Positions 1 through 64,000 of a stretch of DNA of 64,000 nucleotides are shown piece by piece. Every line of letters starts with the position of its first letter. Position 1 is the stretch's first letter. Under the pieces are notes generated by a model, which saw nothing but the letters and a program-made list of their open reading frames with translations, had not been told where the DNA came from and ran no database searches. The stretch covers positions 186,001 to 250,000 of the forward strand of contig MU008210.1 of the NCBI GenBank assembly GCA_010909165.1, read 5' to 3'. Position numbers and translations under genes: made by a program. The DNA comes from Anthoceros angustus (taxonomy: Eukaryota; Plantae; Anthocerotophyta).

Positions 1-700
1 AATTAGTGTAGGCCCATTGGCGGCCATACACCCATCTAGTTGGATGTTCTCCTCCTCGCCTTGCGAAATCACTAAATCCGGGGTTGGCTGCAAAGCAAGT
101 GAATTGGGGCATCAAGCTCACCTCCTCACCGCCCCTGCTGCTTTTTTCCTTTCCCTCGCGAGGAGAGCCTTTGCGGCTCCTTCCCTTGCCTTTTCCTCCT
201 CGAGGCATGGTGGCGTCTTCCTTTCAAGTGCTTTAAAGGAAGGAATTACTTCCCAATTTCGGTGCTCCCAAACTTCTCTTCAAACACTCCTTGGGGTAGC
301 AACCCTTCACTGAGCACACGTTAGCCACAGCCCAAGTCTTTTTCTTGCGCTTTCCTCCCGTGTCCTTCTTCAGGTGAGCTTCCGCGATTTTCTCGCTCTT
401 CCCTTCAATTCTTGACCCACCACTTGTTGCTTCCTTGGCTCGCTCACACTTCCTCTCCGTGGCCAGCGCGTGGAGTTCTCTCCTTTTCGCGGCCTCCTTT
501 TCCTTCCTCTCCGCCTCCTGGTTGGTTTCTCCTTCGTGGCGCCTTCTTCCTCTCGGCTTGCTCGTGGCGATGGCGCCTCTCTTCTCGCGGCGATGGCGAT
601 CTTCCTTCCTTTTGCGTTCGCTCCAGCTGACTCGCTCTTGTTCTTGGTGAAGAGCGCCCGCACTTTGCCCTTTGGATGTGCCACTGGCGGCACACAACCC
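1..700 (-). pseudogene. 5' part of the accessory (post-pol) ORF of an Athila-like Ty3/gypsy element, copy 1; K/R/E-rich N-terminus
   Basis: Colinear with 15680-15812 plus 18040-18670 and with 36250-36990 (shared anchors gtaggcccatt...tacacccatc and aaccctagattggg). Lies downstream of integrase on the same strand; frameshifted. Confidence 0.7.
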
Positions 701-1439
701 TAGATTGGGTTCATCATTCCAAAATCCTAATTCTATCTAAACTACCTATTTTCCTATCACTGCTATCCCTAATTAATCGCTTTCTAATTACTATATATTT
801 ATTCCCTATTGGTGAGCATATATAGTGGATATCCCCTCTATTCTAAATTTCCTTTTGCGAGATTGTCGACCTACGGTCGCGGCTTACAGCGATGGTCTGC
901 TCCTTCTCTACGGCGTGTGTGGCGACCTACGGCGGTGATGCCGACCTACCAACCTTGGTGCCCTCACGCCTGGAAAGTCGTTTGACCCGTTCTTCTTCGG
1001 GATATCCTCTTCGCCTTCCTAACAATATTCGACTCTCAAGATTCTCGGAAATTTCTGGCATGCCTCTTCAATCGTTCTTAGCCAAAAATCACTTCGTCTT
1101 TTGGCTCTTTTGGGCTGGTTGCCCAAACTTTTCGTTCCACATACTCCCCACCTCACTGTTTGCGTCCTCGCAAACAGCAGTACTACTCGGTGAAGGTACT
1201 GACCTTCCACCCATTACTCTGGTCGGATAATTCTCCCCAATACTCGAGTTGCAGATCCATTCTCGTATCTGCGACCACCTCGTAGGTCCCATCCATCTTA
1301 GCCTAAGCTTCCTGGAAAGTCTAGGTATACTATCATATAGAAGAACCAAATCCCGTCCACGATAGCCTCTTGCTTCCTCAACCTCCCATCATGCGTCCTT
1401 TTACGAGTTCCACAGATCCATGGGTTTCTTCTAAAGCAT

Positions 1440-3540
1440 CCTCCCTCGTTCTTCGCTCTATGAGGATTCTAGTCTAACTAGCTATCCTCTCTGGTCATCG
1501 TTCATCCTCCATGATTACAGGTGGGTACTTCAAATTCCACGGGCATCACGGTGACATGCCATCGTTAGATAATAAGGGTCTTCTTGGTGGTTACCTTCTC
1601 CATGATCCTGTAAGCCCTGCGAATGCAACAGCATCCCAATCATACATGTGTGTTTACCTTGGTGAGGATTGTGCACAACAACCCATTTCTTCTCCGTCAA
1701 TCCATTTGGGGTTGTGTAGTCTTCTTAGAATGTTGAAATAGGTGGTTAGGGACTCAATGACAGAGTTGAGGAAATGCGTCCCCCGGTCACTAACCAACTC
1801 CAAAGGACATCCGTACCTGGTTATGATATTCTCGAATAAAAACTTGGCTACTGCAGGTGCGTCGTCCTTCCTCGTCGCTTCAGCCTCCACCATCTTCGTG
1901 CAATAATCCGTAGCTACCAAAATGTACTGCTTCCTCGTCCATTGCGTTGGTGGCTTGATCGGTCCTACGAAATCGATTCCCCACTTCTCGAACGGTGCTA
2001 ATGGTAAGATGTAGGTAAGGGGCCATTGTGTCGACAACGTAGGCCGTCCAACCCTCGACGCATCACACCTCGGTGAACTCCCACATCCTTTTGCATCGTA
2101 GCCCACGAACCACGCATTCAAAATCTTCTTCTGTAGAATAGTGTCCACCTCTCTTGCATGTAGCGCCTCCGTAGTGCGGCCTCCTCCCGAGACCGTCGGA
2201 TCTTTTCGTCGTCCGGCCCAAGTTTGTACAGATGCCTTCCCAGCGGTGAGTGCGGCTTTATGGAGAAAGACCGCGCCCTTCCCGGACAACCATCGGCATG
2301 ATTCCATGCTCCGAGAATTTCGTACTTCACGCTCAACAAATACCTCGGGCATGAACGCCCCTCACGTTCTAATCTCCTCCTTCCTCGTCTCCTCCTCCTA
2401 GGACGTTCGTTAGTGGCTCCGGATGGCGTGTATCCATCTCGGCTTCCGCCGCCCATCTTGCGTTCCTCGACTGCGGTTCATGCTCTTCCCGTTAACGGCT
2501 GATTTCTCCGTCCTGTCGGCCTAACCGCGTCTGGGTCCATCTCGTGCTCCATGGCGACCTCCTCGACTTGTTGCACCTCCATGGTGATTTGGTGATTGCC
2601 CATCATAACTCTCCCTTAATTTCTTCAAACTTTCATGAAGCGCATCTCCTTCTTCGTTCTGGTGTGTCCACCTCCCTAGGGCCTTCTCCTCCTCGCGGCC
2701 CTGGCGCCTCTTGACCTCGCCAAGTGTGGCCTTCCTCGCTCAAAAGCGGTGCTCTCATGTTTTGCTCTTCCTTTTGCCGTGTGGCCTCACTTGCAGCCCT
2801 CATTGCTCACCCTTGAGGGCATTCAGCCTCCTCCTCGCGCCCATGCTGGCGCCTCTCCTCTCTCGGTTCCAGTTGTCCTGCTGACTTTTCTGCTAGCGCT
2901 CCCTTCTTGCTCATTTGGCCTCTCTGCTGGCAACAAGACTTGCTGATCAATTCTTAGGCCGTCTACAACATGCTCACGTCCTCCCCTTGACCCGGGCGGC
3001 AACCAACTCCTCGTCGAAATCGGTCATCGGTGGCTCTCGCTCTCCGGTCGAGAAGAAATCAACATTTGATGCTTCCACCTAGTTTCTCGTCATAGTCAAA
3101 CTCTTGCAGCGATAATACCCATCGGCAATCCTTCACGACAAATCGGCTTGTTAAGATACTTCAGCATAAAATGGTCAACATGAAGCGTCACCTTGCAAGC
3201 AAGCGGATAGTGTCTAAACTTCTTACGAGTAAATGATACCAAGACCCTCCGCTCCGTGGTTGAGTAGTTCTTTTCAAATCCGTGAGTCTACCGCATAGAA
3301 AATCGGATGATCCGTTTCTTCTCATCTTCGGCTTAGGGCGGTCCCAATGGCATAGCGGACACATCACGTATACGTGAAGCGGTTTCTCCCAATCGCGGTT
3401 GTAATGTTGGCGCGCTCACCAAGCATCCTTCCTTCTTTGAAAAGCCTCTGTCTTGCATTGGTCCATTCGAAGGTGTATCCTTCTTTGGTTGTGTCAACAA
3501 GGCTGCCTTCTTGGCGAAATCCTTGATGAACCTCTGTAAT
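1440..3540 (-). pseudogene. pol: Athila-like Ty3/gypsy pol fragment: RNase H, linker and integrase (copy 1)
   Basis: ORF 1654-2352 has the integrase core PFEKWGIDFVGPI...ILVATDYCTK...LVSDRGTHF. RNase H at 3000-3540 matches 18780-19320. Breaks at 3540 (ctgtaata|ccacgag versus ctgtaata|tcctacc at about 19325). Confidence 0.92.
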
Positions 3541-3781
3541 ACCACGAGTTTTAAATTAAAAGAATATGCAGATTAAATCAACATGTTAATCAATTATCCC
3601 AAATGTATATTAAAGAACATTGTGAATGAGTTAAAGTGAGTTTTAAATAAACTCAAAGACACGTCTAATGGGCGTAACCCTAACCAAAGCGTTGTGACCT
3701 TATTAATCTCACTTAAGCTAACCAAACGTGCCTAAATATAATCAGCATAGATATGCGAATACTCTTTAACACTCCCACTTG
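3541..3781 (-). repeat. Truncated 3' LTR and polypurine tract of copia element A
   Basis: AT-rich block ends ...ctctttAACA (3771), followed by ctcccactt (reverse complement aagtgggag|tgtt), the same PPT/LTR motif as at 24555 and 39403. No full partner LTR found. Confidence 0.6.
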
Positions 3782-3899
3782 CGATAATGATTTAAGTGTA
3801 TGCGTTCCGCGATGCCGCGCCGCTCGATCCTCGTGAGCGTTACTTCAAGCTGCGTGTTCGTCCCAAAGACATCTGCATAGTTGCGCTCCACGTTCTCCG

Positions 3900-4839
3900 G
3901 TGAGCATGATGAGTTCTGGTGGTGATGCCGCCGCTTACATAAAACTCAGTTGGTTCTTGTCTCTTGCATTGTCTGAGCTGCTGGAGCGTAGGATCTCGTG
4001 CCTTCTCTTCATCATGTCTTCTGGTTCTGATTCCGATGCTCCCAAGCACCGCCGCCGTCACAAGCGTGACGCCCTAGGAAGATTTGCGACTAAGACAACT
4101 ACCAGAAGTGATCAAAACGCTGAGACGAAGGCTTCTTGTAGCAAGCGAGCTGTCGGCAGGCCGAAGGGGACAACCAAAAAGGTCTTGGAGCGGCGCAAGG
4201 CTGAACTTGCTGCTGGTCAGCAATATATGGACACTCATGAGTCTTCTCCGCCGCCACAGACTGGATACACCCCTCTGGTCAGAGTTCTGAACCTTGATTT
4301 TGCTTACTACGAAGATGGCCCAGCACGGCGTGTACGCGAAGTTCCCAAAGCCAAGGCACAGCTTCATGAAGACTCATATTGTCACTTGTGGGTCACTGAA
4401 GCATCCTTGCTCACCTCTCTGGTATTTGGTGTGGGTCGGTCTTCTTGAGCCCGAAGATCACGTGAAGGTCGAAGTGTGTGAGAACATCCACATCCATGTG
4501 GTCGGCCGTCTGATGAAGTAGCTGCTTTGTTCTTGCTATCAAGTCCTTTTGTTGCTGTTATCTTTTGCAGGATTACTTACAATCTTCTTGTTTCTCGGTT
4601 TACATGCAGAGTCTACTCTCAGACTCAGGGAGGAGGCTAAGAAGGAAGAAAAGCTGAAAGTTGAAGAAACCCCTCTCAAGAAAAGAGTACATCCTGGCTT
4701 TCCTGGAGATCTGTCACCTGGTGGCTGTCATAACCCTTACCCAATAGAAGATGAGTCTCCTTCCGAATCCCAGTCTGGAGACGAGATAGACTTTGGATAC
4801 TCTGCTGATTTTGATGGCTATGAGTCACCGGTGTTCTAG
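3900..4839 (+). CDS. Antisense accessory ORF of copia A (frameshifted); basic/NLS-like N-terminus, GRPKG motif, hydrophobic segment, acidic tail
   Basis: ORF track 3900-4448 (MSSGSDSDAPKHRRRHKR...GRPKG), 4294-4521 and 4549-4839 tile about 940 bp between RNase H and the PPT on the strand opposite to pol. Confidence 0.5.
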
Positions 4840-4869
4840 GCTAGGTTTCTTGTTAGATTGTACTGGATG

Positions 4870-5360
4870 AGAAGGCTTGTGCCTCTCCCATACCAAGGCA
4901 GAATGTGCTTGTTGTGAGCATCTGCTTAAAGCCTTTGTAAGTAGTATGTCGCGGGTTTTCTTGAGTTGAGACATCAAGTTCAATCTTTCATACTGCTAGT
5001 CCTCGATGTAATGGTATTCCACCTCCATGTGTTTCGTTCGTGCATGGAATCTGGATTCTTAGCTAAAACCATCGAACCTTGGTTGTCGGTTTGTATTGTG
5101 GTACAAGTTGGGATCGGGATGCCTAACTCCTTAAGCGATAGCTTACACCAAACTACCTCTTCTGCTGCGATCGGTACGATACTACTTACATCGAAGAAGA
5201 GCGTAAGTGCTTTTTGCTAGAGACCGGCCTGCAATTGTAATCGGTAACGGATCTTCGATTTTACGCTATCAATATCACCTGCATAATCAGAGTCAGTAAA
5301 GACTTCCAGGTCCAATGCTTTTCCTTCTTGATACTTGTATGTGATACCTAATCTGGGTGT
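4870..5360 (-). pseudogene. pol: Copia A RNase H
   Basis: Manual translation gives TPRLGITY...FTDSDYAGDIDS...TDNQGSMVLAKNP.FHARTKHMEVEYHYI...NP.DIL.TKAL. Confidence 0.9.
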
Positions 5361-5857
5361 GACGTGAAACTGATGCTAGGAACTAACTCTTAGAAGCTAG
5401 GGCTTAGCAAGTAGGTTTTGTTAGCTTAGTTTAATCAGTTGGTACTGATAATTACTAAAATGCCCTTAAACAGGAAAGTCGGAAATAACCCATAAAAATG
5501 GCCAAGCTTGGGCGGTCTCCCTCTCACACACGTGGGAGAAAGCGAACATGATCACTCCAATCCGGGGATGCGGCACCAAGTGTGGTGCCCTCACGATGCT
5601 GGCGCAAGGTGGTTGCAAAGGCGGTTGAGCACTGAAGACAAGGCGGCGGTACATGGATTGTCGAAGTCCCTAGGAGGCGAACACACGCAATTTTGTTGTT
5701 GTCGAATTTCTATGTAATGCAAAGACCGTGTGTATGCGCTGCTTTGTGTGGCAATGTGTGTAATGTCACGTGTTCGGGACTTATCAGCTCTAGGCAGCCC
5801 GTGTAGGGCAGCCCTTTACAGCAGGAAGTGAGCATCGGCACATGTGGTGCATGTCTG
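5361..5857 (+). repeat. Terminal repeat A1 (about 500 bp)
   Basis: Colinear with 13233-13714 from gatgctag(g)aactaactcttagaagc to tggtgcatgtctg. Confidence 0.92.
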
Positions 5858-6849
5858 CCGACAAGCTGAAGCATTCAACTTGATTCTGTCTTGGCACAGG
5901 ACAGAGTCTGCACCCTACGGCTCTGCGGTTTGACCCAGCTTATGGGCTTGACGTGGTGTGCATTTTGCTAGGGTTTCGTGCATGGTCGATTCTGCAGGAC
6001 TTGTTGGGTTTTACGGCTCAAGGGTGCTGGGCGGGTGCGGGATTTTCCAGGCCAGCTGTGTGCCCTGCGTCGCACAACTCAAGGCCCTCTCATAATTTTT
6101 GAGTCCTCCCATGTCTCAACGCAGCAAGTTTCCACGGCCGTCCAGAGCTCATAGCGATCGCCACACGAGTCGGCTGCTTTCAATTTGCATACCATCTTGT
6201 TTGCCTCGTTGAGACGAATCCGTTGGTATCATTTTTGTCTACTTTCGAGTGAAACAGGGACTGAATGCCTGGAGAAGTTGATCACTAAGGGTTTTAGTTG
6301 GGGAATTTGGCTATGTGCGCCAACACTTCTCTTCTGCGGGTAGGTCTGGGTCTTGTACAGCACGAGCACGAGTGAGTCGCTGACAGGCTGAGGATTCTCG
6401 CGTGTGAGTGAGGCATCCAAAAAGCTTGAGGTCGAGGGAGGATCCGAGTTGCGGCATTGGCGTGTTCGGTGTTTGTGTTTCGATTAAGGTTTTCCTCCGG
6501 TGACAATTGATGCTGGCTTCCTTGACTCACGCGTCTTGGGGCATGCCACCGGTGAAGAGGGAGATAGCCCAGTCTGCTTGCGAGGGACGTGCCGTGGTTT
6601 TCGTGAGAAGGAGAAGGGCACCACGGCGTCGATTTGTCCTTAGAGGACCTACCAGCAGCAGAGCCCGGACAAGGATCCTTTGCACCGTTAGGGTTATGGT
6701 CCCCACTTACACCTTGTGCGGTGACTGATAAGGAGGAGCAGGGGGCAGTGGGGTGGGAGTCAGAGGCACTGCGGAGGGCTGGGATTAGGCCTTTCCTCGT
6801 GGCTCGGGTCCGCATTTATCACGAAGACCAGGCAAGAGGACCTGCGTGA

Positions 6850-7800
6850 TTCGACACGATGGAAGGAGGGCCAAATGGCGGTGAGAAATTCTCGGGCGAA
6901 CACAATCGTTGAGGGATTTTAGGCTGCGAGTCAATGAGGCAATTAGTAGGGTCAAGTTCAAACATGGGCGATAACCACCTCTACATGTTCGAACAATATC
7001 ATGGTCGATGAGGCCTCGGATTTGTATGAAGCCCACCAAGCGGAGCTGACCTCAACTACGGCCGTCTCCAATCCATTATTCCAAGGGCACTGCAGATGGC
7101 CTACAATGCCAAGTGGCGGTGAAGCCACCACCAGCCATATCTGCAGTCGCCGCCGCCAGTGTTGCCACCCACCGTGATGCTCCTCTCAGCTCAGAGAGGA
7201 CAACACCACGCATTGATGAATTCATACACACCCCAAATATGCCAACCCTGGAAGAGTTCATGAAGATCCTCGAGAAGGCTTTTCCACTCAAGACTCCCGA
7301 GAAGATTGCGTGGCAAGCTTTGCGCCGGAAAGGGAGACAGTCGGATGTGTTTGTAGGCTGCAAAAGCTGCGAGATGGGACCGCATGCTCACGACCAAGAA
7401 GCGTGGAGAAATTCCTCACACCTTGAGGGTGATCACCGTTTCATTTCCATGTTGTCCTTGTGGATAAGTATGGCGATGCCTATACTTTGCAGCAGTACAT
7501 GAGGAAGCGGAGAAGAAAGAGATTGCTTACTCCGTCTTCTCCTCCAAGCATTCCAAGGCCTTCCACCATTATCAAGGCATGTTTTCAAGCAAGGGTCCGC
7601 CTCGGGGAACTTCTTCAAGGACTACACCAGCTAAGCCAGCCAAGGCGAGCAACAGTAATGACGGCCACTGTCACCATGTGCAACCATTGTGGCGATCTGA
7701 GCACATCTCACCGAATTGCAAGTGCACCAAGGCCTCTTTGCACTCATTGTCAAAAGAATGGTCATGTGAGCACCGTGCTTTCAACTTCACCCGAGAGGAG
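6850..7800 (+). pseudogene. gag: Gag of the DNMT-gypsy element, with two zinc knuckles
   Basis: EKFSGE near 6885; TLEEFMKILEKAFPLKTPEKIAWQAL (Retrotrans_gag-like); CNHCGDLEHISPNC and CTHCQKNGHV across frameshifts. Confidence 0.75.
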
Positions 7801-8599
7801 ATACCTCGGCATCGTGGAGATGCTACGGCTAGCATCAGGAGCAACTCCTGCACGGGGACTCTAAGAGCAAGCAACGAGGAGAAAGCGAAGCCAAGGTTGC
7901 GACAACGCGACAAGATGACGTCACGGAGGCCACGGTGGGCTTGGCAAGTGGGCACGCTTACAACCAGCCTCGGTGGTGGTGGAGCTAAGCTGCGGTGGGC
8001 TGCGGGTTCTGATGAAACAATGAGAAGATTATGGACACCCACATGAGGTGTTGACAGTGATTCTGTTGCCTCGTGACAAGCTAAGGGAAGATGTGCCACT
8101 ACATGGGTTGGGCATGCCATTAATCTTGCTTGGCTCGGACATCGTGTTAGCAAATGCAGGCCCATCACCGGGCGGCGAGCAAGCAATGCCTCAATCCTTT
8201 ATGCCCTTGCCACAGGCTCCATCCCATTACGGGGATACATCTTCACTCCGGGTGACAGAGCCAATGCAGAGAGATGAGGCAGCCCCCTTTAGGGCAATTG
8301 TACATGATGCCCCTTTGGTCACACATGAGCGGCGCGACGGTTGTTGCAGCACCATTAATGTCCTTGCGGGACATGGGCATGACCGAGGCGTCTCCGGCAA
8401 TGCTGCGGAAGCAGTTAGTTGCTCATGTCGGAGATTTGGTAGTCGTCGGGGACTTGTTCCTTTCCCGGATCACCGTTAGTAAATTCAGTGAGCACGGTGG
8501 GCCTTCCATTGCAAATGACCGCATGTGAATTTCCAGTTCTGGAGCATCCACGCATCCGACCAACAGTGCGAATGCAGTGAGTAACGCAGTGGTAGACAA

Positions 8600-8950
8600 C
8601 CGAGAGGACGGGTCACCTCAGTGCACCTGTGGTGGATCGGTCGCGGTCAATAAATAGTCGGCGACGGCTTGGTTTGCGAGAAGCACTTGCAAATCCCATG
8701 GAACATCCGCAGACCTCGGGGGAGCCTGGCGAGACTTGAGCTGTGCACATCACATTGAATCCAGCTCATCGGATGCCATGACCATGTCTCTGCGTGCTGA
8801 CCACGGCCACAAACTACGCGCTGAGTTTCTTTTCCCGGCGAGGTGGATGGATAATTGACGGGCCTATCGGCCAGCGGGGAGGCGGCGTTTGCATATTCCC
8901 TTGACTTGCAGCGGTGGCCCGAAGCCACGTTAGTGGTGTGCCATGCTAGC
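8600..8950 (+). pseudogene. Probable aspartic protease (very degenerate)
   Basis: VD.G-like site near 8632 and a VLTTATNY...FLFP segment at the position expected for PR; needs several frameshifts. Confidence 0.45.
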
Positions 8951-9199
8951 AAGGAGCCCGTGCAATCTTGTGAAGCTAGTCCAAGATGCTAACCGAGCCC
9001 GATGCACAATCTTGAAGATGACGCCATTCCCAGTCCATGGATCTCAGCTTGCAACATGCACAACCGATCATCCAGCGAGCTCACGCGGCTGCGGCATAGA
9101 AAAGTGAGTGATGCACTTGTTGATTCAGTGTTAACCAGCCCCAAAGATCGAAAGTCTTTGGATCACAATGTGATTACATGGGCGCCATCGTTCGGACGG

Positions 9200-9990
9200 C
9201 GGTAGAACTCTTTGGCGGGATCATCGGAGGCTCTCTTGATGAGATCGTGTGATCATAATGATTGTGACAATGATGTCAGCCAGTTCGCAGTTCAGAGGGC
9301 TGCATGAGCGTTTTCCACAAAGCGCCTTGGAGGCCTATCACGGTGCTTTCTACCGCAGGATGTACATTCAAGAAGGCCACATTCGTGCCTTGGGAAATGT
9401 GGATATGGTGATTCGTGGGAATGCTGTTCTCCCAAGCCGGGCATGGTGGTCTACAAGATGCGCCTGTTTCGGGGATCTACATCAGTCCTCACATGGGCTC
9501 AAGAATACAACCCGTGTGCTTACCTCCTTGAGAATACACCGCGCAATTTGTGAGAGCACATGTACAGACATGGCGTGGTTCAATTATCTTGGGCCTCCCA
9601 TCCTGTTAGATGCGGCCCTGTGGGCGCTTTGCTCACCGCTGAATTCGACCAACTTGGTCCCCCGATTGAGACCAGCTGCGTGGCGAGGACCCGTCCTTGC
9701 GGCTTCAATCGGTGCTGGAGGATCATCACCAGCCCGCTTGTTACCGCCCGATGAGCGTGCGCCTTGGTTCAAAACCAACACACTCGGCAGACTACGCCGT
9801 TAGCTTTCGAGTTCGCTTACGGTGAGGGACAGGCTGCTGTTGAACACCAACACGCAGCGGGGAACCCACGTCGAGCGAACGCATTATGGGCTTTCACCCC
9901 ATTCTTCTGCCCTACTACGGTTACACCACTCGGTAAGCGTGCTAGGCGAGCCATGGATGTTCACGCACTCACGTGGTTAGTGAGTCTGCA
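9200..9990 (+). pseudogene. C5 cytosine DNA methyltransferase domain inside pol
   Basis: Motifs occur in canonical order: I VELFGGI (9202-9222); LPQDV..IQEGHIRALGNVDMVI; IV WEC..FSQAG (9416-9441); VI YLLENTP (about 9521-9541); VIII LLDAA..AHR...TNL (9603-9656); IX EP..ER.RIMGFHP (9862-9900); X VLG.AMDVHALTWLV (9939-9984). Confidence 0.88.
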
Positions 9991-10289
9991 GCTTTTCGCT
10001 CCACGCTCGCTTGGCGGCATCATGGTACGAGCCTCTTGGCGGCCATGTGTCCAAAGCGGTTCATCTCCCTTTTCCGGATATGCATACATGCCTTTGGCGG
10101 ATGGTGGGGGTGGCGTCCTAGTGCTTTTCCGCCTCACCGGCCGGGAGCGTTAGATGATCCAGTCCGCAAAGCCTAAGCTAAATCGAGACTTTCCGTGGCG
10201 CATGGGGATGGGAGCGGATGGGCGTAAGACACGCATCCACACTCTCCGCTCAAGTATCGGGATCGCTTTACCATGAAGGACCTCAAGCG

Positions 10290-12750
10290 CGCAATGTGGT
10301 ATTTGGATCAACGACGGTGAGCCCATCTACGCCGCACGTTGAGCAAGACGGAGTGGGAGATGGTCGATGCTAGGTGTCGTGAGCTTCTTGAAGCGCTTAT
10401 CCGGCTATCCGGCGATTATCGCGACATCATCGCCAAGAAGGACGCCAAGGGTCATGGGAGAAACGGATGTGTGGGGACTATCGTCCATCAATGTCACCGC
10501 AGGATCGGTACCCAATGCCGACCGGAGAGATATTTGTGACATTGGGCGCCTGCCTTCTTCTCTACTTTGGACCTTCGGGTTTTAACGATTCCGTTGCGTA
10601 AGAGGACATCAAGAAGACCCGCTTCACGTCCCAAGCGTGGAATGGCTGGTGATGCCATTCGGTTCAAGAACGCACCATCAGCGGGTGATGGATCCGGTTT
10701 TGGATGTGCCAACTTGTTGTGCTATATCGACGACGTCGGTTCACGACGCCTTTGAGGATCACCGCACACTTAGAGGAGCTGTTCGTAGGCTAAGGAAGGC
10801 GAGCTCACATGTCACCCGTCCAAATGTGAATTTGGAATGAACACGTGGCATATTTAGGTCACAATCGTGCCTAAGTGATGCCCCACTCAGCCAAGGTACA
10901 GCTATCCTGCAGTGAAGGAGCCCACCAACGTGTCGACCTTGCGTGCCTTTCTTGGGTTATGCAACTATTAGGTTTACATTAATTTCAGCCGAATTGCGAA
11001 ACCCTTGAATGACATGTTGAGGAAAGACGTGGAATGGGCATGACGAGTTGGCGCAGCAAGCTTTTGACATGTTGAAGGAGCAATTGACCAGGTCACCGGT
11101 GGCTAGGCATTTTAGCAAGCCATTTGTGTTACACCGATTGGGTATCGGGACTTGGGGCGGTGCTTGCACAAGAGGATGAGCAGGGGGCGCGTGATCGCTT
11201 ATGCCTCGAGGAGTAATAACCGAGCGGAGGCCAGTCTACTATGAGGGGAGTGCCTCGCTGTTTGGGCCGTTGCCACTTCCGCCCATATTTGTATGGTCGA
11301 TTTAAGCTAGTGATCGATCATCGCCATTGAAATGGCTGATGACTAACACAAAATTGAGTGGGAAGTCGGCTCACCGGGCCATGATACTTCAAGATTATGA
11401 CTTCCTTGTGGAGCCAGCCGAGTGACACACCAAAATGCGTACATGCTATCTAGAAATCCCGGACGTGCAGTGATGTCACCGAGGCTAGCGGGACCATGAG
11501 GAGGAGATTGGTGCGATGTCATGCGGCGATTCTGCCCTTGTTGCCATGACCCGCCTTGGACAGTTTGTGTTCTTTATTGACCTAATGCAAAGGACATTTG
11601 GGAAGATGTGAATGCTCTTGATTTGCGGACGGTATGGACGAGGCCTGGACCCACCGAAAAGAACAGTGCGTGCAGCACATAATTGGCGTGATGGCTACAT
11701 GATTCGCAAGCGGGCAATGGTGTCGAGCGCTTGGTGCCACCACCGTGATAGGGTCGACTGTCGTGTGTGCACGACATGGTCACTTTGGTGTGAAGCGGAC
11801 TTACACCGCTCACACCTCATTTTTTATTGGTATGGGATGCACAACCGGTGCGAGCAGTGGTCGTGAGCCTTGTGACCGAGTCAAGGCCTCCTTTACTATG
11901 CAAGACCGGTTCTCCACCCTCCCCATCATGGGCTTGTTCTTTCACGGTCCCGCGACCTCATTGGAGAATTGACTAGGACGGCAGGCAATGTCTACATACT
12001 TGTCATGATGGAGCATTTCTCCAAATGGGTGGAGGTTGTGGCTCTATCGATAAGTCCTCGAAGCACGCCCTGCATTTTTGCACACGTGCTTAGCCGCCAG
12101 TAGTGCCGAGTGCGACCCGTGGCTCGAGTTTAGAGGAATTTCGTGACCTTTAGATGTTGCGCTTATCGATCACAAAGGCGGACTAGCAGGACCATCCTCG
12201 GGATGGCTGGTGAAAGGATGGTCCGCACCATCAAAAAGTGAAAGTTATGCTTGCAGCGTGGAAAGGAGGATTGGGACCTCATGCGCCCTACATCGCTATG
12301 GGCTACCGCATGAGTAAACATGCGCCTTGGCACACTTCTCCCTTACTTCTTGCTTTTGGTCGTGGCCCGGTCCGAGTACAATAGCTAAGAAGATGCAGGA
12401 GGTGATGATCCCGTCACATGGGCTCGAGTGATTGGGGAGCGGGCACGGCTATTTCGGTTATGCCAATGGCTATGGCCAACCTCAACATAGCTCAAGACCG
12501 GATTCCTTACGGTATGACCGCATGGGTCATTCAAAGTCAAGAAATTCCAGTTGGGGATTTCACTTGCAAAGGCAACTGTGGACACCTTGACATCGCTAGC
12601 AGCAGACATGTGCCGAGGGTGCGAGAAGTTAGGCCCAATGGAGTCGATTTTGCAGGCTCGATGGTAGGACTATTGCACCATACCAAGAACGTGCGCCCGC
12701 CACTTACCTAATTTGGACCCCGGTGATAACAACAGCCGGATTCCACGCAC
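10290..12750 (+). pseudogene. pol: Ty3/gypsy RT, RNase H and DDE integrase
   Basis: RT: LSKTEWEMVDARCRELL, RMCGDYR, QDRYPMP, EWLVMPFG.KNAP, CYIDDV. RNase H: GLGAVLAQ, VIAYASR. Integrase: GHFGVKRTY, YILVMMEHFSKWVEV, YIAMGYRMSKH, PYFLLFGR. Confidence 0.95.
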
Positions 12751-12756
12751 TACCCG

Positions 12757-12876
12757 TGCGTTTGTGGGAGGATGATGATGAGGAGCTTATGCTTCTGTGA
12801 TGCAATGGGGTTTTCATTTGTTTTGCCTTACCCCTCCGCAGCTCGAGCAACTCGTATTGTGCAAAGTGTGCTGGAA
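12757..12876 (+). pseudogene. PHD finger at the integrase C-terminus
   Basis: C-(x)-VCGR..DDEELMLLC(D).CN.GFHLFCLTPP.....YCAKC gives the C4HC3 spacing with 2-3 small indels. Confidence 0.8.
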
Positions 12877-13091
12877 ATGCTTTTCGAGATGATATTTATT
12901 TCTGACATGTGATGTTGGGGTGTGATGGAATTGTGTGGACCTTTTGTTTGCTAGACGCACCAGCTTTCCATTGTGAATGCGGCCAGGAGTTCTAGGATTC
13001 TTGCTGGCCTCATTCTTGGTTCCATGTGGCATTTGTTTCAAACGTTGCGATGCCTTGTTTCTTTCTTTTCGATTGTTTCTGCCCGTCCGGG

Positions 13092-13228
13092 GTAGCATAG
13101 GTAGAATTTTAGCACTTTTCTTTTGTTTGGCCTCGACAGCCCTCTTTTCCCTTGCACAAGGCCGGGTGAAAACCAGAAGAAGTGTGAGCAAGTCTGGTTT
13201 TGCATACGACGGTGATGAAGACGCCGAC
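13092..13228 (+). repeat. Repeat B1
   Basis: gtagcataggtagaattttagcac...gacggtgatgaagac, colinear with 13715-13864. Confidence 0.88.
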
Positions 13229-13232
13229 GGTG

Positions 13233-13714
13233 GCGTGGCGATGCTAGAACTAACTCTTAGAAGCTAGGGCTTAGCAAGTAGGTTTTGTTAGCTTAGTTTA
13301 ATCGGTACCGATAATTACTAAAATGCCCTTAAACAGAAAGTCGGAAATAACCGCAAAAATGGCCAAGCTTGGGCAGTCTCCCTCTCACACATCGCGTGGG
13401 AGAAAGCGAACATGATCACTCCAATCCAGATGCCGGCACCAAGAGTGTGGTGCCCTCATATCACGCAAGGTGGTTGCAAGGCGTTGCGGAGCACAAGAGA
13501 CACTGGGTGGGCTTGTCGAAGTCCCTAGGAGGAACGCTAATGAACACACAATTTTGTTGTTGTCGAATTTCTAGGCTGTAATGCAAAGACCTGTGTGTGT
13601 GGCGCCATTGTGGCAATGTGTGTAATGTGCGGTGTTCGCGGGACTTATCACTCTAGGCGGCGTGTAGGGCAGCCTTTAATTTTCTCGAATGAGCATCGTG
13701 ATGGTGCATGTCTG
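13233..13714 (+). repeat. Repeat A2
   Basis: Direct copy of 5361-5857. Confidence 0.92.
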
Positions 13715-13864
13715 GTAGCATAGGTAGAATTTTAGCACTTTTCTTTTTGTTTGGCACAGACGGTGAGCCCTCTTTTCCCTTGCGTGAAGGCGGGTGAAAC
13801 CGGGAAGAAGTGTGAGCAAGGCTGCTTGGTTTCTTGTTCTTGTTGACGGTGATGAAGACACGAC
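13715..13864 (+). repeat. Terminal repeat B2
   Basis: Direct copy of B1; ends at the right junction with the host copia. Confidence 0.88.
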
Positions 13865-14760
13865 GGTGTTCCTTTCAGTGTCTGAACACACGCTTAAGAC
13901 TTGTCAATGCTCGCCCACGGATTTTCCAAGAGCTGGGAGAGTACACTTATAGAATAAGCTATTTCAAGTCTCTGCCTCGTGTTACTAGCGATATAAGCTT
14001 GCCAACACCTTGTCTGGCGCCTCTTCATCATTCTTTCTCATCACGTAGTTGGTGACATAGCCTTGCTAAGTTTGACTTGCTTTGCCATGGGTGTTGATGC
14101 GGGCTTGGCATCCTTTAAACCAGTACCGGCACAATCAAGAGGTAAGCGTGGTTGAGTAAGAGTCATAACCCGTTGTTTTCTATCCCTCCTCAATGTGTAT
14201 TCCAAAGGCAGACTCTTGTAAAGGGTCCCAAAGCAGGACATCTTAAACTTAGTGGCCAACACATGCTTGTTATAAAGGCACATCGATCGCGGGCGATGTC
14301 GGATCGTCCGTAGGCGCGGATAGCATATAACCTCTCCTTTTGAGTATATGTAGGCTCATGCACTTTGGCTCTTTATTGAATCCAAGCGTAAAAGTTACTC
14401 AGATCTGTAGGGTAGCATTCCATTTCATAGCTGACTGCTTTAACCCATATAGACACTTGATCAGCTTACAGGCATACCCATCAGCTTACCCTTCACTACA
14501 TATCCAGGCGGTTGCTGCATGTATATTTCTGTGTCTAATTTGCCGTATAAGAAAGCTGTTTTGACATTGTACATTTGCAACTCATAATCGTAATATGTGG
14601 ATATGGCAAGTATAATTCGAAGAGTGGACAACTTGACTACTGGAGAAAACGTTTCAAGATAGTCCAAGCGGAGATCCAGAGAATCCCTTGCCGCAAGCAG
14701 GCCTTGTAACGATCAAAGGTACCATCTGCCTTAACCTTTAGTTTGCACTCCTGATGAGGA
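13865..14760 (-). pseudogene. pol: Copia A reverse transcriptase
   Basis: KLKVKADGTFDRYKA.L; DYLETFSPVVKLSTLRIILAI; NVKTAFLYGKLDTEIYMQQPPGY (ORF 14461-14667). Confidence 0.93.
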
Positions 14761-14765
14761 ACATA

Positions 14766-14992
14766 CCTGCCTCATCCTTTGCATCCCATGCATCAATTAA
14801 CTTTTTCTCAAGTGTAGGTAATATGGGAGTGTGGGGCCAGGGCCTTCTCTTCTACTACCTTCCATAACTTCCTATTTTGTAAGGCCCTTTCATGCGGATT
14901 ACCCATATGTCGTAATCCTGACCTCCAAACCTATCTTTCTCCTTGAACCCTTCCCCACCCAAGCTAGATGAGGTATTCACTGCAGATGCCAT
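14766..14992 (-). pseudogene. gag: Copia A Gag N-terminus fused directly to RT (internal deletion)
   Basis: MASAVNTSSSLGGEGFKEKDRFGGQDYDIWVIRMKG...LWKVVEE...AWDAKDEA, homologous to copia B gag FKEKDRFNGRDYDI. Confidence 0.8.
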
Positions 14993-15479
14993 TTTTCCTC
15001 TTTGGTATTTTTGGGTTAGCTACTCCCAAAATTACTAAGATTCGGTGATGGCTTTGCAGGGGTTAGAAGACTCAAGACTTCAAACATGTAATGCACATGG
15101 CTCGATTACATATGTTGACAAAGATCGAGTCTCGCCTCTGATTCTAATGACTCTTGTTGTTGAATTGCTTACGATTTTTGATTCTAATCTCCACTTATTG
15201 TAAGCATATATAGGCGGGATGGACAAGAATTAGGACTTCCAAACATATGTTTTTACTTGTTTTCGTTGCATGCTTGCAGGCTACACCTACTGAGGTTAGC
15301 AAGCAAAGATGGTTTTAACAAGGTAAGAAGCTTGAAATCCAAGTGACTTATCCGCTCTTGCAAATCTCTCAAGTCTACATTGTTGTGATACCTTGTGCAT
15401 GATACTAAAGCGTGTGTCCACATGTTGCTTGGTGACTCAATCCTGTTCACTAAGCAACCGGCGGTGGAGAGACATGCGT

Positions 15480-15680
15480 TGTTAGAAAACCTCTAGGGTT
15501 ACCATTCCCATCAAAGGCTCTCGAACACGAACACGGGAGATTGTCGGGATTGCGGGTGGAAGGGCAATCACCAAGTGGCGCCGGGATAAATCACTTCAAT
15601 CAAGGTATTGAAAGATTCCCTTACTTCAAGTGCAAGGACAGTTGGTCTTGTATTGTAGCAATCCATTCGGTCACATGTTG
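15480..15680. repeat. Possible truncated 5' LTR of copia A
   Basis: Starts TGTTAG, the inverted match of the TTAACA end at 3771. There is no overlap with the other LTR piece and no recognisable PBS. Confidence 0.3.
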
Positions 15681-16106
15681 ATGAAGCACTCCTCAATCGG
15701 CTCCAAATTGGTAGGCCCATTGCACCATACACCCATCCCAATTGGATATTATCCTCCTCGCCACTTATCCACTAAATCACGGGGTTGAGCCACGCAAAAC
15801 ACGTAAATTGGGAACACGATAATATTTGAAGCGGTGAATACTCGAAGCCACTTGAAACCGGACCAATTTGATTCAACATGGGTCCCAAAACCCATGATTC
15901 TTAATGTTCTCGGTTTATTTGGGTCTTATTCTTGCCCTCGCGGTTTGGTCCGTTTGGACAAAATTTTGCCTCGGTATGGTGCAGGCGCATGTGTGTGGGC
16001 GGCAAGCATCGCCTAAGAAACTCAACAACTAATATAAAAACTATAATTGGATCTCGAACTCGCGATCTATGATTCTTTAGAGTTTTTACCACTTTACCAA
16101 CTTTAG

Positions 16107-17417
16107 GAGACAACAAAATTTTATGATATGCAAATAACATATATCAATGAAGGTGCCAATATGCTAGCACCCTATGCTCTTATGCTCCCTCCATAGGGGC
16201 GGCATGCGGCGTCCTTAAATAGGTTTTCTATGGAGCGGTGCTGCGTTCGCATTAACACTAGGGCTTACAACCACTTGTCACTGCACCCATGCACATTATG
16301 ACTTACATATATTAGGCCACGTCGCTTGCGCAAGAGAATGAGAAAAAACACACCACCTTTCACACTTCCGATCACAGCCTTGGTCGCTCACAAAGATGGT
16401 GTCCAACATACAAAAAGCGTATTCAATTGCTATGACCTCTGCAGAAAGATAGTCGCGGCCTACAGACTCGAGAATAGGGAAGAAACTTGGCGTGTCATGT
16501 CTCTCTTCTCCATTCCGATTCAAGTGAAATTTGAGATCATGAATATTAGGGCATGGGTAATTTCAAGCGGCGTGTAGAAAACCTTTGAAATTTAAAAATA
16601 ATTTCCATGATTTTGAGGTTGTGGAATCCGCTCAGGCGAGGCTGCCCGTGCCCAGGCAATTGATTGGCCATTCATCGAGCCAAATGTTGTTAAATGTTCA
16701 TTGTATTTATATAAATATGTCTAACAATCTACACCAGATTAGGTTGTCCTAGCGCATATCTCCGAGATTGCTTTAAAACAATCCAGACAAATGCGCCAGA
16801 TCACTTAATTTGCGGAATTGTTGGATTTTATATAAATAAACAACACAAAATATGTTCTTTAAAAGTTTTGTTTTCTTGATCAAGAAAACATTTTTCTAAA
16901 TCAAAAGAACAACAAAATTTTATGATATGCAAATAACATATATCAATGAAGGTGCCAATATGCTAGCACCCTATGCTCTTATGCTCCCTCCATAGGGGCG
17001 GCATGCGGCGTCCTTAAATAGGTTTTCTATGGAGCGGTGCTGCGTTCGCATTAACACTAGGGCTTACAACCACTTGTCACTGCACCCATGCACATTATGA
17101 CTTACATATATTAGGCCACGTCGCTTGCGCAAGAGAATGAGAAAAAACACACCACCTTTCACACTTCCGATCACAGCCTTGGTCGCTCACAAAGATGGTG
17201 TCCAACATACAAAAAGCGTATTCAATTGCTATGACCTCTGCAGAAAGATAGTCGCGGCCTACAGACTCGAGAATAGGGAAGAAACTTGGCGTGTCATGTC
17301 TCTCTTCTCCATTCCGATTCAAGTGAAATTTGAGATCATGAATATTAGGGCATGGGTAATTTCAAGCGGCGTGTAGAAAACCTTTGAAATTTAAAAATAA
17401 TTTCCATGATTTTGAGT
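16107..17417 (+). repeat. Near-identical direct repeat of about 510 bp (16107-16617 and 16908-17417) with a 290-bp spacer
   Basis: Both copies give identical ORF translations (16296-16523 = 17095-17322; 16326-16577 = 17125-17376). Confidence 0.95.
16296..16523 (-). pseudogene. Possible remnant of a hAT C-terminal dimerisation domain (duplicated at 17095-17322)
   Basis: FPILESVGRDYLSAEVIAIEYAF...SLAQAT...ICKS loosely resembles P.L...ARDYL...ATS...ER.FS...R.SL...T..AL.C.KSW; weak. Confidence 0.3.
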
Positions 17418-17555
17418 TCAAGTATACAAATTATTAGAATAAAGGAATTTAAACCAAACCAATCACTTTTACAACACATACTATGCTCTCATTTCGATAC
17501 ATATATTACCTATTCCCTACACAACATGAAAGTTCACCTTCAAAGGGCGGCATGC

Positions 17556-17614
17556 ACCTAGAGAACTTGAACTCAAGACCTCTTATTTCCAACTTAGCTT
17601 ACCACTCCATTAAC
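17556..17614 (-). other. tRNA-like Pol III head (possible SINE remnant)
   Basis: Reverse complement has A-box-like taatggagtgg and B-box-like agttcaagttc 28 nt apart. No cloverleaf verified. Confidence 0.25.
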
Positions 17615-18780
17615 TTTCCCATATACAAATAAGCTGAGGCACAAGCGGGGTTCTTGCGCTGAGTGTGTCACTTGTGTTTGGGTCTTCAGCCCTCATTGTA
17701 CATAATGACATACCATATACTGGATTGGATGTATATGCATATAGAAATAGCAGTATGCATTCCCGATCTTCTGAGAGATAGTGCCCATATTCATTGGTAG
17801 TTTGAATGGCATGCACTAACGACATGGGCATCATTTCCATTAAAACAATGGTCTACACAGCCAGGTCAAATCCTTGTCTACCATTGTAACCCCTAAAATA
17901 TATAAAATTCTCTCGACACCTAATTGTGTGCCTTCGGTATGCTCAAATACACATTTCAATGCCCATCGAAAACCCGTTTACGCGTATATTCGTCAAAAAG
18001 CTTGATGTATATTCAGCCGCTTCAAATATTATCTTTGTTGGGGGGCATTACAAGCTCATTTCCCACAGGCGGGCAACCTTTGCCGCCTTCTTCTACTGCT
18101 CGGGCATGGTGCTTGGCTCCTCTCCAAGTGCTTCAAAAGAAATTACTTTAGCGGGGCTTCAAATTCCACACCTGGTACCTCTTCCTTGTTGTGTAACACC
18201 TCTCACTGCGACACCACGTTAGCCTGGTTGAGTCTCTTGCCGCTTCAATTTCCTCTCGCGACTTCGAGCGAGGCGCGCGGTAAACAATCGGGGCTCCTTC
18301 ACCTTTTGACTTCCTCAGTGATGCTCCAACCTATGTTTCTGGCTTTAAACTCGCCTCTAGCACCCGGCGTTTGGCGCTCCTCCGGTTGCCTGAGCTTGAA
18401 AAAACTCCCACGCTCCGGGATCTTTGGATGTCTTCCTCTTCCGCTCCCTTCGGCTCATTAGGCTCTCTCTCTTTCCTCATTTCGCGCCGTCTTCTTCTTG
18501 TCGCAACCGGCAGCGGCGATAACCGGTCTACCTCTTCCTTCACTTTCTTCTCCTTCTCGCCTTCGTCCCAACCCGGTCCGCGAAGTGGAGGAGGAGCTGC
18601 CAAAATCGCACTTTGCCCTCTTTAGATGTCTGCCACCTGGAGGCCTCGTAACCCTAGATTGGGTTTCCCATTCCTAAATTCCTAATTTCCTATTTCCCTA
18701 CCCTATGCATATCCCCAAATCAATTACCTTCTAATTAATCCTATTCATCTATTCCCCTATTGGTGAGCATATATAACCAA

Positions 18781-20880
18781 CTCCTCGTCGAAATCGAGGT
18801 AAATGGCCTCAAGTCGTTCTCCGGTTTTCGGCGAGAAATAAAATCGTGCAGTCTTGCTTTCACAGCCTAGTTTCTCGTCGTAATCAATTCTTGCAGCGAT
18901 GGTACCCATCGGCAATCCTTCACGGTGCGTCGGCTTGTTGACAAGGTACTTCAGCATAAAATGGTCAACATGGAGCGTCACTTTGCAAGCAAGCGGATAG
19001 TGTCTAAACTTCTTACGAGTAAATGATACCAAGACCCTCCGCTCGGTGGTTGAGTAGTTCTTTTCAGCATCCATGTCTGGCATAGAAAATCGGATGATCC
19101 GTTTCTTCGTCCTTCGCTTAAGGCGGTCCCAATGGCATAAGCGGACACATCCACGTATCATGAAGCGGTTTCTCCCAATCGGCGGTTGTAACGTTGGCGC
19201 TCACTAAGCTGTCCTTCATTCTTTGAAAAGCCTCTGTCTTGCATTGGTCCATTCGAAGGTGTATCCTTCTTGGTCAATTGTGTCAACAAAGCCTTCTTGG
19301 CGAAATCCTTGATGAACCTCTGTAATATCCTACCAGCCCTACAAAAGCACTTTGTCTCACCGTTTGTGGTGCGTCCATCTCGACTATATTTTTCTCCTTA
19401 TCTACACCGCAATCCTCGTCTGAGACTCGATGTGCTAACAAAATGCCCTCCGTCATACCAAAATAACACTTCCCGGATGAAGTTTCATGTTCGACTCTGC
19501 ATTTTGGAAACATTGTCTCAAATGGTCTAGATCACGGGTTCCTCCTTGCAAATCATCTAGGAATACCTCCATGAACTTTCTCGGAAAATCTCGGAATATC
19601 GCGTTCACCACCGTTGGAAAGTGGCGGGGCATTGCACAACCGAAGGAGCTTGAATAAGCGTAGGTTCCCCAATCCGTTGTGAATGTTGTCTTGTCACGAT
19701 CCTCCTTCCTTAGATTGTACCGAATACCGTCAAGCTGTACATCTCATGTCGACTCTGTCCGGCCTTTGTCCATGAAAGGCAAAGGGTGATGATCCTTCTT
19801 CGTTGCTTCATTGAGCTTCACGAAATCTTGGCATGCGAACCTTTCCTGCTTGCTTCTTTGGTACAATCACGATGCCGACCCACTCGCTAGTGAGCCGGGT
19901 GGATTACTGACCTCCAAATATTGGTCGGTGATCCTTAACAACCATGGAATACTTGGGATTCTGTTGCTTGATCCTCACAGTCTTGCCCTCCTTCAAGTCG
20001 ATTCGATGTATCCCCAGTTCTTCCGGTATTCCTGTCATGTCAGTAATTTTGAAGGCAAACACATCGACATACTCCCTAAGCACTCTGAAACTCTTCTTTC
20101 TCTGCCTAGATACCTAGAAACCTTGACTACCTTGCGGGTTCTAACTCTAAGTCCTCTGACATCGGGATCTACATATGTCCCTTCTGCTACCTATCTTGGT
20201 TCGGATCCCTCCTCGGAAAATCTCGATCATAGGCTTTACCCTTCAAAAGGCTACTCCTCTCTATGTGCCTCATCTTGACTCTTCTCGACTTCCTCTATGT
20301 GCAAGCATACTCCAAATCACTCTTTATTTGACCTCGGTGAAGGTCCCGATATGCTCGATCCTTTGCAGGAGCTTACCCGTGCTACAGGTGTACCCATCGG
20401 TGGATTGAGACTCCCCTCATAGGGAGCCTTGCTCCATGACACAAAAGCGATCACCGCAGGTCCTACCCTATTGGACTTGAAGGTGACGCCGCTACGACCA
20501 AAATCAAAGACACATGCAGTACCATACAACCAAGGCCTGCCTATCAAAACCTTATAGCCTAAATCCGAAACTGGCCGCATCACAATGTAAGTGAGATGGA
20601 AGGTGAGACCCCCAATCACAGTTGGTACATTCTTCAACACTCCCAATGGCTTCCTTCTTGTTTGGTCGGCCATCCGCAAAAACACTCGGGCTGGGTGGAA
20701 CTCAGTGAACCCAAGTTGATGAGCTGTCTCCTCCGTCATCAAGTTGACTCCCGATCCCGAATCCAATGGCACATTGGGCACCAAGCATCCTGCAATTTCA
20801 ACCTCAATCTCGGGTGCCCCCAAATCAACAAGTTCGACCACATTTACCTCCAGCCGTTTTCCTCACTCCACCTTGAGGAT
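18781..20880 (-). pseudogene. pol: Athila-like pol: protease, RT, RNase H (copy 2)
   Basis: PR VPLDSGSGVNLM...YKVLIGRPWLY (ORF 20317-20841); RNase H KKFRHYPLACKVTLHVDHFMLKYLVNKP. Confidence 0.92.
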
Positions 20881-20899
20881 TCCCTGATCGCCTCCTTCA

Positions 20900-23600
20900 C
20901 AATTTTGCGGGATCTCGGACTCACATAGCAAGCATCTCAAGCCCGACCACAAATTCGCGGTCAAGCAATGCGTCGGCCCAGGAGATCTTATCGACAAGGT
21001 TTCCTCCCGTTTGCAGCCACAGCGGTGATTCGACCTTATTGGTAAAGTTCCGATTCCATGGTCCCTCCTGGTGGGACCCTACCAGCGGATCAACAACCAC
21101 GCCACCTTCTTCTTCACGTGGGTGAGCTGTTAGCTCATCCTCCGGCATCGCGCCGCCGCGGATGTCGGAGGAGCAGCGTTCCTCTCCTTCCCTTGGCCCT
21201 TCTTCGCTCGCCCCTACGGGTAGGCACTGTCTACCGTAGTGCCGGACTGGGTAGTGCACCGTTCGGTTGGGTGGGCCCGTTCCTTCTCCTTCTCACGCGT
21301 CTGAACGCCGCGCGTTTCTGGAGGCCAGGGTGAGTCGTCCCTCACCTTCCTCCGCTTCCTTTCCTCATGCTCACGCCGTTTTTCCGCACTCCGGCCTTTC
21401 TCCCGTCGCCCTGATCTGGTGGTCACCTTGGCCACCATCAACCCTTCATCTGCGCTCATCTCTCCTTCATACCCTTCCTCCACAATTCCTGATGTCACAC
21501 TGGATTCGTCGAGGAAATCATACTCTGCCTCCACCCTCAACCTTGGCGTCGTGGTTCGGTTTCGGTTTTGGGGTGTCGTGCCTCCTCTGCCACGGTTGAG
21601 ACTGGTGTCTCGCGCCACTCCGAGCACACAGGATCCCCATCTTATGCCCCAATTCCTTGCATACTTGACAAAAGGGTACATAACCCACTTGCTTTCGTGG
21701 TTCCGGGCATTCGTTTGAGTAGTGACCTGGTGCTCCGCAATTATAACAGCATCCCTGTGGAATCGCCATTGGCCTCTGTGATGGATCTGGTCTCCATGGT
21801 CCTGGCGATGTCGGTCGCGATCCATACCTTGAGGGAACTGGTGTAGCAGGTTGGTAAGTCGCCCTCATTGATTGAGGTGGCCGACTTCCAGTGACCGCTT
21901 GCACCTGGTAAGCTTCATCCACATACCAATAATCTCCTGGCATGACGGTTTCCACATGATTTCTGACGCATTGGTGCGAATACATTCTGTTGGTGTGTCC
22001 CGTTTGATGACAAATTGAGCAATACACCAACTGTCTCGCCGGTGAGGGAGATCTTCGTGGAGCTTGATTCTTCACAGCTTTGACCTCTAACTCGGTCAAT
22101 CTCTTGGTCAAAGCCTCCACTTGTCCCGCAATTCCTCCTCCTGCTGCGGACGTTTCTCCCTTCTCCATCCGACGGACCGTCTTCCTTTCCTCTCCTTCTC
22201 CAGCGCGCGTTCCGCCTCTTCCTGCCTTCTTTTGACCTTCTCCAGGTCCTTCTTCATTCGCCGTTCGTAGGCCTTCTCTGATTCTTCATCCGATGTGGAG
22301 CTTTCTTGAGTTCATTGTCCTCACTTTCGATGAGGGCGAGGCGAGTGGAGGCGAGGCTGTGGAGGCGAGGAAGAGAGGAGCTAGATCTCCTCGACCCTTT
22401 CCTCTTCTTATGACTTTGCCTCTTCTTCCTCCTCCCCAACTCGGCGGACTCCCATTCCTCGGCGGAGGCTCCTGCGTCTTGTCCACGTCTGCGGTGTACC
22501 TCCATTTTTGAGACAAGCCACTCACAAACCAATCCAACGCTTGCTCTTGTGAGTACCCAGAGGTGGGTGGATCTCCCGGCCTCTCGGGTGCACATTTCGG
22601 AACTCGATCCAGATATCCGTAAAACCTTTCCACATAATCGAACAAAGATTCTCGCTTCTTTCTACGAAGGGTCCTCAGCTTTGCCAAAGTGTGGTGTGCG
22701 TAGCTGAGCCCTCTGAACCGATTCAAGAAGGCCGCTTTGAGGGCTTCCCAATCCGTCGGCGCCACCGCATTGTAGGTGCGACCATACCCTTTATTGTGCA
22801 TGCCCTCTCGGCGGTCCGGAAGATCGTGATCGATCGGCGACTCCATCCTCCAAATTAGCGTGGGAGGCGTGCTCAAAGTTCTTACAAGCGCCTCGCGTCA
22901 TCTCCCTTCTTCTTCTCGCCCGAATTTGACGTCTTCTGGCGGTGGGCTGGCGGCTCCTCCTCCTCCACACTCATGTTGCTCATCGATCGTTACTGCCCCA
23001 ATGCTTCTTCTTCCTTGGGAACGAAAGCAGATCGGGATCTTTGGGTCGAAATCTGACCAGCGGTGGAGTAGCGACCTCCCTGTGGTCCAAGATCGATCGG
23101 TCGTGATCGATCGGGGGCGTTCCGCCAAATCCTCCGACCGAGCTGAAATTCCCACTCTTGGCGACCTCGTCGTCATATTCATTTGGAAGTTGGGGTGGTC
23201 TCACGCTTGAGGGCGTCGTGGAAATTCGCGGCGGTGTGAGTGGGTCTCGGTCGCCTCTTCTTTGGACACCAATTCCTCTCGACCTCCTTCCTCTCAGTCG
23301 GTGATCTCGCCTCTTCCTCCTCCAATTCTCCGTCTGCGTTCGCCTCCCGTTCTTGAGTCAAGGCGACTTCTTGACCGCCCGTAACTCCTTCCTCTGCTCG
23401 GGTAGCGGCGTGACTCTTCCCTCAAGCGATTTCTCCGTAGCTCGTCGTCCTTGCGGTGGCGGTGGTGGTGACCTCTTGCGTCTCCTCGAGATCGACCCTA
23501 CGGACATGCAACCTCATGTCCTCCAACCCACAGTCGTTAAGAAGGAAGCAACCCACACCCTTTAGTGTCTCAACCATTCACCCCTATGACAACTTAGACG
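20900..23600 (-). pseudogene. gag: Athila-like gag with zinc knuckles
   Basis: TDWEALKAAFLNRF...LRTLRRKKRESLFDYVERF; CSICHQTGH, CYNCGAPGHYSNEC and CQVCKELGH. Confidence 0.88.
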
Positions 23601-23705
23601 GTGCGGAACTCCTCCTTCACAACATATGGTCGACCCTCAGTCCCTTTGAAAAACACTCTGCAGCCTAGCGACGGAAACCACAAAGCTTCAAGCTTTCAAC
23701 AACAA

Positions 23706-23720
23706 ATCCCGACAGCGCCA
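23706..23720 (-). promoter_or_regulatory. Primer-binding site, tRNA-Asp-like
   Basis: Reverse complement tggcgctgtcgggat next to the LTR, close to the Athila-type TGGCGCCGTTGCCGGGGA. Confidence 0.6.
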
Positions 23721-24849
23721 AAAATGTGGTAGGAAAACCGGGGCACTCGAGTCCTCCTCTAAGCGGCCACACTTATCCCAGCCAAGTCGTTGGGTTTCGT
23801 CCCATGAGACTTGTGTGAAAGTTCGAGGTCTTGTGATGACCGTCGCTACTGACACAACTTCTCGACCTTCTAACAAGCAAGGCGCCCTCTACTCTCCCTC
23901 TTCGGTGCACTTGCTTGCTTGAAAATCACCAATCCTCGACCTACAGCGACACAACACAATTCGCAGGACCTTAGCGGCGAGCCTATCACGGGCGCCAGGG
24001 ACCCCTGATCCACGCAATTTCGTCCCTACTTCTAAGACCACTCTTCTCCACTCGGGGGCTCTTTTGCTTGCGGTTGGGATTCGTCCCTCTCTGCTGTGGC
24101 CTTCCACTAACACCTACACTTCCTCTACTCATCTCCTCATCCTCTTCCTCCTATTCTAACCTCGATTCGGGCTTATTGGCTTGACTCGCCCTTACGGCTG
24201 GCTGAGGTCGGCCTCCACCAAAGTTCTTCCTTGGGCGGTTGCTATGAGTTTGACAGACGGCGAGAACCTCCGAGTCTTTCCTGTAGTCTACCCTCAAGCC
24301 GAGTTCCTAGGCATTTACCAGCGGCAATTTCAGAGAATCATACCACGAGGCTCAAGCAATATGTGTTGCATTACATTCATAATAGAAAGTACATGCCTTT
24401 ATGTAGGCAAGGTAGTTGTAACCAATAAGTGGTTGTAACAACTAACCAATTAAATAACTACTAAAAGAAACTACCTAGAGCCCTAAGGACTAAATTAATT
24501 ATTAAGTCCTAGGTGCCCTAGTGAAGAGTGCCCTAATAGTAAGCTATTTTATCACTCCCACTCACTATGAACTAGGGGTGATTTTCGACCAAAAAGAGGT
24601 CTAGGAAAACTAGTCTAGTAAAAACTAGTCCCTAACTAAACTTTACTTAAAGGCATAAAGTAAAACTTAAGGTAAAACTGAAAGTAATAATCACTATTAA
24701 AATAACTCCCACTTAAGGAGCGAGATGAGAAACTAATAACTCAACTTAAATAGGTGGAATTAAAACTAATTAAAAGTATTTAAGCGGATTTATATATAGA
24801 GGAAAATCCAGAAAATACCTAATTTCCGAAAAGGAAAATCAAAAGGATA

Positions 24850-25550
24850 ATGGATAATACCCTTCTTCCTCAAACTTCACGAACGCGATCCGACAACTTG
24901 GTGGTTGGTACATGTGCGGTGATGGCGATGGCGGGAGGGTGGCCCGCAAAGGCGCCCAATCACCACGGGAGGCGCCCGCGTGGGCGCCATCGCGCCCTGA
25001 GCCCGGCCTCTCCGCCAGCCGCGCCGCCGTGGGCGGGCGCCTTCCGCCGGCGTCCTTGCGAGCAAGGGCGCCACGGCGCCTGGCGCCCAAACAAGAAGGA
25101 CGAGGGCGCCCCTACCTGATGCATCGTCCCTGCGGTGATGAAGAGTCTGCCTCCAGACCTCGTCCTTCCTGACCTTTCAGAAAGAAATCTCCCGCATTTG
25201 TCATTGATCGACCTCATCCTCGGAGGATGAAGCGAACCGAGATGCCTAAGGATCCTGGAGGCGCTCCAGCGGAAGAGGAAAGCGAGTCCGAAGTGTAAGA
25301 TTGCGTCTTCATTTCGCCATGTCTTCATTTCCCATGTCTTCATTTGTGAAGCAATTCGGATGTGCTCACCAAAGGGGAGGAAGCGCAGCCTAGGTGATGA
25401 GGACGTGCCCTCCCCCTCAATGAATGATGCTCCGCAAAATGCCCACCTCGCCAAAAGTGTTTGTAGGAAAGATTGCGCCCATCTTATGCTTCTAAGAAGA
25501 AGCTATGACACAAGTGGATTACAAGGATGCTAACTTGATGGATAAAGGTG
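24850..25550 (+). CDS. Antisense accessory ORF of copia B (frameshifted)
   Basis: GC-rich coding-like island in an AT-rich 3' region; TATATATA at 24791-24798, ATG at 24850; reconstructs VID(L)TSSSEDE and QRKRKASPK. Confidence 0.4.
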
Positions 25551-26399
25551 ACACTTGTGTGTGGGCGCGTTTGAGCGGATGGGTGGAGGCGGCATGGGGA
25601 GGATATGACAAGGAAGGAAAAGAAAGGTGCAATATATTAAATAAGGGTTATCCGATTTAAGCATCCTAATTTCTATATGAGTTTTAGGATCTATAACCTA
25701 GCATAAATTTTCTGCATTGATGCGGTGTAAACACATTTTGTTTCCTAAGTGTATTAAAGACAAAAACATGGGCTATTATAAGCGAATTCTACCAAAAGGT
25801 GACCAGAAAATAAAGTATACATACTCACCTTAGGTTTAAGTGAAAAGGGGAGATGTCCGGACTCCTATATATGTGAGGAAACTACCATCCACATGATAAA
25901 AATAGCAAGTCTCCCATGTGAGGAATTTCCAGGACATATCAAACATATTTTCCGTAGGTGCCTTTGGTGCTAAGGGAATTTATTGTTTTAATCACATAAA
26001 TACTGCTTAAATATTATTTTTATTTTTAATATAAATATTCCAGGTTCTATGTTGGCGTCTATGAGAGGAAGGCAGGATGACCTAAGCTATTTTGAGATAG
26101 AAGAAGAAAAATGTTCAGAAAAATAGTAAGACAATAATTTTTGGGCTAAGATTTTAAGGTTATCTTAAATCGGCCCTAAAAGCTAGGGGTGAGTATTAGG
26201 TTAAAGGTTTGGACATGTGTCCATTATACCCAAACATTTCATGTGTTTCCTATGTAACTCAATTCCCAATGACTTTGTTAATAAATCAAGCATTGTCTAA
26301 AGTTTGAACATAACTAATATTTATGGTTTGATCTTCTAACTTTTCCCTTATGTAGTGATACTCAACAGCTATATGTTTAGTTCTAGAATGAAAAAGCGA

Positions 26400-29300
26400 T
26401 TTCGTGCAAGTGCAATGGCACCACAGCTATCACTAAACAAAGATGTAGGCTTAAGTTGAGGATGGTGAAGTTCACTCAAAACTAACTGGACCACACTATG
26501 TCTTTAGAACCGAGGTTAGTACCACTCGATTCGATGCTTGACAAAGCTATAGTAGGTTGTTTCTTACTTGACCAGATATTGGTGCTCCTCCAAGAGTAAT
26601 ACATACCGATGATTTCGTGTGTCGGTCCATAGTCGGCATCGGCATATGCCGTTAGAGTTAATGTGTTGATAGCTGGTGTATGCTTGAACATCGATCCTGT
26701 ACATAGTGCCTTTAAGGTATCGAATATCGCTTAACGGACATCCGGTGCTCACGTCGGGGTTCTCCAAGAATTGTGGTGAGGCGACTTCAAAAGATATATC
26801 GTCTCGTAAAATTGCATAAATATATTAGAGTGCCAACATGTCGGTATGGAATTGCGACATTTCTAGCTTTTCTTTGTTTTGGGACTCATATCGAGGTAAG
26901 CCTAACACCACTTGCAAAAGGTGTGGGTGCGCTTTGCATCCTCAAGTCCAAATTTAGCTAAACTCTCCTTAATATACTTGGTTTGAACTATACTTAGAGT
27001 CTTATTACCTCTATTTAGTATAATATTAACACCAAGTGCATATGTCATTTCTCCTAGATCGGACATCTCAAATAGAGTCCTAAGCCATGCTTTAGTTTCG
27101 CTAGAGAGTGAGGGAGTTTGTTGCCATAAAAACATCATCAACATAAAGTAGAAGATAAAATATATCATTGCGGATATTAGGATGTACATACAAGCATCAC
27201 CACGGCTTTGCTTAAATCCTCTCCCAATAAGTTGTACATGTATGGTTAATTCCAATTCTTTTTTGCTTAAGGCCATACAAACCTTTGATGAGTCGGCATA
27301 CCCAATCTTCTTTGCCTTTGACTTGTAACCTCGGGTTGTCTCATGTATATTTCCTCTTGCGGCGCCCCTACAAATATCTTTGTCTTAACATCCATCATGT
27401 GGAGTTCAAGATCATGTTGGGCACATAAGGCAAATATCATTCAAGTGTGGCAAATTTGGCTCTTGGGGCATAAGTGGCCCAAGGTATGTAATCTAGACCA
27501 GAATTTGTGTAAAACCTCGCTACTAGGCGTGCCTTATACCTTTCTATAGAACCATCTCCTTTTCTTTTAATTTTGAATACCCATTTGCTGGTTACTATCT
27601 TCCTACCCCTAGGTGGTTTGACCAATTCCATGTAGAGTTATTAACTAGGGAATTATATTAATCTCGACTACCTTCCATAAGTCTTTTTCGGAAGAGAAAG
27701 CTTGTTTTAAGGTAAGAGGTTCTTGGGTCTATAGTTGCCTTGTAGACAGCTTGAGAATAAAGTGATATAGGGGTATAGGATCATCAAAAAGCTAGGTATC
27801 CTAAAGGAGGTTCCTTCCAACCCAGGACTGAGATAGTAGGTCGGGATCTAAGGTTGTACCTTTGCAGTGCATCATCCACGAGGCGGGATCAACGAGGATC
27901 TGCTGGCTCCACAATGTCATCCTCCGGTCATCAAACTCATCATCATGAGTGTCAACTGGCGCCTCTGCTGGGATGTCAACATTGTCGTTGCGTAGTTGTG
28001 GAATGGATGCTAACTCCTCCTCCTCGCATAATAGGTTCAACTAAAGGAACACGAGAAGCAGGAATGGGAAATGGAGTGAAATAATCAGTATCATCAAAAT
28101 AAGAAGGGTCAATGGTCTCATCAAGAGGAGGACCAAGCCTATCAGCTCCTGGGGAAAAGAGGTAAGACTCATGAAAAGTAACACTCGGGCGTATAAAAGT
28201 TGCCTTGTAGAAGGGTTGAACAATTTGTACCCTTTGATACCTTGGTGTAGCCAATGAAAGTGTACTTACTGCTTTGGGATCCAACTTCTTACGCAATGCT
28301 TTGGGAATAAAAACATATGCGGGATCCAAAAATTGAAGGTGGTCAATAGAAGGCTTCTTGCCAATGAATGCTTCATATGGAGTCATACCTTGAACTGCGA
28401 TGTAGGCAATCGATTCATGAGATAGGTTCTAGGAGGGCCTCGCCCAATAAGCCTTAGATAACTTAGCTTGTACCAATAAGCAACTGTGATCTCTTGAGGC
28501 GTAGATTCTTGTTCTCGGCTCGCCATTTTGTTGAGGAGTGTAGACAAGCTGTAAGTTGTTGAGCTATACCTTCATCGACAAAATCCTCAAATTCATAGAT
28601 GTAAACTCTCCACCATTGTCGGAACGTAAGGTCTTGAGTTTGTGATCGTAAGTCTCACCATTTCATGTAGTCCTTGAAGAAGTGAAAGGCATCACTCTTG
28701 TTTTTCGGGATGTAGGAAAAGACAAAGCGAGAGAAATCATCATGAAGGTCAAAAATATCTACTACCACTAAAGGAGGGTGTAGACAAGGGTCCACAATGT
28801 CATGTGCACTATCTCTAAAGGTGACTTGGCCCTTTGTGGAGATTTATTTTGAAAGGCTCTTGATGTCGTTTAGTGAGGACACAAGATTCGCACCAAGGTA
28901 GGTGTTCAACCTTTGCAAGGCAAGGGTTCTATATAAAGCTCCCTTAGACATTTGGATTAATTTTTGACTATTAGGATGACCAAGGCGACAATGCCAAAGC
29001 ATGGTTTGGGTAGGTGTTGGGTTTGGAATAGCAACATTAGCGAATGGGTGGCTCCCACTTGTCGACAATCTATAGAGACCATCATCTAAAGTGCCTGTGC
29101 AGTATAGTTTCTATCACTTATGAAAGAGAGAAGACAACTATCGCATAAAGGATCACCGCAGTGTGTTCTTGACAAAGACTTGCGGTGATACTAGATTCTT
29201 GCACATTGAAGGAACATGGAGGACTTGATGAAGATGAAGAACGACACGAATCACACTTGAATACAATGAACCAACACCGCTATGGGTAGGTTGTGATCAT

Positions 29301-30385
29301 CTCCGAGGACGGGGATGTCCTGCGGTGAGTAAGACTCAAAAGAGTTTCTGTTGTAACAAATATGTGAAGTAGCTCCACGTCTAAGTACCATGAGGTATTG
29401 GAGGGCTTGGAAGAAGCCAAGCACAGTGAGCACTCTGGAGTTGAGGAAGATTGTTTCTTTTCACGTTAGCTCGGTGGGGCCTCCTTGAGGTTCCCCATTC
29501 TTCTTCTTCGACAATCCTTTTCCATGTGATTTGGGATTACGCACCAATTACATATAATCCCATCTTCTTGTTACCTCTTGCGGTGTTGAAGAAGATGCCT
29601 CTCCATCATGGAAAGTATGTGCGAGGATATGGGGTTTGGAAAGTAGAACCTCGGCCTGCCTCGTCCTCTTCCTCTACCCCTTTGTGAATACATCACCTGC
29701 TTGTTGGCTGGAGTGATGATGACGTGCTTGCCTCCTCATAGCAATGCTCCAATAAGTTCGGAAACCGATGTCGGCTCTTCATTTGGATCTTCATGCAGCT
29801 TTTCGACATTGCGAATCACGCATTTTGAGTTGTAATGAAAGCCCTATAAGAAGGTGGCAATGAAGATAAGAGAATGACGTAAGCCTCCATCTACGAGATA
29901 GGTACGCCATTGAAGATTCCAAATGGGATCGTGCCAATCGAAATGCATTAACATGATGTTCGATGGTGTCGGACTCCTTCATTGAGAGGTTGCGGAAGTT
30001 ACGTGAAGGCAACAATACTCATTACATCTCGAGATGAATATAATTGAGCAAGGTGAGTCCACATATCCTTGGAGGTCTTTGCGTGTGCGACATGTCTCAC
30101 CATATGTTGAGAAAGTCCACGACCAATAAATCTTGTGCCTTCTCGTCCTGGCGTCCCGGAAGGTTGAAGTTCACGTTCAAATCGGGCGTGTGGCCTTGGA
30201 ATTGATCCATCGACGATGCCCCAAAGGTCTCTTTGCCGCAAAGCTCCTCGCATTCTCAATGACCGGATGTCATAATCCCTTCCATTGAATCTATCTTTCT
30301 CTTTGAAAATCACCATAATGATAATGCAATGAAGTGTTAGCATTATCATTACCCAATGGGGAATTAGGAGCAGTTTGTTCTTCAT
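26400..30385 (-). pseudogene. pol: Copia B gag-pol (gag, CCHC, PR, INT, RT, RNase H)
   Basis: KEKDRFNGRDYDI; CNWCVIPNHMEKDC; GATSHICYN; LWHCRLGHPN; TPYEAFIGKKPSIDHL; SKWVFKIKRKGDGSIERYKARLVA; YADADY. Confidence 0.95.
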
Positions 30386-32099
30386 TCATTGATCACTCCA
30401 GCCATTGTAGGTGATTTAGAGGACTAGGCCTGCCTCCTCATCTTCTCTATGCATGCAGAAACTCTTCTCTTGCATCATAATCGATTCGGATGATGATAGC
30501 ATGCTCTCAAATCTCTGCGCATTATCAACCTTAGAGAGAATAGACAATTTTGTCCTTAATTCAGATAATTCTCCCTTAAGATCAAAGGATTGGATTCTAA
30601 GAGTTGCTAATTGACTATCAATTTCTTGAAATCTAAGAGTTTCTATGCTATTTTGTCTTGCAGACTAGAAGATAAAGGAGTACTAATACCCGATTCAAAT
30701 TTGGGATATGTTGGAGCTAATTCTAATGCCTTGACGTGAATTGGACTAAAACTTCTAGCAAATCACGTCTAGCTAGCTTGATAAACTTCCCTTGATCCGG
30801 TTTAGAAATTAAAATAGATGCAATGAAGTTTGCTATACAAGAGGAGGTTTCTTCTATCTCTCCTCTATAGCTTGTTGTCTTCTATTGCTTCTATGTGTTG
30901 GCTCTAATTTGTTCTTGTTGTCTTGGGACTACTTCTCTTCTTAACTCTATGCCTTCTCCTTCTAAGGGAACACAAATCCATGGAGGAAGAACAAAGAATT
31001 AGTGCATAAAAGCATTGTTAGAAGAGAAATGTTAGCATAAAAGAATGCATGCAAAGATAGCAATTCTAGGATAAACACAATCCATCTAGGCAAATGCTAG
31101 ATTAGAAAGTGTCTCCTAGATAAGCTACTTAGATGCATGAGGATGCACAAGCAAACAAAGAGCAAGTGTGCTCGATACCATGATGAGAATCATACACAAG
31201 CTCTAGCAATATGTGTTGCATTACATTCATAATAGAAAGTACATGCCTTTATGTAGGCAAGGTAGTTGTAACCAATAAGTGGTTGTAACAACTAACCAAT
31301 TAAATAACTACTAAAGAAACTACCTAGAGCCCTAAGGACTAAATTAATTATTAAGTCCTGGGTGCCTAGTGAAATTGCCCTAATAGTGGCTATTTTATCA
31401 ATTTCATGGCAACCATTCACAAGGAGCAACTCGTTTAGGCACTTGCAGTGAGCAAGTCCTCCACCAAACTTTCAAATGCGCGACTTCCTCTCTACAGACA
31501 GCACGTTGGCTCACGGCAAAATTCCTCTGTAATGGCAAAGGACTCGTGAGTATGGGCGCAAGGCGTGATACTTTACTTTGTGAAATCCTCCTCCTCTTAT
31601 AGGAGGCCTTCCACAACCTCCCTTAGGTGACCCCTCAGTCACCTTTTCCAATATTCTATTATTTCCTACACTTGACATTTAATGCAGCACCTAATCTATG
31701 CGATCCTTGGTAAATTCTATTCTAGTAACTTCACCTAAGATCATCCTTAAAGGATGTCAGCCTACACCACTTATCCTTCCTATTTTCCTGCTCAACATTT
31801 ATGGTCTTTGACCATTCCTAGTCATCATCCGGCTGGGGTGGCGACGTGTTCCTTGTGGATTGGCTCCCTCGCCCTCCTTTTGCTCTGTCCCTTCCCGGAT
31901 CACATCGTCTTCCTAATGTGTGGGGCAAGTATAGTGCCCTTCCTTCAATCTCGGTGGCGCCCAATTCTGTCACTCGGCAATCGCGCCCCCCTCCGCACTC
32001 GGCGCCTTTTCCAGCCTCCGCCGCTTTGGTCGCCTTCATCGACACCTACCGCGGTGAGTACGGACTACGGGTAGGTGACTACCTACCGGTAGTCGCCCC

Positions 32100-33635
32100 T
32101 TTCTCCTTCCTTCTCTGCATCAGTGAGGGCTTTCCGGGTCAAGATTTCCATTGCTCTTTGCCTGATGTTTGATTTGTCCATATCTACCATAGAGCATCTT
32201 CAAAGAGTCTTCATCCCCATTCGCCGCACCATGCGGATCTCCTCACTAATCCTTTGGACCTTTTTCGTGCTGGGCTCCTCTCCTGGCTCAGGCCCTTCCC
32301 TTGCTCGTGGGGTGAGGGAATTCCTTACCCCTCCCCCTTCCTCGGCGGATCTAATCCCGCCCTTAATCTCTTCTGGTGGGGTTGTCTCCCCCACCACCTC
32401 AGCGGCTCCTCCGAGGGGCATACTACCGGACCCCCCGGCTCCTTCATCCTCAGCCAGGCCTCCGCGGCCCGACTCCCCAGAGGCCGCGCTCCCGCTGCTC
32501 CACTCCCGGTGGTCGACTACGTGCACAGCTACCGTAGACACCCCCCTGACCCGCCGCTTCCCCCTCCTTCTCGCCTCCTTCTGCCATCTCCTCCTTGGCG
32601 TCGGCTCTCCCGTCTCCTCCTCGGACTCCTCGGAGTCCATGTCGCTCATGGCCTCATCAAAGTCGGGCCTCTGCACTTGCGCTCCTTCTGTCATCATCAT
32701 GAGGACCTAATGTCCTCCTCTTGAAGTAACTTCATTGTTGGCCTTCAAAATCTGTTGGAGATGAGCCCCAAGCTATGATATTGCATTTGGAGATCATCAA
32801 TCTCAGTGGGCCACTCTCCATCTTCACCTACCCCTTGTAGGCATCTCTTGCGGGTTAATTCTCCCACCTTGACATGGAGGTCACATTCTCCTCCTTGTTT
32901 CCCTCATTGGTTGGCTAATTTGCTGAAGGGCATAGTGCCCAAATCTCTTCCTCACCACCATCCATGCACCACCTTCTTGTGGTGCTCCTCCTCTGGAACC
33001 TCCTCCGCTCCGGTCCTTGTTGCAAGCCCTTCCTTTCTTGCCAATCTTCTCGCGCTCCAATTCCTGATTCTTGGTCTTGTGTCTCCTCCGGCCTTCTCCT
33101 TCAAATTATCGGGTCCTCCAATTCTTCTTCCATGTCCGGATCTTGATGGCTTGGGTAGCCATCACTGCTCCTCCATTTGTTGGATCGCACCTTCTCCTTC
33201 CTAGAGCCTCGTTTTGCCCTTCGTTCTTGCTCTAATTGGGCAAAATGCTCCTCATATACACTCCAGAGTCCCTTTGGGGTTGTTCGGATGGCTCTTTCTC
33301 TGTTTGACAACCTTCCCTCCGGGACCTTCTCCGCTCTTGTTGATCACAAGATCGCTGGAGCTTCTCCTGACCTTCTCCGCTTGCCTTCTCGTCGGACTCC
33401 ATGGCCTCCATGCCATTTGGTCCTGCTCCTCGGCATCAGGCTTTGACACTTCCTCTTGCATGCCCAAGGAGGCTGCTAGTTAGCCCCTTCAATCCACATG
33501 GTGAGTGCTTCCAAGCACTCGGCAACTCAGGGCCCAAATTCCACCCCTGGGCCTCTTCTGGAAATCTCCAGCTCCTACTCCAGGGCCATCACGCGGCGGC
33601 GTGGGTCCCCTCACCGTCGCTCCATCCGCTCTCCC
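32100..33635 (-). pseudogene. 3' half of the Athila-like accessory ORF (acidic, low complexity)
   Basis: ORF 32200-32700 and others; 32565-33635 is colinear with 34186-35310. Confidence 0.65.
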
Positions 33636-33637
33636 AG

Positions 33638-34138
33638 CGCGGGTCGATGGAAGAACTGGAAGGCATGGCCGACCTTCCGGTGCTGATCGAGGAGAAGCGC
33701 GACAAGCTTCTGACGAGCCTGGAGGGCGCTGAGCGGGAGCGGCGCACTGCGGCAGACGAATTGGCGCAGGCCGACAGCGGGTTGCGGGCCGCTCAGCAGG
33801 CGTTGCGGCTCGCGCAAGGTCAAGTCGGCGAGGCGCGCGAAGGCAAGGCACGCATCGAGGCAAAGCTGGAAAGCGCGCGGGCCCGCCGCCAGGAGGAGGC
33901 TCGGAAAATCCGCGAGGTGTTTGAGGTCGCGCCGGAGGATTGTCTCGCTCTCGCCGAGCTGAAGCCGGGCTCGCAGCTGCCGCATTTGGCAGACGCCGAC
34001 AAGCAATTGACGCGGCTTAAGGGTGACCGGGAGCGTCTCGGCGGCGTCAATCTGCAAGCCGATGAGGAACTCACCGTGCTCCAGGCGCAGCACGATACGA
34101 TGGAAGCCGAGCGCGCTGACGTTGAAGACGCCATTGCC
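33638..34138 (+). CDS. smc: Fragment of bacterial chromosome-segregation protein SMC (C-terminal coiled-coil arm), alphaproteobacterial-like
   Basis: Indel-free 167-codon frame ...LTRLKGDRERLGGVNLQADEEL..., matching the SMC RERLG.VN..A.EE motif; high-GC bacterial codon usage; ends at the N at 34139. Confidence 0.85.
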
Positions 34139-34185
34139 NTAGGTGGTCACCTACCGTGGTAGGGTGACCCCCTGAGGTGGGCTGT

Positions 34186-37100
34186 CCCCTCCTTACTCGC
34201 GCCATCTTCCTCCTTGGCGTCAGCGGCCTCTCCTTGCCTCAGGTTCTTGATTCCTCGAGTCCATGTCCTCGGGCCTCATCAAAGTCCGGGCCTCCGGTTG
34301 CACTTGTTGCAACTCCTTCCTGTCATCATCATGAGGACCCTATTGTCCTCCTCTTGGCCAACCGTAACACCTCATTGTTGGCCTTCAAAATCCTATTATG
34401 GAGGTGAGCCCCTAAGCTGTGATTTGGAGATCATCAATCTCCGTGGGCCACTCTCCATCCTCACACCTACCCTTGTAGGCGTCCCTTGCGGTCAATTCTC
34501 CCACCGACATGGAGGTCATTCTCCTCCCTTGCTTCCTTTGGTTGGCTAATTTTGCTTGAAGGGCATAATGCGCCCAAAATCTCCTCTTCCTCACCACCGG
34601 CATCCATGCACCACCTTCTTGTGGTGCTCTCCTCTGGAACCTCCTTTGTTCCAGCTCGGCCACTTGCTTGGCAAGTCTCTCCTTCTCCACTTGCTCACTT
34701 CCCTCGCGCTCTAGCTCTTGTTATCTTGAGCCTTTAGCTCAGCTTCTCTTCAAAATTGAGCGGGTCCTTAGTTCCTCTTCCATGTCCGGATCTTGATGGC
34801 TTGGTAGCCATCACTGCTCTTGTCCATCCATTTGTTGGATAACCTTCTCCTTCCTAGAGCCTCTTTTGCCCTTTCTCTTGCTCTGCGGGCAAAATGCTCT
34901 TCCATATACGCCTCCAGTCCCGTTGGGTTGTTGCCGAATGGCTCTCTCCTCGATGTGACAACCTCCCTCTAGGACCTTCTCGCTCTCCGTTGGTCCACGA
35001 GATCAGAGCTTCTCCACCTTCTCCAGCTTTGCCTTCGTCGGACTCCATGGCTCCAATTGCCATTTGGTCCAGCTCTCCTCTCGTCATTTCTTGGGCCTTG
35101 ACTTCCTCGACTTGCCCTGAGGCTGGCTCCTAGCCCCTTCAAAATCCACATGGTGAGTGTCTCACAAGCACTCGGCAATTCTCTCTAGGGTCCTAATTCC
35201 ACCCTGTTGGCCTTCTTGCTGGAAATTTCCAGCTCCCTTGCGCTCTCGGACCATCAGCGGCGGTGGGGTCCTCTGTCGCCCATCGCCCTTCCTCCGGCGG
35301 GTGGTGGCCTAGGCGCCGCCCGCCTCGGCTCTTCTCCTTCCCTTCCTACCATGGTGCACCTACGGCGTGGGGTGCTTCCTGCGGTGGCCTACCAGTGGTG
35401 GTGCCGCAGTGGTCGCCCACCCTTGGGTGGGCTGCCTCCCCTCAGGGTGAGGCTGCAGTGCCTCTCTCTAGGCACAAATGAGATGGTGGGGACTCCCCAC
35501 CCTTGGGGCTGTCACCTCTCCGTAGTCCTCCTCTCATAGACTACCATTCGGCCTTCCTCGGCGGTTCACATTCCTCTCCTCCTTGCTCTTGTGGGGAAAA
35601 GCTTTCCCACTTGCAACCTTGTTGCCTCTACATCCTCCCTTGCTCCTAGCATGCTTGTGGAGGTCGACCTCCCCTTCCTCAATGCAAAGGCAAAGGCCTT
35701 TCCAAGCTTGGTGGAGATGAATTATCTCAGAAGGATGCCAAGCATCTTCCAACTCCTTGCTTGTGAGAAGTCCCTCCGTTTCCACAAATGCACCAAATAG
35801 GTGCTAAGGTAGCGAGGCCTTGGCCCTTCCTCATCCACAATTTGGCTTGAGGAGCTTCTCCTGGTGGATGTAGGCCTCATACATGATGGTGCCCCAATCT
35901 GGCTTGGCTCCCATTGAAATCTTCCACAAAAACTGGAGGAAGTTGGTGCTGAAATAAGAAGTTCTTTGGTAATTCACCAACCCCAGCACAATCTTACAAG
36001 AGCCTCCACTTGACTCCTTGATGCTCATTTTCCAGCCATTCTTGGCATGGGCCTTCACTCCTCCGTCCATCATGTCGAGGATCTCTGCGGAATTTGGAGA
36101 GGGCCGTCCTCTTCCTCCATTCGTCCTCTCGAGAGAGCAATTCGAGCTCTCCTCCTCCGGTCTCCCATACACACACAGCTCCTTACGGTCCGGCGAGGAT
36201 CCGTTCGAGCATTCCTTTAATGTCGGCAAGGCTGCCTCGATTGATGGAGATTGATGAAGCACTCCTCAATCAACTCCAAATTGGTGTAGGCCCATTGGCG
36301 TATACACCCATCCCAATTGGATGTTATCCTCCTCGCCCATTCTTGAAATCAACCAAATCGCGGGGTTGCGCAAAACAAGTGAATTGGGGCATCTCGACTT
36401 CCTCACAGCGGTGCCTCTTCTTTCTTTCCTTTCACCTCGCGAGGAGCCCTTGAGGTTCCTTCCCTTGCCTTTCTGCTCGAGGCATGGTGCCTTGGCTCCT
36501 CCAAGTGCTTCAAAGAGGAATTACTTCCCAGCTGGGCTTCAAAATTCCACACCTCTCACCTCTTCCTTGTTGGCCCGCTCTCCTGCAGGCCACGTTAGCC
36601 ACAGTTTGAGTCCCCATGCTAATTTCCTCTCGCGACTTCTTCTTCGAGCGCCACCAGCGGCTCAGCGCCTCACGCCTCAATTCCACCGCACTTGATCGCG
36701 CCGACTTTGCTCGGCCTCCTTCTCAGATCCGGGGTGCGTGAGCTTTCCTTCCGCTCGTGGCTCTTTCCTTCCTTCGGCGGTCGCTCTCTCGCTTGGTCCT
36801 CCTTCCCGATTGCGCGCGATCTTGCGTCACTCTCAGCTGGCTCGCGGTGATGGCAGCACCTTTTCCTTCCTCTCTTCCCTCCTCTTCTCCAACTTCAACT
36901 CGGCCGGCTCTTGCGGCGTCTCGAGAGGCGCTGCAAAGCGCACTTTGCCCTCTTTGGATGCACCACGGAGGCACAACCCTAGATTGGTTCATCATTCCAA
37001 AATCCTAATCCTATCGCCTATTTTCTATTCTAGCCTACCCTAATTAATCTATATTTATATTCCCTATTGGTGAGCATATATAGTGGATATTCTTCCTTAT

Positions 37101-37400
37101 TCTAATTTCCTTTCGAGATTTTATCGACCCCTCTGGTAGTATGCTCTTCTTTCGACCCTACGGGTGGGTGGCGACCCTACTGATGATACGACCACGCTCT
37201 TGGACGCCATTCTACCTCGCTTAGGGGTCGTTTTGACCCGTTCTTTTTCCTGGGATATCCTCTTCAACTTCCTAACAATATCGTACAACTCCAGCTTCAA
37301 GGTTCTCAGAAAATTTCCTGGCATGCTCTTCTTCAATCGTTTTTAGCCAAAAAAAAATCAAACTTGCTTGTCTTCTGGCTCTTTTGGACTGGTTGCCCAA
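34186..37400 (-). pseudogene. Athila-like accessory ORF (about 34190-36960) and its upstream spacer, copy 3
   Basis: Conserved block KIVLGLVNYQRTSYFSTNFLQFLWKISMGAKPDWGTIMYEAY; 36250-37400 is colinear with 1-1150. Confidence 0.7.
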
Positions 37401-39164
37401 ACTTTTGCGTTCCACACTGCTCTATATCTCGCTTGTCAAATTGGGATGAACTCTTCTCAGGAACCCCATATAATGACTTGTACTTATTGGATGTCAAGAC
37501 TTCTTACTTGAGTCACTCTGTCCATACCACCACAGAGTCTCACCTTATACCAACCCAACTTTTGTACTGCCTTGGTCATGTCAATTTCAACGTTTGTCCC
37601 TCCTCAAGCGCAATGAGGTATTCGAGAGATCCTTTAACTTTGACACCCATGCTTTCTGATGCATCAAACCAGCAAGGCCGTCTCCACGACCCTTTAGAGA
37701 CAAAGATTTGTCTAGAGCCCTAGTATTCTTCATACCATCGGACCAATGTCTCGCTTCTTTTGGAGGTGCCTTATACTTTATAACCTTCATAGATGAATGG
37801 AGTCGATATTGTTCATCTACATTTTGCATCATAAGAGTCATGCCCTCTCCACATTTCAAGTCACAATGGCTCAAAGACATCTGGTGCTCGGATCCGACAT
37901 ATTGAGCGATAGAGAGTACCGCCATGCTTTCAAGGACTTTTGAGGAAGGCATACACACCGATTGACAATACCCTACACCCCCGCAGAATGCTTTTGCTAA
38001 GAGAAAGAATCGAACTCTTGAGGCAACCTTGTCTAGTCTATCATTTGAGTTTAACTTTTGTGGTTATTGAGGCTCTCACGGTGCAAATTATATACGAATC
38101 GACTTCCTACCAAGGAACTTGGCTTGGTAACCCCTATGAGAGGTGGAATGGTAGAAGCCTCGAATCACTCATTACAATTTTGGAGCCCGGCATATGCTTT
38201 GGTCCTTCCTCTGCATAAGCTCGACCCGGTTAGAAGTATATTTGTTGGCTATTCGAGATGATGTTAAAGGATACAAGTTGTTTGACCACACACCGATTAT
38301 CCTTTGCTTGAAGTGTTGTATTTCATGAAGATGCTCTTCTCCGCCACCATGTCTTGCTCTTATGGATGCTCCTTTGACTGCTCCCTCTATTCATGGCATT
38401 GATGACTCTGGTGATGTTTTTGAGAATACTGATCTTTTTGTCTTCAGACATTTATGAGCCAGATTCTTCAGGTTCCTCTTCATCGGCTTCGGGGGCAGCA
38501 CATCACCATTATGAATTTTACCTGCATCCATTCCGTCACCATTGCAGCCACACTCAATTCCATCACCTGTCAAGGACCATCCATTACCTTCAGATGAGTT
38601 TTCTCCACTCACCTCTGATGCAGTTATTCTTGATTCTGGTTCTGCAGGACCCGATGAACGAACACCACATCACTGTCACCTCTTGATCCTCGGTCACGGT
38701 CCAACCGACCTTGACCCGGGAACAACTCGCTTTGATTACAAGCTCTTCTAGACTTAGACGTCCTATGAGTGACAAAACCTCCCTTTGTCGCTGGTTTAAC
38801 TACTAGAAGGAGACCACATCAAGCTGTTTTCAGCGTAGCATCCTCTCTAGGAGAACCTGCCACATATCTAGAAGCCGTCATGAAGTAGAACACTGGAAGC
38901 TTGCCATAGAATTTGAGTACAACTCCCTTATAGCCAACCAAACTTGGTCTTTGGTTGATTTACCACCTGGTAGGAAGCCTGTTTCGTGTAAATGGGTTTT
39001 CAAGAAGAAGTTGAACACAGATGGCACAATAGCACAAGGCTCGTTTAGTAGCTAGGGATACATTCAGGTTGAAGGCCTGGACTATAATGAGACGTTTGCC
39101 CCAGCTGTCAAAGCCATATTTGTAAGAATACTTCTGGCACTTGCAGCGCAATATGGACTCCTAG

Positions 39165-42100
39165 TGAAGGATGTGTGGCAGCCCATGATGGTGGAAAGAG
39201 GAGAGGAGAGGAGGAAGCAAATGTATCTCACATTGAGATGAGGCTTGGGGATATTTATACCCTCGGTGGCTCCTAGGAAGCTCCACAAGAAGCCCCTAGG
39301 AAGCAGTAGAAGCTTCCTAGTTATTAGCTTCAACTAAACTAATGACACCTAACTTAGACTAAGTGTATTAGTCTAAGTACATTGGGCTTTAATACCCTTA
39401 CAACCTCCCACTTAAAGGCCAATTTACCTTCGTGAAGAATGGACTACCTCATGCCCATCGTGTCAGCTTGTGCAAATTGCTCGTAGAGTCCCTTGGTAAG
39501 AATATCTGCGGGGTTGGTGGTGTGAACCTTGACAAGTTGTACCCTCTTGTCATCCAACACCTCTCGAATGAAGTGATACTTCACATCCACATGTTTAGTC
39601 TTCGCATGAAACATCGGATTCTTTGCCAATTGGATAGCACTGCTATCACAATGCAACACCGGACTCAACCTTGATCCCCAAGTCTCCCACTAAACGAGCA
39701 AGCCATATGGCTTCCTTGCAAGCCTCAGTTGCTGCAACATACTCGGCCTCTGTGGTAGATAGCGTAATGCACGGCTGCAAACGAGATCGCCATGAGGCTG
39801 CCCCTCCAGTGCACATGAAGACATAACCTGATGTGGACCTCCTTTTGTCCATATCCCCTGCATAATCAGCATCTGTGTACCCAACCACACATGCATCTTC
39901 ACTACCAAAACATATGCACAAAGCTTTTGTACCATTCAGATACCTCATAACTCCTTTTCGCCTCCCAATGCTTCTTGCGGTTTGACATAAACACACTAAC
40001 CACTCCCACGCAAAGGCAATGTCGGGCGTGTAGCAATCATTGCATACATCAAACTCCCTACGGTGAGTATGGGACCTTCTCCATTTCGCTTTGTCCTCCT
40101 CGAGCTTGGGCAATCCTGAAAGTTTCACATATGGAGGCAATGGAGTACCCAATGGCTTCCCTTCTCCATGTTGAAGCGTTGAAGCACTCGTTAATGTATT
40201 CCGTCGAGACAAATAAAGCGGCTTATGTCATTCGGCGAATACGCATGCCAAGTATATGGCTCGCCTCTCCCAAGTCTGTCATTTCAAAGTGAGCATTCAA
40301 CTTTGACTTCAATAGAAATCTCATCGATCTTTTAGCAATTAGCATATCATCCACATAGAGGATCAAAATGAGCAAGCTTTGATCCTTAGCTTGCTATAGA
40401 GGCAATGATCCTCATCGCTTTGTAGCCTTGAGAAAGCATAAATGAGTGGAACTTGTGATACCACTCTCTGGGTGCTGTTTCAAACCATAAAGGCTCTTCC
40501 TCACACACGATTCTCTTTGCCCTTCTCAACAAAACCTTGTTCTTTGCATGTAGACTCTTGAAGGTCACCATGCAAGAATGCCGTCTTGACATCCATCATA
40601 AGTTCCATATCATTCACGGCAACCAAAGCAAGAACACATCGCAAAGTTGTCATTTTGACTACTGGTGAGAAAATCTCATCAAAGTCAATGCCTTGCTGTT
40701 GCTTGAAACCCTTAGCAACCAATCGTGCCTTGTACTTTGGTTTGCCATCATAACCTTCATCTTGTACACCCATTTGCACGGTAGGGCCTTCTTATCCCTA
40801 GGCAACCGAACCAACTCCCAAGTTTGGTTCTTATGCAGCGAATTCATTTATGCATGGCCTTCTCCCACTTCTGTTTGTTACTCATTGACATGGCCTCTTT
40901 GTAAGAAGAGGGTTCCCCACAATCTGTCAGCATGACATAATCCAGAGATGGATCATACCTGTCAGGAGGTCGTGTAATCCCGCCTTGACCACAGGCACCT
41001 CTATAGGAGCTTGTTCGACTCTTGGTTCATCTACGGGTGGAGGAATGTGCTCCTGCACATTACCACGGTTATCAACCATGATGATCATGTCCATCTTCTT
41101 GGAAGATCACCCTTCGCACCTCCACAATTGGAGTAGGCTTCCTGCATCTTGTTCTCATTGAAGAACACGTCGTTAGTACGAACAACCTTTCTAGCTCGGA
41201 TCCCACAAAGCGGTATCCCATCTCACGGAATCACCATAGCCAAGAAAAATACATTTCTTGGACTTAGGTGCCAACTTGTCCCGAAACTCTTTTGGAACAT
41301 GGCGGTATGCCTCACATAAACACTCGCAGATGCTTGTAGGATGGTTTCTTCTCGGAACAGCTCATCAACTTTATTATTAGGAGATCATTAATAAGATGAA
41401 TGCGATGAACGCTTACCCAAAACCCATTAGGCAATCGAGTTTGACAACAAACTACGCATCCTCTCACGAATGGTTCATTCATCCGCTCGGCCACACCATT
41501 TTGTGGAGGAGATATCTGGTGATCAATTCTCTTTTGATTCCTTGGAATCACGAATGACTGAAGCTTTCCATACTCTCCACCATTATCGTCCTTAGACACT
41601 TCAATCGTGGTGATTCTCTACAAGGGTGACAAATTTCAAACACCGTCGAACTTCATCCTTTTTCCTCAAAGGATAAACCCACACCTTGCGTGAGAAAATC
41701 ATCTATGAAAGTGACAAAATAGGAGGCACCGCCTAATGATGCAGATGAGGCATAGGTCCACATACATCACGTGAACCAACTCAAGAGGTTTACTTCTACT
41801 TTACCTCTTGTTCGATGTGATGATTTTGTCATTTCCCATATAAGCAGTGCTCACACATCGAGAGATCGGAGAAGTTAAGAACAGGATATAACGAGCGAGA
41901 TAAAACCTTCATTCCCTTGAGACATATGTCCTAACGCAATGCCACAAGGAAACATTTGGTGCTGTTACAGATCACATGATCTTTGAGTGTTTACAAGTGA
42001 GTACAAAGTGCCACACTTGATCCACGAGCTAACACAAGAGAACCTTTGGAGATCTTCCAAGAGTGATCCCCAAAACCGGTGGTAACCATCATCCAAGCAT

Positions 42101-43986
42101 CTGCGCTAATCATGCTTTTGTCAACTTGAACATGCCTAACGTCCTTCATGAATGAAGATCCGTTGTCAAACTTGAGTTGCACATCACCGCCGCGATCGGC
42201 ATGTAGTTATTTCAAGCCTAACGCATCCTTTCCTTGTAGCATCATCGTGCTAAACCACTCTCTATGAGGAGTAACATGGAAAGATGCACGAGTCAATTAT
42301 CCAATTTAATAAATGACTATCCACGGCTGTTAATTGTGCAGCATTCAAGTAAGAAGAGATAAGGACATCTCCGTCCTCAACAGAATTTAACTCTTCCAAC
42401 CTGACATTCGAAGTCGCCTTCTTGTCGTCCTGCTTCTTCTCTTTTCCTTGGTCCTTTTTGAACTTCTCGCACTCTCTTTTGAAGTGACCCCTTTTGTGAC
42501 AATAGTGACACTCCACATTCTTGTTACGACTACGAGATTTGCTACGAGAAAAGCTTCTATCCGGTTGCTTCCCCTTCGCAGTGGACCTCCCTCTCACTAT
42601 GAGGGCACTGGAACCTTTGGAAGGTTCCATATTTTTCCTGTTCACCTCCTCAGTTAACAGGCTACCTTCTACATTTACAATGGTAAGACCACTAGCGAGG
42701 CGAGTACTCGGGAGGCTGCGAAGGTGTCCCAACTCTCGTAATGTGACCAGCGAAACATAGCTCTCACGGAATCAGAATGTGATACCTTGAGATGAGAGTG
42801 GCTGAAAATGGTATTGAAATCATTCGGATGATCGGACATCCTCGTCCCTTCCTTCATCTTCAAGTCCACCAATTTGTTCAACCAATACACCGAAGCCGCA
42901 CTTTGCTTCTCATCTGAGTCCACACACGCCACAGTAACTTGTGGTCTTATCTTTCACATTGAAGTACAACTTTTGACAATGTTAGCATGATAGTAGATCT
43001 AGCAAGCTCATCCAGTCCGCCACTCATCCCGTCATACTATCGGTTTGGCCTAACAACTTTATGGGCTTGATCGCTTTTTCTAGAACATTATACACTTGTT
43101 CTTTCGAGCGGAAGTTAGTACCATCTAACTTCTCGATATTGAACATGACGTTTTCGATGATGAAGACATCATGACTCAAAAATCGACTCGCCTTGTCGGA
43201 AAAGTCAAAAAAAAAAAATCACGTGCGGCCGTGTATTGCGTTGCTGTTTACGAGTATTCCGCGAATATTTGAATTTTCACCACCGCGGCACCGCGGTGTT
43301 GGTGCGGGTTCTTGGCGCCCGCGCCTCGCCCCAGCGCTCTCGCCCCGCGCGCTCGCCCGGCCTCGCCCCGCGCCCGCGCCTCGCCCGCTCGCGGCCTCGC
43401 CCCGCGCCACGCGCCACGGCCTCGCCCCGGCCTCGCCCCGCGCCCGCCTCGCGCCCGCGGCCTCGCCGCGCCGCGCCGCGCCGCGCCTCGCGGCCTCGCC
43501 GCGCCGCGCCTCGCCCGCTCGCCCCGCGCCGCGCCCGCGCGCTCGCCCGGCCCGCGCCGCGCCGCGCCTCGCGGCGCGCGCGGCCCGCGCCGCCCGGCCC
43601 GGCGCGGCCTCGCCGCTTCGCGGCCTTGCCGCGTTCGCGGCCTCGCCCGCTCGCCCGCTCGCGGCCTCGCCCCGCGCCTCGCCGCGATATGGATCACACC
43701 GCAATTCTGCCACCCTGCGGCGAATCACAACACCGGACCAAAGCTCGATACCGGTTGAAGGATCGTGTGGCGGCCATGATGGTGGAAAGAGGAGAGGAGG
43801 AAAATGTATCTCTCACATTGAGATGAGGCTTGGGGTATTTATACCCTCAATGGGGCTCCTAGGAAGCTCCACAAGAAGCCCCTAGGAAGCAGTAGAAGCT
43901 TCCTAGTTATTAGCTTACTAAACTAATGACACCTAACTTAGACTAAGCGTATTAGTCTAAGTACATTGGGCTTTAATACCCTTACA
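39165..43986 (-). mobile_element. Full-length Ty1/copia element D (Tnt1-like gag)
   Basis: LTRs 39165-39402 and 43756-43986 (TG...CA); TSD CCTAG (39160-39164 and 43987-43991); PBS Met-like 43743-43753; PPT 39403-39413; pol 39430-43150. Confidence 0.96.
43310..43690 (-). repeat. Extremely GC-rich degenerate repeat in the 5' leader of copia D
   Basis: Reiterated cgcggcctcgcc(cc)gcg units between PBS and gag. Confidence 0.9.
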
Positions 43987-45717
43987 CCTAGTTCATCAGC
44001 TAGATGTAAAGACGGCATTCCTCAATGGATCTTTAGAGGAGGAGATTTATAGGAGCCAACCAGAAGGATATGTGATGGATGTCGGGAAGGTTTGCAAGTT
44101 ACTTAAGACTTTATATGGTCTTAAGCAATGTTCCCGTGCTTGGAACGAAACCTTCCATGCCTTGCTTATAGAACTTGGTTTCACATGTTTAGCAGCTGAC
44201 ACCAGTGTCTATATTTTATGGGATGGAGACGATTTCATAGTACTTATTGTTTATGTGGATGATAACTTCTTGTTTTGCACTTCAGCAGTGCTGATGGATA
44301 AAACCAAGAAAGTGCTTTTGGCTCGCTTTGAAATGACAGATCTAGGCCAACTTACTTTCTCGTTGGGCATTTAGTTTCATTTCCAGGATTCAGGGCGGAC
44401 GATTGACATACACCAAGAACACTTCGTGGAGCAACTTCTCAAGAGGTTCAACATGGAGGACTGTCGTCCAGTATCTACACCCATGTCCACTGGAGAGAAG
44501 CTATCTAAAGAACAGTGCCCAATGACTGATGATGAGAAAGAGTTGATGTCCAAGGAGCCTTACAGGCAGGCAGTTGGTTGCCTCATCTACCTTGCTGCAT
44601 GGACCAGGCTCGATATTTCACGACTCACAGTTTTTGGAGAATCCAGGTGAGGCCTGGCAGTCATAAAGCGCATCTTTAGGTATCCGAAGGAACTAGATAT
44701 GGTTTGAGATATCAACGACAAGCAGGAGGCTTGCAGCTCACTTCTTACTGTGATGCCGACCTGGCTGGTGACCCAGACAGTCGACGTAGTATAGCTGCTT
44801 ATTGCAATCTTCTTGGAGGGACAGTGATTTCCTGGAGTAGCAAGAAACTAACTACCATCTGCCTTTCTTCTACTGAGGCCGAGTATGGAGCGTTGTCTCA
44901 GGCAGCAAGGGAGATCATCTGGATAAGATCATTTCTAAGAGGGTTGCAACAGCTCAGTTCTGGAGCAACCAGGCTATGGTGTGACAACCAGTCAGCCATA
45001 GCACTGTCAAGGAACCCTGTCTTCCATGCCAGAAGCAAGCACATAGAGATAACTCACCATTTCATAAGACAAGCAGCAGATGGAGAAGTGGTTCATTACA
45101 TTCCTACGGTAGAACATTGCTAATTTATTGTGAAGGCCCTCGCCAAGCCATTACATCATAAGCACCGCAGACTTGCTTTTGGTGCACTACAACTATGAAA
45201 GGAAGCTCACTAAACCCCTAGTCCAGCATACTCTTCCCTCTTGAGTAATCTAGGTCATGCATTCTTTGCTTGGTGATCAAGAAGGTTCGCTATCTTCTTA
45301 GTTTCCTAGGATAGGGCGCGTATGCATTTAGAATAGATTAGCATAAGAATGGCGAAGCCATGGGAGATGAGTGGATGAAGCATCACTTACATACAAGCGT
45401 TATGCGCCCGCTTATTGTCCTCATCGTCGGTATTTTGTCATACTCTTCACCTTTTGAAGGAGCGAGTTGTGCTTGGACCGATGTAGTTCGCACGAATCCG
45501 GTTCCTTTCCTCCATAGCTTCGTGGCTGTCCTTAGTAATCTTGTCGGTAGTAGTAGTCAAGTTCTCCTTCGTCGAAATGCCGTCTTTATCATCTCCTTGT
45601 ACTCTTCCTTTGTGATTCTCATCTTCTTGTCGTGAGTCTCGGGAAAGGCCACATAAGGAGGCATATGCCACACCTACCACAGTAGAGCGTAGAGGTATCA
45701 TGGTTTGCAACCTCTTG

Positions 45718-48700
45718 GCAGCCTTATCCATCTGATTGTTCTTCTTACATTTTCTTTGGCATCAATGTCCGCGGGATGCTCGCAAGTTACCATGTGGAGA
45801 ATCCACTACCTTGGAGAGAATGCGGCACCGCCTTCCACGGTGACACTCCATGCCACGCGCAGTGGAGTCATGAGCACACAACAATGAGAGCAGGAGGCGC
45901 AAGAGGCCTATCCGGACTCTGACAAATGAAGATGACAAACTAGGCGCAAGTAAGGGCTGGTCTGCGTAGAGATAGAGATTGTCCATTTGCGTGATGATAT
46001 AGAAAGGAGTGGCGGGAGTGGAGTGTAAGAGGGACTGGGCGTAAAGGTTCATGTGCAATGATGCTTGAGTGAGAAGCCCGTGTTACCATCTTGGCGTGAT
46101 GCCTTGATGTTCCTCGTGTTTCCTTAATTAAATATCTAAACATTACGTCTAAGAGGGAGTAAAGGAAACCCCAATACTTTTCTACCTTAAGTTCACTTAG
46201 GGTTACAATTATATAGACTTATGTTCAGTTATTTGTTACGCTGCTACACACTCTTATGTATATGTGCTCTAGTGTGAGATAACCGTTGTTCTGTTTCCTT
46301 CCTACCGCATGCTTGCCTTCTTCCCTTTCCTTGCACCGAGATCTTCAGATCGTTTTACTCGAGGCGGGCCACTACATCGACCTCTTGCATGGTGCTGCCA
46401 AGGGAAGTCAGCCGGGCACGTAAGTGCCGGAATTTGCTGATAAATGTGGTGACAGGTTCTCCTTCTTTCAACTTGAGATTGTAGAACTCTTGTCGAGCAG
46501 CACACAGGGTCATCATATTTTGAACCTTGTATGTCTCGATGAGTTGATCCAGATCTCATGTGCATTGCTAAGAAACTCCACTTCAGGGACGAGATCAGCA
46601 TCAAGTCTAGCAATGAGCAAGGTGGCGGCAATCTTAAGTTGATCCCATCGGCCTTTTGTGCAACTCACTACAACACCAGTGGTGGGGTTCGTGGTGTACC
46701 GAGGATCGAGCAAGGCCCCACCAACAACTTCCCAAACTCCTCTTGCAACTAGGTAGATTTCATCCTAACTCTCCAAATGTCAAATTTTGTTCCATTGAAT
46801 TGATCACGCTCCTTTAACTCGAGGTGAATGCGGTGGAGCCGGAGGAGACGGTAGGGAGGTTTGTGTGGTGATGGCATAGTGGAAGATGAAGTTGAGGCTG
46901 CCATGATGGGCTATTACGAAGGGGAGACCATGCAAGTGCACAAGAGAAAAAGCAAGTCGTGTGGTAAGCATGTGAAAAACTAACCTAATGTGAACTCTAG
47001 TTATGGTTTTTTCAATTAGGGTTAAACATCATGTGGCAAGGAAACTAATAAGCACCCATCAGCGAAGCTAGAATGCATGTAACACAAGGCACCCTTTGAA
47101 TTTTGAGTAGCAACACGGATTGCAACAAGTGCGGAATGGAGCATAGGGGGCGCGCAGACCTAACCGCCGCCCTCCATCCACAGAGAAGAATCATGGAACA
47201 GCGTCGTAAGAAGAGCATGCCCGTGGTGCCCCAAGCTCTGTGTGGTTGAAGAGGTAAGATCCATGGAGCGCAACTCATGTCAGTTGAATTCCCGATCAAT
47301 GTCGAAGCTGCATGTAATGTCTGGCAGCCTTATCCATCTGCAGTTGTTCTTCTTCTTTGGCATCAATGTCCGCTATGGGATGCTGAGTTACCATGTGGAG
47401 AATCCACTACCTTGGAGAGAATGCGGTGGCGCACCGCCTTCCACGGTCAGACACTCCATGCCACGCAGTGGAGTCATGAGCACACAACAATGAGAGCGAG
47501 CCGAGGCCTATCCGGACTCTACAGCAAATGAAGATGACAAACTAGGCGCAAGTAAGAGTGGTCTAGAGATAGAGATTGTCCATTTGCGCCGGTGATATAG
47601 AAAGGAGGCGGGAGTGGAGTGTAAGAGGGCACAGGGCGTAAAGGTTCATGTGCAATGATGCTTGAGTGAGAAGTGTGGTAATCTTGGCGTGATGCCTTGA
47701 TGTTCCTCGTGTTTCCTTAATTAAATATCTAAACATTACGTCTAAGAGGGAGTAAAGAAACCCCAATACTTTTCTACCTTAAGTTCACTTAGGGTTACAA
47801 TTATATAGACTTATGTTTAGTTATTTATTCATATTACACACTCTTATGTATATGTGCTCTAGTGTGAGATAACCGTTCTGTTTCCTTCCTACGCATGCTT
47901 GCCTTCTTCCCTTTCCTTGCCATGCGAGATCTTGATCGTTTTACTCGAGGCGGGCCACTGCATCGACCTCTTGCATGGTGCTGCCAAGGGAAGTCAGCTG
48001 GGCGCGTAAGTGCCAGAATTTGCTGATAAATGTGGTGACAGGTTCTCCTTCTTTCAACTTGAGATTGTAGAACTCTTGTCGAGCAGTACACAGGGTCATC
48101 ATATTCTGAACCTTGTATGTCTCGATGAGTTGACTCCAGATCTCATGTGCATTGTTAAGAAACTCCACTTCAGGGACGAGATCAGCATCAAGTCTAGCAA
48201 TGAGCAAGGTGACGGCAATACTGTTAAGTTGATCCCATCAGGCCTTTTGTGCAACTGTCACTACAACACCAGCAGTGGTGGGGTTCATGGTGTACCGAGG
48301 ATCGAGCAAGGCCCCAACTTCCCAAACTCCTCTTGAGTAGATTTCATCCTAACTCTCCAAATGTCAAATTTTGTTCCATTGAATTGATCACGCTCCTTTA
48401 ACTCGAGGTGAATGCGGGGTGGAGCCGGAGGAGACAGGTAGGGAGGTTTGTGTGGTGATGGCATAGTGGAAGATGAAGTTGAGGCTGCCATGATGGCTGT
48501 TAGATGAGGAGACCATGCAAGTGCACAAGAGAAAAGCAAGCAAGTCGTGTGGTAAGCATGTGAAAAACTAACCTAATGTGAACTCTAGTTATGGTTTTTC
48601 GAATTAGGGTTAAACTGTCATGTGGCAAGGAAACTAATAACTGCCCAGCCAATCAGCAGAAAGCTAGAATGCATGTAACTGCCACACAAGGCACCCTTTG

Positions 48701-48938
48701 AATTTTGAGTGGCAACTTCTGGATTGTAACAAGTCTGCCAGAATGGAGCATAGGGGGCGCGCAGACCTAACCGCCGCCCTCCATCCACAGAGAAGAATCA
48801 TGGAACAGCGTTGTAAGGACGAGCATGCCCGTGGTGCCCCAAGCTCTGTGTGGTTGAAGAGGTAAGATCCATGGAGCGCGCAACTTTCTTAATGCGTTGA
48901 ATTCCCGATCAATGTCGAAGCGCCATGTAATACCGTCT
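45718..48938. repeat. Tandem duplication, units 45718-47323 and 47324-48938
   Basis: Colinear copies; GCAGCCTT at 45718, 47324 and 48939. Confidence 0.92.
47941..48539 (-). pseudogene. gag: Copia-type Gag N-terminal domain antisense to copia C pol (second copy about 46300-46905)
   Basis: ELKERDQFNGTKFDIWRVRMKS...EVEFLNNAHEIWSQLIETY...RQEFYNLKLKEGEPVTTFISKF..LRAQLTSLG; no CCHC, pol, PBS or LTR around it. Confidence 0.8.
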
Positions 48939-50022
48939 GCAGCCTTTTCTCCATGTCTTGTAACGAGATCTTGGCATGTGCTGGCGAAATTATGACTTCA
49001 ACTCAGGCGGATGTAATATTGATCAAAGAAGGAATTGATGTAGCTGAAAATTCCCCTTCATCGTTTGAATTGATAGCGTACAAACTGTGCAATTTGGTCT
49101 GTAATTGTGGATTCTTTAAATTTCGATATGAATTTTTTCGGTCATGAATTCTCGGGCTGGCTGGGTAGCTGCACTCTTCCTTGCATTGTTGAAGTTGATT
49201 TCGATATTGCCTTTGTTCTTGTGCCAAAATGCGCGGCGCTGAGTTCCATACTCGTCAAGGTATAGTTGACTCGGGCCGTCACGAGGGGAGGGGAACCTTT
49301 GCACTCACGATAACCAGCGGATGTGCCTCAAGGCATTTGTGGGAGGAAAACCCGGGGCTTAGATTCACCCTCTAGTGGCCACACTTATCCCATCGCTAAG
49401 TACAATAGGTTTCGTCCCATGAGACTCTTGTTTGTCGTCACCAGCATCCAAGGCACAAACCACACACCTCTTCACACCCCAAGCTCCCTCACGTGGAGCA
49501 ACCTCAACTCACTCCTGACAGCCACGCCTCACCGTGCTGCTCGTTTATCACCGCTTCCAGACCTACAACGACACCCTATGACTATAGGTCCACACCCCAC
49601 GGTAGTAGGTCAACAGGCTACACACATAGGGACCCCCTACGTTGCAACGCGACTTCACCACCCCGTGATCTTCCACTATTCCTTTCCCATTGCCTTCCCA
49701 CAATTGGCACATCCTCAACCACCAACTCGGCGGCAGCCGCTCCGCTTGCTCGTCGAATCGGCCTCGGGACCTACAACCAACAACAAACAATTGTAGGGCC
49801 TACCTCCTACCACTTGTAGGGAGTTGTAGGAGATCTAGTGCCTGGTGGGCGGCACCCTCATTCCTACGTGGGAGGAGACACCCTATCCCAACGCCGCGGG
49901 CGCATCCTACCACCGGTAGTCACTGGGCAGTTACCTCGCCCTAGTTCAAGGCCTCTCCAACTTCCGGGCCATGGCGCTCCAACTACAACTGCGCCCACAA
50001 AACTCCACACTAGCGTGCCCGA

Positions 50023-52920
50023 CACCTCCGCTCCGTCGGATCTCGGTCCTGGACCTAGCGACATCCTCGTCGTGGGTCCCACCCTACGGCGGTAGGTCCA
50101 CATCTCACATAGGGACCCCCTCAGTAGCGACCTCCACCCGTGATTTTGAGACCTTAGCCCGGCTTCCGGTCTCGGTTTGGTGCATTTGGGACCCCTCCCT
50201 TAGGCTCGACTTGGGCCTTCTTCTTACTCCTAATCTCTACCTACTCCTCTACTCAACATTCAGCTCCACATTCTCCTCAACACTCACCTCAACTCAACTC
50301 CTCATCCTCCTAATCTAACCTTACTTCAAGCTCACTGGCCCTAGCTCGCCCTTATGGCTGGCACAGGTGCACCTACAAGCTAGCAAGTTCTTCCTTGGGC
50401 AGGTTGCTATGAGTTTGCACAGTGAGAACCTCCGAGTCTTTCCCTAGTCTACCCTCAAGAGAGTTCCATGGGCATCGCCACACACCCAAAGCAAAGCAAT
50501 TTCTGACAACCATTCACAAGGAGCAACTGAGGCGCCGCAGGAGCGAGCCCTCCGCCAAGCACTCCGACCACCGCAAACTCCCTCTCTACCGGACAATGCG
50601 TTAGCTTGCACGAAATTCCTTCACAAGGAGCAAAGGACTCATGAGTTTGGGAGCGCAAGGCGTGATATTTTCTTCTCAAAAACCTGCCCCTTATATAGGG
50701 CTCATACATAAGGCCTCCCCTTGGCCACACCTCCCCCCTTACTTTTCCACTACGTTCTTCCTCAACCACTATAAACTAATAGCCGCCTAAAGCCAGCATT
50801 AATTCCACTACCCAACTCGCTTTCAGTCATCATGACAATCAGCCTAGAAAACTCTCTAATCTCCCTATTTTAACAATAAGTTACAGCCTGAGCTGCGCGC
50901 CAAAATCCTAAGAGTTCTCACTCCAAATCCTAACCAATCTACCATAAATCCTCCACTTGCCTCGGCATTGACTCCACAATAGTGCTCCCGCATAATTCCA
51001 CAGCTGGCTCCTCTGAGCCACACACTCAACATCATGAAATCTAAAGCTTGGTGGAGAAGAGACCCATGCTCTTCCCGTGGTTTGCACTCCATCTCTCCAC
51101 AATTATTGCAAGCCTCCACACACACCGTCCCACACCCAATATTTCCAGCAACGAGCTCACACTCCAAACTACCACCATGTGCTTCATAAGCTTGGGGTTT
51201 CCTTGTCCTTCAAAAACCCTTCACGGCATCCATACCTGGCTTCCTCCGGAACCAACCTCGTCCTTGCAGCTTGGCCCCCTTGCATGCACAAGCTCTTCCT
51301 CGCGATTCCTCACAAGCTTGCCTAGGTGCCACTCCCTACACACCAAGCTCGCATGGCCCCTTGGTAGTGACATTGAAACTACTTGATGTAGGCCGTTCAT
51401 TCCTTGCCATGGCACCATTTCCACCATCCTCTGCCTAATCTGGAAAGCTTGCTGCCCAAGGTGCCCATGTGGGGTGTCGCACCCCACCTCCGCACTTTCT
51501 CCGTCGGATCTCGGTCCTGGACCTACAACGACATCCTACGATCGTAGGTCCCACCTCTGGTAGGTCCATCGCCCACATAGGGACCCCTACGGTAGCAGCG
51601 ACCTCCACCCGTGATTTTGAGACCTTAGCCCAGCTTCCGGTCTCGGTTTGGTGCATTTGGGACCCCTCCCTTAGGCTCGACTTGGGCCTTCTTCTTACTC
51701 CTAATCTCTACCTACTCCTCTACTCAACATTCAGCTCCACATTCTCCTCAACACTCACCTCAACTCAACTCCTCATCCTCCTAATCTAACCTTACTTCAA
51801 GCTCACAGCTCTAGCCCTTATGGCTGGCACAGGGTCGCCTACAAGCTAGCAAGTTCTTCCTTGGGCGGTTGCTATGAGTTTGCACACGAGAACCTCCGGA
51901 GTCTTTCCCTGAGTCTACCCTCAAGCCGAGTTCCATGGGCATCGCCACACACCCAAAGCAAAGCAATTTTACAGCAACCATTCACAAGGAGCAACTGTAG
52001 AGGCGCCCAAGGAGCGAGCCCTCCGCCAAGCACTCCGACCACCGCAAACTCCCTCTCTACCGGACAATGCGTTAGCTTGCACGAAATTCCTTCACAAGGA
52101 GCAAAGGACTCATGAGTTTGGGAGCGCAAGGCGTGATATTTTCTTCTCAAAAACCTGCCCCTTATATAGGGCTCATACATAAGGCCTCCCTTGGCCACAC
52201 CTCCCCCCCACTTTTCCACTCGTTCTTCCTCAACCACTATAAACTAATAGCCGCCTAAAGCCAGCATTAAAACCACTACCCACTCGCTTTATCATCATGA
52301 CAATCAGCCTAGAAAACTCTCCAATCTCCCTATTTTAACAATAAGCACTGAAACTGCGCCAAATCCTAAGAGTTCTCACTCCAAATCCTAACCAATCTAC
52401 CATAAATCCTCCACTTGCCTCGGCATTGACTCCACAATAGTGCTCGCATAATTCCATGGCTCCTCTGAGCCACACACTCAACATCATGAAATCTAAAGCT
52501 TGGTGGAGAAGAGACCCATGCTCTTCCGTGGTTTGCACTCCATCTCTCCACAATTATTGCAAGCCTCCACACACACCGTCCGCCCAATATTTCCAACGCG
52601 AGCTCACACTCCAAACTACCACCATGTGCTTCATAAGCTTGGGGTTTCCTTGTCCTTCAAAAACCCTTCACGGCATCCATACAGCTTCCTCCGAACCAAC
52701 CTCGTCCTTGCGGCTTGGCCCCTTGACAAGCTCTTCCTCGCGATTCCTCACAAGCTTGCCTAGGTGCCACTCCCTACACACCAAGCTCGCATGGCCCCTT
52801 GGTAGTGACATTGAAACTACTTGATGTAGGCCGTTCATTCCTTGCCATGGCACCATTTCCACCATCCTCCGCCTAATGGAAAGCTTGCTGCCCAAGGTGC
52901 CCATGTGGGGTGTCGCACCC
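50023..52920. repeat. Tandem duplication, units 50023-51484 and 51485-52920
   Basis: CACCTC(C/T)GC at 50023, 51485 and 52921. Confidence 0.92.
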
Positions 52921-52938
52921 CACCTCTGCCCATGTGAG

Positions 52939-53070
52939 GAGACCTCACCACTCCCTACGGTGGGAGACCTCACCACTCCCTCGGTGAGGAGACCTCACCA
53001 CTCCCTACGGTAGGGAGACTCACCACTCCCTACGGTGGGAGACCTCCACTCCCTACGGTAGGGAGACACT
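52939..53070. repeat. About 25-bp minisatellite, 5 copies (gagacctcaccactccctacggt(a/g)g)
   Basis: Head-to-tail units with no spacers. Confidence 0.9.
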
Positions 53071-53569
53071 CTCATCCTACCTATCTACCTACCTAACTAC
53101 CCTAAATGTAGGGAGCCCTTGCTGCCCTACATGCTACCCATGTAGGGTGACCAGGGCTGCCCTACATACTACTTACATCTCTGTCCCCTACTTGTCAACA
53201 CCCTACATGGGTAGGGATGTAAAGGTATTAAAGCCCAATGTACTTAGACTAATACACTTAGTCTAAGTTAGGTGTCAGTTAAGTATCATTAGTTTAGCTG
53301 AAGCTAATCACTAGGAAGCTTCTTGTGCTCCTTCCTAGGGGCTTCTTGTAGAGCTTCCTAGGGAGCCCTATTGGAGGGTATAAATACCCTTTAAGCCTCA
53401 TCTCAATGTGAGAGAGTTACACTTGCCTCCTCCTCTCCTCTCCTCTTTCCACCATCATGTGCCCACGATCCTTCAAGCCATCGAGCCTTTGGTTTGGTTG
53501 TGTTGTGATGCTAGAATTTTCTAGCTGCGTGGCGGCTCGTGGAATTGCAGTGATCCGGATCGCGGCGCT

Positions 53570-54400
53570 GCGAGCGCCCGCGGTGGCGGGGCGAGGCCGT
53601 GGCGAGGCAAAACCGCGACCTGGCGCGAGCGGCCGTGGCGCGAGGCCGGCGGGGCGGAGCGGCGCGGGCCGTGCGGGCGCAGCGCGGGCCGTGCGGCACA
53701 GGCGGCGGGCGGGCGGGCGCGGCGCGGCGAGCGCGCGGCGAGCCGCGGCGCGGCGGCCGCGGCGAGCCGCGGCCTTGGCCGCGGCCTTGGCCGCGGCGCG
53801 CGGCGCGGCCGCAGCGCGGCGCGCAGCGCCCGGCCGCGGCCGCGGCCGCGGGCGCTGGCGCGCGGGCGCAGCGGCGCAGCGAGGCCCAGCCGCCGGCCGC
53901 GGCCTTGGCGCGCGGCCGGCGCCGCAGCGCGCGCAGCGCTGGCGCGCGCCCGGCCGCGGCCGGCGCGGCCGCGGCGCTGAGCGCGCGGCGCGGCGCGGCG
54001 CGCGCGGCCGTGGCGAGGCCGCGACCAGCGCGGCGCGGCGGCCGCGCGCGGCCGCGAGCGGCGGCGGCCGGCCGTGCGGCAGCGGAGGCGTCGCGGCGCG
54101 GCGCGCGGCAGCCGCAGCGCCCGGCGCGGCCGCGGCCTTGGCCGCGGCCCAGCAGCCGCCGGGAGCCCGGCCCAGCAGCGGCGAGCCGCGGCGAGCCGCG
54201 GCGCCCAGCCAGCGGCGCGGCGCGGCGAGCCGCGGCGCGCGCCCAGCAGCGGCGCGGCCCGGCGCGGCCGCGAGCGCGGCCCGGCCGCGGCGGCCGCGGC
54301 CCAGCCACCGCGGCCTTGGCCGCGGCCCGGCGTGGCGCGCGCGGCGCGGGCCGTGGCGAGGCCGCGGCCGTGAGTTGCGGTGCGAGCGCGCGGTGGCGAA
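53570..54400 (+). repeat. Extremely GC-rich leader repeat of copia E (about 830 bp)
   Basis: Units such as ggcgaggccgcg and cggccttggccgcgg; about twice the length of the homologous tract in D. Confidence 0.9.
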
Positions 54401-55437
54401 AATTCGGCCGAAATACGAATACTCAGTGGAATAGTCAGCGGCAAAATACACGGTAGGTGGCTTTCTTCTTTGACTTTTACAAGGCGAGTCGAGTGTTTTA
54501 TCTGTATCGATTTTTGAGTCATGATGTCTTCATCATCGAAAAGCGTCATGTTCAATATCGAGAAGTTAGATGGTACTAACTTCCGTTCGGAAAGAACAAG
54601 TGTATAATGTTCTAGTGCGAGCGGATCAAGCCCATAAAGTTGTTAGGCGTCAAACCGGATAGTATGACGGGATGAGTGGCAGGACCTGGATGAGCTTGCT
54701 AGATCTACTATCATGCTAACATTGTCAAAAACAGTGTACTTCAATGTGAAAGATAAGACCACGAGTTACGGACTGTGGCAGAAGTTGTGTGACCTGTATG
54801 AGAAGCAAAGTGCGGCTTCTCAGGTGTATTGGTTAAAGCTGGTGGACTTGAAGATGAAGGAAGGGACGAGGATGTCCGATCATCTGAATGATTTCAATAC
54901 CATTTTCAGCCGACTCTCATCTCAAGGTATCACGTTCCCAGTTAGTGAGAGCTATGTTTATTGGTCACATTACGGAGAGTTGGGACACCTTTTCTGCTCA
55001 CGAGTAATTACGCCTGCTAGTGGTCTTACCATTGTAAATGTAGAAGGTAGCACATGGCGAGGTGAGCAGGAAAAACATGGAACCTTCCAAAGGTTCCGGT
55101 GCCCTCATAGTGAGAGGGAGGTCCCTGCGAAGGGAAGCAACGGAGCTTCTCTCGTAGCAAATCTCGTAGTCGTAACAAGAATGTGGAGTGTCACTATTGT
55201 CACAAAGGGTCACTTCAAAAAGTGCGAGAAGTTCAAAAGGACCAAGGAAAAGAAGAAGCGGGGCGACAAGGCGACTTAATGTCGAGGTTGGAAGAGTTAA
55301 ACTACTGTTGAGGACGGAGATGTCCTTATCTCTTCTTACTTGAATCTTGCACAATTAACGTAGTGGATAGTCATTTATTACGCAATTGGATAATTGACTG
55401 GTGCATCTTTCCATGTTACTCCTCATAGAGTGGTTTA

Positions 55438-58062
55438 GCGTATGATGCTACAAGGAAAGGATGCGTTAGGCTTGGAAATAACTATGCATGCGGATCGCGG
55501 GCGTGGGTGATGTGCAACTCAAGTTTGACAACGGATCTTCATTCATCTTTGAAGGGCGTTAGGCATGTTCGAAGTTGACAAAGAGCATGATTAGCGGACG
55601 GTTGGATGATCTTTGGTTACCACTTGGTTTGGGGATCACTCTTGGAAGATCTCCAAAGGTTCTCTTGTGTTAGCTCGTGGATCGAAGTGTGGCACTTTGT
55701 ACTCACTTGAGTAAACCATCAAAGATCATGTGATCATGTGAGCAATAAATGTTTCCTTGTGGCATTGCGGTTAGGACATATGTCTCGAGAAGGGAATGAA
55801 GGTTTTATCGTTACGGTTATATCCTGTTCTTAACTTCTCGATCTCTCGATGTGTGAGCCTTTGTTTATATGGGAAGCAGACAAAATCATCACATCGAACA
55901 AGAGGTAAAGTAAGTAAACCTCTTGAGTTGGTTCACGGTGATGTATGTGGACCTATGCCTCTTGCATCATTAGGCGGTGCCTCCTATTTTGTCACTTTCA
56001 TAGATGATTTCTCACGCAAGGTGTGGGTTTATCCTTTGAGGAAAAAGGATGAAGTTCGGGTGTTTGAAATTTGTCACCCTTGTAGAGAATCGATCACCGA
56101 TTGAAGTGTCTAAGACGGATAATGGTGGAGTATGTTTCAGCTTTCGGTCATTACGTGATTCCAAGGAATCAAAGAGAATTGATGCCGTATACTCCTCCAC
56201 AAAATGGTGTGGGCGGCGGATGAAACAGAACCATTCGGAGAGGATGCGTGGTTTGTTGTCAAACTGGATTGCCTAATGGGTTTTGGGCGAGCGATTCTCT
56301 GCAGTTCATCTTATTAACAGATCTCCTAATAAATGTTGATGAGCGAGTTCGGAGGAGCTATGGTATAGAAACCATCCTACAAGCATCTGCGAGTGTTTGG
56401 GCTGTGAGGCATCTTGCCATGTTCCAAAAGAGTTTCGGGACAAGTTGGCACCTAAGTCCAAGAAATGTATTTTTCTTGGCTATGGTGATTCGTGAGATGG
56501 GATACCGTTTGTGGGATCCGAGGCTAGAAAGGTTGTTCGTACTAACGACGTGTTCTTCAATGAGAACAAGATGCACGAAGCCTACTCCAAGCTGTGGAGG
56601 TGCGAAGGGTGATCTTCCAAGAAGATGGACATGATCATCATGGGCGGGTTGATACGTGGTAATGTGCAGAGCACATTCCTCCACCGATAGATGAACCAAG
56701 AGTCGAACAAGCACCTATAGAGGTGCACGTGCAGGTCGAGGCGGGATTACACGACCTCGGCGTATGATGCTACAAGGAAAGGATCGTTAGGCTTGGAAAT
56801 AACTATGCATGTGATCGCGGGCGTGGGTGATGTGCAACTCAAGTTTGACAACGGATCTTCATTCATCTTTGAAGGGCGTTAGGCATGTTCGAAGTTGACA
56901 AAGAGCATGATTAGCGGAGACGGTTGGATGATCTTTGGTTACGGTTTGGGGATCACTCTTGGAAGATCTCCAAAGGTTCTCTTGTGTTAGCTCGTGGATC
57001 GAAGTGTGGCACTTTGTACTCACTTGAGGAACCTTATCAAAGATCATGTGATGCAGCGACCAAATGTTTCCTTGTGGCATTGCGGTTAGGACATATGTCT
57101 CGAGAAGGGAATGAAGGTTTTATCGTTACGGTTATATCCTGTTCTTAACTTCGATCTCTCGATGTGTGAGCCTTTGTTTATATGGGAAGCAGACAAAATC
57201 ATCACATCGAACAAGAGGTAAAGTAAGTAAACCTCTTGAGTTGGTTCACGGTGATGTATGTGGACCTATGCCTCTGCATCATTAGGCGGTGCCTATTTTG
57301 TCACTTTCATAGATGATTTCTCGCAAGGTGTGGGTTTATCCTTTGAGGAAAAAGGATGAAGTTACGGGTGTTTGAAATTTGTCACCCTTGTAGAATCGAT
57401 CACCGATTGAAGTGTCTAGACGGATAATGGTGGCGAGTATGTTTCAGCTTTCGGTCATTACAGATTCCAAGGAATCAAAGAGAATTATTGCGTATACTCC
57501 TCCACAAAATGGTGTGGGCGGCGGATGAGCAGAACCATTCGAGGAGAGGATCGTGGTTGTTGTCAAACTACGGATTGCCTAATGGGTTTTGGGCGAGCGA
57601 TGTCTGCAGTTCATCTTATTGAGATCTCCTAATAAAATTTGTTGATGGCGAGTTCGGAGGAGCTATAGTGCGGAAAGAAACCATCCTACAAGCATCTGCG
57701 AGTGTTTGGCATGAGGCATCTTGCCATGTTCCAAAAGAGTTTCGGGACAAGTTGGCACCTAAGTCCAAGAAATGTATTTTTCTTGGCTATGGTGATTCGG
57801 TGAGATGGGATCTGGTTTGTGGGATCGAGGCTAGAAAGGTTGTTCGTACTAGGCGTGTTCTTCAATGAGAACAAGATGCACGAAGCCTACTCCAAGCGTG
57901 GAGTGCGAAGGGTGATCTTCAAGAAGATGGACATGATCATCATGGGCGGGTTGATAAGTGGTAATGTGCGGAGCACATTCCTCCACCGATAGATGAACCA
58001 AGAGTCGAACAAGCACCTATAGAGGTGCACGTAGCCGTGGTCGAGGATTACACGACCTCACG
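55438..58062. repeat. Tandem duplication of PR-INT region, units 55438-56759 and 56760-58062
   Basis: GCG(G)TATGAT at 55438, 56760 and 58063. Confidence 0.92.
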
Positions 58063-58856
58063 GCGGTATGATCCATCTGGATTATGTTATGTGACAGGTG
58101 GAACCCTCTTCTTACAAAGAGGCCATGTCAATGAGCAACAAAGAAGTGGGAGAAGGCCATGCGATCGAAATGAATTATGCATAAGAACCAAACTTGGGAG
58201 TTGGTTCCGTTGCCTAGGATAAGAAGGCACTACCTGCAAATGGGTGTACAAGATGAAGGTCATACCGCTTGATGGCAAACCAAAGTACAAGGCACGATTG
58301 GTTGCTAAGGGTTTCAAGCAACAACGGGCATTGACTTTGATGAGATTTTCTCACCGATGGTCAAAATGACAACTTTGCGATGTGTTCTTGCTTTGGTTGC
58401 GGGGATGATATGGAACTTATGCGGATGGATGTCAAGACGGCATTCTTGCATGGTGACCTTCAAGAGGGCGTCTACATGCAACGGAAGGTTTTGTTGAGAA
58501 GGGCAAAGAGCATCGGTGTGCGGGTTGAGGAAGAGCCTTTATGGTTTGAAGCAGGCACCAGTGGTATCACAAGTTCCACTCATTTATGCTTTCTCAAGGC
58601 TACAAGCGTGGCGATGAGGATCATTGCCTCTATACGAAACAAGCTAAGGATCAAAGCTTGCTCATTTTGATCCTCTATGTGGATGATATGCTAATTCTTT
58701 GGGAAAGTCTTGATGAGATTTCATTGAAGTCAAAGTTGAATGCTCACTTTGAAATAGCAGACTTGGGAGAGGCGAGCCATATACTTGGCATGCGTATTCG
58801 TCGGAACAGACATAAGCGTCTGCTTTATTTGTCTCAGACGGAATACATTAACAGCC

Positions 58857-61800
58857 CTTACATTGTGATGCGGCCAGTTTCGGATTTAGGCTATAAGGTT
58901 TTGATAGGCTGGCCTTGGTTGTATGGTACTGCATGTGTCTTTGATTTTGGTCGTAGCGGCGTCACCTTCAAGTCCAATAGGATAGGACCTGCGGTGATCG
59001 CTTTTGTGTCATGGAGCAAGGCTCCCTATGAGGGGGAGTCTGCACTCCAGTCTGATGGGTACACCTCAGGTAGCACGGGGGTAAGCTCCTCGGGCGGTGG
59101 CCAGCTGTCGGGGACCTTTAGAGGTTCGAAATAAAAGTTGATTTTGGAGTATTCATGCTTGCATAGAGGATGTCGTGAAGAGTCGAAGATGAGGCACATA
59201 GAGGAGTAGCCTTTTGGAAGGGTAAAGCTTATGATCGTGATTTTCGAGGAGGATCGGAACCGATCAGTGTGATCCGGAAGGAACATATAGATCCGTCGGT
59301 GGAGGACTTAGAGTTAGAGCAAGCAAGGTAGTCAAGGTTTCTAGGTATCTAGGGCAGGTAGAAAGAAGAGTTTCGTAGTATGCTTAGGGAGTATGTCGAT
59401 GTGTTTGCCTTCAAGATTCTTGACATGAGAATCTCGGAAGAGCGGGGATACATCGAATCGACTTGAAGGAGGGCAGCACTCTGGTGAGAATCAAGCAGTA
59501 CAGACTGAACCCCAAGTATTCCATGGTCGTTAAGGATCATCGACCAATATTTGGAGGCGGAGTAATCTACGGTGCTCACTAGCGAGTGGGTCGCCATCGT
59601 GATTGTACCAAAAGCGGCGGGGAAAGGTTCGGGTATGCGATTTGAAGCTCAATGAAGCGAAGAAGGATCATCACCCTTTGCCTTTCATGGACAGTGTGCT
59701 GGACACGGTGGTGGACATGAGATGTATAGTTTCTTGGATATTGGGTACAATCAGATTTCGCTGCGGAAGGAGGATCAGGACAAGACAACATTCACAAGTT
59801 GGGGAACCTACGCTTATTCAAAACTCCCTTTGGGTTGTGTAATGCCCCGCCACTTTCCAGTGTGGTGAACGCGATATTCGAGATTTTCACGAAGTTCATG
59901 GAGGTATTCTAGATGATTTGCGTGTTGGAGAGACGCATTTAGATCATTTGAGACAATGTTTCCAATGCGAGAGTCGAACATGAAACTCATCCGGGAAGTG
60001 TTATTTTGGTATGACGGAGGGCATTTTGTTAGCACATCGAGTCTGTCGAGGGGTTGCGGTAGATAAGGAGAAAGTAGCAATTATAGGAGATGGACCACAA
60101 GCGGTGAGGCAGTGCGTGCTTTTGTAGGACTAGTAGGATATTACAGGAGGTTCATCAAGGATTTCGCCAAGAAGGCAGCCTTGTTGACACAATTGACCAA
60201 GAAGGATACACCTTTCGAATGGACAATGCAAGGCAGGCAGTGAAGGACAGCTTGGTGAGCGCACCAACGTTACAACCGCCAGATTGGGAGAAACCGTTTC
60301 ACGTATACGTGGATGTGTCCGCTTATGCCATTGGGACCGTCTTAAGCCGGAAGGGCGAAGAAAGCGGGATCATCCGATTTTCTATGCGTAGCAGCTCACG
60401 GATGAGAACTACTCAACCACGGAGCGAGAGGGTCTTGGTATCATTTACTCTTGTAAGAAGTTTAGACACTATCTGCTTGCTTGCAAGGTGATGTTCCATG
60501 TTGACCATTTTGCGTTGAAGTATCTTGTCAACAAACCAGATTTGTCAGGAAGGATTGCCAGATGGGTACTACTGCTGCAAGAATTCGACTACGACGTGGA
60601 GACTAGGCCAAGGAAGCAGCATCAGAATGCTGATTTTATTTCTCGTCTGAAAACTGGAGAGCGACTTGAGGCCACGGACGACCGATTTCCTGACGAGGAG
60701 TTGGTCGCCGCAGCCTGGGTCGAAGGGGAGGACGTGAGCATGTTGTAGGCGGCATAAGAATTGATCAGCAAGTCTTGTTGCCCGCGGGGAGGCCAAATGA
60801 GCAAGAAAGGAGCGTTGTGCAGGAAAAGCTGCGGCAGGACAATCTGGAAATAGGAGATAGGATGGCGCCGATGGGCGAGGAGGCTGGAATGCTCCTCAAG
60901 GGTGAGCGTCGGAGGGCTGCAAGTGGAGGCCACGAGTTGGCAAAGGAAGGAGGTGCCCATGACAAGCTTGAAGAAAACTGGGAGAAGGAGATGGCATTCA
61001 TGGGAAATCACTCGAGGAGGACATGGAGTGCAGGAAGGCAAGAGGTCGCCATGGGAGCACGAGTGGACCTAGACACGAGGCTAGACCAGCGAATGGAAGA
61101 GATCAGCCGTTGTGAGGAGGAGCATGCAAACGGCGGGCCAGGAACGTCGGCATGGGCGGGGAGGCGGATTTGTAGATAGATCCACGCCACCGGGCTACTA
61201 ACGGACGAGCTAGCGAGGAGGCGTAGTATGCTTAGGGAGTATGTCGATGTGTTTGCCTTCAAGAATTCATGACAGAATCTGGAAGACGGGTCGAATCGAC
61301 TTGAAGGAGGGCACTCGGTGAGATCAAGCAATCTGTGAATCCCAAGTATTCCATGGTCGTTAAGGATCATCGACCAATATTTGGAGGCGGGTAATTTATC
61401 CGGTGCTCACTAGCGAGTGGGTCGCACCATCGTGATTGTACCAAGAAGCGGAGGAAAGGTTCGGGTATGCAGATTTTCGAGGAAGCTCAATGAAGCGGCG
61501 AAGGATCATCACCCTTTGCCTTTCATGGACAGTGTGCTGGACACGGTAGCCGGACATGAGATGTATAGTTTCTTGGATATTAGGTACAATCAAATTTATG
61601 CGGAAGGAGGATCGGGACAAGACAACATTCACAACGGATTGGGGAACCTACGCTTATTCAAAACTCCCTTTGGGTTGTGTAATGCCCCCCGCCACTTTCA
61701 GTGTGGTGAACGCGATATTCGAGATTTTCGAAAGTTCATGGAGGTATTCTAGATGATTTGCGTGTTGGGAAGAAGGACATTTAGATCATTTGAGACAATG

Positions 61801-64000
61801 TTTCCGAAATGCGAGTCGAACATGAAACTTCATCCGGGAAGTGTTATTTTGGTATGACGGAGGGCATTTGTTAGCACATCGAGTCTCTGCGAGGATTGCG
61901 GTAGATAAGGAGAAAGTAGCAATTATAGGAGATGGACGCCTTGAGCAGTGCGTGCTTTTGTAGGAGGGATAAGGGAGGTTCATCAAGGATTTCGCTAAGA
62001 AGGCAGCCTTGTTGACAATTGACCAAGAAGGATACACCTTCGAATGGACAATGCAGAGGAGGCTTTTCGGTGAAGGACGGCTTGGTGAGCGCACCAACGT
62101 TACAACCGCGATTGGAGAAACCGTTTCACGTATCGTGGATGTGTCCGCTTATGCCATTGGGACCGTCTTAAGCGGAAGGGCGAGAAGAAAGCGGGATCAT
62201 CCGATTTTCTATGCGAGGCGGCTCACGGATCGAAGAACTACTCAACCACGGAGGGAGGGTCTTGGTATCATTTACTCTGTAAGAAGTTTAGACACTATCG
62301 CTTGCTTGCAAGGTGGCGTTCATGTTGACCATTTTGCGTTGAAGTACCTTGTCAACAAGCGGTTGTCGGGAAGGATTGCCGGATGGGTACTACTGCTGCA
62401 AGAGTTTGATTACGTAGAAACTAGGCGGGAAGCACATCAAAATGCTGATTTTATTTCTCGAAACGAGAGGCGGACCACCGATTTCACGAGGAGTTGGTCG
62501 CCACACTGGTCGAAGGGGAGGACGTGAGCATGTTGTAGACGGCCTAAGAATTGATCAGCAAGTCTTGTTGCCGGAGAGGCCAAATGAGCAAGAAGGAGCG
62601 TTGTGCGGGAAAAGCTGCAGGACAATCTGGAAATCGGGAGATAGGATGGCGCCAGCGAGGAGGAGGCTGAATGCTCCTCAAGGGTGAGCAGTCGGAGGGC
62701 TGCAAGTGGAGGCCACGAGTTGGCAAAAGGAAGGAGGTGCACCCCATGACAAGTTTGAAGAAAACTGGGAGAAGGAGATGGCATTCATGGGAAATCACTC
62801 GAGGAGGACATGGAGGTGCAGGCAAGAGGTCGCCATGGGAGCACGAGTGGACCTAGACACGAGGCTAGACCAGCGAATGGAAGAGATCAGCCGTTGAGGA
62901 GGAGCATGCACACTGCGAAGGCGTGCGGCATGGGCGAAGCGAGGCGGATTTGTAGATAGATCCACGCCACAGGGCTACTGCAACGAGCTAGCGAGGAGGC
63001 GGCGTAGTATGCCCGGAAGGAGGAGATTAGAACGTGAGGGGCGTTCATGCCCAAGATATCTCTGAACGGTGAAATCAGTTCTGGAGCATGGAATCATGCC
63101 CGATGGTTTGTCAGGAGGCGGGCTGTTTTCTCCATAAAGCCTCGCCCCTATTGCCTAGGAGCGTCTATACAAGCTTGGGCCGGACGAGAAGATCCGGAGG
63201 TGCCTCGAGGTTGAAGAGGCTGCACTCGTCACGGAGGCACTACATGCAGAAGAGGCAGGTGGACACTATTCGGTACAGGTGACCGTTAAGAAGATCTTAA
63301 ATGCAGGGTTCTGGTGGGCTACGATGCAGAAGGATGTGTGGGAGTTCACTCGGAGGTGTGATGCGTGTCAGAGGGTTGGGCGGCCTACGTTGTCGACACA
63401 ATGGCCTCTCACCTACATACTACCGTTAGCACCATTCGAGAAGTGGGGAATCGATTTTGTGGGGCCGATCAAACCACCAACCCAATGGACGAAGAAGCAG
63501 TACATTCTGGTGGCCACAGACTATTGCACGAAGATGGTGGAAGCGGAAGCGACGAGGAAGGACGACGCACCTGCAGTGGCAAAGTTTTTATTCGAGAACA
63601 TCATAACGAGGTACGGGTGTCCTTTAGAGTTGGTCAGCGACCGAGGGACACATTTCCTCAACTCTGTCGTTGAGTCCCTAACCACCTACTTCAACATTCG
63701 GCATCGAAAGACGACCCCCTACAACCCCAAGGCGAATCGGATTGACGGAGAAGACGAATGGGTTGCTGCACAATCCTCACCAAGGTGTAAACACACATGT
63801 ATGATTGGGATGCTAAGTTGCATTGACCCAGTGGGCCTGAGAAGGTAACCACCAAGAAGACCCTTATTATCGGCGTATGGCATGTCACCTGTGATGCCGT
63901 GGAATTTGAAGTACCTACCTACGGGATCATGGAGGATGAGCATGGTGTAGAGGATAGTCGTAGCTAGGTTAGAATCTTTCATAGAGCAGGAGGAACGTAG
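58857..64000 (+). pseudogene. pol: Athila-like pol (PR C-terminus, RT, RNase H, linker, integrase), copy 4
   Basis: YIVMRPVSDLGYKVLIGWPWLY; DHHPLPFMDSVLD; LLLQEFDY; ORF 63279-63848 CDACQR...FEKWGIDFVGPI...SDRGTHF. Confidence 0.94.
59374..63002. repeat. Tandem duplication of RT-RH-linker, units 59374-61221 and 61222-63002
   Basis: CGTAGTATGC at 59374, 61222 and 63003. Confidence 0.93.

What the first reader, a model, noticed from the sequence alone, without database searches (positions are those of the whole stretch)
9200..9990. Ty3/gypsy retrotransposon carrying its own C5 DNA methyltransferase between protease and RT
Seen: six C5-MTase motifs (I VELFGGI; IV WEC..FSQAG with the catalytic Cys retained; VI LLENTP; VIII LDAA..AHR..TNL; IX ER.RIMGF; X LG.AMD) lie in canonical order, on the pol strand, exactly between the probable PR and RT. 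The ORF track hides this because of frameshifts. Established: DNMT capture by retrotransposons has been reported in Symbiodinium dinoflagellates and in Ty3/gypsy elements of the charophyte Klebsormidium nitens; it is not a standard feature of land-plant LTR elements. Inference: the neighbouring Athila-like and Tnt1-like families suggest a land-plant host, so this may be a surviving or new lineage of self-methylating elements that methylate cDNA in the particle to mimic or evade host epigenetic surveillance.
Basis: partly seen in the sequence, partly recalled or inferred. Interest (0 to 1): 0.95.

Follow-up and report, generated by a model that had tools for sequence, protein, structure and literature searches.

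The report
Dead DNMT3-carrying gypsy retrotransposon copy
This stretch is the decayed remains of a DNA methyltransferase gene module built into a jumping gene (a Ty3/gypsy-type retrotransposon) in what looks like a bryophyte genome; such elements were described from a green alga, so this extends a known oddity to a land plant, but this copy cannot work.

Summary
A frameshift-aware alignment of window 9202-9988 (+) to a profile of DNMT domains from related retroelements scores 116 half-bits. The other 207 window tiles reach at most 42, and 300 shuffles at most 48. Motifs I, IV, VI, VIII, IX and X are collinear and the motif IV Cys is kept. About 12 frameshifts and 2 stops break the frame.

The domain is DNMT3-type: the relatives' profile hits DNMT3A at 1e-17, and their predicted fold matches only DNMT3A/B/C. 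It lies upstream of RT-RNaseH-integrase-(PHD) in an 8,504-bp element (5361-13864). That element has DIRS-like split repeats (A...B-A-B) and a 5-bp target duplication, and it sits inside a copia RNase H.

Four metagenome contigs show the same DNMT-RT-RH-INT-PHD order. A larger chlorophyte family has RT-RH-DNMT-INT-PHD. The protease is unconfirmed in this copy.

RT and integrase are as decayed as the DNMT, so the whole copy is dead. The closest known kind is KnitGypsy-Dnmt3 of Klebsormidium, which has the same repeat layout.

The host looks like a bryophyte, but this evidence is indirect. First readers flagged similar elements at least 44 times on other pieces of this genome, all unchecked.

Self-methylation of cDNA remains an inference.

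The parts
5356..5360 (.). Left copy of the 5-bp target-site duplication, GGTGT
   Evidence: the same pentamer flanks both ends. Removing the element and one copy restores the copia reading frame on the minus strand (...ACVQTLKGTPRLGITYKYQE).
5361..5857 (+). Terminal repeat A1 (5' end of the element)
   Evidence: 82% identical including gaps to A2. K2P 0.145 and 19 gap events over 464 aligned bases.
7050..7860 (+). gag-like region with decayed CCHC-type zinc-knuckle strings (CNHCGD..., CTHCQKNGH). Read by eye only.
   Evidence: translations. Pfam found nothing and the protein search found nothing. Weak.
8100..8420 (+). Possible protease relic (LILLGSD at about 8130; MSGATVV at about 8330). Not confirmed.
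   Evidence: only a score-27 alignment to the PR piece of relative L009. Pfam found nothing.
9202..9988 (+). DNMT3-type C5 cytosine methyltransferase domain relic. Motifs I, IV, VI, VIII, IX and X are in canonical order. About 12 frameshifts and 2 stops.
   Evidence: The DNMT3 type follows from the relatives' profile and predicted fold.
10330..11413 (+). Reverse transcriptase and RNase H relic (FSTLDLR, WLVMPFG, YIDD). 13 frameshifts and 3 stops.
   Evidence: tblastn from 10333. (score 370, the only RT-RH in the element). (alignment 10446-11413).
11772..12645 (+). Integrase relic: H2C2 zinc-binding part and DDE core (GNVYILVMMEHFSKWVEVVAL)
   Evidence: There is also a weak Pfam rve match.
12730..12871 (+). 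Probable PHD-finger relic after the integrase
   Evidence: score 57 in the collinear position, but a zinc-knuckle region elsewhere reaches 58, so it is not significant alone. Relatives L007-L009 have a PHD at the same place (scores 98-105). Pfam PHD is found in P0004, P0015 and P0029.
13091..13232 (+). Repeat B1
   Evidence: about 79-83% identical to B2.
13233..13713 (+). Repeat A2
13714..13864 (+). Repeat B2 (3' end of the element). The layout is A1...B1-A2-B2.
   Evidence: Relative L008 has the same B-A-B tail.
13865..13869 (.). Right copy of the target-site duplication, GGTGT
4300..5355 (-). Copia RNase H part (..FTDSDYAGD..) interrupted by the insertion. It continues at 13870-14700 on the minus strand (copia RT).
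   Evidence: translations; frame restored across the empty site

Best explanation
Window 5361-13864 is one old, dead copy of a Ty3/gypsy-type retrotransposon. Its pol gene carried a DNMT3-type cytosine-5 DNA methyltransferase domain upstream of RT, and a PHD finger after the integrase. A DDE integrase inserted it into a copia element, leaving a 5-bp duplication. It has since decayed evenly along its length.

Shown here:
- The DNMT relic is real and homologous to DNMT domains of related elements.
- The order is DNMT-RT-RH-INT.
- The termini are split direct repeats, A...B-A-B.
- The same architecture recurs in independent contigs.
- In those relatives the DNMT evolved under about the same constraint as RT and integrase.

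Inferred, for the family when active: the polyprotein-borne de novo methyltransferase acts on the element's own newly made cDNA or on its integration site, and the PHD finger reads histone tails to steer integration. That would let the element set or mimic the host's methylation state. For this copy itself, no function is left.

The confidence of 0.85 is for the identity and anatomy. The inferred mechanism alone would rate about 0.5.
For: DNMT homology:
- The profile score is 116, against a null maximum of 42 (window tiles) and 48 (shuffles).
- The relic is closest to the DNMT of contig L006: score 165 with 105/249 identical, against a median of 75 for chlorophyte-type domains.

DNMT3 type:
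- The family profile hits DNMT3A at 1e-17, DRM at 8e-9 and M.HhaI at 1e-5.
- PF00145 scores above its cutoff in relatives P0049 and P0055.
- The AlphaFold model has pLDDT 94.8 and the top 50 PDB fold matches are all DNMT3A/B/C, with TM 0.79-0.85 by target.

Domain order:
- There is a single RT-RH, at 10.0-11.5 kb, and none upstream of the DNMT.
- L006-L009 have the order DNMT-RT-RH-INT, with a PHD after INT in L007-L009 (scores 98-105; L006 only 46, not convincing).

Inheritance:
- The RT-RH and DNMT trees give the same split between this group and the chlorophyte RT-RH-DNMT-INT group (aLRT 85/98 and 98).

Constraint:
- Among L006-L009, dN/dS is 0.44-0.61 for the DNMT, 0.35-0.69 for RT-RH and 0.31-0.64 for INT.
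- Motif IV Cys, motif VI Glu-Asn and motif VIII Arg-x-Arg are 98-100% conserved in 90 relatives.

Repeat layout:
- It matches the published description of KnitGypsy-Dnmt3, 'structure of repeats same as DIRS, domains typical of Gypsy' (PMC5890265).

Even decay:
- There is 1 frameshift per about 66 nt in the DNMT and 1 per about 74 nt in RT-RH. A1 versus A2 differ by 19 gap events over about 500 nt.
Against: - No Pfam or PDB hit on the window's own pieces.
- The protease is not confirmed here.
- The PHD relic is not significant on its own.
- No sequence-level comparison with Klebsormidium copies or cellular DNMT3s was possible, so same-lineage membership rests on architecture.
- All DNMT-before-RT relatives found are also broken by stops.
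- Catalytic activity of Gypsy-type DNMT3 has never been shown. The yeast test was negative and called inconclusive.
- Motif IV has Glu-Cys instead of the canonical Pro-Cys.
- Part of the frameshift count may be assembly error. Another agent called this assembly 'full of errors', and no reads could be listed.
Confidence: 0.85

Rival explanations
1. The motif strings are a chance resemblance in decayed, GC-rich retroelement sequence, and there never was a methyltransferase.
For: There is no Pfam or PDB hit on any stop-free piece. Each motif is short and lies in a different frame.
Against: The collinear profile alignment scores far outside both nulls. It covers 320 of 353 profile positions. Unusual derived residues are shared with relatives: W-E-C, E-N-T-P, CG.(F/Y).HR and LTWL.
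Confidence: 0.01
2. The segment is a one-off. A fragment of a host DNMT3 gene, or of another mobile element, landed inside this gypsy copy and is not part of the element's own design.
For: Only one copy is visible in this window. About 1 kb of unexplained sequence separates the protease-like strings from the DNMT.
Against: Four independent contigs from four samples carry the DNMT at the same place and on the same strand, about 560-580 nt upstream of RT. The DNMT and RT-RH trees are congruent. The DNMT is as decayed as RT and INT. First-reader notes list many more such copies in this genome, unchecked.
Confidence: 0.03
3. The element belongs to a contaminating green alga or is a mis-assembly, not to the plant genome.
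For: The only named relatives of the DNMT domain are chlorophytes: Haematococcus, Chlamydomonas eustigma, Chromochloris, Monoraphidium and Cymbomonas. No sequencing run could be listed to check the junctions. The element's GC (0.53) is above the window mean (0.49).
Against: The element sits inside a copia RNase H with a clean 5-bp duplication and a restored host-copia frame. The chlorophyte family has a different domain order and forms the other side of both trees. A neighbouring element on the same contig is liverwort-like.
Confidence: 0.04
4. The domain was real but served the element as an RNA- or protein-directed or purely structural module, not as a DNA cytosine methyltransferase. Alternatively, it was already catalytically inert in the family, DNMT3L-like.
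For: Motif IV reads Glu-Cys, not Pro-Cys. The Klebsormidium Gypsy-Dnmt3 domain gave no methylation in yeast. Motif X is reported as poorly conserved in K. nitens copies.
Against: The catalytic Cys, the E-N of motif VI, the R-x-R of motif VIII and the SAM-binding glycines are 97-100% conserved across 90 relatives. The fold is DNMT3A/B-like over the whole domain. The yeast result was called inconclusive because human DNMT3B also failed.
Confidence: 0.15

Closest known systems
KnitGypsy-Dnmt3 of Klebsormidium nitens (de Mendoza et al. 2018, PMC5890265)
   Same: It is a Ty3/gypsy-type element with an unrearranged DNMT3-like domain inside Pol. It has terminal repeats in the DIRS-like A...B-A-B layout with Gypsy-type domains. 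Its host is a streptophyte.
   Different: The host here appears to be a land plant (bryophyte), not a charophyte alga. A PHD finger follows the integrase, and the paper does not mention one. This copy is dead. No sequence comparison with K. nitens copies was possible, and the paper's text does not give the domain order.
Chlorophyte gypsy family with RT-RH-DNMT-INT-PHD (found here; Haematococcus, Chlamydomonas eustigma, Chromochloris, Monoraphidium, Cymbomonas and many metagenome contigs)
   Same: The DNMT3-type domain is homologous, with the same derived motifs (G-W-E-C-Q-D-L-S, E-N-T, LDAAxFGSxAHRxRNFWTNL). The integrase and PHD tail are the same, and it is the sister group in the RT-RH tree.
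   Different: The DNMT lies between RNase H and integrase in all 119 hits that could be ordered. Here and in L006-L009 it lies upstream of RT.
SymbioDIRS-Dnmt3 of Symbiodinium
   Same: It has a DNMT3-type domain inside a retroelement Pol, and A-coding-B-A-B repeats.
   Different: It uses a tyrosine recombinase, not a DDE integrase. Its host is a dinoflagellate. It is the only class with demonstrated de novo CG methylation in yeast.
Cellular DNMT3A/3B/3C (animals) and plant DNMT3/DRM
   Same: The catalytic fold and motif order are the same. These are the best sequence and structure matches.
   Different: There are no PWWP or ADD domains. The domain is embedded in a retroelement polyprotein. Motif IV is Glu-Cys. 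It is not circularly permuted as DRM is.
Chromoviruses (chromodomain on the integrase C-terminus)
   Same: A chromatin-reader module is appended to a Ty3/gypsy integrase. This is an analogy for the PHD tail.
EpiLTRs of Cymbomonas and Euglena (bioRxiv 10.64898/2026.05.21.726589)
   Same: They are LTR elements carrying a cytosine DNMT together with a chromatin reader.
   Different: Their DNMT is sister to DNMT4 and sits at the 3' end of pol. It comes with an adenine methyltransferase and a chromodomain.

Membership tests
C5 cytosine DNA methyltransferase (PF00145), DNMT3 type | Conserved motifs I, IV, VI, VIII, IX and X in canonical, non-permuted order | tested here: met
   The frameshift-aware profile alignment covers all six motifs in order.
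C5 cytosine DNA methyltransferase (PF00145), DNMT3 type | Significant match to the family model | tested here: inconclusive
   PF00145 gives no hit on the window's stop-free pieces. It is above cutoff in relatives P0049 (36.9 bits) and P0055 (32.4). The window matches the relatives' profile far above the null. PF00145 misses even the intact relative P0029, which scores 516 bits on the family profile.
C5 cytosine DNA methyltransferase (PF00145), DNMT3 type | Catalytic Pro-Cys in motif IV, Glu in motif VI (ENV), Arg-x-Arg in motif VIII | tested here: inconclusive
   Cys, Glu-Asn and the first Arg are present in the relic (WEC, ENT, AHRIR). Pro is replaced by Glu here and in 68% of relatives.
C5 cytosine DNA methyltransferase (PF00145), DNMT3 type | Closer to DNMT3 than to DNMT1, DNMT2, DRM or bacterial enzymes | tested here: met
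   This was tested on the relatives' profile and model, not on the relic itself. DNMT3A scores 1e-17, DRM 8e-9, HhaI 1e-5 and DNMT2 3e-3. The top 50 fold matches are all DNMT3A/B/C.
C5 cytosine DNA methyltransferase (PF00145), DNMT3 type | Open reading frame able to make an enzyme | tested here: not met
   There are about 12 frameshifts and 2 stops in 787 nt.
Ty3/gypsy LTR retrotransposon | Pol order RT - RNase H - DDE integrase | tested here: met
   Relatives have Pfam RVT_1, RT_RNaseH, Integrase_H2C2 and rve.
Ty3/gypsy LTR retrotransposon | Two identical-at-insertion long terminal repeats | tested here: not met
   The repeats are split, A1...B1-A2-B2, and there is no B after A1.
Ty3/gypsy LTR retrotransposon | Short target-site duplication made by the integrase | tested here: met
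   A 5-bp GGTGT lies at both ends, and the copia frame is restored.
Ty3/gypsy LTR retrotransposon | Aspartic protease upstream of RT | tested here: inconclusive
   It is not detectable in the window. Relative L009 has an FIDTGAQ motif and a weak Pfam match (E 0.04) upstream of its DNMT.
Gypsy-DNMT3 elements (KnitGypsy-Dnmt3) | DNMT3-like domain inside the Pol ORF of a Gypsy element | tested here: met
Gypsy-DNMT3 elements (KnitGypsy-Dnmt3) | DIRS-like arrangement of terminal repeats | tested here: met
   compared with the paper's figure legend. Relative L008 also has it.
Gypsy-DNMT3 elements (KnitGypsy-Dnmt3) | Sequence and phylogenetic grouping with the K. nitens copies | not testable with these tools
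   No K. nitens sequence could be obtained. The searches returned none by name, and the paper's supplements hold no sequences.

The most novel reading that the evidence does not exclude
An ancient, Viridiplantae-wide lineage of Ty3/gypsy-type elements carries a DNMT3 'writer' and a PHD 'reader', with DIRS-like termini. One branch (chlorophytes) keeps the DNMT between RNase H and integrase. The other moved it upstream of RT and survived into land plants (bryophytes). The many copies flagged elsewhere in this genome suggest it may have been active there recently. If so, land plants have hosted self-methylating retroelements, and the module's position inside pol is evolutionarily mobile.
Probability: 0.4. 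Interest if true: 0.7.

Novelty: new member of a known kind. Interest (0 to 1): 0.5.

Why it matters
DNA methylation is the host's main weapon against transposons, so transposons that carry their own de novo methyltransferase are a rare inversion of that arms race. In green plants they have been described only from the alga Klebsormidium.

A relic in a bryophyte-like genome, together with sister contigs and a large chlorophyte family with a permuted domain order, suggests the combination of DNMT3 and PHD is old, widespread and modular. It also points to where intact copies could be found for the activity test that failed for the Klebsormidium domain.

This particular copy adds only a dated fossil.

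Tried and rejected
- Pfam on ten stop-free DNMT pieces found nothing.
- PDB phmmer on two pieces found nothing.
- Pfam on gag, PR, RT, INT and PHD pieces gave only marginal RT_RNaseH_2 and rve matches. Piecewise searches are therefore useless on this copy.
- hmmsearch of the family HMM on X-masked six-frame translations gave only a -3.1 bit fragment. I replaced it with my own frameshift-tolerant alignment.
- A first version of that alignment with linear gap costs did not separate the target from the null (65 against 66). Affine gaps did (80 against 54).
- The protein search with the gag piece found no hits.
- The look-up of sequencing runs listed none, so read laying could not be used. The junctions and the indels could not be checked against reads.
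- Rfam on the whole window found nothing.
- The protease search with distant relatives' PR regions gave scores of 35-43, not meaningful.
- Marchantia contig L005 holds only an integrase fragment, with no DNMT or RT.
- The metagenome scan with the intact RT of L004 gave no intact DNMT-before-RT copy. It found one more relic locus, L011-L014.
- I considered a second RT-RH upstream of the DNMT, which would give the chlorophyte order. I rejected it because no tile between 7.5 and 9.5 kb scores above background.
- In one search I had mislabelled L004 as chlorophyte-type. Its RH-INT gap is short, so it cannot hold a DNMT there.

Full report
**What is there**

- Motif I: VELFGGIIGG, 9202-9231.
- Motif IV: W-E-C at 9416-9424, then FSQAG at 9427-9441 after a frameshift.
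- Motif VI: YLLENTP, 9521-9541.
- Motif VIII: LLDAA then CGRFAHR*IR, about 9603-9660.
- Motif IX: SERIMGF, 9874-9894.
- Motif X: RAMDVHALTWL, about 9947-9979.

Pfam and PDB searches on the stop-free pieces gave nothing. The same piecewise approach is also blank or marginal for this copy's obvious RT (FSTLDLR, WLVMPFG, YIDD) and integrase. The blank therefore says nothing either way.

**Finding relatives**

A 75-residue in-frame integrase piece was searched against 1.84 billion representative proteins. It returned 42 hits, the best long ones carrying integrase plus a PHD finger.

Metagenome scaffold L002 has, between RNase H and integrase, a domain reading ...EPFGGLGAGLE...GWECQDLSPAG...FIIENTA...LDAAQFGSYAHRVRNFWTNL...GRAMDA. 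These are the same unusual variants as in the window: W-E-C instead of P-C, and E-N-T instead of E-N-V.

A search with that domain found 119 proteins. The named ones are from Haematococcus, Chlamydomonas eustigma, Chromochloris, Monoraphidium, Cymbomonas and Edaphochlamys. Every one that can be ordered reads RT-RH-DNMT-INT, usually with a PHD after INT. PF00145 is above its cutoff in P0049 and P0055. It misses P0029, which scores 516 bits on the family profile.

**Statistical test of the observation**

I built a profile from 90 of these domains (353 positions) and wrote a frameshift-tolerant local alignment with affine gaps and a frameshift penalty.
- Tile 9001-10200 (+) scores 116 half-bits.
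- The 207 other tiles of the window, on both strands, have mean 32, sd 3.4 and maximum 42.
- 300 dinucleotide shuffles of the target have mean 33, sd 3.9 and maximum 48.
- Extrapolating a Gumbel tail from either null puts the chance probability below 1e-10. This is an extrapolation.

The alignment spans profile 21-340 and window 9202-9988. It has 87 of 256 residues identical to the consensus, about 12 frameshifts and 2 stops.

**What kind of methyltransferase**

The family profile (alignment A1) hits DNMT3A at 1e-17, then DNMT3C and DNMT3B, plant DRM at 8e-9, M.HhaI at 1e-5 and DNMT2 at 3e-3. An AlphaFold model of a family member has pLDDT 94.8. It matches only DNMT3A/B/C chains in the top 50, with target-normalised TM 0.79-0.85.

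In 90 relatives the motif IV Cys, motif VI Glu-Asn, motif VIII Arg-x-Arg and the motif I glycines are 97-100% conserved. The residue before the Cys is Glu in 68% of them.

These tests are on relatives. The relic itself shares the diagnostic residues.

**The element**

- Repeats A1 (5361-5857) and A2 (13233-13713) match, and B1 (13091-13232) matches B2 (13714-13864). No B follows A1, so the layout is A1...B1-A2-B2.
- GGTGT flanks both ends (5356-5360 and 13865-13869). Deleting the element and one pentamer restores a copia RNase H frame on the minus strand. This is therefore an integrase-made insertion, 8,504 bp long, nested in a copia.
- Profiles of RT-RH and integrase find a single RT-RH at 10.0-11.5 kb and the integrase at 11.8-12.6 kb. 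Nothing RT-like lies upstream of the DNMT. The order is DNMT-RT-RH-INT.
- A PHD-like string at 12730-12871 sits in the expected place, but its score (57) is matched by a zinc-knuckle region elsewhere (58).
- The protease could not be shown in this copy.

**It is a family design**

Contigs L006, L007, L008 and L009, from four JGI samples, each have DNMT, then RT-RH about 560-580 nt downstream, then INT. L007-L009 also have a PHD after INT (scores 98-105); the L006 PHD score (46) is not convincing.
- L009 has an FIDTGAQ protease motif with a weak Pfam match upstream of the DNMT.
- L008 has the B-A-B tail.
- The window's relic is closer to L006 (score 165, 105/249 identical) than to any chlorophyte-type domain (median 75, maximum 112).

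RT-RH and DNMT trees both separate {window, L006-L009; plus L004 in the RT-RH tree} from the chlorophyte RT-RH-DNMT-INT group. For RT-RH the window's group has aLRT 85 and the chlorophyte clade 98; the split in the DNMT tree has aLRT 98. The window's DNMT row is a long branch.

Among L006-L009, dN/dS is 0.44-0.61 for the DNMT, 0.35-0.69 for RT-RH and 0.31-0.64 for INT. The DNMT was therefore constrained about as much as the essential enzymes.

All of these relatives are themselves broken by stops. A further metagenome scan found no intact one.

**State of this copy**

| Region | Damage |
|---|---|
| DNMT (787 nt) | about 12 frameshifts, 2 stops |
| RT-RH (968 nt) | 13 frameshifts, 3 stops |
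| A1 vs A2 (about 500 nt) | 19 gap events, K2P 0.145 |

Decay is uniform, as expected for a neutral fossil. Under commonly assumed plant substitution rates this is some millions of years old, but that dating rests on an assumed rate.

Some indels may be assembly errors. Another agent called this assembly 'full of errors', and no reads were available.

**Host**

A neighbouring gypsy integrase (63279-63845) has its best named hits in Marchantia (70-78%), Riccia and Calypogeia, then in ferns and Taxus. Follow-up notes on other pieces of this genome call it a bryophyte, probably a hornwort. I did not test that. A land-plant host is likely, but it is supported only indirectly.

**Comparison with what is known**

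de Mendoza et al. 2018 described Gypsy elements with an unrearranged DNMT3 in Pol in Klebsormidium nitens. Their repeats are 'the same as that of a DIRS retrotransposon'. That survey held no liverwort, no hornwort and none of the chlorophytes found here.

Later papers in the library speak only of 'streptophytes (Gypsy-DNMT3)'. A full-text search found no report of such elements in bryophytes.

In the yeast assay only SymbioDIRS-Dnmt3 methylated DNA. The KnitGypsy domain did not, and the authors called this inconclusive.

I therefore file this as a new member of a known kind: a dead copy in a probable land plant. The PHD tail and the permuted chlorophyte sister family are possibly undescribed extras.

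**Mechanism**

For the active family I commit to the following:
- A de novo DNMT3-type enzyme delivered within Pol acts on the element's cDNA or on its new insertion.
- A PHD reader biases the integration site.

About 55% of my belief goes to DNA self-methylation of this kind. About 15% goes to a non-DNA or non-catalytic role. The rest is unknown. None of this is shown here.

**Earlier notes in this scan**

First readers flagged similar DNMT-gypsy elements at least 44 times on other pieces of this genome. All are unchecked.

Noticed in passing
L002:9119-9979 and proteins P0043-P0161: There is a large chlorophyte and metagenome family of gypsy elements with RT-RH-DNMT3-INT-PHD, giving 119 hits. 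Pfam PF00145 often misses the domain. I found no description of this family in the paper library.
   Followed up: partly
L002:1-9982: A single 3,676-residue ORF has more than 2,500 residues upstream of RT and no Pfam match. L001 has a 1,274-residue upstream ORF, also without Pfam hits.
   Followed up: no
window 13220-13245 and 5356-5365: The internal B1-A2 junction contains GGTG between the end of B and the start of A. This resembles the GGTGT target duplication. It could be coincidence or a trace of the replication mechanism.
   Followed up: no
window 33401-34162 (+), within the GC-rich 32-36 kb stretch: This is a 253-residue ORF with a long coiled-coil-like sequence that looks SMC-like by eye. 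It contains an N run. Pfam finds nothing.
   Followed up: partly
window 43193-43885 and 53417-54555, both strands: Very GC-rich Ala/Arg/Pro-rich low-complexity tracts give overlapping ORFs of up to 344 residues on both strands.
   Followed up: no
window 46.1-48.4 kb, 50.1-52.9 kb, 55.5-58.0 kb: Three blocks of near-identical tandem duplications (94-100% identity) have 1.3-1.6 kb spacing inside copia-like sequence. The spacing drifts by 9-33 nt between segments.
   Followed up: no
window 0.5-4.5 kb (-), 17.5-21 kb (-), 58.5-64 kb (+): Three copies or fragments of another gypsy family (liverwort-like integrase) surround the copia that hosts the DNMT element.
   Followed up: partly
L006, L007, L008, L009: In L006 and L007 the DNMT is broken only by stop codons (6 and 9, no frameshifts), and these contigs are AT-rich (GC 0.35-0.41). 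The window copy is broken mostly by 1-2-nt indels. The contrast may reflect assembly quality rather than biology.
   Followed up: no
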